Shown here: positions 1-61,345 of the stretch, piece by piece | Layout: each line of letters opens with the position of its first letter | Numbering within the stretch: position 1 is the stretch's first letter | Sequence record: DRR378314_471 | Length of the DNA: 61,345 nt | Strand: one strand, 5' to 3' | Translations under genes and position numbers: made by a program | The notes under the pieces: generated by a model | What the model saw: the letters and a program-made list of their open reading frames with translations, nothing else | Database searches by the model: none | What the model was told of the DNA's origin: nothing

Positions 1-13
1 GAAAGAGATGCGT

Positions 14-62
14 ATTCTACAGAGCTCACTTGAGGTGTCAACGATTCGTTATAACTTTTTCA
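14..62 (-). promoter_or_regulatory. Strong sigma70 promoter of stable-RNA (rrn/tRNA) type, pointing out of the left edge of the window
   Basis: Minus strand reads TTGACA (41-36), a 16-nt spacer, then TAGAAT (19-14), with an AT-rich UP-like tract at 42-62. A 16-bp spacer is typical of rrn promoters. Confidence 0.65.
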
Positions 63-82
63 GGAAACCTGACGATTTACCG

Positions 83-1273
83 TCAAAGCTCGGTTTTTAC
101 AGCGGCGGCGGCCTGGGCTCCCTTCTTCCTTGCCTCGTCGATCGAGCTACCGGAAGCAAGCGCGACGCCCATTCTCCGCCGGCCCTTCAATTCAGGTTTC
201 CCGAAGAGCCTAAGAAAGATATCAGGTTGAGCCAACGCTTTTTCAAGCCCTGAATAAGCAACCGCATTCGATTCGCCTTCCGGCAAGATCACCGCGGAGG
301 CTGACGGGCCCTGTTGACGGATCGCCGGTATCGGCAATCCAAGGATGGCCCGGGCGTGCAAAGCGAACTCCGACAGGTCTTGGGAAACCAGGGTCACCAG
401 GCCGGTGTCGTGTGGTCGTGGCGAGACTTCTGAAAACCATACATCGTCGCCCTTCACGAACAGTTCAACACCATACACGCCATAGCCACCCAGATTACTG
501 GCAACGGCTTCGGCAATCTCCCTGGAACGGAACAGCGCCTTGTCGCTCATCGGTTGCGGCTGCCAGGATTCGCGGTAATCGCCGTCCTCCTGACGATGAC
601 CAATCGGATCGCAGAACGATATACCGTCACGGTGTTTCACCGTCAGCAAGGTAATTTCGTAATCAAAATCCACAAACCCTTCGACAATCACCCTGCCCTT
701 GCCGGCACGACCACCTGTCTGGGCATAGCTCCAGGCGGGCTCAATGTCATCGGGGGACTTAACCGTGCTCTGCCCTTTTCCAGAGGAGCTCATGACGGGC
801 TTCACCACCAGCGGCATTCCGATGGCTTCGACGGCTGCAAGATACTCGTCTTTCGACTCTGCGAATCGATACGGCGATGTTGCAAGCCCAAGCTCTTCGG
901 CTGCCAGGCGACGGATACCTTCCCGATTCATGGTGAGATGGACGGCTCTGGCAGTGGGAATCACCTGATAACCTTCCTGCTCAAGCTTTACCAGCTCCGG
1001 GGTGGCAATCGCCTCAATTTCGGGCACGATGAGGTTCGGCTTTTCCGCCTCAATAATCCGGCGTAAGGCTGCGCCATCCAGCATATCAACAACGTGACTG
1101 CGATGGGCAACCTGCATAGCCGGGGCATTGGCATAACGGTCGACTGCAATAACCTCCACGCCAAAGCGCTGCAACTCAATAACAACTTCCTTGCCCAGCT
1201 CTCCAGAGCCACAAAAAAGAACCCTGAAAGCGTTTTCTTTCAGCGGAGTACCAATGCGAACTGTGTCGGTCAT
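83..1273 (-). CDS. purT: Formate-dependent phosphoribosylglycinamide formyltransferase
   Basis: [26 protein letters not shown]-grasp [22 protein letters not shown] and RRMGVALA motifs; 396 aa. Confidence 0.97.
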
Positions 1274-1311
1274 GAACCTATCTACCCTGCTTGGTATCAG
1301 TGGTTAACGAT

Positions 1312-1494
1312 CTATACGAAAAACTTGCTTTCACGCTCGGCAACTTTACGCAACACGTCCCGGCGTTCTTCATTGCTCATCTGGGACCAGCGTGTGATCT
1401 CATCACCACTGCGATGGCAGCCAACACATATGTCGTTGTCATCAAGGGCGCAAATACTCACACAGGGCGAGCTCACCTTATCAGCCACTTTCAT
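1312..1494 (-). CDS. DUF1289 family small Cys-rich protein
   Basis: SPCVSICALD...CVGCHRSGDEITRW pattern; 60 aa. Confidence 0.85.
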   Translation of the reverse strand: MKVADKVSSPCVSICALDDNDICVGCHRSGDEITRWSQMSNEERRDVLRKVAERESKFFV

Positions 1495-1527
1495 CCTGCA
1501 ACCTCACCTAACCTATTGGCCACTACT

Positions 1528-2250
1528 TTAACCTTTCCTGATCTCCGCTTCTAACGCTCCTTCCTGCAGCGGCTCCCCCCAGGTGCTTCCATGCACAAGG
1601 TCAGCCAGCGGCAAGCGTGAGCGCCATCCCTTTTTTTCAAGCTCAGGCTGTTCAAGAAACTCGCTGACAAAGCCGAGGCACAGATAAGCCAACGGATAGA
1701 CATGCTCTGGGAGCTTCAGTGTCTTTGCCAGTTGTTCCTGATCCAGAATACTGACCCAGCCCACACCAATCCCCTCGGCCCTGGCCGCGAGCCAAAAGTT
1801 CTGTACTGCCAGGCAGGTACTGAACAGATCCGTTTCGACGATCGAGTTACGCCCCAGCACATGGGTACCACCGCGGCTGCGGTCGCAGGTGATGCATAGA
1901 TTTATCGGGCTCTCCAAAATGCCTTGTAGTTTGAGGCTTTTGTACTGCGCATTCCGATCGCCCTCATAGTTATCCGCCGCTTTACGGTTCTCTTCCTCGA
2001 AAATGGAAAGCACCTCGCGCCGCACGGTCTTGCTATCAATGACGAGAAAATCCCAGGGCTGCATAAAGCCGACGGAGGGAGCGTGATGGGCCGCCTCAAG
2101 CAGACGGGCAAGGACGTCCGGGGGGATCGGATCAGGAAGAAACTGTGAACGCACATCCCGACGTTCATGTATAGCACGATAAAGCCCCTTCATCTCTTCG
2201 TCACTAAAGGGGCGGTTATGATCTGATTGGTACGTTTTGTTATCCGTCAT
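1528..2250 (-). CDS. bluB: 5,6-dimethylbenzimidazole synthase
   Basis: Nitroreductase fold with RRDVR, AHHAPSVGFMQPW and QNFWLAARAEGIGVGWVS; lies within the cob operon. Confidence 0.93.
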   Translation of the reverse strand: MTDNKTYQSDHNRPFSDEEMKGLYRAIHERRDVRSQFLPDPIPPDVLARLLEAAHHAPSVGFMQPWDFLVIDSKTVRREVLSIFEEENRKAADNYEGDRNAQYKSLKLQGILESPINLCITCDRSRGGTHVLGRNSIVETDLFSTCLAVQNFWLAARAEGIGVGWVSILDQEQLAKTLKLPEHVYPLAYLCLGFVSEFLEQPELEKKGWRSRLPLADLVHGSTWGEPLQEGALEAEIRKG

Positions 2251-2259
2251 TCTTTGCCT

Positions 2260-3726
2260 CTAACGCCGTTCGCCCAGGCCCAGCAGATCCTTCAGAAACC
2301 CAGTGTCCAGGCACTCATCGACGAGATCCGCCAGGCGATCCAGCTGTTCCTGGCGGTGCGTTGTGTAGTCTACGGCCTGGTGTTGGGCTCCCAAGCCCGC
2401 CCATTCGAGTATCTCGCGGGTCGCTTCCGGCTGGTCGAAAATGCCATGGACATAAGTCCCCATCACCAGACCATCCGCACTCACCGCGCCTTCAGGCTTT
2501 TCATTCAACGTGGCCATTGGGCGCTCAAGCGCGGGGCCGCAGGAAACACCGTTGTGCATCTCATAACCTGTAAACCTCGCTCTTCCGCTGCCAATTCTTA
2601 ACTCCCCGGCAACGTCCTTCAGTGTCTTGCCGGCAACCATCCGTGTGGTCATGTTGAGCAACTCAAGGCCCGACGTGGTGCCGGCGCCCCCTTCCAGACC
2701 ATCCGGGTCAGAGACCTCCTGACCCATCATCTGGAAGCCGCCGCAAATGCCAAACACTTTGCCACCATAACGGAGGTGCTTCTGTATGGCCTCGGGCCAG
2801 CCATGGGTCCTCAGCCATTCCAGATCATGCCGGGTACTTTTGCTGCCCGGTAAGACGATCAGGTCCGCCGGAGGAATTCTCTGGCCCGGGCCAATAAACT
2901 GGAGGTTGACGCCGGGATGCAGACGCAGTGGATCAAAGTCGTTGTGATTGCTGATGCGGGGCAACACCGGCACGATCACGTTCAATGCACCTGGCTCGCT
3001 GGTGCCACTGGTGCCGACGCTGTCTTCGGCGTCAATCACCAGACCATGCAGATACGGCAATACGCCAGCTACGGTTTTAGCCGTGCGCTCGGTCAGCCAA
3101 TCCAGGCCTGGGTTCAGCAAGGCAATATCGCCCCGAAAACGATTGATTATAAAGCCTTTCGTACGCGCTCGTTCGTTCTCGGAAATGAGTTCAAGCGTGC
3201 CTACCAGTTGGGCAAATACACCCCCCTTGTCAATATCGCCGACAAGGAGCACCGGGCAATCGGCCGCTTCGGCAAAGCCCATGTTGGCGATATCGTTCGC
3301 ACGCAGGTTGATCTCAGCAGGGCTACCCGCACCTTCGGCGATGATCACGTCGTAGCGGGCGCTCAGGGCACGCCACGCCTCCACCACAGAGGCCATCGCC
3401 TCAGCCTTGTAGGCGTGGTAATCCAGAGCGTCCATATTGCCGTGAACCTTACCTCGCAGGATCACCTGGGCGCCGCAGTCACTCTGGGGCTTGAGCAGAA
3501 CCGGGTTCATGTCGCTATGAGGCTGGAGACCACAGGCCAGTGCCTGAAGTGCCGTGGAACGGCCTATTTCACCGCCGTCGACGGTGACTGCACTGTTCAG
3601 AGCCATGTTCTGGGGTTTGAAAGGCGCCACGGAGACACCCTGCCGCGCCAGCCACCGACACAGGGCGGCGACGACTGTGGTCTTGCCGGCATCGGAGGTC
3701 GTTCCCTGTATCATCAAGGTGGTCAT
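2260..3726 (-). CDS. cobQ: Cobyric acid synthase
   Basis: [35 protein letters not shown], GATase GICGGFQM and GTYVHGIFD. Confidence 0.97.
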
Positions 3727-3741
3727 GGATAGTGGCCTCGT

Positions 3742-4353
3742 CTACAGCTCGACGCCTTTCTGGGCTTTCACACCCAGGTCCTTGAACGCATGTTTCACAA
3801 TGCCCATCTCCGTAACAGTGTCCGCCAGGTCTACCAGCTCCTGCGGTGCCGATCGTCCGGTCACCACGACATGCTGCATCTCCGGGCGGCCCTGGAGGTC
3901 GTCCAGAACACGGTCAAGATCAATGTAATCGTACTTCAGGGCGATGTTGAGTTCGTCCAGCAGGACCAGATCGTAGCTGTCGTCTTTCAACATGTTGACG
4001 GCCACGTCCCAGGCCGCATTAGCGGCCTCAACGTCCTGCTCACGGTTCTTCGTTTCCCAGGTATAGCCCTGACCCATGACGTGGTAACTCACGTTAGGCA
4101 AGTCACGGAAGAACGCTTCTTCGCCGGTGCTGAATGCGCCCTTGATGAACTGGACTATGCCCACTTTCATGCCATGGCCAAGGGCCCGGGCCACCATGCC
4201 AAAACCTGAACTGCTCTTACCTTTGCCAGGGCCGGTGAGCACCAGCAACACACCCTGCTCCTTCTGGGCACGGGCAATGCGCTCCTGCATGATTTTCTGC
4301 TTGGCGTCCATGCGGCGGGCATGGCGTTCGGGGTCTTTGGCGCGTTCACGCAT
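3742..4353 (-). CDS. cobO: Cob(I)yrinic acid a,c-diamide adenosyltransferase (CobO/BtuR type)
   Basis: TGPGKGKSSSGFG, VQFIKG, LLDELNIAL, VVTGR and KHAF...AQKGVEL. Confidence 0.95.
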   Translation of the reverse strand: MRERAKDPERHARRMDAKQKIMQERIARAQKEQGVLLVLTGPGKGKSSSGFGMVARALGHGMKVGIVQFIKGAFSTGEEAFFRDLPNVSYHVMGQGYTWETKNREQDVEAANAAWDVAVNMLKDDSYDLVLLDELNIALKYDYIDLDRVLDDLQGRPEMQHVVVTGRSAPQELVDLADTVTEMGIVKHAFKDLGVKAQKGVEL

Positions 4354-5674
4354 GGTGGAGCTCCTTGTCAGTGAGCGGGAGAATGGCCTGCCCGCGAAAA
4401 ACTCTGGCTACCAACTCCGGGGCGGAGGGGAAATAGCCGTGGAAATAACTGGCGACCAGACCGCCCCGGGAGTACACCGGTTCGGCCTCGGTGCCCACAA
4501 CCTTGCGGGTTCGGGCCAGAGGTTGCCAGTCAGTCTCCAGTCGGGAGTGATGATAGGTATGGCCCCGCAGATGCCCGTGCTCGGTATTCAGGCCCTGCAG
4601 ACCCAGCGCTTGCAGGCGGTTAGCCATACTCGCCCTACCCGGCATCAGCCCTAGCAGGTCGTGGACCTGGCCGTCGTGATCCACTAACTGTTCGACACAC
4701 GCCATCAGGCCACCGCATTCCGCCAACATGGGTTTACCCGCCTTGTGGTGGCTGCGGATAGCCTCCAGCATTGCCAGGTTGCCAGCCAGGCGCCCACCAT
4801 GCAGTTCCGGGTAACCACCCGGAAGCCAGAGGGCATCGGCATCCGGTAACGTCGAATCCGCCAGGGGCGAGAAGAACACCAGCTCAGCGCCCATGGCTTG
4901 CAACAGGTCGAGGTTGGCGCGGTAGATAAAACTGAAAGCCGCATCCCGGGCAATGGCTATACGAGTACCTTCCAACAACCGGGGTGGCGGTTCCGGTTTT
5001 TCCGCAGACAGGTCAACCGGCTGCGGCAAGCCGTCCAGGCCGGCCTGGGCCAGCACGTCGGCAGCTGCATCCAGACGTTGATCCAGATCGCCCAATTCGC
5101 CGGCCTGAACCAGCCCAAGATGCCGATCCGGGATATCCATGGCCTCGTTTCGGGGAACGGCCCCCAGCAAACCGATGCCTTCAGGCAGGCTCTCCCGCAG
5201 CATAGCGCCATGGCGGGGGCTGCCGATGCGGTTGGCAATGACCTGATAAATTGGAAGCTCTGGGTCAAATGTCGCGAGACCCAGAGCCACCGCTCCAAAG
5301 GTCTGGGCCATGCCGCGGGCGTCAATGACCGGCAATGCCGGAATACCGATGAGTTTGGCAAGATCAGCACTTGAGGGGTCGCCGTCAAACAACCCCATGG
5401 AGCCCTCAACCAGAATCAGATCCGCCTCCTGGGCGGCTTCCGTGAGACGCCAGCGGCACTCGTCCTCGCCAGTCATCCACGGATGTAACTGGTACACCGG
5501 CTGCCCGGAAGCGAGCTCCAGAACCATGGGGTCGAGATAGTCCGGTCCATGCTTGAACACTCGAACGGTCTTCCCAGCGTTGCGGTGTAATCGTGCCAAG
5601 GCGGCCGTTACCATCGATTTTCCCTGACCAGAGCCAGGGGCGGTAATCATTGCGGCTGGTACGGTTGCTTTCAT
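4346..5674 (-). CDS. cobB: Cobyrinate/hydrogenobyrinate a,c-diamide synthase
   Basis: SGQGKS, FKHGPDYLDP, EGSMGLFDG, RHLGLV, GGYPELH and AECGGLM. ATG at 5674 chosen from the SD; ORF is open to 5683. Confidence 0.93.
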   Translation of the reverse strand: MKATVPAAMITAPGSGQGKSMVTAALARLHRNAGKTVRVFKHGPDYLDPMVLELASGQPVYQLHPWMTGEDECRWRLTEAAQEADLILVEGSMGLFDGDPSSADLAKLIGIPALPVIDARGMAQTFGAVALGLATFDPELPIYQVIANRIGSPRHGAMLRESLPEGIGLLGAVPRNEAMDIPDRHLGLVQAGELGDLDQRLDAAADVLAQAGLDGLPQPVDLSAEKPEPPPRLLEGTRIAIARDAAFSFIYRANLDLLQAMGAELVFFSPLADSTLPDADALWLPGGYPELHGGRLAGNLAMLEAIRSHHKAGKPMLAECGGLMACVEQLVDHDGQVHDLLGLMPGRASMANRLQALGLQGLNTEHGHLRGHTYHHSRLETDWQPLARTRKVVGTEAEPVYSRGGLVASYFHGYFPSAPELVARVFRGQAILPLTDKELHHA

Positions 5675-5728
5675 TAATGCCACCTTGTCTGGAAACTTAG
5701 AGAGCGCAATGGTGGTGCTCCGAGCCTT

Positions 5729-6502
5729 TTACATGGCCTTCTTGGGTACAAATAGTGGTGCACCATCGACCTCCACTGTCAGAAGCTCCTGATCATAGAG
5801 TCTTTCAAGCGCGGCCGGCACGAGCATGCGCTCTGCTGGCCCCCAGCACGCTTCGCCATTGGGGTACAGCAACAGCAGATGGTCACACCAACGTGCCGCA
5901 AGATTCAGGTCGTGCAGGCACATGAATACGGAACGCCCACTACGCGCCTGTTCGGTCAGCAACTGGAGCACCGATACCTGATGGTGCAGATCAAGGTGGT
6001 TAGTGGGCTCGTCCAGCAGCCAGGTGTCGGGCGCCTGGGTCAGCACTGTGGCAATGGCTACTCGCTGGCGTTCACCGCCGGAAAGTGTATTCACCAGTCG
6101 GTCACTGAGATGGCCCACGTCCAGTTGCTCCAGAGCTCGCCTCGCAAGACGTTCATCGGCTCCAGACTCCATCTGCCATGGCGACAACCACGGGTGACGG
6201 CCAATCAGCGCCGTTTCCAGCACTGTGGCGGGAAAGCCGTCCTGCCGCTCCTGGAACACAAGGCCCAGTTGTTGCGATATTGTTTTGCGCTTCAGGTCTG
6301 CCAAGGGATGCTCTCCCAGGCAAACCGAACCGCGACGCGGTGCTCGCAAACCTGCCAGTGTGTGCAAAAGCGTGGTCTTGCCAGCGCCATTCGGGCCCAA
6401 CACACCCCAGACCTGCCCGGTCTCCACGGCAAAGTTCAGCGCTTCCCCATCGCCGCGCCCTGGAATGTCGATGACCAACTGTCTTGCCTGCAACGGATTC
6501 AT
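5729..6502 (-). CDS. btuD: Cobalamin/Fe-siderophore ABC transporter ATP-binding subunit (BtuD-like)
   Basis: Walker A GPNGAGKTT, LSGGERQR, LLDEPTNHLD and HDLNLA. Start at 6502 overlaps the btuC stop; the ORF-track extension to 6946 is spurious. Confidence 0.88.
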   Translation of the reverse strand: MNPLQARQLVIDIPGRGDGEALNFAVETGQVWGVLGPNGAGKTTLLHTLAGLRAPRRGSVCLGEHPLADLKRKTISQQLGLVFQERQDGFPATVLETALIGRHPWLSPWQMESGADERLARRALEQLDVGHLSDRLVNTLSGGERQRVAIATVLTQAPDTWLLDEPTNHLDLHHQVSVLQLLTEQARSGRSVFMCLHDLNLAARWCDHLLLLYPNGEACWGPAERMLVPAALERLYDQELLTVEVDGAPLFVPKKAM

Positions 6503-7473
6503 CAGCGGCTCCGATACAGCAGGTAAAGGAACGTTGGCACCCCCAACAAGGCGGTGATCACGCCCACCGGCAACTGCTCTGGCGCAATCACTACCCGTGC
6601 CAGCGTATCCGCCAACACCAGAAGCGTACCGCCTGCCAGTGCGCAGGCGGGGAGAATCAGTCGCTGGTCGTTCCCAAGGACCAACCGGAGCATGTGGGGC
6701 ACCACCAAACCAACAAAACCAATACTGCCAGCCATGGTGACCGCGGTGGCAGTGAGCAGGCTGGCAAGGATATAGATCGTCCACTCCAGTGGGCGCACCG
6801 ACACCCCGAGGGCAGCCGCCTGCATCGGACCCCGTGCCAATACGTTGAGGCTGCGCCCCAGCGGCACGACCAAAAGGCACACCAGCCCCATCAAAACCAA
6901 TGCGGGCCAGGGAGATCTTGCGTAGGACACATCCCCCATCAACCAATACAGCATTCCCGGTAGACGCTGCGCCGGGCTGATCGCCAGCATCAATGTGATC
7001 ACGGCCCCCCAGCCGGCAGCGACCACCACACCGGTAAGCAACAAACGCGACGGTGTCCAGCTACCGGTGCCATGAGCCAGGCCAAACACCATTAGAGTGG
7101 CCAGCAGCGCACCGGCAAACGCCGACCCTGAAATAATCAGGCCGCCCAGGCCAGCCAGCATCGCCAACAAGGCACCAACGGCCGCACCGCCGGACAACCC
7201 CAGAACGTAGGGATCGGCCAATGGATTGCGTAAAAGCACCTGCATAAGGGCTCCGGCAACGGCGAGCAAACCGCCCGTTGCGAATGCAGACAGTGTCCGT
7301 GGCAGGCGCAATTCAAGCACCAGGGTTTGCTGCAGGTTGCTGCCCTTCCCCAGAATGACCGCGGCAACGTCTCCCGGTGCCACACTGACACTGCCAACAC
7401 CCACCGACACCATCATGGCGGCCAGGCTGGCCAGAGCCAGCAAAACAAGTGGCATGGTCAGGGGCCTGCTCAA
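6502..7473 (-). CDS. btuC: Cobalamin ABC transporter permease (FecCD/BtuC family)
   Basis: LRLPR, LLRNPLADPYVLGLSGGA, GSIGFVGLVVPH and ADTLAR...LPVGVITALLG; highly hydrophobic. Confidence 0.9.
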   Translation of the reverse strand: MSRPLTMPLVLLALASLAAMMVSVGVGSVSVAPGDVAAVILGKGSNLQQTLVLELRLPRTLSAFATGGLLAVAGALMQVLLRNPLADPYVLGLSGGAAVGALLAMLAGLGGLIISGSAFAGALLATLMVFGLAHGTGSWTPSRLLLTGVVVAAGWGAVITLMLAISPAQRLPGMLYWLMGDVSYARSPWPALVLMGLVCLLVVPLGRSLNVLARGPMQAAALGVSVRPLEWTIYILASLLTATAVTMAGSIGFVGLVVPHMLRLVLGNDQRLILPACALAGGTLLVLADTLARVVIAPEQLPVGVITALLGVPTFLYLLYRSR

Positions 7474-7488
7474 AGGATCCGTCTCCCA

Positions 7489-8385
7489 TTAACGTTTGGC
7501 ACGGGCATCATCCAGCTTCTCGCAAAACAGTTGTGAACCGTCCAGCATACGCGGGGTCGGGCGCTGGATCAGGGAAGGTGGAACGAAGTACAGGTTATCG
7601 TTCGCGGACGCATCGATACTCGGGAAAGCCTCCCAGCGGGTAAGCCAGTGCCGGTTTTCTTCGCCCATCCCCCCCGCCAGGATGGCCTCCGGGTTAGCGC
7701 CGATAACCGCCTCATCGCTGATCCTCGGCACCAAACGATCGAGATCACCAAACACATTCACACCGCCACACAGCGTTATCACTTTACCGATCAGGTGTTC
7801 ATCATTCACCGTCATCAGAGGCTCATCCCACACCTGATAGAAAACCGATACCGGTTCCGCACCCTGATACCGTTTTTCCAGTGCAGCCATTCCCTTGCGA
7901 AACCGATCGGCTTCGGCAAAGCCCTCTGTTTCGGTACCCGCCAGAATCGCCAGCCGTTCAATGGTGCTCGAGACGCCCTCAAAACTTCGGGGTTCAATAG
8001 AGAACACGGGCAAGCCCAGGTCTTTCAGAGCCGCAATCTGTTCCGGCGGATTGCCCGTCACCCAACCAATGACCAGGTCCGGTTTCAGTGCCATCAACCG
8101 CTCAAGGTCCATTCGAGTGTGGCTGCCCACGGAGGTGACTTGTTTCGCCTGCTCAGGGTAGTCGCTGTATGAGACCACCGCGATAACCTGGTCACCGGCA
8201 CCTGCGGCCCAGACAAGTTCGGTCGCTCCGGGAGATAAGGCTGCTATCCGGCTGGCCGGTTTTTCCAGGCAGACCTCCTGGCCGGTATCGTCTGTTGCGC
8301 AGCGCTCAGTTCCCGCCACAACCCAAGGTGACATGGCAAGTGCCAGGGACATCAGCGCAGCGGTATGCCGGAACGATTTCAACAT
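7489..8385 (-). CDS. btuF: Periplasmic cobalamin-binding protein
   Basis: Signal peptide; RIAALSPGATELVWAAGAG, VSYSDYPE, LKPDLV and RPTPRML. Probable start 8385 (ORF open to 8415). Confidence 0.88.
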   Translation of the reverse strand: MLKSFRHTAALMSLALAMSPWVVAGTERCATDDTGQEVCLEKPASRIAALSPGATELVWAAGAGDQVIAVVSYSDYPEQAKQVTSVGSHTRMDLERLMALKPDLVIGWVTGNPPEQIAALKDLGLPVFSIEPRSFEGVSSTIERLAILAGTETEGFAEADRFRKGMAALEKRYQGAEPVSVFYQVWDEPLMTVNDEHLIGKVITLCGGVNVFGDLDRLVPRISDEAVIGANPEAILAGGMGEENRHWLTRWEAFPSIDASANDNLYFVPPSLIQRPTPRMLDGSQLFCEKLDDARAKR

Positions 8386-11300
8386 GAGACCCTCTGGTTT
8401 CCGGGATTCTGACAATCATCGTTGGCAGCGCGTATCGCAGGGTAGTCGGCCGACCCACCTTTTCGAGCGGATTCGAAGGCTTCCCGCTGTTTGGGTTCCA
8501 ACTGATCCGCGACCCAATCCATCAGGGGGTGATCCGGGCGGGTGTGGCCACTGCCGGGCAAGCCATGGTCGATGATATTTCCTGCGAAGTCACGTGCCAG
8601 GGCCTGGCGGGTAAAGACATCCGCCTCCCAGAATCCACGCTTAGCAGCCAGAAGCGCAATCGCCTGCATGTGCGTTTTGACATGCACATTGTGGCCCTCC
8701 GCCAGGAAGTCATCCAGACCAAGGCCGTGGCGATCCTGAAAGTACACTTCATTGACCTCGTCCCAAACGCTGGAACGAAGCACCTGGGGACTTGTGATTT
8801 GCCAGCCCCACAGGTTGTCCAGAAAATCGCTACCCATGGTGCGAGCCCCCGCGTAGCCGTGCTCCATCAGCGGTGCCAACCACTGCGGGTTCAAATTGCG
8901 GGCTCTCAGCTCCACCTGCAAGGCTCGCTGGAGCGAGTCCACCCGGGGGTTGCGCGGGTCAGCGTACTGGAGCACCCGGTTTTGCGGTGGCTCGCCACGC
9001 AAGTGTTCCACAGCATTGGAAAGGCCGCCCTGAAAGTCAAAACCGTCATCGTTGTCCAGCAGACCGTAGAGGTGGCTGGCCCTGCCGAGGTAGGTATGGT
9101 TCACCGTCTGCAATTGGCGATCGAACGCGTCATGAGCCGGCTCACCCTGGCTGCCTTTGCCATAGACGTGCCCCATGCGCCGGCGGTAGGCGTCACCCAG
9201 TTGCTCCCGGTCCTGCCAGGCGCCCGTCCGGGTGGCGAGACGATTAACCCCGGCCCCGTATGCGCCCGGAGCCGTACCAAAGACCCGGAAAGCGGCCTGT
9301 GCACCCGCATCTCGCGCCGAAGCACCCGCTGCCAACAATACCCGGGCATCGTCGACCCAGCGTGCCGCGACAACGTTGGTGGACAGAGACTCGTCACCGG
9401 GCTCACGCATGTCTGATGGCAGAACCGACAACGCCTGAGCCAGGGCTTCGCGCAGCTCAGGGTACTCCGCCTCAATGGTTTCCGCCGCACCCGCCAGGGC
9501 GTAACGCGACGCCATATCCAGCCATTCCAGTTGGCTTTCGTATAGATCCCGGAACAGGCCGGATGTGGTGAATACCACGTTACGCCGAATGGGCGTATCG
9601 GTTCCCGCACCCGCAGGAAGACGCTCCAACCCCTTCACAATACCCCGACTGTTCCACACCGGGCGTATGCCCAACAACTTCATGCCAAACGCAATCATGA
9701 CCCCTTCGTCCCGCACCGTATCGGATGCCCAGAGCACCAGCGCATCGCTTTGCTCCGAAGCGCTGTCTTTAGTGGCCCTGGCTTGCTCAACCAATTCTTC
9801 CGCCAGGGACCAGGCCACGCGGGTTGGAATCAGGTCATCGGACAGCGCATGGAAATTGCGCCCCGTTGGCAAGACCGCCGGCGTTCGCAACGGGTCGTTG
9901 CCCTGCCCCGGAGCAACAAACCGACCATTCAGCGCGTTGAGAAAGCTGGTACGCTCAGCAGCAGGGGAGGCCTCAAGATGGGTGCGCCAGCCCGGCTCTG
10001 GCGTGCCGGCCTTACCAGCCATGGAATCCAGCATGGTGTCCACCATGTCGGCACTCCAGTCCCGGCCGAACACGTGTAGCCCCAAGGGCATGAAGTGTTC
10101 CTGCATGTCGGTGACGTAATGGCCGGCTTCGTGGACCAGGAGGTCGGGTGAAAGCTCATCGAGGGACACTTCTTCCACCGACAACCCCATCTCTCCAGCG
10201 ATTTCCTGTTCGAGATCATCGGAGATATCCAACACCTGGATTTTCTCCCGCAGCATCTTCAGCGCCCGCTCTCTCGTTGGGCTGCCGGGCTCGTTGGCAG
10301 ACTCCCAGGTTTCCACCAACTGCCGCAGTTCGAGCAATTCATCGTACAGCTCGGTAGCAGCCAGTGGCGGGGTAAGATGACTGATCATGACGCCCAGCGC
10401 CCGGCGCTTCGCCTGAATCCCCTCTCCCACACCGTCAACAATGTAGGGGTAGATTAATGGGAGGTCACCCCCCAGAAGGTCCGGGTAGTCATCCCCCGTC
10501 AAACCCGCCCGTCGGCGCGGCAGAAACTCTCGGGTGGAGTGGCGCCCAACATAAACCAGCGCATCAGCCTGATAGTGATCTCGTAACCAGTAGTAGAATC
10601 CCACGTATTGATGGGTCGGGGGGAACGTGGTGTTGGCGTGCAACAACTCCTCATCCACTTCCCAGCCTCGTGGCGGTTGCGGGCCAATGTAGATATTACC
10701 GAAGCGAAGCCCCGGAAAAATCAGCCTGTCATCCACCACCATCGAATCGCCTGGGGCTGTACCCCAACCCTTGAGGCCGGGAATACCGGCATTTGCAAGC
10801 GACCGGCGACTGGTTTCCAGCGCTTCCGTCTGTCCACCCTTGTTCAATCGCGTTTGCCAGAGCAATTCGTATTGGTCCAGCCGGCTCAAGGCAGCCTTCC
10901 GGTTTGGGTGCTGGATGTGTTCGATCAGATGCCGAAGATCCTGAACGCCTCGGTTCAAAAGATCCGTGGCCAGTTCTTTCTCCCCCATCCCATGTGCCTG
11001 TTCAAGCCGCTCATGCAAATAACCCAGAGGTCCGTGGACGATCTCCTGCTGCACAACCTGGGGCAAGGTTTCGAGATACTGGCGGTAGGTGCTGCCGGCC
11101 ATTGAGGCGACATCGCCGGCCATTTCCCTTAACGCACGAGGGTCATCAGGGAGGCTTACACCTCGCTGTTGAAGCAGATCCGTGAGCGCCTCCGGGCTTT
11201 CCGGCAATGGCCCGGTCTCATAGCCTTCCGCCTTGAGCCAGGTCAGCATTTCGTAGAGGGACGCTGGCACATCCAGGTTGTCCGCTCCGATGTTCTGCCT

Positions 11301-12593
11301 CCCAGGAGGGTGATTGTAATAAATGATGGCAACGCGCTTGTCGGCATTCGTCTTCGCTTGCAGCGCCTGCCAGCGGGTCAGGCGATCTGCCAACGCGTTC
11401 ACCCGCTCCTTGACCGGCTGAGTCAGAGTCAGGGCCACACCAGTGTTTTCGTCAATCACTTCCGGCTCCGCAGTCGCCAGCACCATGGGCTGACTGACAC
11501 CCTGGAGTTCGGGCATCGCCAGTTTGTAGTGTACTTTGTCGGACGGAATGCCATCGATCGACAACTGCCACTGATTGGCGGTGCGAGAGGCCAGACGCAA
11601 GCCCTTGACCACCGGGACATTTAGCTGGATCAACGCTTCCGTAACCTGACGCCGCCCTTCACCGCCGCCGATGATGAAGTCCTGCAGGCTGACGATACCG
11701 GACAAAGTCGCAGGGCCTACCGTCTCATCGAGGGCACGAACAGCCTCAAGACTGGCACCGCCCCATCGCGAGAGGATTGCGAAACACTGCATGCCCCTGG
11801 ACTCCAGGGCCGCACAGGTTTCGTCCAGCAGCGCCTGATCGCCGGGGCGATCACCGCTGTCCAGGTCCAGAAGGGCGACCACGGGGCCGGCTCTCAGGTT
11901 AAGATTCGCAGCGCTATCCGTCGCTTCGCCATTGCGGTAATAGCGGATCAGCGCCCGGGGCGGCAGATCCGGCACCTCCAGCGCCTCGCCCGCGTGAACA
12001 AGCAACCAACGCAATAACGCGTCCAGATGCTGCGGGGTGCGCCCCTGGTATAGGGCCCGACCTGCAAGCCAGGACGCCTGATCAGGAAAGCGCGCCTTAA
12101 GCTCCGCCCGATGGGCCTTCAAGTCCGTGCCGGGGTCCGGCGCTTTCATCAGGTTATTCAGTGTGGTGGCATCCAGCCCTTCCAGGGCCCTGCGCCCCTG
12201 CAACCGCGACAATACGGTCAGCGCCCTATCGCCATTCACCGCCAGCACAGGAAAATCGCGAACGGTCTCCTGTTCGCGCACCGCGCGCTCGATCCGCCCC
12301 ACCTGCTCGCCAAAAACCGCGGCCATCAACAAGGCATCGGCTTGGCCCACCAGATCGTCAAGGGCCGTGTTGTCCAGGTTTGCCAACTGCTCTGGTGTTC
12401 TCAGAATGATGCGGTGATCCGGATAAGCGTCCAGGAAGCGCTCCGCACCTGCGGCCATCTCGGCAGCGGAGCGTTCAGACACCACGCCAAATACCGTGGC
12501 ACCGAACACCGGGGCCGAAAACAGCATTACCAACCCCAGAACGAAAGCCAATACCGGGCGGTTCCTATTCCAATCCGGACCTGTGCGGTTCAT
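8379..12593 (-). CDS. CobN/ChlH-family chelatase-like protein with predicted signal peptide (BtuS/HmuS-like)
   Basis: YYNHPPG...GADNLDVPASL, GPQPPRG, PPTHQY, IYPYIVDGVGEGIQAKRR, SHLTPP, LPTGRNF, TSGLFRD, GAYGAG and LNPQW...HGYAGA. N-terminus has a basic + hydrophobic signal-like segment; 1404 aa. Confidence 0.9.
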   Translation of the reverse strand: MNRTGPDWNRNRPVLAFVLGLVMLFSAPVFGATVFGVVSERSAAEMAAGAERFLDAYPDHRIILRTPEQLANLDNTALDDLVGQADALLMAAVFGEQVGRIERAVREQETVRDFPVLAVNGDRALTVLSRLQGRRALEGLDATTLNNLMKAPDPGTDLKAHRAELKARFPDQASWLAGRALYQGRTPQHLDALLRWLLVHAGEALEVPDLPPRALIRYYRNGEATDSAANLNLRAGPVVALLDLDSGDRPGDQALLDETCAALESRGMQCFAILSRWGGASLEAVRALDETVGPATLSGIVSLQDFIIGGGEGRRQVTEALIQLNVPVVKGLRLASRTANQWQLSIDGIPSDKVHYKLAMPELQGVSQPMVLATAEPEVIDENTGVALTLTQPVKERVNALADRLTRWQALQAKTNADKRVAIIYYNHPPGRQNIGADNLDVPASLYEMLTWLKAEGYETGPLPESPEALTDLLQQRGVSLPDDPRALREMAGDVASMAGSTYRQYLETLPQVVQQEIVHGPLGYLHERLEQAHGMGEKELATDLLNRGVQDLRHLIEHIQHPNRKAALSRLDQYELLWQTRLNKGGQTEALETSRRSLANAGIPGLKGWGTAPGDSMVVDDRLIFPGLRFGNIYIGPQPPRGWEVDEELLHANTTFPPTHQYVGFYYWLRDHYQADALVYVGRHSTREFLPRRRAGLTGDDYPDLLGGDLPLIYPYIVDGVGEGIQAKRRALGVMISHLTPPLAATELYDELLELRQLVETWESANEPGSPTRERALKMLREKIQVLDISDDLEQEIAGEMGLSVEEVSLDELSPDLLVHEAGHYVTDMQEHFMPLGLHVFGRDWSADMVDTMLDSMAGKAGTPEPGWRTHLEASPAAERTSFLNALNGRFVAPGQGNDPLRTPAVLPTGRNFHALSDDLIPTRVAWSLAEELVEQARATKDSASEQSDALVLWASDTVRDEGVMIAFGMKLLGIRPVWNSRGIVKGLERLPAGAGTDTPIRRNVVFTTSGLFRDLYESQLEWLDMASRYALAGAAETIEAEYPELREALAQALSVLPSDMREPGDESLSTNVVAARWVDDARVLLAAGASARDAGAQAAFRVFGTAPGAYGAGVNRLATRTGAWQDREQLGDAYRRRMGHVYGKGSQGEPAHDAFDRQLQTVNHTYLGRASHLYGLLDNDDGFDFQGGLSNAVEHLRGEPPQNRVLQYADPRNPRVDSLQRALQVELRARNLNPQWLAPLMEHGYAGARTMGSDFLDNLWGWQITSPQVLRSSVWDEVNEVYFQDRHGLGLDDFLAEGHNVHVKTHMQAIALLAAKRGFWEADVFTRQALARDFAGNIIDHGLPGSGHTRPDHPLMDWVADQLEPKQREAFESARKGGSADYPAIRAANDDCQNPGNQRVSC

Positions 12594-12615
12594 GTGTTTG
12601 CCTCTCCGTGGCCGA

Positions 12616-14427
12616 TCAGATGTCGTAACGTATCGTCAGCATTGCAGTGCGGCCTGCGGCTATGTAGGCATCGCCACCTGAGCGCAATGCCGTGGCGTAT
12701 TCCTTGTCTAACACATTGTCCAACGTCACGTTGGTGGTCCAATGATGGTCGATTCGCCATTTTGCCCGCAGATCCCAAGTGGTAAAGCCAGCGATACGCT
12801 GTTCGTTCTCGGCGTCGTTATAGCGATATCCCTGCCCTTTAACCGTTGTACCCACGGATACCTGACCAAAAGACCGGTCCACGTCCACCCGGAACTGTTT
12901 GCCACTGCGACGGCGAATGCGGTTGTCGGTCTCACGGTCACGGGGGTCCGTTACTGACGCGGCCGCCTGCAGAGTCCATTCATCAAGTTCCAGACCGGCA
13001 CTTAGCTCCGCCCCCCGGATGCGTGCCTCGTTGACATTGAACGGTGCTGACCGCCCGTTTATTGTCGTGAACACGATCAGATCATCTGCGTCAGTCTGGT
13101 AAATAGCGGCGTCCCAAAACCAATAGGTGTACCGCCCGCCAATACCAAGCTCAACACTGCCTGCGGTTTCCGGTTTCAGGTCGGCGTTCCCAAAGTTGGG
13201 AAAATAAAGGTCATTGAACGTGGGGGCGCGGAAAGACGTGCTGTAGCTCACCCGGGCGCGATGGTTACGGTCCAGATCAACGCCCATGGCCACCGCGCCG
13301 GTCTCCTCACGCCCAAACGCCTCGTTGTCATCCGCACGCAAACTCAGCTGAAAGTCTGTCGGACCGAAATTCAACAGGGCCTGGCCAAAAACGGCGGCAT
13401 TGGTGCGACTGGTTTCGTCAAAGTCGGTGGTGCTATCCACTTCGTCCACCAACAGCTCACCGCCAACGATGTATTCGTGACGGCCAGCGCTGATCTGGTT
13501 CTCCCAGCGGGCACTGCGAGTCTTGGTATCAAAGGTGCTGAAACCAAAGTTGTCGCGTGTGTCCTGCTCATCAATGGATTCCGCGAGCAGGATGCGGCTG
13601 CGCCAATAGTTGCTGATGGGGGTGTCGAGTTTGAAGCCGAGGGTCTGAATGGCGAAATCGGTATCACCGTCCTCAAATTCGGTATTCCCCTGCGCCCGCA
13701 TCAGGACGAGGCCGGCTTCGCCACCGGAGTCAAACTGATGGGCTACGGACGCCAGGGCGGAGGTGTTTCGAAAACCCTTATCGTCGCCGTCTTCCACGAT
13801 GGCGGTGCCGTCGGTCTCCAGGTGGCTCGCGCTCACGCTGTATTTCATCCTGCCTTCGGTACCGGCGGCTCCAGCCACATATTCCTGAGTATTGAAGTTG
13901 CCGCCTCCCGCCTGGACCCAGCCTTCGTGACCGGTCTCAGCACTGTGGGTGAAAGCCTGGATGACACCCCCCACGGCATCGGCACCATAAAGGTTACTGC
14001 GTGAGCCACGGACAATTTCGACCCTCTCCACCATTTGCGGCGGGAAGTACTGCCAGGCTGCACTGCCGCTGGTGGCCGAGCGCAGGCGAATACCGTCCAC
14101 CAGGAACACCGTGGATTCGCTTCCGGTACCCCGTGTATAGACACTGGTATTCTTGCCGAAAGAGCCATTGCTCGTGATATCGAGACCGGGCTGGCCCATC
14201 AGCAGCTCCTCGAATGTCTGTGGCTGAAGACGCTCGATAGCCTCCTCGTCAATGACCGTGACGGAAGAGTCGCTTTCGCCCCGGGTCTTCGGGCCAAGCG
14301 TTGCCGTAACAACAATGGGGTCAAGCGCCGAAACAGTCGCTTCTTCGTCGGCCGACGCATTGGAAAGCGGCAGAAACACAAGGGGGAGACCGGACAACAG
14401 AACCGGCATGGACTTCACGTAACCCAT
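12616..14427 (-). CDS. btuB: TonB-dependent vitamin B12 outer-membrane receptor
   Basis: TonB box DPIVVTAT, plug RGTGSESTVFLVDG and ERVEIVRG...LYGADAVGGVI, FRAPTFNDLY; lies directly below a cobalamin riboswitch. Start uncertain (14409-14445). Confidence 0.92.
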   Translation of the reverse strand: MGYVKSMPVLLSGLPLVFLPLSNASADEEATVSALDPIVVTATLGPKTRGESDSSVTVIDEEAIERLQPQTFEELLMGQPGLDITSNGSFGKNTSVYTRGTGSESTVFLVDGIRLRSATSGSAAWQYFPPQMVERVEIVRGSRSNLYGADAVGGVIQAFTHSAETGHEGWVQAGGGNFNTQEYVAGAAGTEGRMKYSVSASHLETDGTAIVEDGDDKGFRNTSALASVAHQFDSGGEAGLVLMRAQGNTEFEDGDTDFAIQTLGFKLDTPISNYWRSRILLAESIDEQDTRDNFGFSTFDTKTRSARWENQISAGRHEYIVGGELLVDEVDSTTDFDETSRTNAAVFGQALLNFGPTDFQLSLRADDNEAFGREETGAVAMGVDLDRNHRARVSYSTSFRAPTFNDLYFPNFGNADLKPETAGSVELGIGGRYTYWFWDAAIYQTDADDLIVFTTINGRSAPFNVNEARIRGAELSAGLELDEWTLQAAASVTDPRDRETDNRIRRRSGKQFRVDVDRSFGQVSVGTTVKGQGYRYNDAENEQRIAGFTTWDLRAKWRIDHHWTTNVTLDNVLDKEYATALRSGGDAYIAAGRTAMLTIRYDI

Positions 14428-14585
14428 ATCAACACTCGCTGGCAAACCACGCGCACCCGCATGGTGATGGTTATGTCGCGGAGCTTGAGAGTGAGACTGG
14501 GGGAGGCAGGATACGAGTCAGGGTACGGGTGTGAAACCGGCACAACTCACCCACCGCCGTCGCCCTCCGCAACGCTTGGTGTGTA

Positions 14586-14782
14586 ATCAGGCCGGTCTCC
14601 GGGCTTACGAGTGAAACAGCGTGTTGGGCCGATTCGGGGCAATCACCTTCCCATGCAAGACGCACAGTGGTTGATACGATTGCCTTTGACTCGCTTACCG
14701 TTGCGGGGGCAGCGTCGGACTTTAACCGACTTCCCGTTTTAAGCTTTCCGGCGGGCGTACCGCGAGAAAGCGTTACCTGAAT
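14586..14782 (-). ncRNA. Cobalamin (AdoCbl) riboswitch
   Basis: Minus strand: TCAGGT...AAAACGGGAAGTCGGTTAAAGTCCGACGCTGCCCCCGCAACGGTAA...CCACTG...TGGGAAGG...AGCCCGGAGACCGGCCTGA (B12 box); upstream of btuB. Confidence 0.95.
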
Positions 14783-14831
14783 ACGGTGTTCATTTAATCG
14801 GGGGCCAAACTAGCAGCCCTTATGTGCTAAA

Positions 14832-15848
14832 TCAATACAGACCCATGAAAAGCAGCGCCTGCTCTAGCCGTGCCCAGTCCTGCTCGGAACCAGGCAATCC
14901 AAATCTCAGTGCCGCGGGGCTATCAAACTCTCGAACCAGGATTCCCTGCTTTGCGAGGTCCGCGGCAATGTCTGCGGCGCGTTGATGCCGAACGTATCGG
15001 AAAAAGGCCGTACCCGTGCTCTCTTCAAGGCCATGGCGCGACAGGCAGTCCGACAGGCGCAGGCTTTCACTGTGAAGCCTTTCGGTGGTCGCGACCTGCC
15101 ACTGGATATCCGCCAACGCCCGGTCCATCACGAATCTCGCTGGGCCGCTGACAGTCCAGGGCCCCATCAGGGCACCGAGCGGCTCTACGATTCCTGCATC
15201 TCCCATCACGGCACCGGCCCGCAGGCCCGCCAGGCCGAAAAACTTACCCAGGGACCTCATGACAACAAGACCGGGCCTGTCAGTCGCGAATCCGACACTC
15301 AACTCCGGGGTGGCATCCACAAACGCTTCATCCACAATGAGCCAACCGCCGTGTTGCTGCAATCGATCATGCCAACTCAACAGCCGATTCGGATCAATGG
15401 CCTGGCCACTCGGGTTGTTCGGATTGATCCAGACCACCACATCCAGATCATCCAGCCAGCGTTCGTCATCGCCATCCAACTGCCCAGAGCGAATCTCGGT
15501 AACCCTATGGCCCGCAGCAGCCCAATGGTGTCGATGTTCCTGGTAGCCTGGCGCCGGCACACCCACTCGACACGCCGATCGTAGCCGCGGCAGATGCATA
15601 ATCGCCGCCTGGCTCCCCGCGATCGGTAAACACGCCGCAGAAGCCGGGGCGCCTACCCATCGCCGGACACGTTGCTCCAGGCCATCGTCAGGCTCGGGTA
15701 GGCGACGCCAAACCTCCTCAGGTATTGACGGCACGGGCCATCCCTGGGGGTTAATTCCGGTCGAGAGATCCAGCCATTGATCCAGCGGAATCCCCCACGT
15801 CTTCGCGGCGGCGCGCAATCGCCCACCATGCTCGGGAAGCGACACCAT
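14832..15848 (-). CDS. cobD: L-threonine-O-3-phosphate decarboxylase (PLP; CobD, called CobC in aerobic-pathway nomenclature)
   Basis: EHGG, WLDLSTGINP, GSQAAI, NPNNPSG, VDEAFVD and RSLGKFFGLAGLRAG. Confidence 0.92.
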   Translation of the reverse strand: MVSLPEHGGRLRAAAKTWGIPLDQWLDLSTGINPQGWPVPSIPEEVWRRLPEPDDGLEQRVRRWVGAPASAACLPIAGSQAAIMHLPRLRSACRVGVPAPGYQEHRHHWAAAGHRVTEIRSGQLDGDDERWLDDLDVVVWINPNNPSGQAIDPNRLLSWHDRLQQHGGWLIVDEAFVDATPELSVGFATDRPGLVVMRSLGKFFGLAGLRAGAVMGDAGIVEPLGALMGPWTVSGPARFVMDRALADIQWQVATTERLHSESLRLSDCLSRHGLEESTGTAFFRYVRHQRAADIAADLAKQGILVREFDSPAALRFGLPGSEQDWARLEQALLFMGLY

Positions 15849-15876
15849 CACGCCTCAGTTCCAGGCCTGATCGTGA

Positions 15877-16437
15877 TCATTGTTCACCCGGCACCCACAG
15901 CACATCGTCTTTTCCCTTGTTGTTCGCGTGTCTGGCCAGGACGAACAGCAAATCCGACAGGCGATTCATATAAGCCAACACAGGCTGGCTGATGTCCTGT
16001 TCTTCCTGCAACTGAGCAATGATTCGCTCAGCCCTTCGCGTGACGGTGCGGGCATGGTGCAAGTGCGTTGCGGCCGGGTTACCCGCAGGCAGGATAAAGG
16101 AACGCAGCGACGGTATATTCGCGTTGAAACGGTCAATTTCCTGTTCAAGCTCAACGGTCTTGCCTTCAGCCAGCCTCAATGGCGGGTATTTCGGGTTCTC
16201 CTCGAACGGGGTACACAGATCCGCACCCACGTCGAAAAGATCGTTCTGGATGCGCGCCAGCATGCCATCCAGCTCCTGGTCCACGTGAAGCCGCGCCAGC
16301 CCGATCACGGCATTGGCTTCATCCACCGTGCCATAAGCCTCCACGCGCAGGTCGTGCTTGGCAACCCGGCTGCCATCGCCTAGGCCGGTGTCGCCTTTGT
16401 CGCCGGTCTTGGTGTATATCTTGGTAAGCCTGACCAT
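15877..16437 (-). CDS. PduO/MMAB-type ATP:cob(I)alamin adenosyltransferase
   Basis: KIYTKTGDKGDT, RVEAYGTVDEAN, QNDLFDVGADL, FILPAG, RTVTRRAER and NRLSDLLFVLAR. Confidence 0.94.
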   Translation of the reverse strand: MVRLTKIYTKTGDKGDTGLGDGSRVAKHDLRVEAYGTVDEANAVIGLARLHVDQELDGMLARIQNDLFDVGADLCTPFEENPKYPPLRLAEGKTVELEQEIDRFNANIPSLRSFILPAGNPAATHLHHARTVTRRAERIIAQLQEEQDISQPVLAYMNRLSDLLFVLARHANNKGKDDVLWVPGEQ

Positions 16438-16479
16438 TTATTTCTCCCGGAATCCGGTTCATTACATTATCGAAGCCGG

Positions 16480-18177
16480 TCAGATTACAGGTTTTTCGCG
16501 ATAGGTTCCCCATAGGCCTTTGAGGGTTTCCACGATGTCACCCATTGAGGCCCCTTCCTTGACCAGCTCAATGGTGATGGGCATAAGGTTCGCCGATTCG
16601 TCTTCGGCCTGCTCTTTCAACTGTGCCAGCATGGCCTGGACTTTCTCCTCGTCGCGACCGTCCTTGACCCGGTTCAGACGCTCAATTTGCCGACGCTCCG
16701 TTTCCGGGTCGTGGGGATGGGTTTCAATCTCTACATCTTCTTCGTCCTGCACGAACATGTTGACGCCGATCACCGGCCGCTCGCCACTGGCTTTGCGCAG
16801 CGCGAAATCGTACGCAGAATCGGAGATGCCTCTCTGGAAGTAGCCATCGTCGATACACTGGAGCGTGCCGCCAAGCTCTTCAACCTCATCGAGAACGCTC
16901 CAGACTTCCTTTTCAATCTCATCGGTAAGATTCTCGACGTAATAGGAGCCGCCCAGCGGATCCACCACCTGGGTTATGTTGGTTTCGTAGGCGATGATCT
17001 GTTGGGTGCGCAGGGCAATGCGCATCGCCTCCTCTGTTGGGATGGCGAAGGCCTCGTCCATGCCATTGGTGTGCAGCGACTGGGCACCACCAAGTACAGC
17101 GGACAACGCCTGCAGCGCGGTACGGATCGGGTTGATGGTGTACTGGGGCTTGGTCAGGGTCGCTGCGGCTGTCTGAGCGTGGAAGCGCAAGCGGCTGGCC
17201 TCGGGTTTGGTGGCGCCGAATTTCTCCCGCATGATCTTGGCGTAAACCCGCCGGGCAGCTCGGAACTTGGCAATCTCCTCAAAGAAATCCGCCTGGCTCA
17301 CGAAGAAGAAGGACAGCCGGGGACCGAACTCATTCACGTCCACGCCAGCGTCGATGGCGGTACGGACATATTCCATGGTGGTAGCCATGGTATACGCCAC
17401 TTCCTGGACGGCGGTCGAACCCGCTTCCGAGATGTGATAGCCGGAAATGTTGATGGGATTGTAGCGCTTCATGTTCTCAGCCCCATACTGAATACAGTCG
17501 CGAACCAGGCGAACTGAGGGGCGCACCGGGAATATCCATTCCTTCTGGGCAATGTATTCCTTGAGAATATCATTCTGAATGGTGCCCGACAGATCGTTCA
17601 GGTCATACCCACGCTTCTGCGCCAGGGCGATGTACATGGCGTAGAGGATCCAGGCCGACGGGTTGATCGTCATGGATACCGAGATTTTGGTCAGATCAAT
17701 ATCATCGAACAGTTCCTCCATATCCGCGAGGGTATCGATCGCGACACCTTCACGACCGACCTCACCCTGGCTCATGGAATGGCTGGAGTCATAGCCCATC
17801 AGGGTGGGCATATCAAAGTCGATCGACAGCCCGGTCTGGCCCTGGGCAATCAGGTACTTGAATCGGCCGTTGGTTTCCTTCGCGGTGCCGAAACCGGCAA
17901 TCTGGCGCATGGTCCAGTTCTTGCCGCGATACATTGTGGGGTAAGGCCCGCGGGTAAACGGATACTGGCCGGGAAAGCCGATATCCTCAAACGGGGTGCC
18001 TTTCACGTCCAGAGGCGTGTAGGTGCGTTTGGTCGGCATGCCGGAGGCGGTGACGTACTCAGACTTGCTCTCTGGAGCGCGCTTGATGAAAGACGACACC
18101 TCGTTGTCTTCCCACTGTTTGAACTCGGTTTCAATGTGCTTGAGTGCAGCGGGGTCATACTGGTCAGTGCGATTCAT
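16480..18177 (-). CDS. hcmA: B12-dependent acyl-CoA mutase large subunit, 2-hydroxyisobutyryl-CoA mutase type
   Basis: MCM substrate-binding barrel without a fused B12 domain; RQIAGFG (Ile93) and SIDFD (Asp120) match the HCM specificity residues; EYIAQK has Gln rather than the MCM Arg. Confidence 0.88.
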   Translation of the reverse strand: MNRTDQYDPAALKHIETEFKQWEDNEVSSFIKRAPESKSEYVTASGMPTKRTYTPLDVKGTPFEDIGFPGQYPFTRGPYPTMYRGKNWTMRQIAGFGTAKETNGRFKYLIAQGQTGLSIDFDMPTLMGYDSSHSMSQGEVGREGVAIDTLADMEELFDDIDLTKISVSMTINPSAWILYAMYIALAQKRGYDLNDLSGTIQNDILKEYIAQKEWIFPVRPSVRLVRDCIQYGAENMKRYNPINISGYHISEAGSTAVQEVAYTMATTMEYVRTAIDAGVDVNEFGPRLSFFFVSQADFFEEIAKFRAARRVYAKIMREKFGATKPEASRLRFHAQTAAATLTKPQYTINPIRTALQALSAVLGGAQSLHTNGMDEAFAIPTEEAMRIALRTQQIIAYETNITQVVDPLGGSYYVENLTDEIEKEVWSVLDEVEELGGTLQCIDDGYFQRGISDSAYDFALRKASGERPVIGVNMFVQDEEDVEIETHPHDPETERRQIERLNRVKDGRDEEKVQAMLAQLKEQAEDESANLMPITIELVKEGASMGDIVETLKGLWGTYREKPVI

Positions 18178-19144
18178 GGATCGTCTCCTTCATGGCTTTG
18201 AGCAAGGTCACCGCAGCACCGTGAGGGTCAAGCTCACGCTGGGTCACCTTGTTGAGCAGTTCTTCGGTTTGCGACCGGCTGTCACGGACAAAATTGTCGC
18301 GGACGATTTCCTCGGCAACTTTCACCACCCGGGTTAACGCAATCTGGCGCCGTCGCTCGGTGATTTCGCCACTGCGCTCCAGGTGCTCAGCGTGGCGGTC
18401 AATCGCCGTCATCAACTCGTTAAAACCGCTGTGCTTCTCCGAACTGGTTGGTACTACCGGCACCCGCCATACGCCCTCGCCCGGTTCCAGGCTCATCATC
18501 AGCATGTTCTTGAGCTCCTGGATGGTTTTATTGGAATCCGGCCGGTCCGCCTTGCTCACCACATGGACATCGGCGATCTCCAGCACACCAGCCTTGATGG
18601 CCTGGATGTCGTCGCCCAGGCCGGGCGCGTTGACGACCACGGTCGTGTGAGCGGCGCGGACGATATCCACCTCGTCCTGCCCGACCCCGACCGTCTCGAT
18701 CAGGACCACGTCGAAGCCTCCAGCATCCAGAAGGTCAACCGCGTCCAGGGCGGGCCTGGCCAGCCCCCCCAGGGTGCCCCGGGTGGCCATGCTGCGAATA
18801 AAAACGCCAGGGTCCGACACCAGATCGCCCATACGGATACGATCACCGAGGATCGCACCGCCGGAGTAGGGGCTGGAGGGATCAATCGCAACGACGCCGA
18901 CCTTGCGGCCACTGGCCCGGTACTGATGAACCAGTTGCGTGACGAGGGTGGACTTCCCTGCTCCCGGCACACCGGTAATGCCCACCACATGGGCGTTGCC
19001 GGTGCTTTTGTAAAGCTCGGCCAGGGCTTCGCGCACCTCAGCATCTCCACCATTTTCAACGCGTGTAATAAGTCTGGCGATGGCGCGAAGATGTCCCTCC
19101 CGCACACGTTCAGCGAGCTTCATCGAGGGTATACGGTTAATCAT
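18164..19144 (-). CDS. meaB: MeaB/MeaH-type GTPase chaperone of the acyl-CoA mutase
   Basis: GITGVPGAGKST, DPSSPYSGGAILGDRIRM, ETVGVGQDE and GDDIQAIKAGVLEIAD. Confidence 0.93.
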   Translation of the reverse strand: MINRIPSMKLAERVREGHLRAIARLITRVENGGDAEVREALAELYKSTGNAHVVGITGVPGAGKSTLVTQLVHQYRASGRKVGVVAIDPSSPYSGGAILGDRIRMGDLVSDPGVFIRSMATRGTLGGLARPALDAVDLLDAGGFDVVLIETVGVGQDEVDIVRAAHTTVVVNAPGLGDDIQAIKAGVLEIADVHVVSKADRPDSNKTIQELKNMLMMSLEPGEGVWRVPVVPTSSEKHSGFNELMTAIDRHAEHLERSGEITERRRQIALTRVVKVAEEIVRDNFVRDSRSQTEELLNKVTQRELDPHGAAVTLLKAMKETIHESH

Positions 19145-20566
19145 TTAACCTCCTCGCTTCTGGTTAAGGCTCTGGTAAAGGTCCCGGTCGTCAACCACAC
19201 GCTGGGCTTTGAAGTCCGTACGTGGAAAGGTATCGGGGTCAACCATGACAACCCTTGCCCGCACACCCAGTACCCGGCTCAGTTCCGCCTCTGCCTTCTC
19301 ACCGAGGGATCTGACCGCATCCGGCCCCTTGCCTGCGACCTCCTGGTTAAACTCCGCTTTTACCGCCAGCTCATCCATAGAGCCACCGCGCGAAATGATG
19401 ATCCGGTGCTCACCGCCATAACCGGCAAGGCCTTCCAGAACTTCCGCAATGGCGCTGGGATACACGTTTTCACCGCGGATCTGGAACATGTCATCAATCC
19501 GGCCATAGATGCCTTTTGGCAGCCGGGGATAGGTGCGACCACACGGGTTGTCTTCCATCACCCAATGAGTCAGATCGCCGGAAACCATCCGGATCATCGG
19601 CTGGGACACTCTCTCGAGATGGGTGTAGATCGGCGTCCCCTGCTCGCCGTATGGCACCCGGCGATGGGTGTTGGGGTCTGCCACTTCGGTGTAGACAATG
19701 TCCTGCCAAAGCAGCATGCCCTCGGTGCCAGCGCTGCCAGAGGCATGCATCCAGGGGGTCAACTCCGCCATTGTTCCGCAGTCAACCACCTTGGCACCGT
19801 AGATATGCTGGATCTTGTCGCGGATCGACGGAATCGAACCGCCTGGTTCGCCGGAGAAGAACAGCACCTTGATGCCAAACTCTCTCGGGTCTACCCCTTC
19901 CTCGCGGGCCACTTCCGCCAGCCTCAATGCGTAAGACGGCGTTGAATACAGCCCGGCCGGTTTCATCATTCCGAGCCAGGTGACCGCCCGCGCGGTCATA
20001 CCGGGTGCACCGGCGCCGAAGGGGAAGGCTTTGCAACCCAGTCTCTCAGCCCCCATCAACGCCCCCCATGACCCCATGTAGAGACTGAGGATCGCCGCCA
20101 CAAACACCGTATCGCCCGGTCGCAACCCCATCCCCCACATAATCCGGGCGTGATTGTTGGCGATGGTTTCCCAGTCACGCCTGGAAATGCCAAAAGCGGT
20201 AGGTCGGCCGGTTGTACCGGAGGTACCGTGAATATGATGAATGTCGCTTTCGGGGCAACAGAGGTAATCGCCGAAAGGCGGATTTTTCGCCTGGGAATCG
20301 CGCAGTTCCTGCTTGGTGACGACAGGCACTTCCTCGAAGTCTGCGAGGGTACGGATGTCATTGGCCTTTATACCGGCCTCATCCCATTTGCGCTGGTAGA
20401 ACGGCGAGTGGTCGTAAGCATAAGCCATCACGTCGCGGATGCGTGCAACGATCAACTCATTGCGTTTTTCCGGATCCATCGTTTCGCGGTCCCGGAACCA
20501 ATAGGGACTGTTCGGATCCGGAAAATAGTCGTCGCTGTAACTGGGGGGAAAATTCCACTCTTCCAT
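19145..20566 (-). CDS. PaaK-like acyl-CoA ligase, probably 2-hydroxyisobutyrate-CoA ligase (HCL)
   Basis: IHGTSGTTGRP P-loop, SGEPG and GRIDDMFQIRGENVYP; located inside the hcm cluster. Confidence 0.8.
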   Translation of the reverse strand: MEEWNFPPSYSDDYFPDPNSPYWFRDRETMDPEKRNELIVARIRDVMAYAYDHSPFYQRKWDEAGIKANDIRTLADFEEVPVVTKQELRDSQAKNPPFGDYLCCPESDIHHIHGTSGTTGRPTAFGISRRDWETIANNHARIMWGMGLRPGDTVFVAAILSLYMGSWGALMGAERLGCKAFPFGAGAPGMTARAVTWLGMMKPAGLYSTPSYALRLAEVAREEGVDPREFGIKVLFFSGEPGGSIPSIRDKIQHIYGAKVVDCGTMAELTPWMHASGSAGTEGMLLWQDIVYTEVADPNTHRRVPYGEQGTPIYTHLERVSQPMIRMVSGDLTHWVMEDNPCGRTYPRLPKGIYGRIDDMFQIRGENVYPSAIAEVLEGLAGYGGEHRIIISRGGSMDELAVKAEFNQEVAGKGPDAVRSLGEKAEAELSRVLGVRARVVMVDPDTFPRTDFKAQRVVDDRDLYQSLNQKRGG

Positions 20567-20581
20567 CGGACACTCCTGATA

Positions 20582-20589
20582 TTGTTATT
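20582..20589 (-). promoter_or_regulatory. A-rich AANAANAA (Hfq/Crc-type) motif next to the RBS of the CoA ligase
   Basis: Minus strand ACAACC-AATAACAA-TATCAGGAGTGTCCG-ATG. Confidence 0.4.
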
Positions 20590-20626
20590 GGTTGTCGTCT
20601 GAGGAAATCTGCGGCCACGTCTCTGG

Positions 20627-21052
20627 CTATCGGGCACCTCGATCTGCGACCATCTGCCGGAACGAATCAATGATTTCTTGTGGCGGAGTGTCCTGTAGAA
20701 GAATCTTGTGGACGCCCATCTGGTAGAGTTCTTTGACATCGTCGTCGGGGATGACACCGCCACCGGCAACGATCATGTCTTCTGCTTCCTTTTCTTTCAG
20801 TAGCTCAAGTACCTTGGGGAAAATGTGCATGTGCGCACCGGACAGCAGGCTGATGCCCAGGATATCCACATCTTCCTGAATGGCGGCGTCCACCACTTCC
20901 TCCGGCGTGCGATGCAGCCCGGTATAGACCACATCCATGCCAGCATCACGCAGCGCACGCGCGACCACCTTGATGCCGCGATCGTGACCGTCCAGACCGA
21001 TTTTCGCCAACATCACCCGAATCACAGCTGCGTTTTTGTCATTGTTTTGCAT
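20627..21052 (-). CDS. hcmB: Acyl-CoA mutase small (cobalamin-binding) subunit
   Basis: Base-off/His-on motif GLDGHDRG, ISLLSGAH and GGVIP; 141 aa. Confidence 0.9.
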   Translation of the reverse strand: MQNNDKNAAVIRVMLAKIGLDGHDRGIKVVARALRDAGMDVVYTGLHRTPEEVVDAAIQEDVDILGISLLSGAHMHIFPKVLELLKEKEAEDMIVAGGGVIPDDDVKELYQMGVHKILLQDTPPQEIIDSFRQMVADRGAR

Positions 21053-21067
21053 CGCACTCTCCTTGGA

Positions 21068-21760
21068 TTAAATAGTCGTGCTGCCGCTTCTTTTCAGGGG
21101 TTCACGGCAGACCTGAATTTCTTTCTGAAGCCATTTTGATGCGGTTTCCACATGCTCCCTGGCAAGCGTTTCAGCCGTCCGCGAGTCACCAGCCAATACC
21201 GCATTCAGTATTGCCTCGTGCTCTTCCCATATCTGTTTCTGATTTTTTTCGACAATGAGAATGTCACTCATGACACGCCTGACGTGGTTCCAGTGCGCCT
21301 CCATTGAATCAAGGATGAAGGTGTTGCCCGCCAGCTCGTAGATGAAGCCGTGAAAGCGCATGTCCGCATCGATCAGAGCGGGGAGGTCATGCGCTTTCCC
21401 TGCTGCGAAACCTTCAGCAATGATGTCCTCACCCCGCTTTCGCGCGCCGGCATCCACACGCTGTGCAGCAAGCCCGGCACTGACCAGATCGATCCCACAC
21501 CGGAACTCGTACAACTGCGCCACAAAACTCTCATCAAGCACTGACACCATCAGGCCCCGACGACCTACCGCTGACAGAAACCCATCATCGCGCAGACGCT
21601 GCATCGCCTGGCTTACCGGCAAACGCGAGACATCCAGTCTTTCGGCCAGCGTCTCCTGAGTGACCCGTTCACCCGGCTTAAGCAAGCCCTCAACGATGGC
21701 ATTGACCACGGAGTCGTAAATCAGCTCCGGCAGGTTCTTCTCGGTTTGAATTTTCTTCAT
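21068..21760 (-). CDS. GntR-family (FCD domain) transcriptional regulator
   Basis: wHTH LKPGERVTQETLAERLDVSRLPV; FCD DMRFH...AGN...EHEAIL...EHV. Confidence 0.92.
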   Translation of the reverse strand: MKKIQTEKNLPELIYDSVVNAIVEGLLKPGERVTQETLAERLDVSRLPVSQAMQRLRDDGFLSAVGRRGLMVSVLDESFVAQLYEFRCGIDLVSAGLAAQRVDAGARKRGEDIIAEGFAAGKAHDLPALIDADMRFHGFIYELAGNTFILDSMEAHWNHVRRVMSDILIVEKNQKQIWEEHEAILNAVLAGDSRTAETLAREHVETASKWLQKEIQVCREPLKRSGSTTI

Positions 21761-21796
21761 TGATCACACCCCACGACCTAACTCCTTTTTGTCGTT

Positions 21797-21830
21797 TGCA
21801 TACAGTATTCACCATGTAATACCTGTTCAA
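21797..21830 (-). promoter_or_regulatory. sigma70 promoter of the gntR-hcm operon with an overlapping palindromic operator
   Basis: TTGAAC (21830-21825), N17, TACTGT (21807-21802); palindrome TGCATACAGTATTCA at 21797-21811. Confidence 0.55.
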
Positions 21831-21877
21831 TTTATAATCACATTAGACCTTCGTCTAACAAATGAGTCTTCAAATAC

Positions 21878-21914
21878 GCAAAAACGGCAACGGGCCCAAA
21901 CAAAGGGCCCGCTG
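21878..21914 (-). terminator. Probable intrinsic terminator after the CoA pyrophosphatase gene
   Basis: Minus strand CAGCGGGCCC-TTTGTTT-GGGCCCGTTG followed by CCGTTTTT. Confidence 0.55.
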
Positions 21915-21965
21915 ATAAAGTCGAAAAGAGAGGAGAACTTGAAAGGAGGGGAAAGAGAATGCTGG

Positions 21966-22553
21966 TCAGCGTTTCGGCGGTGGCTCCAGCAAATCAATAC
22001 CGGCGTCGTAAACGGCATTGAGGAAGTCCACCAGCACCACCGCAGACAGCCCCCAGATCTGGTAGCGTTCCCAGCGGTAACAGGGTACATAAAACGTGTT
22101 GTCGAGAAAGTTGAGCGGATCCGTGCGCTCACGATTGTCGTCCAGAAAGAACTCAATCGGCACCCGGAAAATGCTCTCGATCTCAGCCGGGTTCGCCGTC
22201 AGCGGGTGATCGCCGGGTATCACGCCAACGTATGGCGTTACGAGAATCTGATGAAGGGACATGACCTGGCTCAGTGGCGCAATCAACTCGACCTGATCGG
22301 GTGGCAGTCCGATTTCCTCGTGAGTCTCACGAAGCGCAGTATCACCCAGGGAAGGGTCTTCCGGGTCCCGCCGGCCACCGGGGAAAGACACCTGCCCCCG
22401 ATGCGTATTCAGGTTGGCCGATCTCAGGGTAAACACAATTTCGGGCTTTCCGTGGTCATCGGTAACAGGGACAAGTACGGCAGCTTCGGGATAATCCAAT
22501 GTCAACAAACGGGGTACATAGCCTGAAAGGCGTTTGGTGAGAAGATCGCGCAA
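21966..22553 (-). CDS. nudL: Nudix CoA pyrophosphatase (NudL/YeaB)
   Basis: AAVLVP, TLRSANLNTHRGQVSFPGG, ALRETHEEIG and IWGLSA. Confidence 0.9.
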   Translation of the reverse strand: MRDLLTKRLSGYVPRLLTLDYPEAAVLVPVTDDHGKPEIVFTLRSANLNTHRGQVSFPGGRRDPEDPSLGDTALRETHEEIGLPPDQVELIAPLSQVMSLHQILVTPYVGVIPGDHPLTANPAEIESIFRVPIEFFLDDNRERTDPLNFLDNTFYVPCYRWERYQIWGLSAVVLVDFLNAVYDAGIDLLEPPPKR

Positions 22554-22643
22554 AACACAGCTCCGTCATGACTTCTGGCTGTTGAATGAGACACCGGCAG
22601 CACAGATCGTTACACTTGCTACCAACACACTTTTGTCCAGTAT

Positions 22644-23204
22644 ATGGTGAAACCGATGAAATACTGCAGCACATGCGGCCATCCCGTCGAACAGCGCATT
22701 CCCCAGGGGGATAATCGCCACCGCTACGTATGCATCAGCTGTGAAACCATACACTACCAGAATCCACGAATCGTCGCTGGCACGGTGCCTGTCTGGAAAG
22801 GACGGATTTTGTTGTGCCGCCGGGCCATAGAGCCCCGTTACGGTTACTGGACACTGCCTGCCGGCTTCATGGAAAACTCCGAAACCACACTGGAAGCCGC
22901 CACCCGGGAAACGCGGGAAGAGGCCCTTGCCGAAGTTACGGTGGACAACCTCTACACCATCATTCATGTGCCCCACATTGACCAGGTACACATGTTCTAC
23001 CGCGCCACCCTCACCAGCGAAGATTTTGGTGCCGGTGAAGAGTCTCTGGAAACCCAGCTCTTTGCGCTTGAAGACATCCCCTGGGATGAGCTTTCATTCC
23101 CCACCGTGCGACGCACCCTTGAGCTCTATGTTGAAGACGTGCAAAACGAACACTTTCCGGTACATGTGGATGACATTCGTTACCGGATGGGGCCGCGCAA
23201 CTAA
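22644..23204 (+). CDS. Nudix hydrolase with N-terminal zinc ribbon
   Basis: CSTCG...CISC...HYQNP, RRAIEPRYGYWTLPAGFME and RETREEA. Confidence 0.9.
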   Translation: MVKPMKYCSTCGHPVEQRIPQGDNRHRYVCISCETIHYQNPRIVAGTVPVWKGRILLCRRAIEPRYGYWTLPAGFMENSETTLEAATRETREEALAEVTVDNLYTIIHVPHIDQVHMFYRATLTSEDFGAGEESLETQLFALEDIPWDELSFPTVRRTLELYVEDVQNEHFPVHVDDIRYRMGPRN

Positions 23205-23210
23205 TCCGCG

Positions 23211-23522
23211 TTAGAGCTCTTCCATCCGAAACACTTCGTAGGCGGGCTCCTCGTATGGATGCGCGGTTTTAAGCGCCCGTAGCGCTGACTGGATCAGGTC
23301 ATCCCTGCAGACCAGCTCGACGCGGAACTCATCCACCCGTTCAATCTCACCGGTCTGGCCGAGGAAAGGCTGGCTGCCATCCAGTGGGCGGAACTGCCCC
23401 TGCCCTTTACACTGCCAAGCGCAACAATCGTAATCTCCAATGCGCCCGGCGCCTGCTTCAAACAAAGCGTTCTTGGTCGTTTCGAGATGACTTTCCGGAA
23501 CGAAATAACACATCTTGTACAT
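23211..23522 (-). CDS. YqfO-like / NIF3 PII-like domain protein
   Basis: FVPE, ALFEAGAGRIGDYDCC, GQFRP and AHPYEEPAYEV. Confidence 0.88.
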   Translation of the reverse strand: MYKMCYFVPESHLETTKNALFEAGAGRIGDYDCCAWQCKGQGQFRPLDGSQPFLGQTGEIERVDEFRVELVCRDDLIQSALRALKTAHPYEEPAYEVFRMEEL

Positions 23523-23623
23523 GGTCTCGATTCTCCCTGAAACGCCCGTGCGTCAGAACGAATTCCAACCATTCCGACACCCTTCGGGCGGATATTTTTT
23601 GTACAGATTAAGCATTTAGCTAC

Positions 23624-23836
23624 TTACCCACAGAATCTGTGGATAACTCTGGGGAAAGTTTTTGGGAACATGCCCCCATCCCCCGGAATTACTGCACTTT
23701 CGTTAAATTGGCGACAAATTCACCTACTTAATTTAATCCTTATATTTCATTAGGTTATAGATGTCGAACAAAAAATGAACCTAAAACCAGTGCTTTGTAC
23801 ACATTGCACACAGCGTGGCACCAAGAATGTGCATAA
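23624..23836. promoter_or_regulatory. DnaA-box cluster with IHF-like and Fis-like sites (DARS-like locus)
   Basis: TTACCCACA (23624-32), GAATC, TGTGGATAA (23638-46), CTC, TGGGGAAAG (23650-58); IHF-like 23745-57; Fis consensus 23766-80; TTGTACACA 23795-803; TGTGCATAA 23828-36. Confidence 0.7.
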
Positions 23837-23918
23837 ACCGTTTGAGTCAAGAGGATTTTCGCACTTATAAACAAAAATTTCCCTTGAAAATCTTTAAAAA
23901 CGCTCGCTGCCAGATACG

Positions 23919-23972
23919 AAAAAGCCGGCCCGGGATGCGTCACCTTTACGGTGCGTCCGGGGCCGGCTTTTT
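23919..23972 (-). terminator. Intrinsic, probably bidirectional, terminator downstream of purL
   Basis: AAAAAGCCGGCCC...GGGCCGGCTTTTT inverted repeat. Confidence 0.85.
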
Positions 23973-23987
23973 ATCGTTGGCCAAGAC

Positions 23988-26900
23988 TTAGCCGAACCAG
24001 CGCCTCGCGTTGCGGAACATACGAATCCAGGGGGCGTCTTCCCCCCAATCAGCTGGATGCCAGGAAAGCTGGGAAGTCCGGAATACCCGCTCGGGATGGG
24101 GCATCATGATAGTGACACGGCCATCTCTTGTGGTAACGCCGGTTATGCCCGCCTCAGAGCCATTGGGGTTCCATGGGTAACGTGTGGTGACCTCACCACG
24201 GTTATCCACGTATCGCAACGCAATCAGTTCGCTATCACCCAACTGGTTTGCGGACGTTCCGACCGGGAACTCAACCCGCCCCTCACCATGGGCAACCGCT
24301 ATCGGCATCCGGGAACCCGCCATACCATCCATGAAAGCCGACGGAGAGGCAGGTATCTCTGCCATTACCAATCGGGCCTCAAACTGCTCCGACTGGTTAC
24401 GCACAAAACGTGGCCAGCCTTCACTACCTGGAATCAGCTCGTGCAGATTGGACAACATCTGGCAACCGTTGCAGACCCCCAACGCCAGCGTGTCCTGACG
24501 GTTGAAGAAGGCTGCAAACTGGTCGCGAACACGGTCGCTGAACAAGATGGACTTGGCCCAGCCCTCGCCCGCGCCCAGAACATCACCATAGGAGAAGCCG
24601 CCACAAGCCACCAGGCTGTTAAACCCTTCCAGGGAAACACGGCCGGAAAGCAGGTCGCTCATGTGGACATCCACCGACTCAAAGCCGGCACGGTCAAAGG
24701 CGGCAGCCATTTCAACCTGGCCATTAACACCCTGTTCCCGCAGCACTGCGACCCGCGGCTTGGCTCCTTTATTGATATAGGGTGCGGAAACATCATCGTT
24801 GATGTCGAACGTCAGTTCTGCATGCAGCCCTGGATCACTGCTGTCGAGCAGGTTGTCGAACTCCTCCTGGGCACAATCGGCGTTGTCACGGAGAGACTGC
24901 ACGCGGTAACTGGTTTCAGCCCACAGGCGCTGGAGCTCCGTCCGTGAACGGGAAATAACCGCTTCCCCCTCAAAGGTATAGCGAATATTGTCGTCCTGGC
25001 TGAGAGTACCAATCACTGAGATATGGTCACCAAGGCCGGCTGCCGAGAACTGCTGCAGCACAAATCCGGTGTCCTCCCGACGAACCTGGATCACGGCGCC
25101 AAGCTCTTCGTTAAAGAGCTCACGTGCGAATTGTGATGTGTCCTCAGCAAGGCTATCCAGCTTGATGTCAATGCCGGTGTGACCGGCAAAACTCATCTCA
25201 GCCAGGGTTACAAACAGGCCGCCATCAGACCGGTCATGGTACGCCAGCAGTTTGCCGTCACCGCTCAGCCCCTGGATAACCGCAAAGAACGCCTTGATGT
25301 CCTCCGGGTCGTCAAGGTCCGGCGCCACCGCGCCCACCTGCCGGTACACCTGTGCCAGCGCGGAACCACCCAGACGGTTCTGGCCAGCCGCGAGATCGAC
25401 CAGAATCAGATCCGTATCCCCGGCATCTGTCGCCAACTGAGGGGTCAATGTTTTGTCTACGTCCGTCACCGGTGCAAAACCGCTGATGATCAGAGACAAC
25501 GGCGCTGTAACACTCTTCTGTTCACCGCCATCTTCTTCCCAGACGGTTTTCATGGACATGGAGTCCTTGCCCACCGGAATGGTGATACCCAACGCAGGAC
25601 AAAGCTCCATGCCGACGGCACGGCAGGTTTCATAAAGATTTTCGTCTTCACCAGGATGTCCCGCGGCCGCCATCCAGTTGGCGGATAGACGGATATCCGA
25701 GAGCCGGGCGATAGGTGCCGCCGCCATGTTGGTAATAACTTCGCCCACCGCCATACGTCCCGATGCCGGTGCGTCGATGACCGCAACCGGCGTGCGCTCG
25801 CCCATGGCCATGGCTTCACCGGTTTTTACATCGAAGGAGGATGACGTCACCGCCACATCACTCACGGGTACCTGCCATGGCCCCGCCATCTGGTCTCGGG
25901 CGACAAGGCCGGTAATGGTCCGGTCACCAATGGTGATCAGGAACCCCTTCGAGCCAACGGACGGCAGCCTCAGAACCCGGCTGACCGCGTCATTGAGATC
26001 GATCTTGGTGGAATCGAAGATGGGCTTGGTAAATGAGGAGCGTGAAACGCTGCGGTGCATGCGGGGCGGCTTGCCAAACAGCACGTCCATGGGCAGGTCA
26101 ACCGGGCGATCATCGAAATACGAATCGCCAAGCTCAAGATGGTGAGCCTCGGTGGCTTCGCCAATCACCGCATAAGGGCAGCGCTCACGGCGGCAAAGGG
26201 CATCAAACTGCTCCAGGTTTTCCGGCGCCACCGCCATCACATAGCGTTCCTGGGATTCATTGCACCAGATTTCCAGCGGCGACATGCCTGGCTCGTCACT
26301 GGGAATGTCACGCAGTTCGAAACGACCACCACGACCACCGTCCTTGACCAGCTCCGGCATCGCATTGGATAGACCGCCGGCTCCCACGTCATGGATGAAG
26401 CAGATCGGGTTGTCGTCCCCCATCTGCCAGCAGCGGTCAATCACTTCCTGGCAGCGACGTTCCATCTCCGGGTTGTCCCGCTGAACCGAGGCGAAATCCA
26501 GATTCTCGTTACTGGACCCGGAGTCCATGGATGAAGCGGCGCCGCCACCAAGACCAATCAGCATCGACGGGCCACCAAGAACAATCAATTTGGCGCCAAC
26601 CGGAATATTGCCTTTTTCCACATGGCTGGCCCGAATATTACCCAGGCCACCGGCGATCATGATGGGCTTGTGATAACCACGAACTTCTTCGCCATCGGCA
26701 CCGGGTACCATTTCCTCAAACGTCCGGAAATACCCGGCGAGGTTGGGACGGCCGAATTCGTTGTTAAAGGCAGCGCCACCAATCGGCCCTTCAATCATGA
26801 TGTCCAGGGGCGAGGCGATCCGCTCCGGCTTGCCGTAACCCAACTCCCAGGGCTGAGGATCCCCCGGGAGGTTAAGGTTGGACACCGTAAACCCGGTGAG

Positions 26901-27893
26901 ACCGGCCTTGGGCTTTGAACCACGGCCGGTTGCCCCTTCGTCACGAATTTCCCCACCGGACCCGGTTGCCGCACCCGCCGCCGGTGCAATCGCGGTCGGA
27001 TGGTTATGGGTTTCCACTTTCATCAGGATGTGGATGTCTTCCTCATGATAGCGATACAAACCAGTGCCGGGCTCCGGGAAGAAACGCCCTCCCCGGCTGC
27101 CGGCGATCACTGACGCATTGTCTTTGTAGGCAGACAACACGCCTTCGCTGTTCATCTCATAGGTGTTGCGAATCATCGCGAACAGGGATTTTTCCTGCCC
27201 TTCGCCGTCAATATCCCAGGACGCATTGAAAATCTTATGGCGACAATGCTCCGAGTTCGCCTGCGCGAACATCATGAGTTCAACGTCCGTGGGATCCCGC
27301 TCCAGATCCGAGAAGGACTTAACCAGGTAATCAATCTCGTCTTCCGCCAGGGCCAGGCCGAGTGAGCGATTGGCGTCCACCAGTGCCTGACGGCCACCCG
27401 ACAGCACCGGAACACGGTTCAGGGTGCGTGGCTCGTCGGTATGGAACAGCAATTCCGCACCGCCCATCTCGTGGAAGACCTTCTGGGTCATGCGATCGTG
27501 CAGCAATGCCGCAATGTTTTCCCGTTGTTCAAGGTCCAGTTTTCGGCCGGCCTTCACGTAATAGGCGATGCCCCGTTCGATCCGCCGAATCTGCCTCAAG
27601 CCGCAGTTTCGGGCAATGTCCGTCGCCTTGCTCGACCAGGGCGACAGGGTGCCGGGACGCGGGACCACCAGAAAAAGCACACCGTCGGGTTCTTCAGCCG
27701 CAACGCTCGGACCATACGTCAGCAGACGATCCAGAACCGCCTGGTCCGACTCTGAAAGCGGAGATTCCAGATCCGTAAAGTGCATGAACTCGGCATACAC
27801 ATGTTCCACTGCAGGCACGATGTCCTGGATGCGGGTATGCAGCTTGCGTGAGCGGAAGGGCGAGAGCGCGGGAGCGCCGCGAAGTTCAAGCAT
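23988..27893 (-). CDS. purL: Phosphoribosylformylglycinamidine synthase (large type)
   Basis: [11 protein letters not shown] start, [41 protein letters not shown] and MMPHPER; 1301 aa. Confidence 0.98.
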
Positions 27894-28185
27894 GATCAAA
27901 ACCTGTACGCACGAGACTGGGAGCCGGGGCGGCATCCTGTATTCCGTATTCACGGAGCGTACGGTAAACAGGAAAAGGCCGGCCATCTGAAAGGCCGCAA
28001 TGATACTTGAAACAGGCACCGGGATACAGCGTCAAAAGGTTATAAACCACCGGGTAGAATTTACATTGTTTTGCACATTAATTAATCAGATTCATTGACC
28101 GTCCCCGCATGACCGGGGATCATTACAGTTGAGCCAGGGAGGCTCCGTATTGAGTGAACATCGGTTAAACTCCCCAAAGCTGTGC

Positions 28186-28201
28186 TGGCATGCCACTTGC
28201 T
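28186..28201 (+). promoter_or_regulatory. sigma54 (-24/-12) promoter upstream of mltF
   Basis: TGGCAT-GCCAC-TTGCT matches TGGCAY-N5-TTGCW. Confidence 0.55.
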
Positions 28202-28333
28202 AACTTTTAGATAATGCAAGAAGTGCGAGCGAGGTAGCAGGGAGTGATCGGACATCAGGGGATTTACCGTAACACTCAGCGTCCTGCATTAAGGGAGTTC
28301 AGGAATTTGCCTAATCATCGTCGTCAGCCGTAC

Positions 28334-29824
28334 ATGGCCATCGCGAAATACACCTGCCTACTGTCAATAATCCTGACAGTTGCAGGATGCTCAAGGCCAA
28401 GCACCCTCCAGGAAATTCGTTCTGAGGGCGTACTGCACGTCATCACCCGGAATGCCCCGTCGGTGTATTTTGAAGGCCGTGACGGCCCCACCGGTTATGA
28501 CTACGAACTGGCACGCCTGTTCGCAGAGGAGCTGGGTGTTGAGCTCAAGGTTCGCGTTGCGAAGGACAATACCAGCGTGCTGTCGATACTCGACCAGAAC
28601 TACGCCCACATAGGCCTGGCCGGGCTTTCTTCCCGCCCCGATTTCCAACAGCGGTATTACAAGGTTGCCAACGGCATCGAAGCAGAATCCGTCGTCGTCT
28701 ATAACCGCGAAGTCGACCGCCCCGAATCTCTGGAAGATCTTGAGGGACAGACGATCCATCTGGTTGCAGACAGCAATCACGAGCATCAACTGGAGCAGTT
28801 CCGCGCCGATAACAGCGGCCTGCAGTGGACCATGCACGCGGGCCTGGACGCGGCTGGCGTCCTTTCACGGGTGGAGTCCGGCGAGTTCCCATTGGCGGTC
28901 GTCTCTTCCAATGAACTGGAACTGAATCATGTGTACTTTCCAATGGTCAAAAGCGCCTTCAGCCTTGGAGAGCCCCAGCCTCTGTTATGGCTCTTCCCCA
29001 ACGAGCAGGATCAGAGCCTGGCAAACGCCGCCAGGAAGTTCGTTCAGAAGCTGCGAGAGAACGACACCCTGGCGCATATCTCCGAGCGTTTTTATGGCCA
29101 CCTGGACCGCCTGGACTATGTCGGCGCGCGGACCTTCGTCCACCACGTGGAAAACCGCCTACCCAAATACGAAAGCCTGTTTCGCGATTATGCCGGCACC
29201 TACAACCTGGATTGGCGGCTGTTGGCGGCCATGGGCTACCAAGAGTCACACTGGCGCCCGAACGCGGTCTCACCAACCGGTGTTCGCGGTTTAATGATGC
29301 TCACTCGGAACACAGCTAGCCACATCGGCATCAACAATCGTCTCGATGCCGAGGAAAGCATCCAGGGGGGCGCGAAGTACTTCACCATCGTGCACAGCCG
29401 GGTTCCTGATCACATCCCCGAGCCGGACCGGACCTGGTTTGCCCTGGCGTCCTATAACGTGGGATGGGGTCACGTGGAGGATGCCCGCAGGCTGACCGAG
29501 GGCGCTGGCAAAAATCCGAACCGCTGGATGGATGTCAAAGAGTTCCTCCCGCTGCTCACCCAGAAAGAATGGTATTCCAAGACCCGATTTGGCTATGCCA
29601 GGGGGCACGAACCGGTGATCTATGTCCAGAACATACGCCGCTATTACGACTTTCTTGCCTGGCTTACGGAGCCCACGGAGGTGGCGGAAACCGAGGAAAA
29701 ACCCTGGTTTAAGGAACTTGAGGGCATGGAGAAAATTGTCGGGCCCGTCGAGGGCAAGAAAGGTAACGGCGACTTCAGGGCGTCGCTGCCAAAGGAACTC
29801 GGTTTCGTTCCACCCACGTTATAG
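28334..29824 (+). CDS. mltF: Membrane-bound lytic murein transglycosylase F
   Basis: Lipobox-like TVAGC, SBP-like N-domain, SLT motifs YQESHW, GVRGLMML and ASYNVG; divergent from purL. Alternative TTG start at 28307. Confidence 0.93.
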   Translation: MAIAKYTCLLSIILTVAGCSRPSTLQEIRSEGVLHVITRNAPSVYFEGRDGPTGYDYELARLFAEELGVELKVRVAKDNTSVLSILDQNYAHIGLAGLSSRPDFQQRYYKVANGIEAESVVVYNREVDRPESLEDLEGQTIHLVADSNHEHQLEQFRADNSGLQWTMHAGLDAAGVLSRVESGEFPLAVVSSNELELNHVYFPMVKSAFSLGEPQPLLWLFPNEQDQSLANAARKFVQKLRENDTLAHISERFYGHLDRLDYVGARTFVHHVENRLPKYESLFRDYAGTYNLDWRLLAAMGYQESHWRPNAVSPTGVRGLMMLTRNTASHIGINNRLDAEESIQGGAKYFTIVHSRVPDHIPEPDRTWFALASYNVGWGHVEDARRLTEGAGKNPNRWMDVKEFLPLLTQKEWYSKTRFGYARGHEPVIYVQNIRRYYDFLAWLTEPTEVAETEEKPWFKELEGMEKIVGPVEGKKGNGDFRASLPKELGFVPPTL

Positions 29825-30286
29825 TCGTTGATCGAGCGCGTTTTCCACCTGCTCAGCCGAAAACCCCCGGCGGGATAGAAAACGGGCCTGGCGCGCTTTC
29901 TCATCCCAATCCTCGCGAATATCGCCCAGCCCAAACCGTTTTTCCCGCAGCAACGTCGCCCTGCCCGACCAATCTGTATCGGTCATTTCCCGAACACAGG
30001 CAGGCGTATCATGGACGCCCCGCTGTTGGAGCTCAGCCTGAATTCTCAGCGGGCCATATCCCAGATCCATTCGTTGACGGGCATAGACCTCCGCAAAACG
30101 CTCGTCACTCAGCCAACCTTCGGTCTCATAGTCGTCGAGAACCTGCTCAATCACCTCTGCGTCGATCTTCCGCTGCCTCAGCTTCAAAGCGAGCTCCAGT
30201 CGGCTATGTTCCCGCCGGGCAAGCAGGCGCAACGCGACTGAGCGGGCCTTGTGGTCCTGATCTTCCGAATTTGATGCTTTTCCCAT
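29819..30286 (-). CDS. recX: Regulatory protein RecX
   Basis: ALRLLARREHSRLEL, WLSDERFAE, GYGPLRIQAELQQRG and FLSRRGF. Confidence 0.92.
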   Translation of the reverse strand: MGKASNSEDQDHKARSVALRLLARREHSRLELALKLRQRKIDAEVIEQVLDDYETEGWLSDERFAEVYARQRMDLGYGPLRIQAELQQRGVHDTPACVREMTDTDWSGRATLLREKRFGLGDIREDWDEKARQARFLSRRGFSAEQVENALDQRL

Positions 30287-30471
30287 TCAGACTCTTCCCG
30301 CAAATACCGACAAAACGCTAGACTAGCCCCCACCTGATACAGCTGACCACGGAATACCGTGGATTGAGCAGCTAACGTACCCGGCACCCGGAATCCCGGA
30401 CAACGCCGATGGCTGGTGCCTGCTTACTTTGCCGGCACCGGGAACTGGTTTCAATATCAAAGGATAACCCC

Positions 30472-32937
30472 ATGGCCGCATTCATCCAGAAACTGTTTGG
30501 ACATCGCAAGGCAACCGCGACCGCCGTCCCCGCTCGCAAGGAAACCTCGCAGGAAGAAATCGAAAAAACAAGCAGACAGGATGACCAGCGCGAGCAACAG
30601 GCGAAAGCGCTGAAAGCCAACCCGACGGACGTCGAACTCGAGGAACTCGCCATTGGCGGAATGACAGCGGGTATCCGCAGTGAAGCCGCGGAAGCACTGA
30701 CTGAAAAGGCCACCCTGCAGCGCGTTCAGAAGCTTGCCAAAGGCAAGGACAAAGGGGTCTATCAAATCGTCCGCCAGAAGTTGCAGCGAATCCGTGACGA
30801 CGAAGATCGGCAACAAAAACTGGCCGAAGCCATTCAAACCATCGTACGTCACGCGGTTGAGCAGGCCCGCAGCGACGACACCAAACTGTTTGAGGCACGG
30901 CTTGATGCACTCCTCCAGAAATGGACGGAGGTGGAAGACCAGGCTTCACCGGACCAGACCACCGAGTTTCTGCAGGCTGTACACCAATGCCGTGAACGCC
31001 TGCGTGAGATGCAGGCCGAGAAAGATCAACTCAAGCACCAGCAGGCGCAACAGGGCCAACGAGAGGAAACGCTGTCTCTCCTGAAAGACACCCTTGAAGA
31101 ACTGAAACGTCAGGATCCGGACCTGGAGCCATCTCTGGCATCCCTGGATGCCTTGCAGAAAACCCAGGAAAACCGTTGGCTGGAGGCCACCCGGGATACC
31201 CTGGTGGAGAAACAGGAACAGAAAACCTACGAAAACCTGATGCAGTCGCTGAGGGCCTATATATCCGCAGTCAAACGTCTGGCGCAGAACCGTGATGACA
31301 TCGCTGCGTTGCAGGCCATCGACGGCGAAAATGCGGATGACACCAAGGCGGCGGGTCAAGCCGAAGCGATACTGGAAGCGGTCGACTGGCCCCGCGATTT
31401 CCGGCGCCCGACGGTGCTGGACGCCCTTCATCGCAGTGCGGGTAAACCCCGCCCCGCAAACAGAGAACAGCCAGACACTGAAGAACAGAAGGCCATGGCG
31501 GAGTCGCTCTGGCAGACGCTGGACAAGCTGGAAACGGCCCTGGAGGCCAAACAGCTGAAGGAGTCGCGTCAGCACTTCAAGGCCGCCCAACAGCTTGCGA
31601 AAGGGCTGGATCATCGCCATGGCAAGGCACTCCAGCCAAGAATGCATCTGCTCGGAGGCCAGCTTCGCGAACTGACAGATTGGCAGGGCTTTGCCACACG
31701 CCCGAAACAGGAGTCGCTGTGCGAACAGATGGAATACCTGGCCAACCAGCCCATGGAGCCAGAGGCGAAAGCCGAGCGCATCAAGGAACTTCAGAACGAA
31801 TGGCGGGACTTGGGTGGCTCATCGGATCGTGACCTCTGGTCACGCTTCAAGAAGGCTTCAGACCAGGCCTATGAGCCCTGCAAAGCCTATTTTTCCGCCA
31901 AGTCCGGCCTGAAACAGGCAAACCTGGAGACGCGCAAGACGATTTGCGATCAGTTGGGTACATTCCTCGACAACGCCGACTGGAATAACATTGACTGGAA
32001 AGCGGCCGAACGCATCCACCAAACCGCACGCGAAGAGTGGAAAGCGGCCTGGCCCGTGGAATTTCGCGACAACCGCCCGGTTCAGAAGCGATTCGACGAT
32101 TTGCTGAAACAGCTCGAGGCTCCACTGGACACCGAGCGCAAGAAAAACGAAGCCCTTAAACAGGGCATCGTTGAGCGAGCGGAAGCACTGATTGATCACG
32201 AGCCTCTGAGCGATGCCATGAACCAGGCGAAAGCCCTGCAAACGGAGTGGACCAGCATTGGCATTACCCGTCACCGCGAAGACAGAAAGCTGTGGCAGGC
32301 GTTTCGCAAAGCCTGCGACCAGATCTTCGCACGGCGGGATGCTCGCAAGAATGAGCAGGAGCAGCTTGCCCGCGAGGCGGATGAGAAGGCCGAGCCAATA
32401 CTGTCCGCCAGCCAATCAACCGGCGCCGACAGTGCCCTGGAAGCACTCAGGGACACATTGGACGCACTTGATTCACTCAGGGACCAGCCCCTGTCCGCAA
32501 GCAGCCGGGAGCAAGTCAGCCGTGAGCGCAGCCGGCTTTCAGGATTGGTTTCGAATCGGCAACTGCAGGAACAGATCGATACCTGGAAAGACTGGGTCCA
32601 TGCCCGCCCCCACGCATTGGACAGCAGCACACTGCCTGATCACTGGTCCGCACTGGCTGCCGATGTGGGACAGATTGATCCGGTAGAACTGGTTATTCGA
32701 GCGGAAATATTGGCGGAGGTGCCGTCGCCGGCTGACGACCAGGGCCGCCGGATGGAAATCCAGGTTCAGCGACTCGCCGAAGGCATGGGTAACGCCTCAT
32801 CGAACCACGATAAGTCACGGCAACTGGAGATGCTGGTCGCCAACTGGTGCGTGGTGCAACCAGGGGAAGCGGTGACTGAGCCGCTGGCCGAGAGACTGGG
32901 CCGGGCTCTTGAAGCGATCCTGGGACGCGCGCATTAG
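30472..32937 (+). CDS. DUF349 domain-containing coiled-coil protein
   Basis: Repeated K..LCE...LQ.EW..IG...LW..F..ACD helical units; start MAAFIQKLF after an AAGGA SD. Confidence 0.75.
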   Translation: MAAFIQKLFGHRKATATAVPARKETSQEEIEKTSRQDDQREQQAKALKANPTDVELEELAIGGMTAGIRSEAAEALTEKATLQRVQKLAKGKDKGVYQIVRQKLQRIRDDEDRQQKLAEAIQTIVRHAVEQARSDDTKLFEARLDALLQKWTEVEDQASPDQTTEFLQAVHQCRERLREMQAEKDQLKHQQAQQGQREETLSLLKDTLEELKRQDPDLEPSLASLDALQKTQENRWLEATRDTLVEKQEQKTYENLMQSLRAYISAVKRLAQNRDDIAALQAIDGENADDTKAAGQAEAILEAVDWPRDFRRPTVLDALHRSAGKPRPANREQPDTEEQKAMAESLWQTLDKLETALEAKQLKESRQHFKAAQQLAKGLDHRHGKALQPRMHLLGGQLRELTDWQGFATRPKQESLCEQMEYLANQPMEPEAKAERIKELQNEWRDLGGSSDRDLWSRFKKASDQAYEPCKAYFSAKSGLKQANLETRKTICDQLGTFLDNADWNNIDWKAAERIHQTAREEWKAAWPVEFRDNRPVQKRFDDLLKQLEAPLDTERKKNEALKQGIVERAEALIDHEPLSDAMNQAKALQTEWTSIGITRHREDRKLWQAFRKACDQIFARRDARKNEQEQLAREADEKAEPILSASQSTGADSALEALRDTLDALDSLRDQPLSASSREQVSRERSRLSGLVSNRQLQEQIDTWKDWVHARPHALDSSTLPDHWSALAADVGQIDPVELVIRAEILAEVPSPADDQGRRMEIQVQRLAEGMGNASSNHDKSRQLEMLVANWCVVQPGEAVTEPLAERLGRALEAILGRAH

Positions 32938-32940
32938 GCG

Positions 32941-33000
32941 TCCCGTAGATGGCCTTTCGTTCTCGCTGATGGCTTTCTATTCTCGCTGATGGCTCTTCAC
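32941..33000. repeat. Short tandem repeat with 20-bp period at the 3' end of the ComFB gene
   Basis: TTCTCGCTGATGGCT exact at 32960-74 and 32980-94; degenerate copy at 32941-54. Confidence 0.6.
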
Positions 33001-33240
33001 GAACGCCCTGGCCTCCCGAACGGCGGCCAGGGACTGAGTCTTCATGGTTTCGAGCTCACCGTCGGCAAGGTAGAACATCATGTCGATGCTGTGCCGATAG
33101 TATTTGGCCGGTAGCCGATTAAGGGCCACACACATCACATCGGTCAGGTAATCCTGGCTATCACCATCCTCTTTCGTTTCATCAATGGCTTCCACAACCA
33201 GCGGTTCGTAAAAATTGTCGATGGCATCTCTCAGGGACAT
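32977..33240 (-). CDS. Late competence development ComFB family protein
   Basis: NFYEPLV, DVMCVALNRLPAKY and AVREA...VKSH. Confidence 0.82.
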   Translation of the reverse strand: MSLRDAIDNFYEPLVVEAIDETKEDGDSQDYLTDVMCVALNRLPAKYYRHSIDMMFYLADGELETMKTQSLAAVREARAFVKSHQRE

Positions 33241-33428
33241 CGTTTTGCTCCTGCTTGTGATGGGTACCTGTCTACACCATAGAACCCCCGCCCAAAAATG
33301 TCATGACCGGAATGAGCAGTTTCGCCAATTCGATTGGCATCGCGCGTCATTACAAACCCGGCTACCAAACCGCTATGGTTACCCTTTGCAAAGCTATTCC
33401 CGAGTCAACGACAAACAGAGGACAGGAA

Positions 33429-34637
33429 ATGACCACCGAAGCCTATATCTTCGATGCGGTTCGCACGCCCCGGGGGCGCGGCAAGAAAGACGGTTCCCTG
33501 CACAGCGTTAAACCCATCACGCTGCTGACCACCGTTCTCAAGGCGCTCCAGGAGCGAAACAGCCTGGACACCGCCCAGGTGGACGACATCGTTATGGGCT
33601 GCGTGACCGCCGTTGGCGACCAGGGCGCAGATATTGCCAAAACCGCGGCCCTGGCGGCGGACTGGGACGAAGTCGTGGCCGGTGTCACCCTGAACCGCTT
33701 CTGCGCGTCCGGCCTTGAGGCCGTCAACCTGGCGGCGATGAAAGTGCGATCGGGCTGGGAGGATCTGGTGGTTGCTGGCGGCGTTGAAGGCATGTCCCGT
33801 GTCCCCATGGGTTCCGACGGCGGCGCCTGGGCTACTGACCCGGCAACCAACCTGCATACCGGCTTCATGCCCCAGGGCATCGGTGCCGACCTGATCGCCA
33901 CCCTGGAAGGTTTCAGCCGCGAGGACGTGGACGGATTTGCCGTGAAATCTCAACAAAAGGCCGCCAATGCCTGGGAAAAGGGCTATTTTTCGAAATCCAT
34001 CGTTCCGGTTACCGATCAGAATGGTGTGATGATCCTTGACCGCGATGAACACGTTCGTGGCAATACCACGGTGGAATCCCTGTCCAGTCTCAAGCCCTCA
34101 TTCCAGATGATGGGTGAAATGGGCTTCGACGGCGTCGCCCGCGAAAAATACCACTACGTTGAGACGATCAATCACGTACACCACGCCGGCAACTCATCCG
34201 GCATCGTGGATGGTGCTACGGCGCTCCTCATTGGCAGCGAAGCCAAGGGCAAGGCTATGGGGCTCAAACCACGCGCGCGCATCCTGGCCACGGCGGTCAC
34301 CAGCACTGACCCCACCATTATGCTCACCGGCCCTGCCCCAGCGGCCCGCAAAGCATTGGAAAAAGCCGGAATGACGGCGGATCAGATCGACCTGTTTGAA
34401 GTGAATGAGGCCTTTGCCTCGGTAGTGATGCGCTTCCAGAAGGAATTGTCGGTTCCGGACGAAAAAGTGAACGTGAACGGCGGCGCCATCGCTATGGGCC
34501 ACCCCCTCGGTGCCACCGGCGCCATGATCCTGGGCACCCTGCTCGACGAACTGGAGCGGAGAGAACTGCGCTACGGCCTGGCCACCCTGTGTGTGGGTGG
34601 CGGAATGGGCATTGCCACCATCATTGAGCGCGTCTGA
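33429..34637 (+). CDS. fadA: Acetyl-CoA C-acyltransferase (thiolase)
   Basis: [30 protein letters not shown] and LCVGGGMG. Confidence 0.9.
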
Positions 34638-34669
34638 GCCGACGACTGATTCTGAGAGGAGAACCGAAT

Positions 34670-36820
34670 ATGAGCGCCATTCACTACAACCTGGGTTCGG
34701 ACCAGATTCTGACCCTGACCATCGATATGCCTGGCCAGTCCGCCAACACCATGAACGCTGATTTCCGAGCGGCACTGACGGAGACAGTGGGCAAGGTTAA
34801 AAGCGATCTCGACAGTATCCGAGGCATTATTGTCACCTCCGCCAAGAAGACCTTCTTTGCCGGCGGTGATCTCAAAGAACTGTACAAGGTAACCCGGGAA
34901 GACGCCGGTGACTTTGAAGACATGGTCAACGGCCTGAAAGCTGAGATGCGCGCCCTGGAAACCTGCGGCAAGCCCATCGTGGCAGCGATCAATGGCTCGG
35001 CCCTGGGCGGCGGCCTGGAAATCGGCCTGGCATGCCATCACCGCGTGGTGATGGATGACGACAAGATTCAGCTTGGCCTGCCGGAAGTCACCCTCGGGCT
35101 GCTGCCCGGCGGGGGTGGCACTCAGCGCCTGCCCCGCATGATCGGCCTGGAAGCGGCGTTCCCGTACCTGATGGAAGGCAAGAAGGTAAACCCGAAAGCG
35201 GCACTCAAGGCCGGCATTGTTGATGAGCTGGCTTCGTCCAACGACGACATGATGGCCAAAGCTCGGGCCTTTATCGACGCCAACCCGAAGAGCCAGCAAC
35301 CGTGGGACCAGAAAGGGTTCAAAATTCCCGGCGGAGCGCCCCACCACCCCGCCATGGCCCAGAAGCTGGCCATTGCGCCGGCAATGCTGAAACAGAAAAC
35401 CAAGGGCTGCTACCCGGCCCCTGAGCGAATTCTGTCAGCCGCCGTGGAAGGCGCCCAGGTCGACTTCGACAACGGCAGTCTGATTGAAACCCGGTACTTC
35501 GCTGAGCTGGTTATTGGTCAGGTCGCCAAGAATATGACAGGCACCTTCTGGTTCCAGCTCAACGCCGTCAACGCAGGAGAAAGCCGACCCGCAGGCGTGG
35601 AGAAAGAGACCTTCCGCAAGGTGGGCGTCCTTGGAGCCGGCATGATGGGCGCGGGCATCGCCTACTCCACAGCAACCCGCGGCCTGGAAGTGATTCTCAA
35701 GGATGTATCCACTGAAAATGCCGAAAAGGGCAAGGCGTATTCCGAGAAACTGCTGGCAAAAAAGGTCAGCCGCGGGCGCATGACGGAAACACAGAAAGCT
35801 GAGGTACTGAACCGCATTACGGCCACCGGTTCCGCCGACGACCTTGAAGGCTGCGACCTGGTCATTGAAGCCGTCTTTGAAGACAGCAACCTGAAGGCAA
35901 CAGTGACCGAGGAAGCAGAAGCAAAACTCGTCGAGAACGGCCTCTTTGCCTCCAACACCTCTACCATTCCCATTACCCAGCTCGCCAAAGCCTCGGCACG
36001 GCCCGATAAGTTTATCGGGCTACACTTCTTTTCGCCGGTGGACAAAATGCAGTTGGTGGAAATCATCGTGGGCGAGAAAACGTCTGATGACACCCTGGCC
36101 CGCGCCTTTGACTACGTCCAGCAGATCGGCAAGATCCCGATTGTGGTCAATGACAGTCGTGGGTTCTTTACGTCCCGCGTGTTTGGCACGTTCGTCAACG
36201 AAGGCATTGCCATGCTGGGTGAAGGCGTCCATCCGTCCAGCATCGAAAATGCAGGTGTACTGGCCGGCATGCCGGTCGGCCCGCTGGCCATTTCTGATGA
36301 AGTCAGCATGACGCTTATGCAACATATCCGCGACCAGAGCAGAAAGGACACGGAAGCGGCCGGTCAAACCTGGAATGCGCACCCGGCAGAAGCCGTGATC
36401 GATCAGATGGTCGGCAGCCACGGCCGCAAGGGCAAGGCGGCCGGGGCCGGATTCTACGAGTATCCGACGTCCGGGAAGAAGCACCTATGGCCAGAACTGG
36501 ACACACTGTTTGTAGACCAGAAAAAAGCCCGAACCACGGACCTTCAGGAACTCAAGGACCGCATCCTGTTTATCCAGGCCATTGAGACCGTCCGCTGCCT
36601 GGAAGAAGGTGTGCTCCGGACGATCGAAGACGCCAATATCGGCAGCATTTTCGGTATCGGCTTCGCCCCCTGGACCGGCGGTGCCATCCAGTTCATTAAC
36701 CAGTACGGTGTGAGGGCCTTCGCAGAACGCGCAAAAACCCTGTCTGAGCGCTTTGGCGAGCGATTCAACCCGCCCCGTCTGTTGTTGGAAAAAGCGGAAA
36801 CCAACACCCGCTTCGAGTAA
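34670..36820 (+). CDS. fadB: Fatty-acid oxidation multifunctional enzyme (enoyl-CoA hydratase / 3-hydroxyacyl-CoA dehydrogenase)
   Basis: FFAGGDL, ALGGGLE, GLPEV, GAGMMGAG, SNTST and HFFSPV. Confidence 0.9.
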   Translation: MSAIHYNLGSDQILTLTIDMPGQSANTMNADFRAALTETVGKVKSDLDSIRGIIVTSAKKTFFAGGDLKELYKVTREDAGDFEDMVNGLKAEMRALETCGKPIVAAINGSALGGGLEIGLACHHRVVMDDDKIQLGLPEVTLGLLPGGGGTQRLPRMIGLEAAFPYLMEGKKVNPKAALKAGIVDELASSNDDMMAKARAFIDANPKSQQPWDQKGFKIPGGAPHHPAMAQKLAIAPAMLKQKTKGCYPAPERILSAAVEGAQVDFDNGSLIETRYFAELVIGQVAKNMTGTFWFQLNAVNAGESRPAGVEKETFRKVGVLGAGMMGAGIAYSTATRGLEVILKDVSTENAEKGKAYSEKLLAKKVSRGRMTETQKAEVLNRITATGSADDLEGCDLVIEAVFEDSNLKATVTEEAEAKLVENGLFASNTSTIPITQLAKASARPDKFIGLHFFSPVDKMQLVEIIVGEKTSDDTLARAFDYVQQIGKIPIVVNDSRGFFTSRVFGTFVNEGIAMLGEGVHPSSIENAGVLAGMPVGPLAISDEVSMTLMQHIRDQSRKDTEAAGQTWNAHPAEAVIDQMVGSHGRKGKAAGAGFYEYPTSGKKHLWPELDTLFVDQKKARTTDLQELKDRILFIQAIETVRCLEEGVLRTIEDANIGSIFGIGFAPWTGGAIQFINQYGVRAFAERAKTLSERFGERFNPPRLLLEKAETNTRFE

Positions 36821-36828
36821 CCACCCCA

Positions 36829-36865
36829 TCCTTGCCGGAGCGGCCTTGGCGCACTCCGGCAAGGA
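36829..36865. other. Strong GC hairpin after fadB (terminator-like or stability element; no U-tract)
   Basis: TCCTTGCCGGAG...CTCCGGCAAGGA, a perfect 12-bp stem. Confidence 0.55.
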
Positions 36866-37098
36866 GCCTCTCCGGCCCGCAAGACGCACAAGCGCTCACA
36901 TACCTGACGAGTTCATGGACAGATTGTCACGTATCGAAACTTCCCCGCTATGGCAACCGGTTCTGTGCTTGCCTACAATAAAACCATGAGCCAATCCGGC
37001 GATACCCGAGAAGCGTTTGATAAACCGTCAGCGGCCGCTCATCAGGGGTTCCTCTCCGAAGCGCCCGGTATCGTCCACACCGTCAGGTAACAAAGCTT

Positions 37099-39273
37099 AT
37101 GAGCATCGCGGAACGATTTGTCACCCGTTACAGCACAACCTTGGGTAAAGGCGTGCCCGGCAGGAAGACCTTTGCCCTGGCCCTCACGCTCGCACTTGCT
37201 GTGCCTGTATCGGCGAAGCTGGACACCGACAAGGTCTACCAGCCGGTGGCCCCAACGGTGGAGCAGGCCCGCGCCAACATACTGATTGCCCGCCAGCTGC
37301 AATTCACCCACTTCCGCGACATGAGCATCAATGACTCACTGTCCGGCGATGTGTTTGATGCCTACCTCGACTACCTGGATGGTCAGCGCGTTTACCTGAC
37401 GCAGAAAGACATCGACAAGTTCAGTGCCATTCGGCTGGGGCTTGGCTCGGCGCTCAAAACCGGCCAACTGCAACCGGGTTTCGATATCTACAACCTTGTT
37501 CAGCAACGCATCATTGAGCGTCTCGAGTTCGCTCTCGACCTGATTGACAATGGTCTCGACAAGCTCGACTTCAGTGCTGACGAGCGTATTCTGTTGGACC
37601 GGTCCGACGCGGCCTGGGTCGCGGACAGGGAAGCATTGGACGATCTTTGGGTAAAGCGGATAAAGAACGCAGTCCTCGCCCAGCGTCTTAACGACTCCGA
37701 TGACGAATCCATCAAGGAAGCTTTGCGCCGGCGCTATGAAGGCCAGTTGAAGCGTGCCTACCAGGCTCGCAGCGAGGACGCCTTCCAGGCTTATATGAAC
37801 GCCTTTGCGGGCATGTGGGACCCACATACCTCCTACTTCTCGCCGCGCACGTCCGAAAACTTCAACATCAATATGAGCCTTTCCCTCGAGGGCATCGGCG
37901 CGGTACTTCAATCCGACAACGAATACACCAAGGTGGTTCGTCTGGTGCCGGGTGGCCCCGCTTCAAAGCAGGGCCAGCTCGAACCGGCAGACCGCATCGT
38001 ATCTGTTAAACAGGAAGACGAGGAGAAGCCCGTCAACGTTATTGGCTGGCGCCTCGACGAAGTGGTGGACCTGATTCGTGGTCCGCGCGAGTCCACCGTG
38101 ACACTGGAAGTGATTCCCGCCGACGCGCCGGATGAGACTGTGACCGAAACCATCGCCATCGAGCGCGACAAGGTGAAGCTGGAGGAACAGAGTGCCAACA
38201 AGGAAGTCATTGAGTTCGAACGTGGCAACACCACGTACAGCATCGGCGTCATTAACATTCCGACCTTCTACGCCGACTTCAAGGCCATGCAGGAAGGTGA
38301 CCCCAATTACAAGAGCACCACGCGGGACGTTCGCAAACTGATTGACGAGCTTAAGGCAGACGGCGTGGACGGCGTGGTGATGGATCTCCGTAACAATGGC
38401 GGTGGAGCGCTCCATGAGGCCAACGACCTGGTCGGACTTTTCATCGAAGAAGGCCCCACGGTGCAGATTCGCAACTCCAACAACGATGTCCAGGTGCTCA
38501 ACGACGAAGATCCGTCTGTCGCCTACGACGGCCCCCTCGTTGTGCTGGTCAACCGGATGAGCGCCTCGGCATCGGAGATTTTTGCAGGCGCCATCCAGGA
38601 TTATGGCCGCGGCCTTGTGGTTGGCTCGCAAACGTTTGGTAAGGGCACCGTGCAGGCTGTTCGCCCGCTCAATCATGGCCAGCTTAAAATCACACAGAGC
38701 AAGTTCTACCGGGTGTCCGGTGGTTCAACCCAGCATAAAGGCGTGATTCCGGATATCGAAATCCCGTCCCGGGTGGACAAAACCCGTATCGGCGAAGATG
38801 CACTGGACCATGCCCTGCCCTGGGACCAGATTGAAGCAGTACCCCATGCCCGATACTTCGACTTCAGCGGCATTATCGATGAATTGAGAAAGCGCCACGA
38901 TACGCGTTTTGACGAAAACCCGGAATTCAGCCTGCTGCAAAAGGAAATCGAATTCCTGAAACAACAGCGTGAGCAGGAATACGTCAGCCTGAATCTGGAG
39001 AAGCGCAAGGAACATCAGGCTCGGATCGAGAACACCCGGCTATCTATCGCCAACGCGCGCCGTGAGATACGTGGCGAAGAGGCGTTCGAAAGTCTGGATG
39101 AACTGGACGATTGGCAGGATCAGCAAGCAGCGGAACCCGAGAGCGCTGATGACGAACTGGACTTCATCATCCGGGAAGGCGGCAGCATTATGGCAGACAT
39201 GCTCGAGCTGGATCAGCGCATGGCATCCATACTGAACCCGAAGCAGATTACCGCCCAGGCGCAAACCCGCTAA
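37099..39273 (+). CDS. prc: Carboxy-terminal processing protease (Prc/Tsp)
   Basis: DPHTSY, LSLEGIGAVL, PDZ domain, DLRNNGGG, SASASEI and TFGKGTVQ. Confidence 0.93.
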   Translation: MSIAERFVTRYSTTLGKGVPGRKTFALALTLALAVPVSAKLDTDKVYQPVAPTVEQARANILIARQLQFTHFRDMSINDSLSGDVFDAYLDYLDGQRVYLTQKDIDKFSAIRLGLGSALKTGQLQPGFDIYNLVQQRIIERLEFALDLIDNGLDKLDFSADERILLDRSDAAWVADREALDDLWVKRIKNAVLAQRLNDSDDESIKEALRRRYEGQLKRAYQARSEDAFQAYMNAFAGMWDPHTSYFSPRTSENFNINMSLSLEGIGAVLQSDNEYTKVVRLVPGGPASKQGQLEPADRIVSVKQEDEEKPVNVIGWRLDEVVDLIRGPRESTVTLEVIPADAPDETVTETIAIERDKVKLEEQSANKEVIEFERGNTTYSIGVINIPTFYADFKAMQEGDPNYKSTTRDVRKLIDELKADGVDGVVMDLRNNGGGALHEANDLVGLFIEEGPTVQIRNSNNDVQVLNDEDPSVAYDGPLVVLVNRMSASASEIFAGAIQDYGRGLVVGSQTFGKGTVQAVRPLNHGQLKITQSKFYRVSGGSTQHKGVIPDIEIPSRVDKTRIGEDALDHALPWDQIEAVPHARYFDFSGIIDELRKRHDTRFDENPEFSLLQKEIEFLKQQREQEYVSLNLEKRKEHQARIENTRLSIANARREIRGEEAFESLDELDDWQDQQAAEPESADDELDFIIREGGSIMADMLELDQRMASILNPKQITAQAQTR

Positions 39274-39297
39274 GCCTCGGCATGTTCAGGAGCAAGC

Positions 39298-40020
39298 ATG
39301 GCTGGCAAGGAAAGCGACAGAGACAAAGCACGACGCCTGGAAAGCATGCTTATGGACGCCATGCACGCCATGAAGTCCATGGAAACCATGGACGAGGCCG
39401 GGCACACTGCCGATCAGCAGGCTCTACGAGAACCTGACTCCATCGTTACCCGCATTGCCGGCCTGACCGGTTCGGCTTTGCGTTTTGCCGCTCGATCAAC
39501 TGACACCTCCCTGAAAGTGGGCCGTGCGTTGATGAACTCTCAGGACCAACTGCGCATGATGCTGGTCGCCGGCAACTCCCTGAGGGATATCCGCGAGGTG
39601 GCGGGCCTGACTCTGTCGGAGATGAGCGAAGCATTGAATCTGAAGGACAAATCGGTGCTGGAGGCCATAGAGAACGGCACCGCCACCCTCTCCTTTGAGC
39701 TGATATTGCGCCTGGCAGCGCTGATCGCCCGCAACGACCCGATCCCGTTCATACTTCGCACAACACGTAATTATAATCCGGAAGTCTGGCAGATTCTGAA
39801 TGACTGGGGTGTTGGTCGTCTGCCACTGCAATTCGAGCGGGAACGCCAGTTCATCAACATTTTCCGTAGCCACGACGACGCCCGCACGCTTTCTGACGAG
39901 GGATTCGCGAAAGTACTCGAGTTCACCCGCCAAAGCTTCGAAATGTCACTGCATTTTATCGAAGAACAGGAGCGGGAGATGACCGCCTTGCGCGAATCCA
40001 AGGATGACTCAGTCGAATAG
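39298..40020 (+). CDS. XRE-family HTH domain protein
   Basis: Central [19 protein letters not shown]...AIENG HTH. Confidence 0.7.
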
Positions 40021-41073
40021 GGTCTTCATCCCGGTCAGATTCGGCGTACTGACAACCCCCTTCTCGGTGACAATCACATCAATCAGGCTTGCCGGGGTTA
40101 CATCAAATACCGGATTAAACGCTCTGACTCCAGCGGGCGCGATTGGCACCCCTCGAAGCTGCCTCAACTCCGAACCTTCACGCTCTTCAATGGGAATATC
40201 CTGGCCCGAACTGAGTGCCATATCCACTGTGCTGGACGGCGCCACCACCATGAAGCCGACCTTATGATGCCGCGCCAGCACGGCGAGGCTGTAGGTGCCG
40301 ATCTTGTTGGCCACATCGCCATTGGCCGTGATCCGGTCTGCGCCAACAATGACCCAACGAACGTTGCCCGCCGCAAGAATGGATGCCGCTGCTCCATCCG
40401 CGTTGAGCATTACGGGGATGCCGTCCCGGGACAGTTCCCAGGCGGTCAAGCGGCTGCCCTGAAGCCAGGGCCGGGTCTCATCGGCGAACACATCCTTCAA
40501 CAGTTTTTTCTCGTGCAGCCGCCGGATGACACCCAGCGCCGTTCCATAACCACCCGTGGCAAGCGCCCCGGTATTGCAGTGAGTAAGCACGGAAAACGGC
40601 TTGCTGGCATCCATGTGAGCCAACGCGTAATCCGCCATTGCCAGATTGGCGGACAGGTCGTCCTCGTGAATGTGTACCGCCGTTTCCGCAAGACGCTTAA
40701 CGGCCTCGTCCAGGGAATGGCATTCTGAGAACACTTGCTCCATTTTCTGTAACGCCCAGAAAAGGTTCACCGCGGTTGGCCGCGAAGCGGCCAATTCTCG
40801 AATCGCCTGTTTGATCTCGGCTTTCCAGTCGCCACCACCAGCATGGCGGGCAGCCAGGGCAACCCCATAGGCGGCGCTGATCCCAATAGCCGGCGCGCCA
40901 CGCACCACCATATCCCGGATGCACTGGGCTACGCCGGAGGCGCCCTCCAGGGTAATCCAGTGCTCCTCGTCTGGCAGCAGCCGCTGATCCAGCAGCTCAA
41001 GGCTGCCGCCATGCCAACGCATCGCCACGGTTCCAATGGAACGCTCACCGGCTGCAACAGGGGTTTGACTCAT
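40009..41073 (-). CDS. mtnA: S-methyl-5-thioribose-1-phosphate isomerase
   Basis: [49 protein letters not shown] and FDVTP. Confidence 0.95.
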
Positions 41074-41248
41074 TGATGGGCTCCCGAAAGGTGGCAAAAC
41101 CGCAGTATACCTGTGGGCAACGCACCTGTGTAAGTGCTGGAAACTCTGCTGCCAGGGTAGTTCTCGGCCGGGCCGGTCGCTATACTTTCGGGCTACATTC
41201 CCAGGCAGCCCGAACGCGCTTCAGGTTGTAGGCACAAAGGCAGGGTCA

Positions 41249-42589
41249 ATGACGGCAGACACCATTACCGCAGCGGACATTCGCATCAACGCACGCTGGC
41301 TGATTCCCATCGAACCGGCCGATGTGGTTCTCGATCACCAGGCGGTACTCATCCAGGGCGATCGGATTGCCGCTATTGTCACGCAGGCGGAAGCGGATAC
41401 CCACTTTCGTGCCAAGGAAACCATCGACCTTCCAAACCATGTGGTGTTACCTGGCCTCATCAATATGCACGGCCACGCCGCCATGTCACTGTTCCGTGGC
41501 ATGGCCGATGATCTCCCCCTGATGACCTGGCTGAATGACCACATCTGGCCTGCGGAAGGCACGTTTGTCAGCGAGGCGTTCATTGCGGATGGCACCCAGC
41601 TTGCCATGGCCGAAATGCTGCGCACAGGCACGACCACGTTTTCCGATATGTACTTTTTCCCGGAAATCGTAGCCCAACTGGCCCATGATGCCGGCATGCG
41701 CGCCCAAATCTGCTTTCCGCTGCTGGACTTCCCCACGCCCTGGGGAAGCGGGCCAGACGAATACCTGTCCAAAGGTGAGGCCTTCATAGCCCAGTGGCGG
41801 AACAACGCCTTCATCATGCCCGCCATCGGCCCACATGCGCCCTACACTGTGTCCGATGAGCCCCTGGAAAAGGCCGTTGCGCTGTCCCGGGAAACCGGTG
41901 CACGTATCCAGATCCACCTGCATGAAACCGCCTTTGAAGTGGCGGACGCCGTGGAAAAAACCGGAAAACGGCCCACCCAGCGTCTGGCCGAGCTGGAGAT
42001 GCTTGGGCCCGGGACACAGTGCGTGCATATGACCCAGATCGACGATTCCGATCTGACGTTGCTCAAGGACACCGGGGCCCACATTATCCACTGTCCGGAG
42101 TCCAACCTGAAGCTGGCCAGTGGTCTGAGCCCAGTGCAGACATTCCGCAACGCCGGGGTCAATGTCGCCATTGGCACGGACGGCGCGGCCAGCAACAATG
42201 ACCTTGATCTGTTTGGCGAGCTGAACACCGCCGCGATGCTGGCCAAGGTGGTGGCGGAGGACGCGTCTGCCCTGTCCGCGCACGAGGCGCTGGCCATGGC
42301 CACCCTGCAGGGGGCGAAAGCACTTGGCCGAGACCATGATCTGGGGTCGCTGACCGCCGGCAAACTGGCCGACATCATCGCCGTGGATCTCAGCGATCCA
42401 TTCCTGCAGCCCGTGTATGACCCCGCGTCACACCTTGTCTACAGCAACCACGGCCGCCAGGTAAGCCATAGTTGGATCAATGGCGTACCTCAGGTACAGG
42501 ATGGCAAACTCACCCGTATCGACGTACCAGACCTGATGCTTCGCGTTCAGGGCTGGGCGGACCGTATTCGCAAACAGCAATCCAATTAA
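41249..42589 (+). CDS. mtaD: Methylthioadenosine/SAH deaminase (TRZ/ATZ amidohydrolase)
   Basis: HGH metal motif, [25 protein letters not shown] and GTDGAASNN. Confidence 0.85.
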
Positions 42590-42623
42590 TGCCCACTATT
42601 TCAGCGACCAGGCAGAACGGAAC

Positions 42624-43352
42624 ATGAGCAACCACAACGTAGACCAGAATGAAATCGCCAAGTTCGAGGCCCTGGCCAGCCGCTGGTGGGACCCCACCAG
42701 CGAGTTTCGGCCCTTGCACGACATTAACCCCCTGCGCCTCAATTATATTGACGAGCGTGCCCCGCTGGCCGGCAAGCGTGTTCTGGACGTCGGCTGCGGG
42801 GGTGGACTGCTCTCCGAAGGCATGGCTCAACGAGGCGCACATGTCACCGGCATCGATATGGGGGAAGCACCGTTGTCTGTGGCAAGACTCCATGGCATGG
42901 AGAGCGGCATCGAAGTGGACTACCGCCAGATCACCGTTGAAGAATTGGCGCAGGACCCCGAACACGCCGGCCAGTACGATGTGGTGACTTGCCTGGAAAT
43001 GCTTGAGCACGTGCCCGACCCGGCTTCCGTCATCAGCGCTTGTGCAGCCATGCTCAAACCCGGAGGACACCTGTTCGTGTCCACCATCAACCGCAACCCC
43101 AAGTCGTTCCTGTTTGCCATCGTCGGTGCGGAATATGTGTTAGGGCTACTGCCAAAGGGTACCCACGAATGGCGAAAGTTTATCCGACCCTCCGAAATGT
43201 CGGATCATTTGCGCCACGCCGGCCTGGAGATTCGTGATCTCACGGGTATGACCTACAACCCGGTTACCAAAGTCTATCGACTCGGCCGGGATGTGGACGT
43301 GAACTATATGATGCACGCCCTGGACACCCGTGAGGACAACACTCAATCGTGA
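42624..43352 (+). CDS. ubiG: Ubiquinone biosynthesis O-methyltransferase
   Basis: [26 protein letters not shown] and [11 protein letters not shown]. Confidence 0.96.
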
Positions 43353-44020
43353 CTGAATCTGACTGCAAACGGCCCTCTACTGTCCTGTTTGATCTCGACG
43401 GAACGTTGATTGATACGGCGCCGGATTTCATTCGCTGCCTCAACGAACTGCGGCAGAGCCATGGTCTCCCGGCATTGCCAGCCCCCCACATACGGCGCTC
43501 TGTCTCCAACGGGGCCCGCGCCATGATTCAGCTGGGATTTGGCCTTGAGCCGGACCATCCGGACTATCTCGAGAAACACACCGCGTTTCTCGACCTTTAC
43601 GAAGCCGGTGTTGCTGTGGAAACCACCCTGTTTGACGGTATGGATACCCTCCTGAAGGGACTTGAGGCGAGAAATATCCCCTGGGGAATCGTCACCAACA
43701 AGCCGGTTCGGTTTGCCGCGCCGTTGGTGGAGGCGCTGGGTCTTGCAGACCGATGTGCCGTCGTCATCTGCCCTGACCATGTGACTCACCGCAAACCGCA
43801 CCCCGAGGCCCTGATTCTTGCCTGCAGGGACGTCGGTGCCGACCCCCGCACTGGCATCTACGTGGGTGATCATGAGCGTGATATCGAAGCCGGACGCAAC
43901 GCCGGCATGAAAACCATTGCGGTTCGTTACGGTTATATCGAACAGCCAGAAACCGTTGACCTCTGGCAAGCTGACCTCATTGCAGACACCGTCGGCGACC
44001 TGGCAAAACTGTTACAATAG
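43349..44020 (+). CDS. mupP: HAD phosphatase (MupP / phosphoglycolate phosphatase-like)
   Basis: [20 protein letters not shown] and YVGDHERDI; follows ubiG as in pseudomonads. Confidence 0.75.
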
Positions 44021-44066
44021 CGCCCCTGTCAGCACGATTTCAGTATTTCCAACATGGAGACTCAAT

Positions 44067-44816
44067 ATGCAGGACTACCAAGCACCGGCCGACTTACTGA
44101 AAGAACGCATCATCATGGTGACCGGTGCCGGCAGCGGGATAGGAAGAGCTGCGGCAAAGGCCTATGCCGCCCACGGCGCCACGGTTATTCTTGTTGGCCG
44201 CACCGTCGCCAAGCTGGAATCCGTTTACGATGAAATCGAAGCGGCGGGCCACCCCAAGCCCGCCATCGTACCGCTGAACTTCGAAGGGGCTGCCGTCAAG
44301 GAATACGAAGAGCTGGCGATGACCATTGAAGACAACTTCGACCGCATCGACGGCCTGCTTCACAACGCCGCCATCCTGGGTACCCGCAGCCCGATCGAAC
44401 TGTACGATCCGGAAATCTGGAACAAGGTCATGCATGTGAACGCCACGGCGCCCTTCCTGCTGAGCCGGGCCATGATTCCACTGCTGCGCAAGTCCGATGA
44501 TGCCTCCATCATCTTTACGTCTTCCGGCGTCGGTCGCCGTGCCAAGCCGTACTGGGGAGCCTACGCGGTTTCGAAATTCGCCATCGAAGGCCTGAGCCAG
44601 ATGTTGGCGGAAGAACTCGATGACGACCGGCACAATGTCCGCGTGAACAGTCTTAATCCCGGCGCCACCCGTACCAATATGAGAGCCACCGCGTACCCGG
44701 CTGAAAATCCGGACCAGAACCCGACACCGGAAGAACTGATGCCGGTGTATCTGTATCTGATGGGACGGGACAGCCACGACGTGAATGGCCAACAGATAGA
44801 CGCACAGCCCAAGTAA
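44067..44816 (+). CDS. yciK: YciK-family short-chain oxidoreductase
   Basis: TGAGSGIG, YWGAYAVSK and NPGATRTNMRATAYPAE. Confidence 0.88.
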   Translation: MQDYQAPADLLKERIIMVTGAGSGIGRAAAKAYAAHGATVILVGRTVAKLESVYDEIEAAGHPKPAIVPLNFEGAAVKEYEELAMTIEDNFDRIDGLLHNAAILGTRSPIELYDPEIWNKVMHVNATAPFLLSRAMIPLLRKSDDASIIFTSSGVGRRAKPYWGAYAVSKFAIEGLSQMLAEELDDDRHNVRVNSLNPGATRTNMRATAYPAENPDQNPTPEELMPVYLYLMGRDSHDVNGQQIDAQPK

Positions 44817-45049
44817 TGGAACTGATTTTCTACACCACGTCCCAGTGCCACCTGTGCGAGCTGGCAGAAGCTCTGTTGGTCAGCACGCCCATGCCAGAAC
44901 CGGTTCCCGTGGATGCCGTGGACATTGCCCAGTCCGAACAACTGGTGGAACGCTACGGCACCCGAATTCCAGTGTTGCGCCGTAACGACACCGGCGAGGA
45001 GTTGGACTGGCCATTCACCAGGGACCAGTTAATGAATTTTCTTCGATGA
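44816..45049 (+). CDS. Glutaredoxin-like (DUF836) protein
   Basis: CHLC, YGTRIPVL and ELDWPF. Confidence 0.85.
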   Translation: MELIFYTTSQCHLCELAEALLVSTPMPEPVPVDAVDIAQSEQLVERYGTRIPVLRRNDTGEELDWPFTRDQLMNFLR

Positions 45050-45061
45050 GGACAGCCCGAC

Positions 45062-45832
45062 ATGTTGATGGTGATATCCCCCGCCAAGACACTGGACTAC
45101 GAAAGCCCGCTGGCAACCCGGAAAGCCACCCAACCTGACTTTCTGGACGATGCCTGCGAACTGGTTGACCAACTGAAAGACCTGGAACCCCATGACATCA
45201 GCAACCTGATGAGCATCAGCGACAAGCTTGGCCAGCTTAACGCCGAGCGCTTTCGCACCTGGCATACCCCCTTCACACCGGAGAACGCCCGCCAGGCCAT
45301 TCTCGCGTTCAAGGGCGACGTCTACACCGGGCTGGACGCCGAAAGCTTCAGTGAGAACGAGTTCGAGGTCGCCCAAAAACGACTGAGAATCCTGTCCGGC
45401 CTCTACGGAGTGCTCAAGCCGCTGGACCTGATGCAGCCTTATCGCCTGGAAATGGGTACCAAATTCGAGAACCGCCGGGGCAAAAATCTGTACGCCTTCT
45501 GGGGCAACAAGGTGACCGACGAGTTGAACCGGCTACTGAAGGCTGATGATGGGGTGCTGGTAAACCTGGCCTCCAACGAATACTTCAAGAGCGTTCGCAA
45601 GAGGGATCTCGACGGCCGCCTGGTGACCCCTCAGTTCAAGGACTGGAAAAACGGCCAATACAAGATGATCAGTTTCTACGCCAAAAAGGCCCGGGGCCTG
45701 ATGTGTCGCTACGCCATCCAGAATAACATCACTCAGGCCAACGACCTGAAAGGCTTTGACCTTGAAGGTTACCGGTTCAGCGAAGAGCAGTCCGATGCGG
45801 ATAACTGGGTATTCCTTCGGGATAAACCATAA
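45062..45832 (+). CDS. yaaA: Peroxide stress protein YaaA
   Basis: [28 protein letters not shown] and KKARG. Confidence 0.95.
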
Positions 45833-45858
45833 ATCGTTCACTGAATCCGGAGACATGA

Positions 45859-46059
45859 ATGAGTGAAGCCGTTTTTTCCCAGCTTGCCATGCTGGTCTTT
45901 CTCACTGGCCTGATTGTCTGGATGGGATTTATCGTATGGGACCTGGCCAAGAAATCCCAGGCTGGCCGGTTCGGCACCATCGTTTTGTTCACTATCCTCG
46001 GCGCCGGCGTGGTGGGGTTCATCATCAAGACCGTGCTGGTGGAAATCATGCAGCTCTGA
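45859..46059 (+). CDS. Small two-TM membrane protein (DUF2788-like)
   Basis: FIVWDLAKKSQAGRFGT; GGAG SD. Confidence 0.8.
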   Translation: MSEAVFSQLAMLVFLTGLIVWMGFIVWDLAKKSQAGRFGTIVLFTILGAGVVGFIIKTVLVEIMQL

Positions 46060-46176
46060 GCTGCCCTCACGAGAGGTTTTCAGCATTGTCACTTTACGGC
46101 CACGGACCCGTGGCCGTATCATCCCCACCCTTTTCAGGCTGTCACCATCACCGAATAACCAACAAGGATCCGGACC

Positions 46177-47106
46177 ATGTGGTTTCGTAATGCCCGCGTA
46201 TTCCGTTTTACCAAGCCATTCGAGATAACCGCTGAAGCCCTGGAAGAAAAGCTCCAGGCAGACGCCTTCAAGCCCTGTGGTCCCCAGGAAACCTCACGCC
46301 AGGGCTGGGTATCGCCTATGGGCAAGCACAGTGACCTGCTGGTCCACAGTGCCGGCGGTTGCCATCTGATCGCTCTGCGCAAGGAAGAGAAGCTGCTGCC
46401 CGCCTCCGTTATCAAGGAACTGGTTGACGAGAAAGCGGAAGTGATCGAAGCGGAACAGCACCGAAAGGTGCGGCGCAAGGAAAAAGACGAACTGAAAGAA
46501 GAAGTGATGCTGGAAATGCTCCCCCGGGCATTCTCCAAAAACCGTCGCTGCTACGCCTACCTGGCGCCGGCAGACGGTGTACTGATTGTCGACGCCGGTT
46601 CCTCCAAACAGGCGGAAGACCTGGCCTCAACCCTTCGCAAGAGCCTTGGGTCCCTGCCGGTTCGTCCACCCGCCGTTGAACAGGCGCCTGCCTTCACGTT
46701 CACCGGCTGGCTCAACGAGTCGATCGACCTGCCCGCCAGCATCGAGTTGGGTACCGAATGCGAGCTCAAAGACACGTCAGAAGATGGTGGTGTCGTTCGC
46801 TGTAAGGGCCTGGACCTTCAGGGCGATGAAATCCGAAGCCACCTGGATGCCGGCATGCAGGTGACCAAGTTGTCGGTCACCTGGGACGACAACCTGTCCT
46901 TTGTGTTGGACGAAGAGCTCGGCATTCGTCGCCTGAAATTCGGCGACACCCTCCAGGAAAAGCTCGACGATGTGGATGCTGACGATGCCGCAGCAAGGTT
47001 CGACGCCGCGTTTTCATTGATGACCCTGGAGTTGGCCAGGCTGATTCCGGGCCTGCTGGAAGCACTGGGTGGTGAGGACCGCTCTGCCATTGTGGAAGAG
47101 AGCTGA
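46177..47106 (+). CDS. rdgC: Recombination-associated protein RdgC
   Basis: MWFRN, GWVSP, EEKLLPASVI, LPRAF and LRKSLGSLP. Confidence 0.95.
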   Translation: MWFRNARVFRFTKPFEITAEALEEKLQADAFKPCGPQETSRQGWVSPMGKHSDLLVHSAGGCHLIALRKEEKLLPASVIKELVDEKAEVIEAEQHRKVRRKEKDELKEEVMLEMLPRAFSKNRRCYAYLAPADGVLIVDAGSSKQAEDLASTLRKSLGSLPVRPPAVEQAPAFTFTGWLNESIDLPASIELGTECELKDTSEDGGVVRCKGLDLQGDEIRSHLDAGMQVTKLSVTWDDNLSFVLDEELGIRRLKFGDTLQEKLDDVDADDAAARFDAAFSLMTLELARLIPGLLEALGGEDRSAIVEES

Positions 47107-47116
47107 TTGCAGCGGT

Positions 47117-49861
47117 TCAGTGGGAGGTCTGTTCCAGGCGCTCCCGCTGCCAATCCTTCTCCGGCTCGTTCAGTACCAGCGTGAGATCCATCACTTCCTC
47201 TTCGGGGTTGTAGTGGATCTCAAAACCCAGATGCTCGGCCAGTTGGAGCATGGGGCGGTTGTCCGGTAACACGTCACCGACCATTTCCACCGTGCCCTTG
47301 GCACGGCAATAATCGATCATCTTCTGCATCAGGGCCACACCCAGCCCCTCGCCTTTCATCCTGTCGTGCACCATGACCGCAAACTCACAGCGCAGGTTGT
47401 CGGCGTCGGTCCAGGTTCGCACCGTTCCCAGGGTTTCCTCGCCCTCGCCGTCTTCCCTTGGCGCATTGGCGATAAACACCATTTCCCGGTCATAGTCGAT
47501 CTGTACCATCTGAGCCACGTCTTCACGGGAGAAGTGCTTGCGATACTGGAAGAACCGGTAACGGATGGATTCCGGGGATTGGAGTTCATGAAACGCGCGG
47601 TGAGCCGGTTCGTCTTCCGCCAGCACCGGGCGAATAATGACGCGCCGTCCCGATTTTGGCAGCACAATCCACTCCTCCAGCTCCCTGGGATAGGGCTGGA
47701 TAATCGGTCGTCCCGGCTTGTCTGCCAGATCAATCGCCACATTAACGGCAACCGCGCCCTGATCATTGAACAACAGCGGTGAGATCTCCAGGCCACGAAT
47801 TTCCGGAATATCGATGACGATCTGGGACAGGGTTACCAGCGTTTCCGATACCGCGCGAATGTCTTCCTCGGGCTTCAGGCTGTTCTCTTTGAGCAACTTG
47901 TACATGTAAGTACGCCGCAACAGCTCCCGGGCCAACACCATGTTGAGCGGCGGCAATGCGATCTGCCGATCCGTCATCACATTGATGTGAGCGCCCGACG
48001 CCCCGCAAATAACCAGCGGCCCGAAAAGCTTATCCCGGGTGATACCCACACTGAATTCAATACCGCCAACGTGCTGATAGGAACGCTGAACTGCGAAACC
48101 CAGAAAGCCACTATCAGGGTAGTGCTTCTGGTATTCCTCCATCAGGAAGCGGCAGGAGTCCATAATCGCCCCCTCGCTGTTCAGCTTCTGGATCGTCCCC
48201 TTGTACCGACGCTGGCCGGGGCTGAGCTCTACCAGAGGGTGGCAGGCCGCTTCATGAATCAGCGTAATGTCCACCGGCCGACGCTCAACGGCAAAGGCTT
48301 CCAGCACTTCCTCCATGTCATCGCAATACATCGTCTCCACTGCGCTTATGCCATAGTCTCGGATCACATCCCGGGCCTCCTGGTTGGACAGGTGGCTACG
48401 TCCGGATCGAATGGCATTGACCACTACCCGGCGCGTTTGCGTACGGTCCGCCAGGTGATCGGTGAAAGACTCCGGTGTTTCCGTCAGAAGGCGCTGCACT
48501 CGCTGATGGCGCACGTGCTGCATAAAGGCCATCACCGCCTTTTCCGGATTGAAGAATGATGGCACACCGGCCCGGTAGAACTCGTCACGGGCATCGAGTA
48601 CCGTGCTCTGCCCCAGCCAGCAGGTAAACACATTCAAGCGTGTGCCTTTGGTTGCCTGCACCACCGCATCGGCGATCTGCAGGCTGTCCTCGGTCAGGCT
48701 GGGGGCGTACATGACCAGCACATTGGCCACTTCCGGGTCCTTGGCGAGAATCTTGATGGCTTTGGCGTAGAGCTCCGGCGACGCCGCATAACCAAGGTCT
48801 ATCGGGTTTTTTCGAGTCCAGTAGGGCGGGAGAAGGTCCGCCAGGGCATGAATCGACTTTCCGGAGAGCACCGCCAACTCGCCCCCCAGATACGCCAGCC
48901 GGTCGACCGCCAGCACGCCCGGCCCCACCCCGTTGGCCATGATCGCCAGGGTTTCCCGCCGCAGGGGGCGCATTCGCGTGAGGGTTTCCAGCGCATCGAA
49001 CATCTGCCCCAGCCCATCCACACGCAGCACACCGGCACGCTGGAGCATGGCGTCGTATATGGGGTCGCTGCGAGTCAGCCCGGCCGGCAGTTCATGGGGG
49101 AACCATTCCGATTCCGGCACGCGACCACTCTTTACGGCAATCACCGGCTTGGTGCGTGAAGCCACACGTACGGCGGACATAAAGCGGCGCGGATTGGGAA
49201 TATTTTCGATGTGCAGGAGAATCGCACGTGTCTGGGTGTCCTGGGCCAGATAGTCAATCAGGTCATCATGATCGATATCCATGCCGTCGCCCAGCGTCAG
49301 GAAGTAGGAAAAGCCCACGCCCCGGGCGAACGCCCAGTCAATCACCGAACTGGCGATGGTGCCAGACTGGCCAACAAACGCCACCTTGCCAGGAATGGCG
49401 CCCATGTGGGCGTATGTGGCGTTGAGGCTGCGGGCCGGCACCATCAGGCCGATGGTGTTGGGCCCCAGCACCCGAATGCCGGTTTCCCGGGCCGCGTCCC
49501 GCACCGAATACATCAGCGGTTGCCCAGTTTTGCTGTGGCTCCTGGACATGCCCCCGGTCATCACGATGGCCGTGCGCACGCCCGCCTCCCCGAGTCGCTT
49601 TATCATCTTTGGCACGGTATCCGGTGGCGTACAGATAATCGCAAGGTCCGGGCTGAACCCCATGCGGGACACCTTCTTGACGCAGGGCACACCATGGACG
49701 TTGTCGTAATCGTTCTGGTTAACCACCATTAGCTGGCCGGGATAACCACCGCCAAGAAGGTTCCGAAGCACCATGCCGCCCAGGTTATCCGCCCGTTCCG
49801 AGGCACCAATAACCACAATGGAAGACGGGTTGAAAAGGCTTTCCAGATAACGGGTGCTCAA
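47117..49861 (-). CDS. Pat/Pka-type protein lysine acetyltransferase (acyl-CoA synthetase-like + GNAT)
   Basis: FNPSSIVVIGAS, VLGPN, QSG and NPIDL; C-terminal GNAT IDYDREM, EFAVMV...GEGLG. Confidence 0.88.
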   Translation of the reverse strand: MSTRYLESLFNPSSIVVIGASERADNLGGMVLRNLLGGGYPGQLMVVNQNDYDNVHGVPCVKKVSRMGFSPDLAIICTPPDTVPKMIKRLGEAGVRTAIVMTGGMSRSHSKTGQPLMYSVRDAARETGIRVLGPNTIGLMVPARSLNATYAHMGAIPGKVAFVGQSGTIASSVIDWAFARGVGFSYFLTLGDGMDIDHDDLIDYLAQDTQTRAILLHIENIPNPRRFMSAVRVASRTKPVIAVKSGRVPESEWFPHELPAGLTRSDPIYDAMLQRAGVLRVDGLGQMFDALETLTRMRPLRRETLAIMANGVGPGVLAVDRLAYLGGELAVLSGKSIHALADLLPPYWTRKNPIDLGYAASPELYAKAIKILAKDPEVANVLVMYAPSLTEDSLQIADAVVQATKGTRLNVFTCWLGQSTVLDARDEFYRAGVPSFFNPEKAVMAFMQHVRHQRVQRLLTETPESFTDHLADRTQTRRVVVNAIRSGRSHLSNQEARDVIRDYGISAVETMYCDDMEEVLEAFAVERRPVDITLIHEAACHPLVELSPGQRRYKGTIQKLNSEGAIMDSCRFLMEEYQKHYPDSGFLGFAVQRSYQHVGGIEFSVGITRDKLFGPLVICGASGAHINVMTDRQIALPPLNMVLARELLRRTYMYKLLKENSLKPEEDIRAVSETLVTLSQIVIDIPEIRGLEISPLLFNDQGAVAVNVAIDLADKPGRPIIQPYPRELEEWIVLPKSGRRVIIRPVLAEDEPAHRAFHELQSPESIRYRFFQYRKHFSREDVAQMVQIDYDREMVFIANAPREDGEGEETLGTVRTWTDADNLRCEFAVMVHDRMKGEGLGVALMQKMIDYCRAKGTVEMVGDVLPDNRPMLQLAEHLGFEIHYNPEEEVMDLTLVLNEPEKDWQRERLEQTSH

Positions 49862-50033
49862 GCTTCACTCCTTGATTCGGGTCGACCGGGCTTGTGTACA
49901 CCTTATCTTAGGCGCTTGCCTGACGATGTAAAATGGCCATCACCGCTATAAGACCAAAGAAACGCAGAAAGCCCGCCCTATCCCTGATAATATTGGACAA
50001 AATACAAGCACAGCCAGAGCGTTCGGGACCAGT

Positions 50034-50960
50034 ATGACAACGGGATTCTTCTCTCACGACGACTGCATGAAACACAATATGGGGGCGGAGCATCCTGAGT
50101 GCCCGGAGCGCCTCGCGGCCATAACCAGTTTTCTGGCCGATACCGGACTGGCCCAAGAACTCGACTGGGTGAGGCCCGACGAGGCCACTCGGGACCAGTT
50201 GCTGACGGTGCACCCCGAGCGCTACCTGAATCAACTTGATCTGATGCAACCCACAAAGGGCCGGGTATACACCGACCCAGACACCGCCATGATGCCGGAT
50301 ACCCTCAGAGCCGCCCGCCTTGCCGCGGGCGCCAGCATCGAAGCGGTCGATATGGTGCTCAGCAGCCAGCTTACCAACGCGTTTGTGTGCGCCAGGCCAC
50401 CCGGGCACCACGCCGAACGCAGTAAATCCATGGGTTTCTGCTTTTACAACAACATTGCGCTGGCCGCCATGCGGGCCCTGAACTTTCACCAGTTGGAACG
50501 GGTTGCGATCATCGATTTCGACGTCCATCAGGGCAATGGCACGGTGGACATCGTCGGTGGTGATGAACGCATCCTGATGTGCTCCAGCTTCCAGCACCCG
50601 TTCTACCCGCACTCCCATGTGCATCGTCAGGCGGAGAACATCATCAATACGCCCGTACAGGCAGGCACTCCGGCAGACGAGTACCGAAAGATCGTGGAAG
50701 CGGCATGGTTAAAGCGCCTGCAGGATTTCCGACCACAGCTGGTGTTGATTTCCGCCGGTTTCGACGGCCATCGGCTGGACCCGATGGCGGAGTTGAACCT
50801 GGAAGTGGACGACTACCGCTGGTTGACGGACATGATCACCAGCGTGGCTCGCGACCATGCCAATGACAGGGTTATCTCGACGCTTGAGGGGGGTTATCAT
50901 TTGAGAGCGCTGGCCGAAAGCGTCAATGCCCACCTTGAGGTGCTCAACGCCATCCACTGA
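50034..50960 (+). CDS. Zn-dependent histone deacetylase family protein
   Basis: HPECPERL, RPPGHHA, GFCFYNN, DFDVHQGNGT, SAGFD and LEGGY. Confidence 0.92.
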   Translation: MTTGFFSHDDCMKHNMGAEHPECPERLAAITSFLADTGLAQELDWVRPDEATRDQLLTVHPERYLNQLDLMQPTKGRVYTDPDTAMMPDTLRAARLAAGASIEAVDMVLSSQLTNAFVCARPPGHHAERSKSMGFCFYNNIALAAMRALNFHQLERVAIIDFDVHQGNGTVDIVGGDERILMCSSFQHPFYPHSHVHRQAENIINTPVQAGTPADEYRKIVEAAWLKRLQDFRPQLVLISAGFDGHRLDPMAELNLEVDDYRWLTDMITSVARDHANDRVISTLEGGYHLRALAESVNAHLEVLNAIH

Positions 50961-50977
50961 GGTTGCCACATGCAGCA

Positions 50978-51910
50978 TCAGGTGTTTGGCGTAGCGGCCT
51001 CGTAGCCATTGGCTTGCTGCAAGTCCGGCCGTTCGCCCTCCCGCTGGAGGCGAATCGTGGTGCGCCGGTTGTCAGCCGGCCGGCGTGATACCGGGTACTG
51101 GTCTGCATGGGCCCTGACGGTCACCAGGTCGGCTGAGATACCCTGCTCAATCAGATAGTCCGCCACGGCATTGGCCCGCTCCTCGGACAACGCGCGATTA
51201 TCAATACGACTGCCACTGCTGTCGGTATGACCATCCACGAACACCCTTTCCACCGTGGAATCCGCCTGAATGTAAGTCACGATGTCGTCGAGGAATCGTC
51301 GGTCGGCCTCAGACAGGCTGGTACTGCCGGACGCAAATGGAATACGCGAGCGCTTGATCTGATCGTAGTTCACCGGCAAAAGACCGGCGGTACACGTTCG
51401 GTAGCTGGAGAACTGACCCGCAAAGTTGATGTTGGACACTTTCACCCGAACCGGGCTGCCGTCGTACCAGGATTCGCGCGTAACCGTAGGGTCCATCCCC
51501 TCCAACAGGCTCTGTACAAGCACCATCGCGAGGCGCGACTCCAGCATCACAGGTCGGCGACTGTCGTCCACGTTTACGCGACCAAGGGGACGGGGAGCAG
51601 TGCCCGGACGCCAGGATGGCGCTTCCATCACCAATTGCGCCTGACCCGGACGCATAAGGGATGCTTCCGACTCCAGGAAGAAGGACAACGACTCCCCCGC
51701 CCTGTGGCTAAACACAGCGCGACCATAGCCCGGAACCTGATGCACCAGGGTACACTCGAACACGGACTCCGACAGGTACCACTGACTGTTCTCGATACCA
51801 GCCCCAAAGGTGGCGGCCTGCGTCGTAGCAGGACCTGCCATCAGTGTGCAGAGCACACCGGAAAACACTGCGTCGCGCAGGAAGGCGGGAATACGTGCCA
51901 TACCATCCAT
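50978..51910 (-). CDS. motY: Flagellar stator-associated protein MotY (OmpA-like C-terminal domain)
   Basis: Signal peptide, SQW...CTLVHQVPGYGRAVF, and OmpA-like GHTDS...NRALSEERA; adjacent to pyrC-rnt. Confidence 0.8.
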   Translation of the reverse strand: MDGMARIPAFLRDAVFSGVLCTLMAGPATTQAATFGAGIENSQWYLSESVFECTLVHQVPGYGRAVFSHRAGESLSFFLESEASLMRPGQAQLVMEAPSWRPGTAPRPLGRVNVDDSRRPVMLESRLAMVLVQSLLEGMDPTVTRESWYDGSPVRVKVSNINFAGQFSSYRTCTAGLLPVNYDQIKRSRIPFASGSTSLSEADRRFLDDIVTYIQADSTVERVFVDGHTDSSGSRIDNRALSEERANAVADYLIEQGISADLVTVRAHADQYPVSRRPADNRRTTIRLQREGERPDLQQANGYEAATPNT

Positions 51911-51935
51911 CCGTCAGAAAATAATCACTACCTTG

Positions 51936-51962
51936 GTAACGGCCGAAGCCCGTCTTTCTTTA
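51936..51962 (-). promoter_or_regulatory. sigma28 (FliA) promoter of motY
   Basis: Minus strand TAAA-N15-GCCGTTAC. Confidence 0.65.
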
Positions 51963-52062
51963 GGACGCACGCCAAAACAATCGCTGTCGGCTTCTGATAT
52001 AATTCCGCCAGAATTTTTCAGGGGTTCACGTTTGACGGCCCCAGCAGATCCCGGAACCGTAA

Positions 52063-53094
52063 ATGACTGAACAACTGACCATCACCCGCCCTGACGACTG
52101 GCACCTCCATGTGCGGGACGGCGACATCCTCAACGACGTCGTACCTGCCACAGCCCGCTGCTTTGGCCGAGCCATCATCATGCCTAACCTGGCGCCGCCA
52201 GTGACCGACGCTGAGCAGGCCCTGGCCTACCGTGGCAGGATTCTGGCTGCTGCCGGAACCACCGGGTTCGATCCGCTGATGACGCTGTACCTCACGGAAA
52301 CCACGACGCCGGCCCAGATCCGGGACGCCAAGGCCGCGGGTGTGGTTGCCGCCAAGCTGTATCCGGCCGGTGCCACGACCAACTCCGCGTCCGGCGTGAC
52401 CGATATCCGCAATATCTATCCGGTTCTGGAGGCCATGAGCGAATGTGGCATGCTGTTGCTGGTCCACGGTGAAGTCACCGACGCGGACATCGACATCTTT
52501 GACCGGGAAAAGGTTTTCCTCAAGCGCGTGCTGGCCCCTACCATGGACGCGTTTCCGGCATTGCGGGTGGTCCTTGAACATATCACCACCGCCGATTCGG
52601 CCGAATTCGTGCGCGACCATGACGGTGACAATCTGGGCGCCACCATTACGCCGCAACACCTGATGTACAACCGCAACCACATGCTGGTCGGCGGCATTCG
52701 CCCTCACCTGTATTGCCTGCCCATCCTCAAGCGCAACCGACATCAACAGGCGTTGCGGGATGCGGTGGTCAGTGGTGACCGCCGCTTCTTCCTGGGAACG
52801 GATTCGGCGCCTCACTCAAAAGACAAAAAGGAAACCGCGTGTGGCTGCGCCGGTTGCTACTCCGCGTATAGTGCCATGCCGCTGTACGCCGAGATCTTCG
52901 AAGATCTGGGTGTACTGGACAAACTGGAAGCCTTTGCCAGCTTCAACGGCGCGGATTTTTACGGCCTGCCCAGAAACAACGACACCATCACACTGGTGAA
53001 GGAATCCTGGGAGATGCCCGGTGAGCTGCCCCTGGCGGACGGCACCATCGTTCCGCTAAAAGCGGGTGAGAACCTGAGATGGCGGCTTGCCTGA
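52063..53094 (+). CDS. pyrC: Dihydroorotase
   Basis: [28 protein letters not shown] and GTDSAPH. Confidence 0.97.
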
Positions 53095-53173
53095 ACGCCG
53101 GCCCGACCAACCGTTCCTTATCAACGTATCTTTACCAGGCCTGTGACCCTGGCCAGACACCCCGGGAGTTTAA

Positions 53174-53839
53174 GTGACTGACGAACAGAAAGAACCGCAT
53201 CCCATGTCCCGCCGTTTTCGAGGGTTCCTGCCCGTGGTGGTGGACGTGGAGACCGGCGGCTTTAACCCTGAGAAGGACGCCCTTCTTGAAATCGCTGCGG
53301 TCATACTGACGATGGATGAGGACGGCTGGTTGAAGCGAGCCGAGACCCACGTTCAGCAGATCGATCCGTTTGAAGGTGCCAATCTGGAACAGTCAGCACT
53401 GGATTTTACCGGTATTGATCCCTGGAACCCGGAACGGGAAGCGGTTCCGGAGCGTGAAGGCCTGAGCGAGATTTTCGGGCCCATCCGCAAGGCGGTCAAA
53501 TCCCACGATTGCAAACGTGCGGTCCTGGTTGGTCATAACGCCACCTTCGACCACAACTTTGTGTTTGCCGCCGCCCTGCGTTCGGATATCCGCCGCAATC
53601 CGTTTCACCCATTCTCCACGTTTGACACGGCAACCCTGGCAGGCCTTGCCTACGGCCACACCGTACTGGCCCAGGCCTGCAAACTGGCGGGCATTCCGTT
53701 CAGCAACAAGGAAGCGCACTCGGCAGCCTACGACGCCGAGAAAACCGCCGATCTGTTCTGTGGCATCGTAAACCGCTGGCGCGAAGTCGGGGGCTTTCCA
53801 CCACCGCCGATACCGGACGACACGGAACAGGCGTCTTGA
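53174..53839 (+). CDS. rnt: Ribonuclease T
   Basis: [30 protein letters not shown] and HSAAYD. Confidence 0.96.
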
Positions 53840-53849
53840 TAAGCAGCCA

Positions 53850-53880
53850 CAAAAAACCCCGCTCAAAGCGGGGTTTTTTG
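53850..53880. terminator. Bidirectional intrinsic terminator between rnt and the acyl-CoA reductase gene
   Basis: CAAAAAACCCCGC-TCAAA-GCGGGGTTTTTTG. Confidence 0.92.
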
Positions 53881-53896
53881 GTTTTCAGGGGCAGGA

Positions 53897-55882
53897 TTAC
53901 CAGTAGATGCCGCGCATGATCGCCGCAAAGGCCACCTGTTCGGAGGAGACTTTGGGCTTTTCACCCGAACGGCTGCCGGCAGCGGCCGGTGAATCCGGGA
54001 ACATGCGGTAGCCGGTGTTCATCACAATCTCGCCCATCTTCGGTGCCAGCGCCTGCAGCACCTGAGCAAAAATACCCAGGCGAGTGGCGATACGCTTCGG
54101 ACGGTATACGATGGCGTCAGCCACCATTTCCGCGGCTTCGTCAGGCGTCAGCGTGGGCACTGAGTCGTAGATCTTGGTGGGCGCGATCATCGGCGTCTTC
54201 ACCAACGGCATGTTGATGGTGGTGAAGGTGACGTTGCGATCCGACCATTCCGCCGCTGCGCAGCGGCTGAAAGCATCCAGGGCAGATTTCGAGGCCACGT
54301 AGGCCGAGAACCGAGGCGCGTTGGTCAGTACACCGATGGAGGAAATGTTCACCACATGGCCACGGCGGCGCTCAAGCATCGCCGGAGCAAAGCCCATGAT
54401 CAGTCTCACGGAACCGAAGTAGTTCAACTGCATGGTGCGCTCGAAATCGTGGAATCGGTCGAATGACAATGCCAGTGACCGGCGAATTGAACGACCAGCG
54501 TTGTTCACCAGCACGTCCACATGGCCATGATTGTCCAGCACGGTTTTCACGAAACGGTCGCAGTCATCCATCTCGGCGAAGTCACACTGGTAGGCGTGAA
54601 CATTGCCGCCACGGGCTTCCAGTTCTGCCGCCACTTCCATCAGGCGCTCTTTCTTGCGCGCACCAATCACCAGGATCGCACCGGCATCCGCCAGCTTTTG
54701 AGCGGTCGCCAGGCCGATGCCCGAAGTACCACCAGTGATCACACAAACCTTTCCTTCCACCGTGCCACGCAGGGTACGGTCCTTGAACAGGTCGGGGTCC
54801 AGGTTGCGCTCCCAGAAGTCCCACAGAACCGCCGCGTAGCTTTCCAGACGCGGCACTTCAATACCGGTGTCCTTAAGCACCCGCTCAGTTTCACGGGCGT
54901 CGAAGCGTGTGGGGTAATTGATGAACGACAACACCGAAGGCGGAATGCCCATGTCGTCCAGCAGTGCGGTGGTCAGGCGTTTAACCGGTGGCAGGTTCTT
55001 CAGGCTCTGGCGAATAAACGGCGGCACAAACCCAAACATGCGCGAGTCGATCCGCATCGCCATACGGGGGGCGTGACCAGCCTCGGAGAAAATATTGAGA
55101 ATCTCGCCCACTTTGTGGGGGTCAGAGTCCACCAGGTGGAAGCAGTTTCCGTCCTCTCCCTCCAGGTGCGCAATGTGATCCATGGCGTTCACCACGAAAT
55201 CCACGGGCACGATGTTCAGCCGCCCACCCTCGACGCCGATCGTCGGCACCCACTGGGGCAGTGCGTGGCGGATTTTCTGGATCATTTTGAAGAAGTAATA
55301 GGGCCCATCGACCTTGTCCATCTCACCAGTTTTTGAGTGGCCAACCACCATGCCCGGGCGGTAGATCCGGAACGGAACCTTGCAGCTCTCGCGAACCACT
55401 TTTTCGGATTCGTGTTTGGTCAGCAGGTAGGGATGATCGAGCTTTTCCGCTTCCTCGAACATGTCCTCACGGAACGTGCCCTTGAACAGGCCGGCCGCCG
55501 CGATGGAGGACACGTGATGGAAGCAACCGGCTTCCATGGCAGCCGCCGCGTTGACGGCACTGTGGGTGCCCTCGATATTGGTGGCCTGCTGGGACTTTTC
55601 GTCCGCCCCCATGTCGTAGACCGCAGCAAGATGGAAGAAATGATCAATGTTACCTTTGAGCGATTTCATCGTCTTGGCGTCAATGCCCAGGTTCGGGCTG
55701 GTAAGGTCGCCGATCACTGCTTTCACCCTGGACTCATCCGCGCCCCAACGCTCTCGAAGCTGGTCCAGTTTTTCCTGTGATTGCTCGCGCACCAGTACAT
55801 GAACTGTGCCACCGCGAGCCAGCAGTTTTTCAACGAGAAAACGGCCGATAAATCCGGTGCCACCCGTCAGAAAGTAATTCAT
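53897..55882 (-). CDS. Two-domain fatty acyl-CoA reductase (Maqu_2507-like; wax ester / fatty alcohol synthesis)
   Basis: MNYFLTGGTGFIG extended-SDR domain plus C-terminal Acr1-like SDR (TGGTSGIG, NNAGRSIRR, AYVASK); 661 aa. Confidence 0.88.
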   Translation of the reverse strand: MNYFLTGGTGFIGRFLVEKLLARGGTVHVLVREQSQEKLDQLRERWGADESRVKAVIGDLTSPNLGIDAKTMKSLKGNIDHFFHLAAVYDMGADEKSQQATNIEGTHSAVNAAAAMEAGCFHHVSSIAAAGLFKGTFREDMFEEAEKLDHPYLLTKHESEKVVRESCKVPFRIYRPGMVVGHSKTGEMDKVDGPYYFFKMIQKIRHALPQWVPTIGVEGGRLNIVPVDFVVNAMDHIAHLEGEDGNCFHLVDSDPHKVGEILNIFSEAGHAPRMAMRIDSRMFGFVPPFIRQSLKNLPPVKRLTTALLDDMGIPPSVLSFINYPTRFDARETERVLKDTGIEVPRLESYAAVLWDFWERNLDPDLFKDRTLRGTVEGKVCVITGGTSGIGLATAQKLADAGAILVIGARKKERLMEVAAELEARGGNVHAYQCDFAEMDDCDRFVKTVLDNHGHVDVLVNNAGRSIRRSLALSFDRFHDFERTMQLNYFGSVRLIMGFAPAMLERRRGHVVNISSIGVLTNAPRFSAYVASKSALDAFSRCAAAEWSDRNVTFTTINMPLVKTPMIAPTKIYDSVPTLTPDEAAEMVADAIVYRPKRIATRLGIFAQVLQALAPKMGEIVMNTGYRMFPDSPAAAGSRSGEKPKVSSEQVAFAAIMRGIYW

Positions 55883-56016
55883 TGATAGTCCACCCTGCTT
55901 GTTGCTCAGTTGTTGTCTTTTCCCTTTGTTGTCACCGCCGGTATTAGACCAAAGTCTTATACTGCCGATGCACGCCGGCATTGTACTTAATTGCAACACT
56001 CATGTATCGAACTTTT

Positions 56017-56065
56017 TTAGAGCATTTACTCTGTAAGCCCTTGTTTTAATTAGAGCGTTTACTCT
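56017..56065. promoter_or_regulatory. Paired quasi-palindromic operators flanking an IHF-like site
   Basis: TTAGAGCATTTACTCT (56017-32) and TTAGAGCGTTTACTCT (56050-65), 33 bp apart, with TAAGCCCTTGTTT between them. Confidence 0.6.
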
Positions 56066-56271
56066 AGTTCATGCATGCACCGCACGCCGAAACCTGTTTG
56101 TTTCACCGACATGCTGACGTTGAGACTAGCACAAGGTGGGCAGGCTGCCCGCAAATCCCTACCATTACCGGAAGGAAATGAAACCTGACGGCTGCAGTGA
56201 CATAATCGGAACCATTGACGGTCGTTTCTGTCTCTACATTTTTTACCATTCCCGCACTTCGGAACTCGAAC

Positions 56272-56571
56272 ATGCACAAAGACGATCCTAACGCTGAACG
56301 TTATATTGCCATCGCCCGCGCCTGCCTCAAGGCTATTAATGACACAGCCGCCGACGCCGGCTCCCGGGAGCAGAAGATCCAGGCGGTATACCAGGCCATT
56401 GACCACGCTTTCCAGGCTGAATTTGCGGACTATCGCCAATCCGTCGCGGTGATGGGAACGGTCCTTGAGCGTATCGCGTCAGGCCAACTCGATGCCGACG
56501 CCGCGGCCAGTCTCGCGAAGAAAACCCTGGATCAACAACCGGAAAGCACCCGTAACGCCCTGATTCACTAA
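56272..56571 (+). CDS. Hypothetical helical protein
   Basis: 99-aa ORF filling the gap before ptrA; no recognised motif. Confidence 0.6.
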   Translation: MHKDDPNAERYIAIARACLKAINDTAADAGSREQKIQAVYQAIDHAFQAEFADYRQSVAVMGTVLERIASGQLDADAAASLAKKTLDQQPESTRNALIH

Positions 56572-56595
56572 CGTGTCAACGCAAAGAGAGACAGT

Positions 56596-59448
56596 ATGCA
56601 CCCTGGCATCCATGGATTTGCCCAAGGTTTCCTTGGCCTGAAGCAAGGATTTCTCCTGGCGCTGGTATTGGCCTTCAGTTCGGTTGCCCTGGCGAGCCAG
56701 TCGCCCATAAAAAGCCCGAACGACGATAATCTGTATCGTTACGTGGAACTGGAAAACCAGCTCCGGGTGCTGCTCATTTCCGCGCCGGACTCAGACAAGG
56801 CGGCAGCCTCCATGAACGTCGCCGTTGGCAGTGGCGATGACCCCGCCAACCGCGAAGGTCTCTCTCACTTCCTTGAACACATGCTGTTCCTGGGTACGGA
56901 AAAATACCCCGACCCTGGCGAGTACCAGCAGTTCATCAAAAGCCATGGTGGCAGTCACAACGCGTTCACCGCATTCCAGGACACCAACTACTTCTTCGAC
57001 GTACAGGCCGAGCATCTGGAGGAAGCCCTGGATCGCTTCGCCGAGCAGTTTTCAGCACCGCTGTTCACGCCAGAGCTGGTGGATCGCGAACGCCGCGCCG
57101 TTCACTCTGAGTACAGCTCGAAACAGAAAGACGACAGCCGCCGCTTCTACTCTGTTAAAAAAGCCGTCAGCAATCCTGACCATGCATTCCACCAGTTCGC
57201 CGTAGGCAATCTGACCACCCTGGAAAACACCGAAGAGCGCCCCCTGCGCCCAGACCTGGTCGACTTCTGGAAAACCCATTACTCGTCCAACCTGATGACG
57301 CTTTCCGTCTACGGCCCGCAATCGCTGGACGAGCTTGAGGCCATGGTGCGGGGTCGCTTCGATCGCATTGATAACCGCAACCTGGAGGCGAAGGTTCACG
57401 ATGAGCCACTGTTCAGCCCAGGCACCCTCCCCGCCCGAGTGCATGCGGATGCACTGAAGGATATTCGAAACCTGGCGCTCACCTTCCCCATTCCATCTCA
57501 GGAAGACCACTACCGGGACAAGCCAGCCAACTACGTCGCCAGCCTGCTTGGCCACGAAGGCCCTGGCAGCCTGTTTGATGTGCTGAAGAAGGCTGGCCTG
57601 GTGGAAAGCCTGTCCGCCGGCAGCGGCATGGATACCGGCCAGGAGGCCACTCTGGAACTGAACATGGCGTTGACTCCGGAGGGCCTTCAGAAGCAGGGCA
57701 CCATCCTGGAACTGACCTTTGCCTACATTGAAAAGGTGCGCGACGAAGGCATCTCCCGCACTCGTTTCGAAGAAATGAAACAACTGGCGCAGATCGATTT
57801 CCGCTTTCAGGAGAAGAGCCAGCCAGTGCAGCAGGTGATGCACCTGTCACGACAGATGCGACATGTGGCACCAGAAGATGTACTCCAGGCACCATGGATG
57901 ATGGAAAGCTATGCACCCGACCAATACCGGAACATTCTGAACCGCCTTACTCCGGATAACGTGCTGGTCTCCATCCTGGAAACAGAGCCGGACCTTGAAG
58001 ATCCCAACCTGACCCAGTGGTACGACGCCGCCTGGAAACTGAAGCCTCTCGATACCGGGGAGATTCAGCAACGGGACGACAACCGCATGGTATCAAGACT
58101 GGCCCTGCCGCTCGAAAACCCCTTCATTCCCGAAGAACTCGACATGATCGACGGCGCGACCATGGAGCAACCTGTTTCGATGGGCACGGTCAGCGGTATG
58201 GAGGTCTGGTACGCCCGGGACACCCGGTTCGAAACGCCAAAGGCCAACGTGTACCTCAGCCTGCGCACCCCGGCAACACGGGCGTCTGCCCGCAGCAATG
58301 TGCTGTCTTCGTTGCTGGTGGACGCCATCAATACCAATGTAAACGCCTGGGCCTACCCCGCCCAATTGGCGGGACTGGATTACAGCATCTACCCGCACCT
58401 GCGCGGCATTACCATCCGCGTTGGCGGCTATAGTGACAAGCTGCACACCCTTATGGCCCGCCTCCTGACCCAGGTGGCAGACCCCACGCTAACCGAGCAA
58501 CGCTTCCGCATTGCCCGACAAAACATGATCGACGGGCTGCTGAATAACGCCAAGGAGCGGCCTGTCCAGCAGACCTCTGAACGCATCCAGAGCCTGCTGA
58601 TCGAGGGCGCCTGGAGTACGGAAGAAAAGCTCAAGGCCGCCCGGGAAGTCACATTGGAGGAACTGAAATCCTTCGCCGATGCTTTTCTGTCCCAGGTGGA
58701 CCCGGTCATGCTCGCCCACGGCAACATGACACAGGCCTCTGCGCTTAACCTCACCAACCGCATCCACGCCATGGTGCTGGACGACAGCGAGCTGACAACG
58801 GTGGAGCGCAGCCACGTTCGCGCCCTTCCGGAAGGCGAAACCGTGTTGCCTCTGGAAGTCGACCATCCGGACACCGGCTACACCCTGTACGCGCAGGGCG
58901 ACAACACCGGCTTTAAGGAACGCGCGGTTTTCCGCTTGCTGGGGCAGATTATCAGCAGCCCGTTTTATGAAGAGCTCCGCACCAACCGTCAGCTTGGCTA
59001 CATCGTCTACGCCACCCCATTCGAAATGCTGGAAACGCCTGCGCTGGGCTTCGTAGTGCAGTCCCCTGAGGCCAGCGGCGAGCAAATTGATCAAGCGGTG
59101 CGGGACTTTTCCACTGCGTTCAAGGACACGCTATCCAATCTCTCGGAACAGGATCTGGCGCGGGAGAAACAGGCAGTGATCAGCAAACTGATGGAACAGG
59201 ACCGGCAACTCGGGGAGATTTCGGAGCGGTATTGGCGAGAAATCGACCGGGGTGCGACCGACTTCCATTCACGGGAGAAGCTAGCCAACGCTATAAAAGG
59301 TGTGAGCCGTGACGCTCTGGTTGACACCCTGCAGAAGCAGGTGATTGATCGTAAACAGGCACTGCAGGTATTCACCGCGGCAGAGGTAAAAGACGAGCCC
59401 GGTGTGGTTGAACGGCTATTGCAACGGAGCGCAGTTCCCGACGCCTAA
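56596..59448 (+). CDS. ptrA: Insulinase/pitrilysin family (M16) periplasmic Zn protease
   Basis: Signal peptide, KSPND, inverted zinc motif HFLEH, NAFT and LRTNRQLGY. Confidence 0.9.
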   Translation: MHPGIHGFAQGFLGLKQGFLLALVLAFSSVALASQSPIKSPNDDNLYRYVELENQLRVLLISAPDSDKAAASMNVAVGSGDDPANREGLSHFLEHMLFLGTEKYPDPGEYQQFIKSHGGSHNAFTAFQDTNYFFDVQAEHLEEALDRFAEQFSAPLFTPELVDRERRAVHSEYSSKQKDDSRRFYSVKKAVSNPDHAFHQFAVGNLTTLENTEERPLRPDLVDFWKTHYSSNLMTLSVYGPQSLDELEAMVRGRFDRIDNRNLEAKVHDEPLFSPGTLPARVHADALKDIRNLALTFPIPSQEDHYRDKPANYVASLLGHEGPGSLFDVLKKAGLVESLSAGSGMDTGQEATLELNMALTPEGLQKQGTILELTFAYIEKVRDEGISRTRFEEMKQLAQIDFRFQEKSQPVQQVMHLSRQMRHVAPEDVLQAPWMMESYAPDQYRNILNRLTPDNVLVSILETEPDLEDPNLTQWYDAAWKLKPLDTGEIQQRDDNRMVSRLALPLENPFIPEELDMIDGATMEQPVSMGTVSGMEVWYARDTRFETPKANVYLSLRTPATRASARSNVLSSLLVDAINTNVNAWAYPAQLAGLDYSIYPHLRGITIRVGGYSDKLHTLMARLLTQVADPTLTEQRFRIARQNMIDGLLNNAKERPVQQTSERIQSLLIEGAWSTEEKLKAAREVTLEELKSFADAFLSQVDPVMLAHGNMTQASALNLTNRIHAMVLDDSELTTVERSHVRALPEGETVLPLEVDHPDTGYTLYAQGDNTGFKERAVFRLLGQIISSPFYEELRTNRQLGYIVYATPFEMLETPALGFVVQSPEASGEQIDQAVRDFSTAFKDTLSNLSEQDLAREKQAVISKLMEQDRQLGEISERYWREIDRGATDFHSREKLANAIKGVSRDALVDTLQKQVIDRKQALQVFTAAEVKDEPGVVERLLQRSAVPDA

Positions 59449-59456
59449 CCCGTTCT

Positions 59457-60095
59457 TCAGCCCGAAGACTGGCCAATGAAACGGTGCCAGTCTTCGGCTT
59501 CATCCACGTCCCACCGCTGTGGAAGCAGCCTGAACGATACACCCGCTTGCGTGAGACGGTCACAGGTTTGCGACAACGCCTTGTCCGTGCCCCAAGCCAC
59601 ATCGGCCAGCATCCCCGGTATGACACGGCGTGCGCCGATGAGCACATACCCGCCGTCCTCCGACGGCCCTAGCACCACGTCCACCTCGTCCAGCGCAGCC
59701 ACGGCCGTTCGCACATAGTCGGCATCCACAGAGGGGCAATCGCTGCCTACGATCATCGCCTTGCCAAACCCACGCAACCCCGTTTCCAGCGCCTGTGACA
59801 TGCGCTCCCCGAGGATATCGCCCTCCTGTAAGGCCTGCGCAACGCCGTGACCTTCAAGCCGTTCCAGCACAGGAGCAGCCCCCTTGGGCACATTCTCCAG
59901 CGCCCGGTCCCACAGGAACTGGACGGTATAACCACTGGCCACCAGGTTCTCGAGCACCGCGAGGCTAAGCCTGACATGTGCCGCCATCGCCCCCTCGGCG
60001 CCCAGTTCCGGCATCAGGCGGGTTTTCACCCTGCCCGCTTCCGGCCATTTGGAAAACTGCATAACCAGCGCTGAAGCGTCAGGATTTCCGGGCAT
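59457..60095 (-). CDS. DUF2064 / TIGR04282-like glycosyltransferase
   Basis: KWPEAGRVKTRL, QEGDILGERM, VGSDCP, VLGPSEDGGYVLIG and WDVDE. Confidence 0.85.
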   Translation of the reverse strand: MPGNPDASALVMQFSKWPEAGRVKTRLMPELGAEGAMAAHVRLSLAVLENLVASGYTVQFLWDRALENVPKGAAPVLERLEGHGVAQALQEGDILGERMSQALETGLRGFGKAMIVGSDCPSVDADYVRTAVAALDEVDVVLGPSEDGGYVLIGARRVIPGMLADVAWGTDKALSQTCDRLTQAGVSFRLLPQRWDVDEAEDWHRFIGQSSG

Positions 60096-60822
60096 TACGC
60101 ACATCCGATCGATAGGCATTCACAAGGGAGTCCGGCGATTCGCCGCGCCAATAGCGCCAGCGCAACCGCCACATCAGCAGAATGGTACGCCAGGCGCCCT
60201 GCTGTTCCCAGCGTCGACTGTCCGTCACCACCGGGTCGGCGACGCAGAACGGACGGCAGACCAGTCGCAAACGGGAGCAAAGTTCCACATCTTCCATCAA
60301 CGGCATGGGCTCAAACCCCCGCAGGGCCTCAAACACTTGCCGGCGAACAAACAACGCCTGATCGCCGGTGGCAATACCGGTCAACCGGGAGCGCTGGTTC
60401 ATGAACCAGGCAATCACCAGGAACAACGTGCGCCGGCCGCTCAGGCGCACATTGAACCGCCCCCACGCCTTACGGCTGGCCTGGAACTGTTCCAGCGACG
60501 CCAGGGCAGAGTCCGGTAGCCGTGTGTCTGCATGCAGAAACAGCAGAACATCGCCATTGGCCGCTTGCGCGCCGGCATTCATTTGCAGGGCCCGACCACG
60601 CTCAGCGTGGATAACCTTGTCGCAACGCCCCTCCGCCAGCCTTGCAGTGCCGTCATCACTGCCGCCATCCACCACAATCACCTCGTGGCCCGCATCCCTC
60701 AAGCGCTGCAGATGAGCAAGCGTCTCCTGAACGGTAGCCGCCTCCTGCCATACCGGCACAATGCAGCTCAGGTGCAGTCGCTGGGGCGAAGGCTCGGACG
60801 GATGCTGTGTGGCGGTTTTCAA
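60079..60822 (-). CDS. GT2 / TIGR04283-like glycosyltransferase
   Basis: VVDGGSDDGT, GRALQMNAGA, LFLHADT, TGDQALF, PLMEDVE and DSRRW. Confidence 0.87.
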   Translation of the reverse strand: MKTATQHPSEPSPQRLHLSCIVPVWQEAATVQETLAHLQRLRDAGHEVIVVDGGSDDGTARLAEGRCDKVIHAERGRALQMNAGAQAANGDVLLFLHADTRLPDSALASLEQFQASRKAWGRFNVRLSGRRTLFLVIAWFMNQRSRLTGIATGDQALFVRRQVFEALRGFEPMPLMEDVELCSRLRLVCRPFCVADPVVTDSRRWEQQGAWRTILLMWRLRWRYWRGESPDSLVNAYRSDVRNARKS

Positions 60823-60845
60823 ATCTTCTGGTATCCCCGCTGGGC

Positions 60846-61214
60846 TCAGGTTGGCAACTGCCCCGCTTCGATAAACTGTTTCAGGGCAACCGCATTATTA
60901 TGGTCTGTATCTTTCGCTGCAAATATCAGAGTGACACGGTCGTGTTTTTCAACATAGTTCGACAATGTAGCCAGATCCTCACCGCCGGACGACACCAACT
61001 CCAGCAGATACCGCTCGCGAAAACCGTCCCACCGCGACGGCTCATGGCCAAACCACTTGCGCAGGTCCGTGGACGGCGCCAGCCCCTTTAGCCACTCCGA
61101 CAGGCTGGCCTTCTCCTTCGACACGCCCCGCGGCCAAACCCGGTCAACCAGCAGCCGTGGCCCATCAGAATGAGCCGCATCTTCGTAAACACGTTTCAGT
61201 CGAATGTCTGTCAT
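60846..61214 (-). CDS. DUF488 family protein (YeaO-like)
   Basis: KRVYE, LVDRVWPRGVSKE, LAPSTDLRKWFGH and HNNAVAL. Confidence 0.9.
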   Translation of the reverse strand: MTDIRLKRVYEDAAHSDGPRLLVDRVWPRGVSKEKASLSEWLKGLAPSTDLRKWFGHEPSRWDGFRERYLLELVSSGGEDLATLSNYVEKHDRVTLIFAAKDTDHNNAVALKQFIEAGQLPT

Positions 61215-61249
61215 ATCAACCTCCGGAACCGTCAGTGTGCCCGCAGCCC

Positions 61250-61285
61250 TTGAGACACGTCACCGAGCCCGCTATCATACCCGCC
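61250..61285 (+). promoter_or_regulatory. sigma70 promoter with GC-rich discriminator for the tRNA
   Basis: TTGAGA (61250-55), N17, TATCAT (61273-78), ACCCGCC. Confidence 0.7.
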
Positions 61286-61297
61286 TTCTGACGATCA

Positions 61298-61345
61298 GCC
61301 CCCGTAGCTCATCTGGATAGAGCGTCCCCCTCCTAAGGGGAAGGT
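61298..61345 (+). tRNA. tRNA-Arg(CCT), truncated by the window end
   Basis: GCCCCCG-TA-GCTC-ATCTGGATA-GAGC-G-TCCCC-CTCCTAA-GGGGA; anticodon CCT at 61332-34. Confidence 0.93.

Follow-up and report, generated by a model that had tools for sequence, protein, structure and literature searches.

A cobalamin riboswitch operon of Marinobacter that appears to join corrinoid uptake to the post-ring half of the aerobic B12 pathway

Why would a bacterium that seems unable to make the corrin ring keep the enzymes that act on the ring as soon as it is finished? The question is raised by a stretch of 61,345 nt from sequence record DRR378314_471 (the window; coordinates count from its first letter). A sequence-only reading had placed uptake genes, cobB, cobO, cobQ, cobD and bluB here, and profile scores recovered every one of them in the positions given below, all on the minus strand. 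A cobalamin (AdoCbl) riboswitch aptamer (14573..14795, minus strand) matches the full RF00174 model (1–189) at 100.5 bits, where the gathering score is 31.5, and is the single match to this family in the 61 kb. Behind it on the minus strand follow btuB, a gene for an exported CobN homologue, btuF, btuC, btuD, cobB, cobO, cobQ and bluB. Gaps or overlaps from btuB to bluB are no more than 45 nt (for btuC to btuD about 20 nt, taking a btuD start at around 6500), and this tight spacing fits a single nine-gene operon behind the riboswitch. The cobD gene lies just upstream of the riboswitch, outside the nine-gene run, and adjoins btuB in most Marinobacter loci. The same riboswitch is found 5' of btuB in five loci of relatives (L031, L038, L060, L087 and L089), and the operon position of these genes under the riboswitch is kept across several genera. 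Six features exceed their curated cut-offs: the riboswitch, cobB, cobO, cobQ, bluB and cobD.

The uptake genes would encode a route across both membranes. The btuB-like TonB-dependent outer-membrane corrinoid receptor (12616..14445, minus strand) has Pfam Plug and barrel domains and matches TIGR01779 with 441 bits (cut-off 600); the btuF-like periplasmic corrinoid-binding protein (7489..8415, minus strand) gives 164 bits with NF002894 (cut-off 234) and 86 bits with PF01497; and the btuC-like ABC importer permease (6502..7473, minus strand) gives 280 bits with PF01032 (FecCD) and 236 bits with NF003001 (BtuC; cut-off 334). For all three the B12 family is the best match, yet each scores under the equivalog cut-off. 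The coordinates of btuF are those of the open reading frame as listed, and translation may in fact begin downstream of the part it shares with the preceding gene. The btuD-like ABC ATPase, listed at 5729..6946 (minus strand), carries PF00005 at residues 170–316 and has as its best NCBIfam matches importer ATPases for haem, corrinoid and siderophore; homology begins only at about residue 150, which makes a true start near 6500 probable. The window type of btuB is the sole B12-type receptor in three relatives (G001, G002 and G004), so the operon must serve plain B12 uptake too.

The remaining cob genes are assigned with greater confidence by their scores. On the minus strand lie cobB, cobyrinic/hydrogenobyrinic acid a,c-diamide synthase (4346..5683; NF002204, 423 bits, cut-off 254; CbiA and GATase_3 domains), cobO, ATP:corrinoid adenosyltransferase (3742..4353; NF004637, 273 bits, cut-off 185; PF02572), cobQ, adenosylcobyric acid synthase, which amidates positions b, d, e and g (2260..3726; NF001989, 654 bits, cut-off 273), bluB, 5,6-dimethylbenzimidazole synthase for the lower ligand (1528..2250; TIGR02476, 276 bits, cut-off 150) and cobD, L-threonine-O-3-phosphate decarboxylase for the aminopropanol-phosphate linker (14832..15851; TIGR01140, 340 bits, cut-off 290.6). 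Compared with four relatives at dS 0.5–3, dN/dS is 0.06–0.10 for cobB, 0.07–0.13 for cobQ and 0.06–0.07 for the CobN homologue, with 0.02–0.06 for btuC as a comparison. Values of 0.06–0.13 indicate strong purifying selection, which argues that these genes are no decaying remnant.

Ring-synthesis genes are lacking from the window, as the sequence-only reading had noted. A tblastn search of the window with 10 ring proteins of a Thioalkalivibrio cluster (cobA, cbiD, cobG, H, I, J, K, L, M and a CbiG-like protein) gave no match at E ≤ 1e-12, nor did the ABC-2 exporter pair and ExbB-like protein of that cluster. That reading had also found the window empty of nucleotide-loop genes, and a tblastn search with cobU, cobC, cobT, cbiB and cobS of a close relative likewise gave no match at E ≤ 1e-3. 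Neither ring nor loop genes appeared among the 28 window open reading frames scanned against NCBIfam. Statements about the whole genome rest on relatives, the nearest being about 86% identical in DNA. A ring pathway elsewhere in the genome would have spoken against early entry, and this was searched for in these relatives. No ring genes were found in the three nearest, which are 85.5–86.4% identical with the same gene order over 22 kb; five relatives have merely 2–3 matches each to the PF00590 methylases, and of 191 species of the genus 2 carry CbiC. The route can also be completed, since all five relatives have CbiB and cobalamin synthase, and in the nearest relatives cbiB, cobU, cobT, cobC and cobS are encoded elsewhere in the genome; in G002 all five were identified in one cluster. 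M. algicola OT is described as unable to supply B12 to a B12-requiring alga (PMC8399681).

The least conventional member of the operon is a CobN/ChlH-family protein of 1404 aa (8379..12593, minus strand), BtuS-like and a candidate periplasmic cobalt chelatase, which reaches none of the equivalog cut-offs for CobN or BchH. It is about equidistant from the solved structures of CobN (337 bits), ChlH (332 bits) and HmuS (331 bits). That it is exported, as had been proposed, is borne out at the level of sequence by a Sec-type signal peptide and conserved mature start in 21 of 21 homologues. The G-x-H-G His is retained, as is a Glu aligning with the Glu altered in the ChlH variant of entry 6yt0; with an acidic motif of the CobN type as well, the protein looks competent as a chelatase. 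In other genera a MotA/ExbB-like gene follows the CobN homologue (38 loci), followed in turn by a DUF2149 gene in both loci checked (L031 and L038), and the C-terminus of the CobN homologue is a transmembrane anchor with a basic tail. Marinobacter copies end instead in a tail with two conserved Cys, and the Marinobacter version has neither the ExbB-like gene nor the anchor; it may therefore act differently or merely bind. Marinobacter loci leave no space for an extra gene between the CobN homologue and btuF, and in some the order is cobB, CobN homologue, cobO, cobQ. The protein shares only about 30–34% identity with a canonical CobN from its own genus. The substrate of canonical CobN is the a,c-diamide produced in the cytoplasm, and a periplasmic enzyme would need another order of substrates.

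The operon departs from known systems in several ways. The use of cobinamide needs none of CobB, CobQ, the CobN homologue, CobD, BluB or CbiB, so these extra genes would set entry earlier by one linker step and at least four amidations. With the salvage system of E. coli and Salmonella (BtuB, BtuFCD, BtuR/CobA, CobU, CobT, CobS, CobC) and the “Cbi salvager” class as described by Shelton et al. (PMC6461909), the operon shares riboswitch-controlled BtuB, BtuFCD-type import, adenosylation and, in relatives, loop assembly; the window operon adds the first five of these proteins, and relatives also CbiB. The aerobic late half of Pseudomonas denitrificans (CobB, CobNST with CobW, CobO, CobQ), as outlined in PMC7689651 and PMC8123684, has the same families in the same pathway order, with the active-site His/Glu and acidic motif kept. 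Unlike its counterpart there, the window-type CobN homologue has a signal peptide, scores under the CobN cut-offs and stands without CobS or accompanying ring enzymes. CobS was absent from the 10 genomes searched, the single strong PF01078 match in G003 being a ComM/YifB-like gene, and neither of two relatives tested had CobW over the cut-off.

The exported protein itself has its parallels in the Hmu system of Bacteroidota (HmuR, HmuS, HmuT, HmuU, HmuV; described in PMC12583661 and PMC11681262) and in BtuS1/BtuS2 of Bacteroides fragilis (PMC6460266), which share a TonB receptor followed by an exported CobN-family protein with an N-terminal signal and no AAA+ partner. The relatives outside Marinobacter are Hmu-like also in their MotA/ExbB-like and DUF2149 proteins and C-terminal anchor, whereas the Marinobacter copy lacks the ExbB-like partner and anchor. 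In contrast to Hmu the window operon is under a cobalamin riboswitch among cob/btu genes, and in contrast to HmuS the second catalytic His motif is replaced by the acidic CobN type and the head and neck region is unaligned. Operon PA1922–PA1925 of P. aeruginosa (TonB receptor, CobN-like, ExbB/D-like, hypothetical) follows the same module idea, judged by its description in PMC4542158 and PMC8531726, but is there described as regulated by zinc (Zur) rather than B12, and without linkage to cob genes. A look-alike paralogous module of this kind, with a CobN-family protein about 28–31% identical to that of the window, is present in G211 and G113.

Across 191 species of the genus, CobQ is found in 96, CobB in 75, the CobN homologue in 49 and CbiC in two, and the CobN homologue is nested within the CobB set (44 of 49 genomes have CobB over the cut-off and four more have CobB fragments). 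Dozens of species carry full-length, intact open reading frames for the three former proteins. Three species without any CobN-family gene have cobU-cobC-cobT-cbiB-cobD-btuB-btuFCD-cobB-cobO-cobQ-bluB as one cluster; one of the three (L089) was checked, and the riboswitch was confirmed 5' of its btuB. By gene content CobB would thus be independent of any chelatase, and in the CobN-less species its substrate must already hold cobalt. CobB amidates cobyrinate as well as hydrogenobyrinate, as stated in a review (PMC8123684). In other genera the CobN homologue appears to behave as the pathway chelatase. Thioalkalivibrio and Halospina carry the aerobic ring pathway, have no class I chelatase besides this homologue, and lack CobS, CobW and CbiK. 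In the genus of G192, CbiC occurs in 11 of 35 species, all 11 of which have the CobN homologue, in 10 as the sole CobN-family gene. CobG is above the cut-off in G192 and G194, no CbiK was found in five genomes searched (these two included), and none of six ring producers with the CobN homologue had CobW above the cut-off. An ABC-2 exporter pair is located within the ring operons of Thioalkalivibrio and Halospina; the riboswitch heads the Halospina ring operon (L092) and also lies 5' of a btuB-like gene in the Thioalkalivibrio cluster (L038).

Could the operon simply perform ordinary B12 and cobinamide salvage? The CobN homologue would then not metalate corrinoids but belong to a TonB-dependent metal or metallo-tetrapyrrole module of the Hmu or PA1922–PA1925 kind, as a dechelatase, metal-transfer protein or periplasmic binder, with CobB and CobQ serving only now and then to repair or re-amidate corrinoids that had lost some amides. 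The Halomonas/Thioalkalivibrio order of TonB receptor, CobN family, MotA/ExbB-like and DUF2149 corresponds to hmuR, hmuS, hmuU and hmuV as given in PMC11681262, the layout resembles the Zur-regulated Pseudomonas operon (PMC4542158), and a paralogous module of the kind exists in G211 and G113. Of the exported relatives that have been characterised, HmuS is the nearest; according to PMC12583661 it faces the periplasm, works without ATP and takes iron out of haem rather than inserting it. Plain B12 uptake must be served in any case. However, the second active-site His of HmuS has given way to the acidic CobN-type motif, and a dechelatase would render imported corrinoids useless because these genomes have no cytoplasmic chelatase, while harvesting cobalt would be pointless in a cell without ring synthesis. 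Ordinary salvage also leaves unexplained why producers with the aerobic pathway have no class I chelatase but this protein, and purifying selection on cobB and cobQ together with the nested distribution argue for regular use. We therefore regard it as fairly unlikely.

A further explanation, in which the amidase and chelatase genes are left over from an ancestral complete aerobic pathway and only B12/cobinamide uptake still matters, could read the staircase from CobQ only, through CobB with CobQ, to the addition of the CobN homologue as stages of loss, with the ExbB-like gene and membrane anchor lost in Marinobacter. It is made improbable by dN/dS in the range of the transporter genes, by the intact frames and by the conserved operon position. 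In G159 a ring cassette with its own riboswitch lies inside the same operon between btuD and cobO, replacing the native cobB with a CobB 49% identical to that of the window, and this looks like a gain added onto an older salvage operon. The same cassette bears on whether the window genome is a de novo producer, with a complete ring pathway elsewhere and this operon as its late half: the genome-wide evidence comes from relatives about 86% identical, and the two CbiC species do have CobG matches just under the cut-off, canonical CobN and CobW. Yet the three nearest relatives lack ring genes, the window junction between btuD and cobO holds the native cobB alone, and in G015 a single contig carries CbiC, canonical CobN, CobB, CobW and CobQ within about 14 kb, which leaves this reading very improbable.

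The explanation we prefer, with a probability of roughly 0.55, is salvage of incomplete corrinoids from cobyrinate on, and probably also of metal-free hydrogenobyrinate after periplasmic cobalt insertion. When adenosylcobalamin is scarce the riboswitch would permit expression of the operon; BtuB would carry complete or incomplete corrinoids across the outer membrane, and BtuF with BtuCD would bring them into the cytoplasm, where the subsequent steps would end in adenosylcobyric acid. CobD would provide aminopropanol phosphate, BluB the dimethylbenzimidazole lower ligand, and CbiB, CobU, CobT, CobC and CobS, encoded elsewhere in relatives' genomes, would complete cobalamin. The exported CobN homologue would most likely insert cobalt into hydrogenobyrinate-type metal-free corrinoids in the periplasm, before import. 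Entry at the amidation steps by scavenging, as first proposed, is partly supported, by the missing ring pathway in relatives, the completable route, selection on the amidases and export of the CobN homologue; which substrates are used, and that the metal reaction is an insertion taking place in the periplasm, we infer.

The operon thus appears to be B12-repressed and to link corrinoid uptake with the entire part of the aerobic pathway that follows ring formation, in a marine Marinobacter that, judging from relatives' genomes, is unable to build the corrin ring. In 2003 a “BtuS” class of CobN-like proteins was put forward for metalloporphyrin salvage, as cited in PMC6460266, and Shelton et al. 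found cbiA/cobB in 46% of the precursor salvagers they predicted, the classes set out there including none defined for it (PMC6461909). To call the niche “under-described” is fair, while “unknown” would go too far. Uptake combined with the post-ring enzymes would allow entry as early as cobyrinic acid, well ahead of the usual entry at cobinamide, and if periplasmic cobalt insertion is true the entry point would move one step further back. Retaining uptake and all post-ring enzymes with no ring synthesis, the organism probably finishes half-made B12 from other microbes.

The corrinoid genes of the window lie on the minus strand under the control of a cobalamin riboswitch at 14573-14795, a full-length match to RF00174 (100.5 bits against a gathering threshold of 31.5) whose 3' end is 128 nt upstream of the btuB start, the placement of a leader. 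Behind it come btuB (12616-14445), a 1404-aa ORF of the PF02514 superfamily (8379-12593, the CobN homologue), btuF (7489-8415; PF01497), btuC (6502-7473; PF01032), btuD (5729 to about 6500; PF00005), cobB (4346-5683), cobO (3742-4353), cobQ (2260-3726) and bluB (1528-2250). The intergenic gaps or overlaps from btuB to bluB are at most 45 nt, if btuD starts near 6500, and we therefore read these genes as one operon. The threonine-phosphate decarboxylase gene cobD (14832-15851, same strand) is directly upstream of the riboswitch. A promoter scan of 1000-16600 was uninformative, with seven promoter-like sites where 4.8 were expected, and a terminator scan of the same interval found no clear terminator after bluB.

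The biosynthetic genes score above their equivalog cut-offs: CobB with 423 bits against 254 (NF002204; CbiA ATPase domain PF01656 and GATase_3 domain PF07685), CobQ with 654 against 273 (NF001989) and 466 against 310 (TIGR00313), BluB with 276 against 150 (TIGR02476), and CobO and CobD likewise. B12 or related importer families are the best or near-best matches of the transport proteins, all of which fall under the equivalog cut-offs: BtuF with 164 bits (cut-off 234), BtuC with 236 (334), BtuD with 117 (281) and BtuB with 441 (TIGR01779, cut-off 600) and 249 (NF007926, cut-off 836); TIGR01779 is still the best-matching family for BtuB, whose gene sits behind the riboswitch. Searches with tblastn found neither nucleotide-loop genes (cbiB, cobU, cobT, cobC, cobS) nor corrin-ring genes in the window, and none occurred among the 28 window ORFs scanned. 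ORFs, family profiles and tblastn thus bear out, as written, the gene inventory of the sequence-only reading and its statement that ring and loop genes are missing from the window.

A B12-consuming operon on the minus strand (15877-21760) lies directly upstream of cobD. It comprises a PduO-type adenosyltransferase (15877-16437), an acyl-CoA mutase large subunit (16480-18177), a MeaB GTPase (18164-19144), a PaaK-like CoA ligase (19145-20566), a separate B12-binding small subunit (20627-21052) and a GntR regulator (21068-21760). The split mutase and the CoA ligase suggest that this enzyme differs from plain methylmalonyl-CoA mutase. Elsewhere (83-1273 and 22000-61345) the window has no further B12 genes and consists of housekeeping genes: purT, purL, mltF, a thiolase, a FadJ-like protein, a tail-specific protease, an acyl-CoA ligase, an SDR fusion protein and a pitrilysin-like protease.

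Genome-wide questions were addressed in relatives of the window. Species-representative genomes were scanned with the CobN-family protein, which confirmed 83 of 114 candidate stretches, representing 79 distinct loci; genes in these loci were called by homology together with the listed ORFs, as a greedy longest-ORF procedure picked antisense ORFs in GC-rich loci. The best protein matches were Marinobacter algicola DG893 (92% amino acid identity), M. salarius R9SW1 and a complete Marinobacter MAG (91% each). The window DNA is 85.5-86.4% identical to these three genomes and shares their gene order along about 22 kb, which places it in Marinobacter, in a species outside those scanned. Its cobD is much less conserved than the neighbouring genes: it shares 74-75% identity with the nearest relatives, where those genes share 86-97%, and its dN/dS is 0.12-0.18. 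The receptor gene occurs in two very different forms: compared with L003, L006, L008, L024 and L042, all loci of close relatives, btuB at 12616-14445 is about 90-94% identical to some and 55-61% to others, while identity in the adjacent CobN homologue and btuC remains 82-97%. The contrast points to a replaced receptor gene or to strong diversifying pressure on it.

A ring pathway elsewhere in the genome would have undone the proposal that the organism salvages corrinoids, as would a lack of the loop genes needed to complete the route. A ring pathway would need about six more PF00590 methylases than are present: the five relatives (G001-G005) have just two or three matches each, and CbiC/CobH occurs in only 2 of 191 species of the genus, so that the pathway was not found in the relatives. 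Neither the window nor these relatives hold the CbiC/CobH and precorrin methyltransferase set that marks a de novo producer. Nor is the route blocked in the relatives, since CbiB and cobalamin synthase are present in all five and one of them (G002) carries cobU, cobC, cobT, cbiB and cobS in one cluster far from the salvage operon. These results agree with excerpts of two published studies: M. algicola OT failed to rescue a B12-requiring alga, although "B12 biosynthetic genes" had been noted in the genus (PMC8399681), and a Marinobacter strain fell into a group of non-producers whose B12 transporters are induced when the vitamin is limiting (PMC13431280). In one relative (G001) several unrelated genes, namely those for the CobN homologue (split into 978 and 442 aa by one TGA), CbiB, CobQ and a PF00590 methylase, are split by frame breaks; given the number of genes affected, assembly errors seem a likelier cause than decay.

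Excerpts of Shelton et al. report cbiA/cobB in 46% of precursor salvagers and place such genomes among cobinamide salvagers or decaying pathways (PMC6461909). The distribution of the late genes over the 191 species is a nested staircase: CobQ is over cut-off in 96 species and CobB in 75, while 49 have the exported CobN homologue and two have CbiC. CobB is over cut-off in 44 of the 49 genomes that carry the CobN homologue; four others have CobB fragments on split contigs and one has none. CobB occurs without CbiC in about 73 species and without any CobN-family gene in 30. CobQ occurs without CobB in 21 species of the genus, where the entry point would be the a,c-diamide. Three species that lack a CobN-family gene hold a single cluster cobU-cobC-cobT-cbiB-cobD-btuB-btuFCD-cobB-cobO-cobQ-bluB, with a riboswitch ahead of btuB in the one scanned (L089); as no chelatase is present, the substrate of CobB in these species must already hold cobalt. 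The genes are under purifying selection, with dN/dS against four relatives of 0.06-0.10 for cobB, 0.07-0.13 for cobQ, 0.06-0.07 for the CobN homologue and 0.02-0.06 for btuC. One of the two CbiC species (G159; contig C11, loci L086 and L087) has a complete ring cassette between btuD and cobO, in the usual place of the native cobB. It contains cobM, L, K, J, I, H and G, a canonical cobN, cobW, its own riboswitch and a CobB only 49% identical to that of the window, and the genome still carries the exported CobN homologue, so that the cassette looks like an addition to an older salvage operon. Taken together, the nested distribution, purifying selection, chelatase-less clusters and cassette insertion argue for a maintained function and not a remnant. 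The possibility that the operon transporter is a specialised extra beside a normal BtuB was rejected, as its receptor is the sole B12-type receptor in three relatives.

The CobN homologue belongs to the class I chelatase large-subunit superfamily (CobN/ChlH/HmuS, PF02514) and to none of its characterised families. It is under every CobN and BchH equivalog cut-off (TIGR02257, 494 bits, cut-off 822; NF004644, 551 bits, cut-off 1248), with the match split into three to four stretches, and is equidistant from solved CobN (337 bits), ChlH (332) and HmuS (331). Identity to the canonical CobN of G159 is about 30-34%. It carries an export signal. In the 21 of the 79 loci examined, which cover 44-92% identity to the window protein, all 21 homologues have a basic N-terminal stretch and a hydrophobic core, then an Ala-x-Ala-like site followed directly by a conserved mature N-terminus, and the signal sequences differ among themselves. 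A wrongly chosen start could produce an apparent signal peptide, but this was rejected because the pattern recurs in all 21 homologues and a conserved internal Met is absent. The C-termini viewed, from 14 loci and the window, are of two types: the five Marinobacter proteins, among them that of the window, have a short final tail bearing two conserved cysteines, and in the ten others an acidic linker leads to a transmembrane helix and then a basic tail. Either type is consistent with a periplasmic location. Canonical CobN is cytoplasmic and works with a CobS/CobT motor and a CobW chaperone, a description that the homologue does not fit.

Alignments to solved CobN and ChlH show that the His of the G-x-H-G loop is kept, as is the Glu aligned with that changed in the ChlH variant of entry 6yt0. 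The HmuS family motif LSLDHxxEFMGG, which bears the second active-site, catalytic His (PMC12583661), is missing; the aligned stretch is acidic and has no His, as in solved CobN. When the N-terminal 430-residue piece was compared with HmuS, only query residues 294-429 aligned and the first 290 or so (head/neck) did not. By sequence, the protein thus combines a chelatase-type active site with export.

The gene for the CobN homologue is tied to corrinoid genes. At 61 of the 79 loci cobB is within the fetched flanks, most others being short contigs, and btuB, btuFCD, cobO and cobQ are usual companions; seven Marinobacter loci follow the order of the pathway, with cobB, CobN homologue, cobO and, if the contig reaches, cobQ. 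In 38 loci, all non-Marinobacter, a 150-aa MotA/ExbB-family gene is next downstream of the CobN homologue, followed by a DUF2149 gene in both loci checked (L031 and L038); no orthologue of the ExbB-like gene was found in Marinobacter genomes. Two loci (L093 in G211 and L094 in G113) carry a second, paralogous module with a CobN-family protein about 28-31% identical to that of the window and then an ExbB-like gene, preceded in L093 by a TonB-type receptor.

Thioalkalivibrio (G192) and Halospina (G194) genomes have CbiC, and CobG over cut-off, which indicates an aerobic, late-cobalt ring pathway, and their sole CobN-family gene is the exported homologue. CobS was over cut-off in none of ten genomes tested and CobW in two of ten, just those with a canonical CobN; CbiK was absent from five genomes tested and CbiX from G192. 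Within the genus of G192, CbiC is present in 11 of 35 species, all 11 of which have the exported homologue, and no species has CbiC without it. Ten of the 11 have no other CobN-family gene, and the homologue lies on the same contig within about 10 kb of CbiC in all except G197, where they are on separate contigs. The simplest reading of this gene content is that the exported homologue would be the cobalt chelatase of these ring pathways, in which case the metal-free corrin would meet it in the periplasm, and the steps retained in Marinobacter would be precisely those that come afterwards. An ABC-2-type exporter pair (ATPase and permease) is found inside the ring operons at 19258-20984 of L038 in Thioalkalivibrio and 12032-13485 of L092 in Halospina, between cbiD and cobG or cobH in both genera. 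The permease scores 308 bits against a cut-off of 225 (NF011648), the pairs are 56-64% identical between the genera, and in Halospina a cobalamin riboswitch heads the ring operon that holds the pair. The pair is absent from the G159 ring cassette with its canonical CobN.

We consider it somewhat probable (about 0.55) that the operon serves uptake and completion of incomplete corrinoids. BtuB and BtuFCD would also transport such compounds, and CobB, CobO and CobQ would turn imported cobyrinate into adenosylcobyric acid; CobB accepts cobyrinate as well as hydrogenobyrinate, according to an excerpt of a review (PMC8123684). The exported homologue may put cobalt into hydrogenobyrinate-type compounds ahead of import. 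This reading has several weak points: the BtuB and BtuFCD scores fall under the equivalog cut-offs, the Marinobacter homologue is without the anchor and the ExbB-like partner, the order of substrates is unlike that of canonical CobN, and HmuS, the nearest exported relative, takes metal out.

A broader and rather doubtful proposal is that the aerobic B12 pathway exists in a second form, defined by the exported homologue acting as a motor-less (no AAA+) periplasmic cobalt chelatase. In producers of the Thioalkalivibrio and Halospina kind, the ABC-2 exporter of the ring operon would expel metal-free hydrogenobyrinate from the cytoplasm, and the membrane-anchored CobN homologue would metalate it in the periplasm, powered from the proton gradient by the MotA/ExbB-like and DUF2149 partners. 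A BtuFCD-type importer would bring the corrin back for CobB to amidate as cobyrinate. Producers with such an export step would leak metal-free corrin, and Marinobacter and several Halomonadaceae, retaining exactly the post-export part of the pathway, might live on that leak.

The window operon resembles a cobinamide salvage system that reaches back through the late steps of the aerobic pathway. In architecture the exported homologue is like HmuS and the Zur-regulated PA1923 module, as these appear in excerpts of PMC12583661 and PMC4542158, while its active-site motif resembles that of CobN. The non-Marinobacter loci with CobN homologue, ExbB-like and DUF2149 genes share the layout of hmuR-hmuS-hmuU-hmuV (PMC11681262, excerpt), and the paralogous module of L093 and L094 resembles the Zur-regulated PA1922-PA1925 (PMC4542158, excerpt). 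A CobN-like "BtuS" class for metalloporphyrin salvage was proposed in 2003, as cited in an excerpt of PMC6460266, and most of the superfamily's other clusters are not yet open to annotation, according to the HmuS paper (PMC12583661). In the literature searched, supplementary tables aside, we found no description of a riboswitch-linked exported CobN homologue in Proteobacteria and no defined class of cobyrinate/hydrogenobyrinate salvagers.

Genome surveys often take cobB, cobN, cobO or cobQ as a sign that a species makes B12. In this case the genes mark a consumer and not a producer, with about 73 of the 191 species CobB-positive and CbiC-negative, and consumer status fits the finding that M. 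algicola did not feed B12 to an alga (PMC8399681, excerpt). The salvage and chelatase ideas are directly testable in culturable strains. If the homologue is truly a chelatase, cobalt insertion would take place outside the cytoplasm, without ATP and without a CobW chaperone, which would be a new way for the late-insertion pathway to solve its metal-selectivity problem and a mirror image of the haem dechelatase HmuS. If early corrinoids such as cobyrinate or hydrogenobyrinate are traded, the currencies of B12 cross-feeding in marine and saline communities would exceed cobalamin, cobinamide and lower ligands.

Follow-up and report, generated by a model that had tools for sequence, protein, structure and literature searches.

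A CobN-superfamily protein with a signal peptide in a corrinoid uptake operon behind a cobalamin riboswitch: a candidate for cobalt insertion in the periplasm

Introduction

Canonical CobN, the large subunit of the CobNST cobaltochelatase, is a leaderless cytoplasmic protein of about 1250-1290 aa whose partners are the AAA+ motor CobS/CobT and the chaperone CobW. According to a review, chelation by the known class I enzymes requires an energy source (PMC7689651). In the stretch of DNA that we analysed (61,345 nucleotides from sequence record DRR378314_471, hereafter the window), a CobN-superfamily protein of 1404 aa, P0001, begins with a leader and is encoded in the middle of a corrinoid import operon. 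What would a chelatase subunit do on the far side of the membrane, on which substrate would it act, and what would drive it? In this work, we approach these questions by comparing the protein, its gene neighborhood and the genomes of its relatives with the systems already described.

Results

Profile searches recovered a cobalamin riboswitch followed, in this order, by btuB, the cobN-like gene, btuF, btuC, btuD, cobB, cobO, cobQ and bluB (table 1), which confirmed that a CobN-like ORF lies between btuB and btuFCD in a B12-riboswitch operon, as originally predicted. The genes are separated by -37 to 22 nt, leaving out the two gaps that flank btuD, and the ATG start codon of P0001 is located 7 nt downstream of GGAGAGG. 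A cobalamin riboswitch was also found upstream of the module in all six other loci tested, and in 29 of 36 Marinobacter-type loci the cobN-like gene has btuB on one side and btuF on the other. In two of the closest Marinobacter genomes (G001 and G002), the btuB of the window type is the sole strong BtuB-type receptor. The neighbors cobB and cobO correspond to the steps before and after CobN, and in seven Marinobacter loci the genes stand as cobB, cobN-like, cobO, cobQ, just as the steps of the aerobic late pathway follow each other.

Table 1. Features of the operon and of P0001, with positions in the window
Feature	Position	Strand	Evidence or remark
Cobalamin riboswitch aptamer, operon leader	14573..14795	(-)	RF00174, 100.5 bits (gathering score 31.5)
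btuB-type TonB-dependent receptor	12616..14445	(-)	Plug and barrel domains; TIGR01779, 440.8 bits, under cut-off 599.7
CobN-superfamily protein P0001, 1404 aa, probably exported	8379..12593	(-)	PF02514, 791 bits
Sec-type signal peptide, residues 1-31 (predicted)	12501..12593	(-)	Cleavage predicted around VFG/A; leader properties conserved across 120 homologues
Active-site loop motif YVGRHSTREFLPRR, residues 681-694	10512..10553	(-)	Aligns to the HxG(K/T)HG..E motif of CobN, ChlH and HmuS
Second cavity motif LLDNDDGFDFQGG, residues 1178-1190	9024..9062	(-)	Identical in 108 of 121 members
Short C-terminal tail with Cys pair C1394, C1404, replacing the anchor of orthologues	8382..8414	(-)	Cys-pair survey
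btuF, periplasmic corrinoid-binding protein	7489..8415	(-)	PF01497; NF002894 (BtuF), 163.6 bits, under cut-off 234
btuC permease	6502..7473	(-)	FecCD, 280 bits
btuD ATPase	5729..6502	(-)	ABC_tran domain; likely start ATG at 6502, overlapping the btuC stop
cobB, (hydrogeno)byrinic acid a,c-diamide synthase	4346..5683	(-)	NF002204, 423 bits (cut-off 254)
cobO/btuR corrinoid adenosyltransferase	3742..4353	(-)	NF004637, 273 bits
cobQ, cobyric acid synthase	2260..3726	(-)	NF001989, 654 bits
bluB, dimethylbenzimidazole synthase	1528..2250	(-)	TIGR02476, 275.7 bits

P0001 is a member of the class I chelatase large-subunit superfamily (CobN/ChlH/HmuS, PF02514). The PF02514 profile (CobN-Mg_chel) matches it in three stretches with 791.3 bits (cut-off 24.5), and four aligned stretches match the CobN, ChlH and HmuS proteins of the PDB almost equally well, with canonical CobN in the lead among the solved structures (337 bits; 9uk9 of Brucella, 7c6o of M. 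tuberculosis and 9fpc), followed by ChlH (332 bits) and HmuS (331 bits). Within the superfamily, the protein falls under the cut-off of all six NCBIfam CobN equivalog models (265-551 bits vs 822-1926), the best ones being NF004644 (550.8 bits, cut-off 1248) and TIGR02257 (494 bits, cut-off 822). It also misses the cut-offs of the BchH/ChlH models TIGR02025 (542 bits vs 829) and NF009140 (495 bits vs 1300), on which grounds magnesium chelatase subunit H (ChlH/BchH) was rejected.

In an AlphaFold2 model of residues 560-1404 (mean pLDDT 82.7), the body of P0001 has the class I chelatase large-subunit fold (domains III-VI), and its C-terminal half superposes on 9fpc with an rmsd of 2.3 A. The best 16 of the 20 Foldseek matches at E <= 0.001 are all CobN, ChlH or HmuS (E 1.9e-38 to 7e-22). 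HmuS comes first (E 1.9e-38, TMq 0.51), with a narrow lead over ChlH and over CobN 7c6o (5.4e-34, 0.45).

At the active-site loop, YVGRHSTREFLPRR of P0001 is aligned with HMGKHGNLEWLPGK of CobN (9uk9), HFGTHGSLEFMPGK of ChlH (4zhj) and HFGTHGSLEFTPRK of HmuS (9d26). The alignment agrees with the original reading of this motif, in which the central His and the Glu are retained, the first His is replaced by Tyr, and GK by RR. The retained residues are the superfamily His685 and, four residues on, Glu689; His538 of HmuS is described in PMC12583661 as conserved superfamily-wide. The pattern Y[VL]GRHSTREFLPRR is present in 111 of 121 family members, whereas the canonical loop is Hx(G)KHGNLEWLPGK and the canonical CobN rows of our tree read H[VIM]GKHGNLEWLPGK. 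The G, H, E and P of this first motif are invariant in a 35-row alignment that takes in canonical CobNs. The second cavity motif, LLDNDDGFDFQGG, is like LDSDDYYQFQGG of CobN and unlike LSLDHVYEFMGG of HmuS, and P0001 shares with canonical CobN the DxDD cavity loop. In the tree, whose clades are labelled by motif alone, the window clade is sister to the one holding canonical CobN (support 98) and far from the HmuS-like clade; it is therefore distinct from canonical CobN, the point on which a phylogeny had been proposed as a check. The canonical CobN rows have no hydrophobic ends.

Residues 1-31 of P0001 match the leader quoted in the original prediction and are followed by ATVFGVVSERSAAE. The sequence of the leader drifts among homologues, while its signal-peptide properties are retained. 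The conserved mature block lies inside the first 90 residues in 120 of 121 homologues, the remaining one being a 956-aa fragment. Among these 120, 118 have 10 or more uncharged residues in a row ahead of the block, K or R precedes this run in 111, and the -1 position is A, G or S in 116; four homologues have lipobox-like sites. Judged by this conservation, the signal-peptide character of the leader exceeds chance, as the claim of a Sec-like signal on the CobN/ChlH-family ORF had it.

A C-terminal membrane anchor was found in 53 of 121 homologues and never in the Marinobacter-type ones. The anchored orthologues (Halomonadaceae, Thioalkalivibrio, Halospina, Salicola, Aquisalimonas) are 57-68% identical to P0001 and have the same two motifs, the riboswitch and the btuB neighbor. 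Unlike the Marinobacter proteins, they have a linker that is acidic and a transmembrane helix at the C-terminus, and their genes are followed by those for MotA/ExbB-like and DUF2149 proteins. In the 12 anchored tails inspected, the helix ends in basic residues (GRR and similar), and a hydrophobic C-terminal helix ending in this way implies that the body of the protein is outside the membrane. Export of P0001 is thus supported by the conserved leader, by the lipobox variants and by the orthologues whose anchor ends in RR, all of which point the same way as the initial claim of an exported protein.

MotA/ExbB-like and DUF2149 genes follow the cobN-like gene in 36 of 36 evaluable loci outside Marinobacter and in none of 34 Marinobacter loci, and a tblastn search of the whole window with the MotA/ExbB-like partner gave zero matches. 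The suggestion that the protein lacks these partners holds, then, for the window and for Marinobacter, but does not extend to the other genera. Judging from the surveyed loci, the partners were lost only in Marinobacter, and the window protein would be a soluble form without membrane partners within an already-known kind, the putatively exported CobN homologues of the BtuS type.

No AAA+/vWA chelatase subunit was found among 10 ORFs scanned between positions 83 and 14445, nor among 30 ORFs at 14.8-60.1 kb (29 of them of at least 180 aa), consistent with the claim of a window devoid of CobST and ChlID. A genome-wide search for cobS and cobT gave the same picture: in the three closest Marinobacter whole genomes (G001-G003), no CobS, CobT, ChlI, ChlD or CobW scored above cut-off, the best CobS-like match reaching 114 bits (cut-off 558.55), and the ring pathway is likewise missing there. 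Neither an AAA+ partner or second CobN nor CbiC/CobH was found in these three genomes and in G004, G006 and G009; G001-G004 yielded just two or three TP_methylase matches each, and CobG was absent above cut-off from the ring-less genomes searched. These genomes retain cobB, cobO and cobQ within the operon, and CbiB was present in five of five genomes. The product of cobB would be needed only if the imported corrinoid were still at the (hydrogeno)byrinic acid stage.

The clade is carried by 25 genomes, with G010 holding only a 45%-identical neighbor outside it, and CobH is encoded in 14 of them. CobG scored above cut-off in the three of these 14 that were searched genome-wide, and cobG adjoins the module in six further Thioalkalivibrio loci. 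A cytoplasmic-type CobN occurs in a single CobH genome (G007), where it shares a cassette with CbtA, a ChlD-like gene and CobW. In the other 13, which are draft assemblies, no cytoplasmic CobN, true CobW, CbtA or CbiK was found, and in 12 of them no CobS- or ChlD-type protein either; the search for CbiX covered three of the 14. In G024, a CobS-like protein scored 548.6 bits (cut-off 558.55) and a CobT-like one 497.9 bits (cut-off 759), and no canonical CobN was seen. A CbtA-type cobalt importer was not found in 18 of 19 genomes. The whole-genome absence of a cytoplasmic chelatase route in 13 of 14 CobH genomes is, in our view, the new point brought by this survey.

In Thioalkalivibrio, the exported gene is part of the ring cluster itself, in the order btuB, pduO, cobN-like, MotA-like, DUF2149, cobO, cobB, cobA, cbiD, cobG, cobH, cobI, cobJ, cobL, cobM. 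A BtuC orthologue (70-74% identity) is present in five of five Thioalkalivibrio producer genomes. An ABC-2 exporter-type pair was found inside the ring clusters of three genera, and G007 has this pair too.

Discussion

Taken together, the comparative data favor the metallation of cobalt-free corrinoids over the removal of cobalt. The reading that we prefer, to which we give a probability of roughly 0.4, is that P0001 inserts cobalt into such corrinoids in the periplasm, independently of ATP and ahead of uptake by BtuFCD. P0001 belongs to a gammaproteobacterial clade of class I chelatase large subunits and would be exported through Sec as a soluble periplasmic protein. It would be produced only under cobalamin scarcity, because the riboswitch controls the operon, and together with BtuB, BtuFCD and the enzymes that open the cytoplasmic part of the late pathway, CobB, CobO and CobQ. 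The substrate, a corrinoid of hydrogenobyrinic acid type that still lacks cobalt, would enter the periplasm through BtuB and be bound in the central cavity (His685, Glu689 and the CobN-like DNDD loop), where Co2+ would be inserted without ATP; the cobalt corrinoid would then pass to BtuF and on to BtuCD. Once in the cytoplasm, it would be amidated by CobB, adenosylated by CobO and amidated again by CobQ before its completion. In most other genera, the C-terminal helix would tether the enzyme, with the MotA/ExbB-like and DUF2149 proteins as its proton-channel partner pair, and there the exported enzyme appears to take the place that the cytoplasmic CobW-CobNST route has in de novo synthesis. 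Lacking the ring pathway, Marinobacter would have kept an untethered and uncoupled enzyme for salvage.

Several observations speak for cobalt insertion: the leader and the anchored orthologues support export, six ring-less genomes gave neither an AAA+ partner nor a second CobN, ring-less genomes keep cobB, ring-pathway genomes (13 of 14) are without a cytoplasmic route, and the producers retain an importer, as the Thioalkalivibrio BtuC illustrates. The gene order, the CobN-like second motif, the sister position to CobN and the invariant G, H, E and P add to them. Other observations weigh against it. The Marinobacter form is devoid of the only candidate coupling device, and de novo producers would have to export a cobalt-free intermediate, for which the ABC-2 pair is a candidate, one that is also found in G007, the bearer of the canonical cassette. 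Since G007 has both systems, the exported one may serve otherwise there, and G024 has its CobS-like and CobT-like proteins. The Tyr in place of the first His of motif 1, the failure to reach any CobN equivalog cut-off, and the narrow first place of a dechelatase among the structural matches of the model count on the same side.

We also put forward a broader scenario, which we hold with considerable doubt. In several gammaproteobacterial lineages, cobalt entry would be extracytoplasmic, with the cobalt-free intermediate (hydrogenobyrinic acid type) exported, or shared among cells as a public good, and metallated in the periplasm by an exported CobN homologue, the reaction coupled in most genera to the proton motive force through MotA/ExbB-DUF2149 (and uncoupled in Marinobacter), and the product taken up again by BtuFCD. 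If this were true, an exported module would replace the whole cytoplasmic CbtA-CobW-CobNST route, and Marinobacter would be a salvager of cobalt-free corrinoids.

The most serious alternative is suggested by HmuS of Bacteroides thetaiotaomicron (hmuYRSTUV; PDB 9d26, 9p4s), which shares PF02514 with P0001 and is described in PMC12583661 as extracytoplasmic, periplasm-facing, ATP-independent and encoded behind a TonB-dependent receptor; it is the only characterised exported member. P0001 might likewise be a periplasmic dechelatase or metal exchanger. It would act on imported tetrapyrroles that carry a metal (corrinoids with the wrong metal, haem, metalloporphyrins of cobalt or other metals) and strip or swap that metal, thereby harvesting cobalt or cleaning the ligand. 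The layout of TonB-dependent receptor, CobN-like protein, MotA/ExbB and DUF2149 seen outside Marinobacter is shared with hmuRSTUV, motif 1 ends in P-R-(K/R) much as in HmuS, and HmuS heads the Foldseek matches of the model. We nevertheless consider this role unlikely. The motifs given for HmuS, HFG(T/A)HG and LSLDHxxEFMGG (PMC12583661), contrast with YVGRHS and LLDNDDGFDFQGG in P0001, which has Asp at both the His1209 and the Glu1212 position and, like its clade, the CobN-like DNDD loop, and the tree places the HmuS-like clade in its opposite half. HmuS is anchored at both termini and works in a haem context, while P0001 has a leader alone, without C-terminal anchor, and its gene stands behind a B12 riboswitch among genes for the uptake of corrinoids and the late steps of B12 synthesis; HmuU/HmuV-like partners accompany its orthologues of other genera but not the window gene. 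With both motifs, the membrane helices and the hmuT/U/V-type neighbors all missing, membership in the HmuS haem dechelatase family was rejected. The HMMER alignment of P0001 with 9d26 begins at query residue 324, past the head region; in HmuS, head and neck hold a Met-rich insertion and, as haem ligands, Met79 and His254. Metal removal would also leave unexplained both the 13 of 14 ring-pathway genomes without a cytoplasmic late chelatase and the retention of cobB in ring-less genomes. In chemical terms, moreover, a corrin gives up its cobalt only with great difficulty.

BtuS is another close published system. As summarised in PMC6460266 from Rodionov (2003), it is CobN-related, neither CobN nor ChlH, predicted to be exported, linked to B12 regulation and btuB-type receptors and proposed for salvage rather than biosynthesis. 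P0001 fits this second-hand description in its riboswitch, btuB neighbor, leader and separate clade. In the experiments on B. fragilis that PMC6460266 reports, BtuS1 and BtuS2 act on haem iron and are membrane-anchored; the Bacteroidota HmuS/BtuS-like clade, as set by motif, is distant from the window clade.

A non-catalytic role is rather improbable. In it, P0001 would accept corrinoids at BtuB, serve as a store or buffer for them and deliver them to BtuF, as its gene position between the two might suggest, and canonical CobN is indeed described as co-purifying with a tightly bound corrin (review PMC7689651). The loss of both anchor and stator in the Marinobacter form and the replacement of the first His of motif 1 fit such a binder. 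On the other hand, the catalytic residues His and Glu are near-invariant, as are both cavity motifs (111 and 108 of 121), an enzyme fold of six domains and 150 kDa is a costly way to bind corrinoids where BtuF is already present, and the producers would be left without a chelatase.

It is quite improbable that P0001 captures cobalt itself, passing Co2+, free or as a receptor-imported chelate, to an importer in the inner membrane, a role proposed at one time for the P. aeruginosa locus PA1922-PA1925. That locus, as described in PMC4542158, encodes a TonB-dependent receptor, a CobN-like protein and two small proteins, PA1924 being called an ExbD homologue, and its induction went along with higher cellular cobalt. 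The rarity of CbtA-type importers among the genomes searched could be read in the same sense. By that description, PA1922-PA1925 resembles the window in its receptor and CobN-like gene without AAA+ partner, and its small partner genes PA1924 and PA1925 are matched by the MotA/ExbB-like and DUF2149 genes behind the cobN-like gene outside Marinobacter. It differs from the window in regulation by Zur (zinc) instead of a B12 riboswitch and in its lack of a corrinoid gene context. The neighbors of P0001 are a B12-type receptor and a corrinoid-type ABC importer, BtuFCD, and even with cobalt capture the cell would need a cytoplasmic chelatase, which 13 of the 14 producers lack.

It is hardly credible that P0001 is a normal cytoplasmic CobN, with a hydrophobic N-terminus that does not work as a signal and an unrecognised ATPase as its partner: the database name (cobaltochelatase subunit CobN), the location among late cob genes and the place next to the canonical clade favor this reading, but signal-peptide properties outlast the drift of the leader, orthologues bear lipobox variants or C-terminal anchors with cytoplasmic RR tails, CobS, CobT, ChlI, ChlD and CobW were not found in the closest genomes, and all CobN equivalog scores are under cut-off. 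These points, with the differing loop motif, also led us to reject P0001 as the CobN of a canonical CobNST complex.

Finally, P0001 has four Cys residues in total, arranged as two i/i+10 pairs, and the pair in its C-terminal tail is present in 51 of 63 full-length Marinobacter-type proteins.

The operon and the export of its CobN-like protein

The riboswitch-led B12 operon was present as originally predicted, with P0001, the CobN-superfamily ORF of the window, placed between btuB and btuFCD, and it continues on the minus strand with btuF, btuC, btuD, cobB, cobO, cobQ and bluB. Its genes are tightly packed (intergenic gaps of -37 to 22 nt where computed) and P0001 starts with an ATG 7 nt 3' of GGAGAGG. 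Scanned for terminators and promoters, the operon showed weak matches within genes (21, with 13 ± 3.9 expected), an uninformative result. No AAA+/vWA chelatase subunit was found among the ORFs scanned in the rest of the window, in agreement with the absence noted in the original prediction. Upstream of the riboswitch lie genes for a threonine-phosphate decarboxylase and, beside this B12 supply operon, a B12-dependent mutase cluster encoding a PduO-type adenosyltransferase, the large and the small B12-binding acyl-CoA mutase subunits, MeaB, a PaaK-like CoA ligase and a GntR-type regulator.

Coordinates of the features described in the window, in related loci (L) and in genomes (G)
Feature	Location	Strand	Remarks
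Cobalamin riboswitch	window 14573-14795	-	RF00174, 100.5 bits; heads operon
btuB	window 12616-14445	-	first gene behind riboswitch
P0001, CobN-superfamily ORF, 1404 aa	window 8379-12593	-	between btuB and btuF
B12-dependent mutase cluster	window 15877-21760	-	directly upstream of riboswitch operon
Riboswitch (MAG)	L052 9712-9895		directly before CobN-like gene
Riboswitch (MAG)	L055 1124-1306		directly before CobN-like gene
ABC-2 pair	L038 19300-20984		
ABC-2 pair	L083 13936-15437		
ABC-2 pair	L084 14171-15672		
Second exported, C-anchored CobN-like protein, Thioalkalivibrio sp. ALE10 (G016)	L085 2348-8391	-	1328 aa
CobS-like and CobT-like genes, Aquisalimonas sp. APHAB1-3 (G024)	L086 3923-9782	+	548.6 bits (just below cut-off) and 497.9 bits
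CbiX-family gene	G001:C1:1454200-1454505		
CbiX-family gene	G002:C1:2756300-2756602		
CbiX-family gene	G003:C103:299574-299879		
CbiX-family gene	G006:C4:3582-3893		
Split CobN-like gene, Marinobacter salarius R9SW1	L034, G001:C1:3004392-3007747		frames of 978 and 442 aa, one TGA between
Split CbiB gene, Marinobacter salarius R9SW1	G001:C1:3956652-3957492		two frames

A word-seeded search listed 120 homologues of 956-1558 aa (121 proteins with the query), 66-92% identical to P0001 in Marinobacter and 57-68% in Halomonadaceae, Aquisalimonas, Thioalkalivibrio, Salicola, Halospina and Algiphilus. The leader was judged by comparing these homologues rather than with a signal-peptide predictor. Inside the first 90 residues, 120 of the 121 listed proteins carry the block (T/x)-V-V-G-I-V-S-E-R-S-A, the exception being a fragment. 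Among the 120 block-bearing proteins, an uncharged stretch of 10 or more residues precedes the block in 118, K/R stands ahead of this stretch in 111, and position -1 is A, G or S in 116. The leader sequence itself drifts across homologues while these signal-like properties are kept, as in real signal peptides, whose sequence drifts and whose properties stay. The signal-like leader first described in P0001 alone is a shared trait, seen in 118 of these 120 proteins. Lipobox-like sites occur in four proteins, and in two of these (P0104 and P0120) the Cys is followed by an acidic linker rich in Ser/Asp. At the other end, 53 of the 121 proteins, none of them of Marinobacter type, finish with a hydrophobic helix between an acidic linker and basic residues. 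A leader that is cleaved, together with a C-terminal helix that leaves its basic tail in the cytoplasm, would place the body in the periplasm, which suggests that the proteins of this gammaproteobacterial clade are exported. The mature form of P0001 is predicted to begin at Ala32 or a neighbouring residue. P0001 has only four cysteines, 260 with 270 and 1394 with 1404, each pair spaced by ten residues and a likely disulfide; the tail pair is shared by 51 of 63 full-length Marinobacter-type proteins. Such pairs may fit an oxidising compartment, although this is only a hint.

Position within the CobN superfamily

P0001 matched Pfam CobN-Mg_chel with 791 bits, and fell far under the cut-offs of all NCBIfam equivalogs for CobN and BchH/ChlH. 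Solved structures of the superfamily were equally distant from it (CobN 9uk9, 337 bits; ChlH 4zhj, 332; HmuS 9d26, 331). Its loop motif, YVGRHSTREFLPRR, aligns with HMGKHGNLEWLPGK in CobN, HFGTHGSLEFMPGK in ChlH and HFGTHGSLEFTPRK in HmuS, so that the altered motif pointed out earlier is real; the form Y[VL]GRHSTREFLPRR is found in 111 of the 121 family members listed and a second motif, LLDNDDGFDFQGG, in 108 of them. Because these forms are nearly constant across the family, the departures from the canonical motif are fixed traits of the clade and not decay. The second motif resembles that of canonical CobN, LDSDDYYQFQGG, and differs from LSLDHxxEFMGG, given as defining HmuS in PMC12583661, in being without its His and Glu.

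A family scan with residues 560-1404 against 1.84 billion representatives gave 3641 hits, and the best 150 were taken, of which the 122 with at least 1100 aa were kept and the other 28 dropped. Among these 122 long best hits, hydrophobic segments occur at both ends in 92, at the C-terminus only in 17, at the N-terminus only in four and at neither end in nine, seven of the latter within the canonical CobN clade. They were placed with eight family members and two locus ORFs in a tree of 132 rows built by FastTree, a quick method, with clades labelled by motif rather than by named references. P0001 belongs to a clade of eight rows (support 100), nested in a 'GRHST' clade of 14 rows (support 100) whose other members retain the first His, which nests in turn in a clade of 26 rows of anchored proteins (support 100). 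P0001 is thereby kept apart from canonical CobN: the anchored clade is sister (support 98) to a 13-row clade holding the leaderless canonical CobNs. The rows with the HmuS motifs lie in the other half of the tree, which is weakly supported at its deepest split (58). The AlphaFold2 model built for residues 560-1404 (mean pLDDT 82.7) matched HmuS, CobN and ChlH structures with E values from 1.9e-38 to 2e-30, and its C-terminal half superposed on the CobN fragment 9fpc with an rmsd of 2.3 Å.

Corrin ring pathways and the search for a cytoplasmic chelatase

We searched 25 genomes carrying the clade, chosen via the related loci; one of them, G010, has only a 45%-identical neighbour outside the clade. 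CbiC/CobH was present in 14 of the 25, and was not found in three Marinobacter genomes, Vreelandella massiliensis, Billgrantia saliphila, an Aquisalimonas MAG and four Thioalkalivibrio strains. The Marinobacter genomes gave two or three TP_methylase matches, no CobG above cut-off and no CbiG. In the ring-less genomes the operon still holds cobB, cobO and cobQ, and CbiB is found at another site. CobG exceeded the cut-off in G005, G007 and G008, and cobG adjoins the module in six more Thioalkalivibrio loci; judged from their genes, the ring pathways belong to the oxygen-dependent, late-insertion type. The Thioalkalivibrio ring cluster itself contains the exported gene (btuB, pduO, cobN-like, MotA-like, DUF2149, cobO, cobB, cobA, cbiD, ABC-2 ATPase, ABC-2 permease, cobG, cobH, cobI, cobJ, cobL, cbiG-C, cobM), and all five producer genomes of this genus keep a BtuC 70-74% identical to that of the window.

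The late-insertion pathway requires a chelatase for the finished cobalt-free ring. A cytoplasmic-type CobN was not found in 13 of the 14 ring-pathway genomes, all of these cassette-less genomes being drafts by record title, without completeness figures. The exception, G007, has a canonical CobN of 1277 aa in a cassette with CbtA, a ChlD-like gene and CobW, and was the only one of the 14 ring-pathway genomes with a ChlD-type protein and the only one of 19 genomes tested with true CobW and CbtA. CbiK was found in none of the 14. CbiX, searched in three of them, was missing from G005 and gave weak matches of 23-27 bits in G007 and G008. Only two other genomes of the 25, G010 and G016, had a second CobN-family gene, and neither is a canonical CobN. 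That of G010 is BchH-like by its motif and its ChlI/ChlD neighbours; that of G016 lies immediately behind a TonB-dependent receptor of its own and encodes another exported, anchored homologue, with HFGTHGSAEYGVGK as its loop motif.

The wider search for cobS and cobT gave only weak CobS-/ChlI-like matches in Marinobacter, consistent with the original prediction; these and similar matches in Thioalkalivibrio and others (20-124 bits) were taken, by score alone, as MoxR/NorQ-type ATPases. G024 alone had a CobS-like protein close to the cut-off, accompanied by a CobT-like one; the pair lies some 1.4 kb downstream of the gene for a MocA-like cytidylyltransferase, with one unassigned ORF between, and no canonical CobN was found in this genome. 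Each ring-less Marinobacter and Billgrantia genome has a small gene of the CbiX family (class II chelatases; 74-93 bits). These genes are probably sirohaem-related, and those of Marinobacter (74-82 bits) were rejected by inference as corrin chelatases.

The ABC-2 pair, an ABC_tran ATPase with an ABC2_membrane permease, is conserved between cbiD and cobH/cobG within the ring clusters of Thioalkalivibrio (seven loci), Halospina and Halomonadaceae KBTZ08. The pair is a candidate for exporting a corrinoid intermediate or for transporting cobalt. Its use as a marker of export-dependent producers was dropped, since the ring cluster of G007, the genome with the canonical cassette, contains it too.

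Membrane partners and gene neighbourhoods

We compared 79 related loci, 40 from other genera and 39 of Marinobacter type. That the CobN-like gene has no MotA/ExbB-like and DUF2149 partners, as noted originally for the window, holds for Marinobacter-type loci, where neither was found in any of the 34 evaluable ones, but not for other genera, where both a MotA/ExbB-like gene (about 150 aa, PF01618) and DUF2149 (about 97 aa, PF09919) follow in all 36 loci long enough. A MotA-like orthologue was likewise not found in three Marinobacter genomes searched throughout. The window form is therefore derived, having lost the anchor and both partners; despite this loss it is 66-92% identical across the genus, with its motifs intact. 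The loci outside Marinobacter share the gene arrangement of hmuS-(T)-U-V (PMC11681262) and resemble PA1922-25, where two small genes come after a receptor and a CobN-like gene (PMC4542158).

The linkage to btuB seen in the window recurs, with btuB directly upstream of the CobN-like gene in 29 of 36 Marinobacter-type loci and 28 of 34 loci of other genera. The other seven Marinobacter-type loci (L014, L016, L018-L021 and L073) have the order btuB, btuFCD, cobB, cobN-like, cobO, cobQ, in which the exported gene stands between the predicted enzymes of the preceding and following pathway steps. A cobalamin riboswitch was found upstream of the module in all six further loci tested, including two 44-45% relatives from MAGs (L052 and L055). 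In these two no btuB intervenes between riboswitch and CobN-like gene, and the MotA-like and DUF2149 genes still follow.

Cobalt insertion or removal

To our knowledge, BtuS/HmuS-type exported CobN homologues are widespread and only the haem dechelatase HmuS has been tested; we know of no chemistry for the B12-linked branch. The exported homologues were named BtuS in 2003, with a proposed role in salvage (cited in PMC6460266). Work of 2025 showed that HmuS is a haem dechelatase which is membrane-bound, depends on NADH and does not require ATP, in a superfamily with many unassigned clusters (PMC12583661). Our literature search, which did not extend to supplementary data, found nothing on this gammaproteobacterial clade. 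What is new here is the soluble Marinobacter form without such membrane partners, and a genome-level pattern that points to cobalt insertion, not removal.

In 13 of 14 late-insertion genomes the exported homologue is the sole recognisable candidate chelatase, and the ring-less relatives keep it together with cobB, which is useful only for a corrinoid at the (hydrogeno)byrinic-acid stage. Both observations suggest that the clade may consist of extracytoplasmic cobaltochelatases, a tentative reading to which we give a probability of about 0.4. That P0001 is instead an HmuS-like dechelatase or metal exchanger would match the only tested relative, and HmuS is its best fold match; this is nevertheless unlikely, as the HmuS motifs are absent from P0001 and the producers would be left without a chelatase. 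It is quite unlikely that the protein only hands off corrinoids without catalysis, and a role in cobalt capture is improbable; a cytoplasmic CobN misread as exported, given the conserved leader, is hardly credible.

If the clade inserts cobalt, the enzyme would be tethered in most genera and perhaps driven by the MotA/ExbB-DUF2149 pair instead of an AAA+ motor. In Marinobacter it would be free and uncoupled, metallating cobalt-free corrinoids delivered by BtuB before their uptake through BtuFCD. There are reports of cobalt-free corrinoids in purple sulfur bacteria. A further speculation concerns the extra arginines of the loop (K to R, L to R and GK to RR), which might favour a substrate that carries more carboxylates than the a,c-diamide does. 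The cobaltochelatase reading has weak points. Class I chelation requires energy, for reasons not understood (PMC7689651), and the only coupling device is gone from Marinobacter. The reading demands that producers export an intermediate; both systems occur together in G007, the CobS/CobT-like pair is present in G024, and the cassette-less ring-pathway genomes are drafts by record title.

If the pattern of 13 in 14 ring-pathway genomes without cytoplasmic CobN, CobW and CbtA holds, it would represent an unrecognised variant of the textbook late (aerobic) pathway that includes an extracytoplasmic cobalt-insertion step. Genome-based calls of B12 makers and needers in saline and marine communities would then change, the annotation 'cobaltochelatase subunit CobN' would mask another cell compartment and other partners, and cobalt-free corrinoids would become candidate shared metabolites. 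By its predicted features the Marinobacter form is the simplest of the members seen here: a single soluble protein of the periplasm that has neither anchor nor proton-channel partners and so is open to direct purification and assay. In Marinobacter salarius R9SW1 both the CobN-like gene and CbiB are split, which reflects either sequencing error or a decaying salvage pathway.
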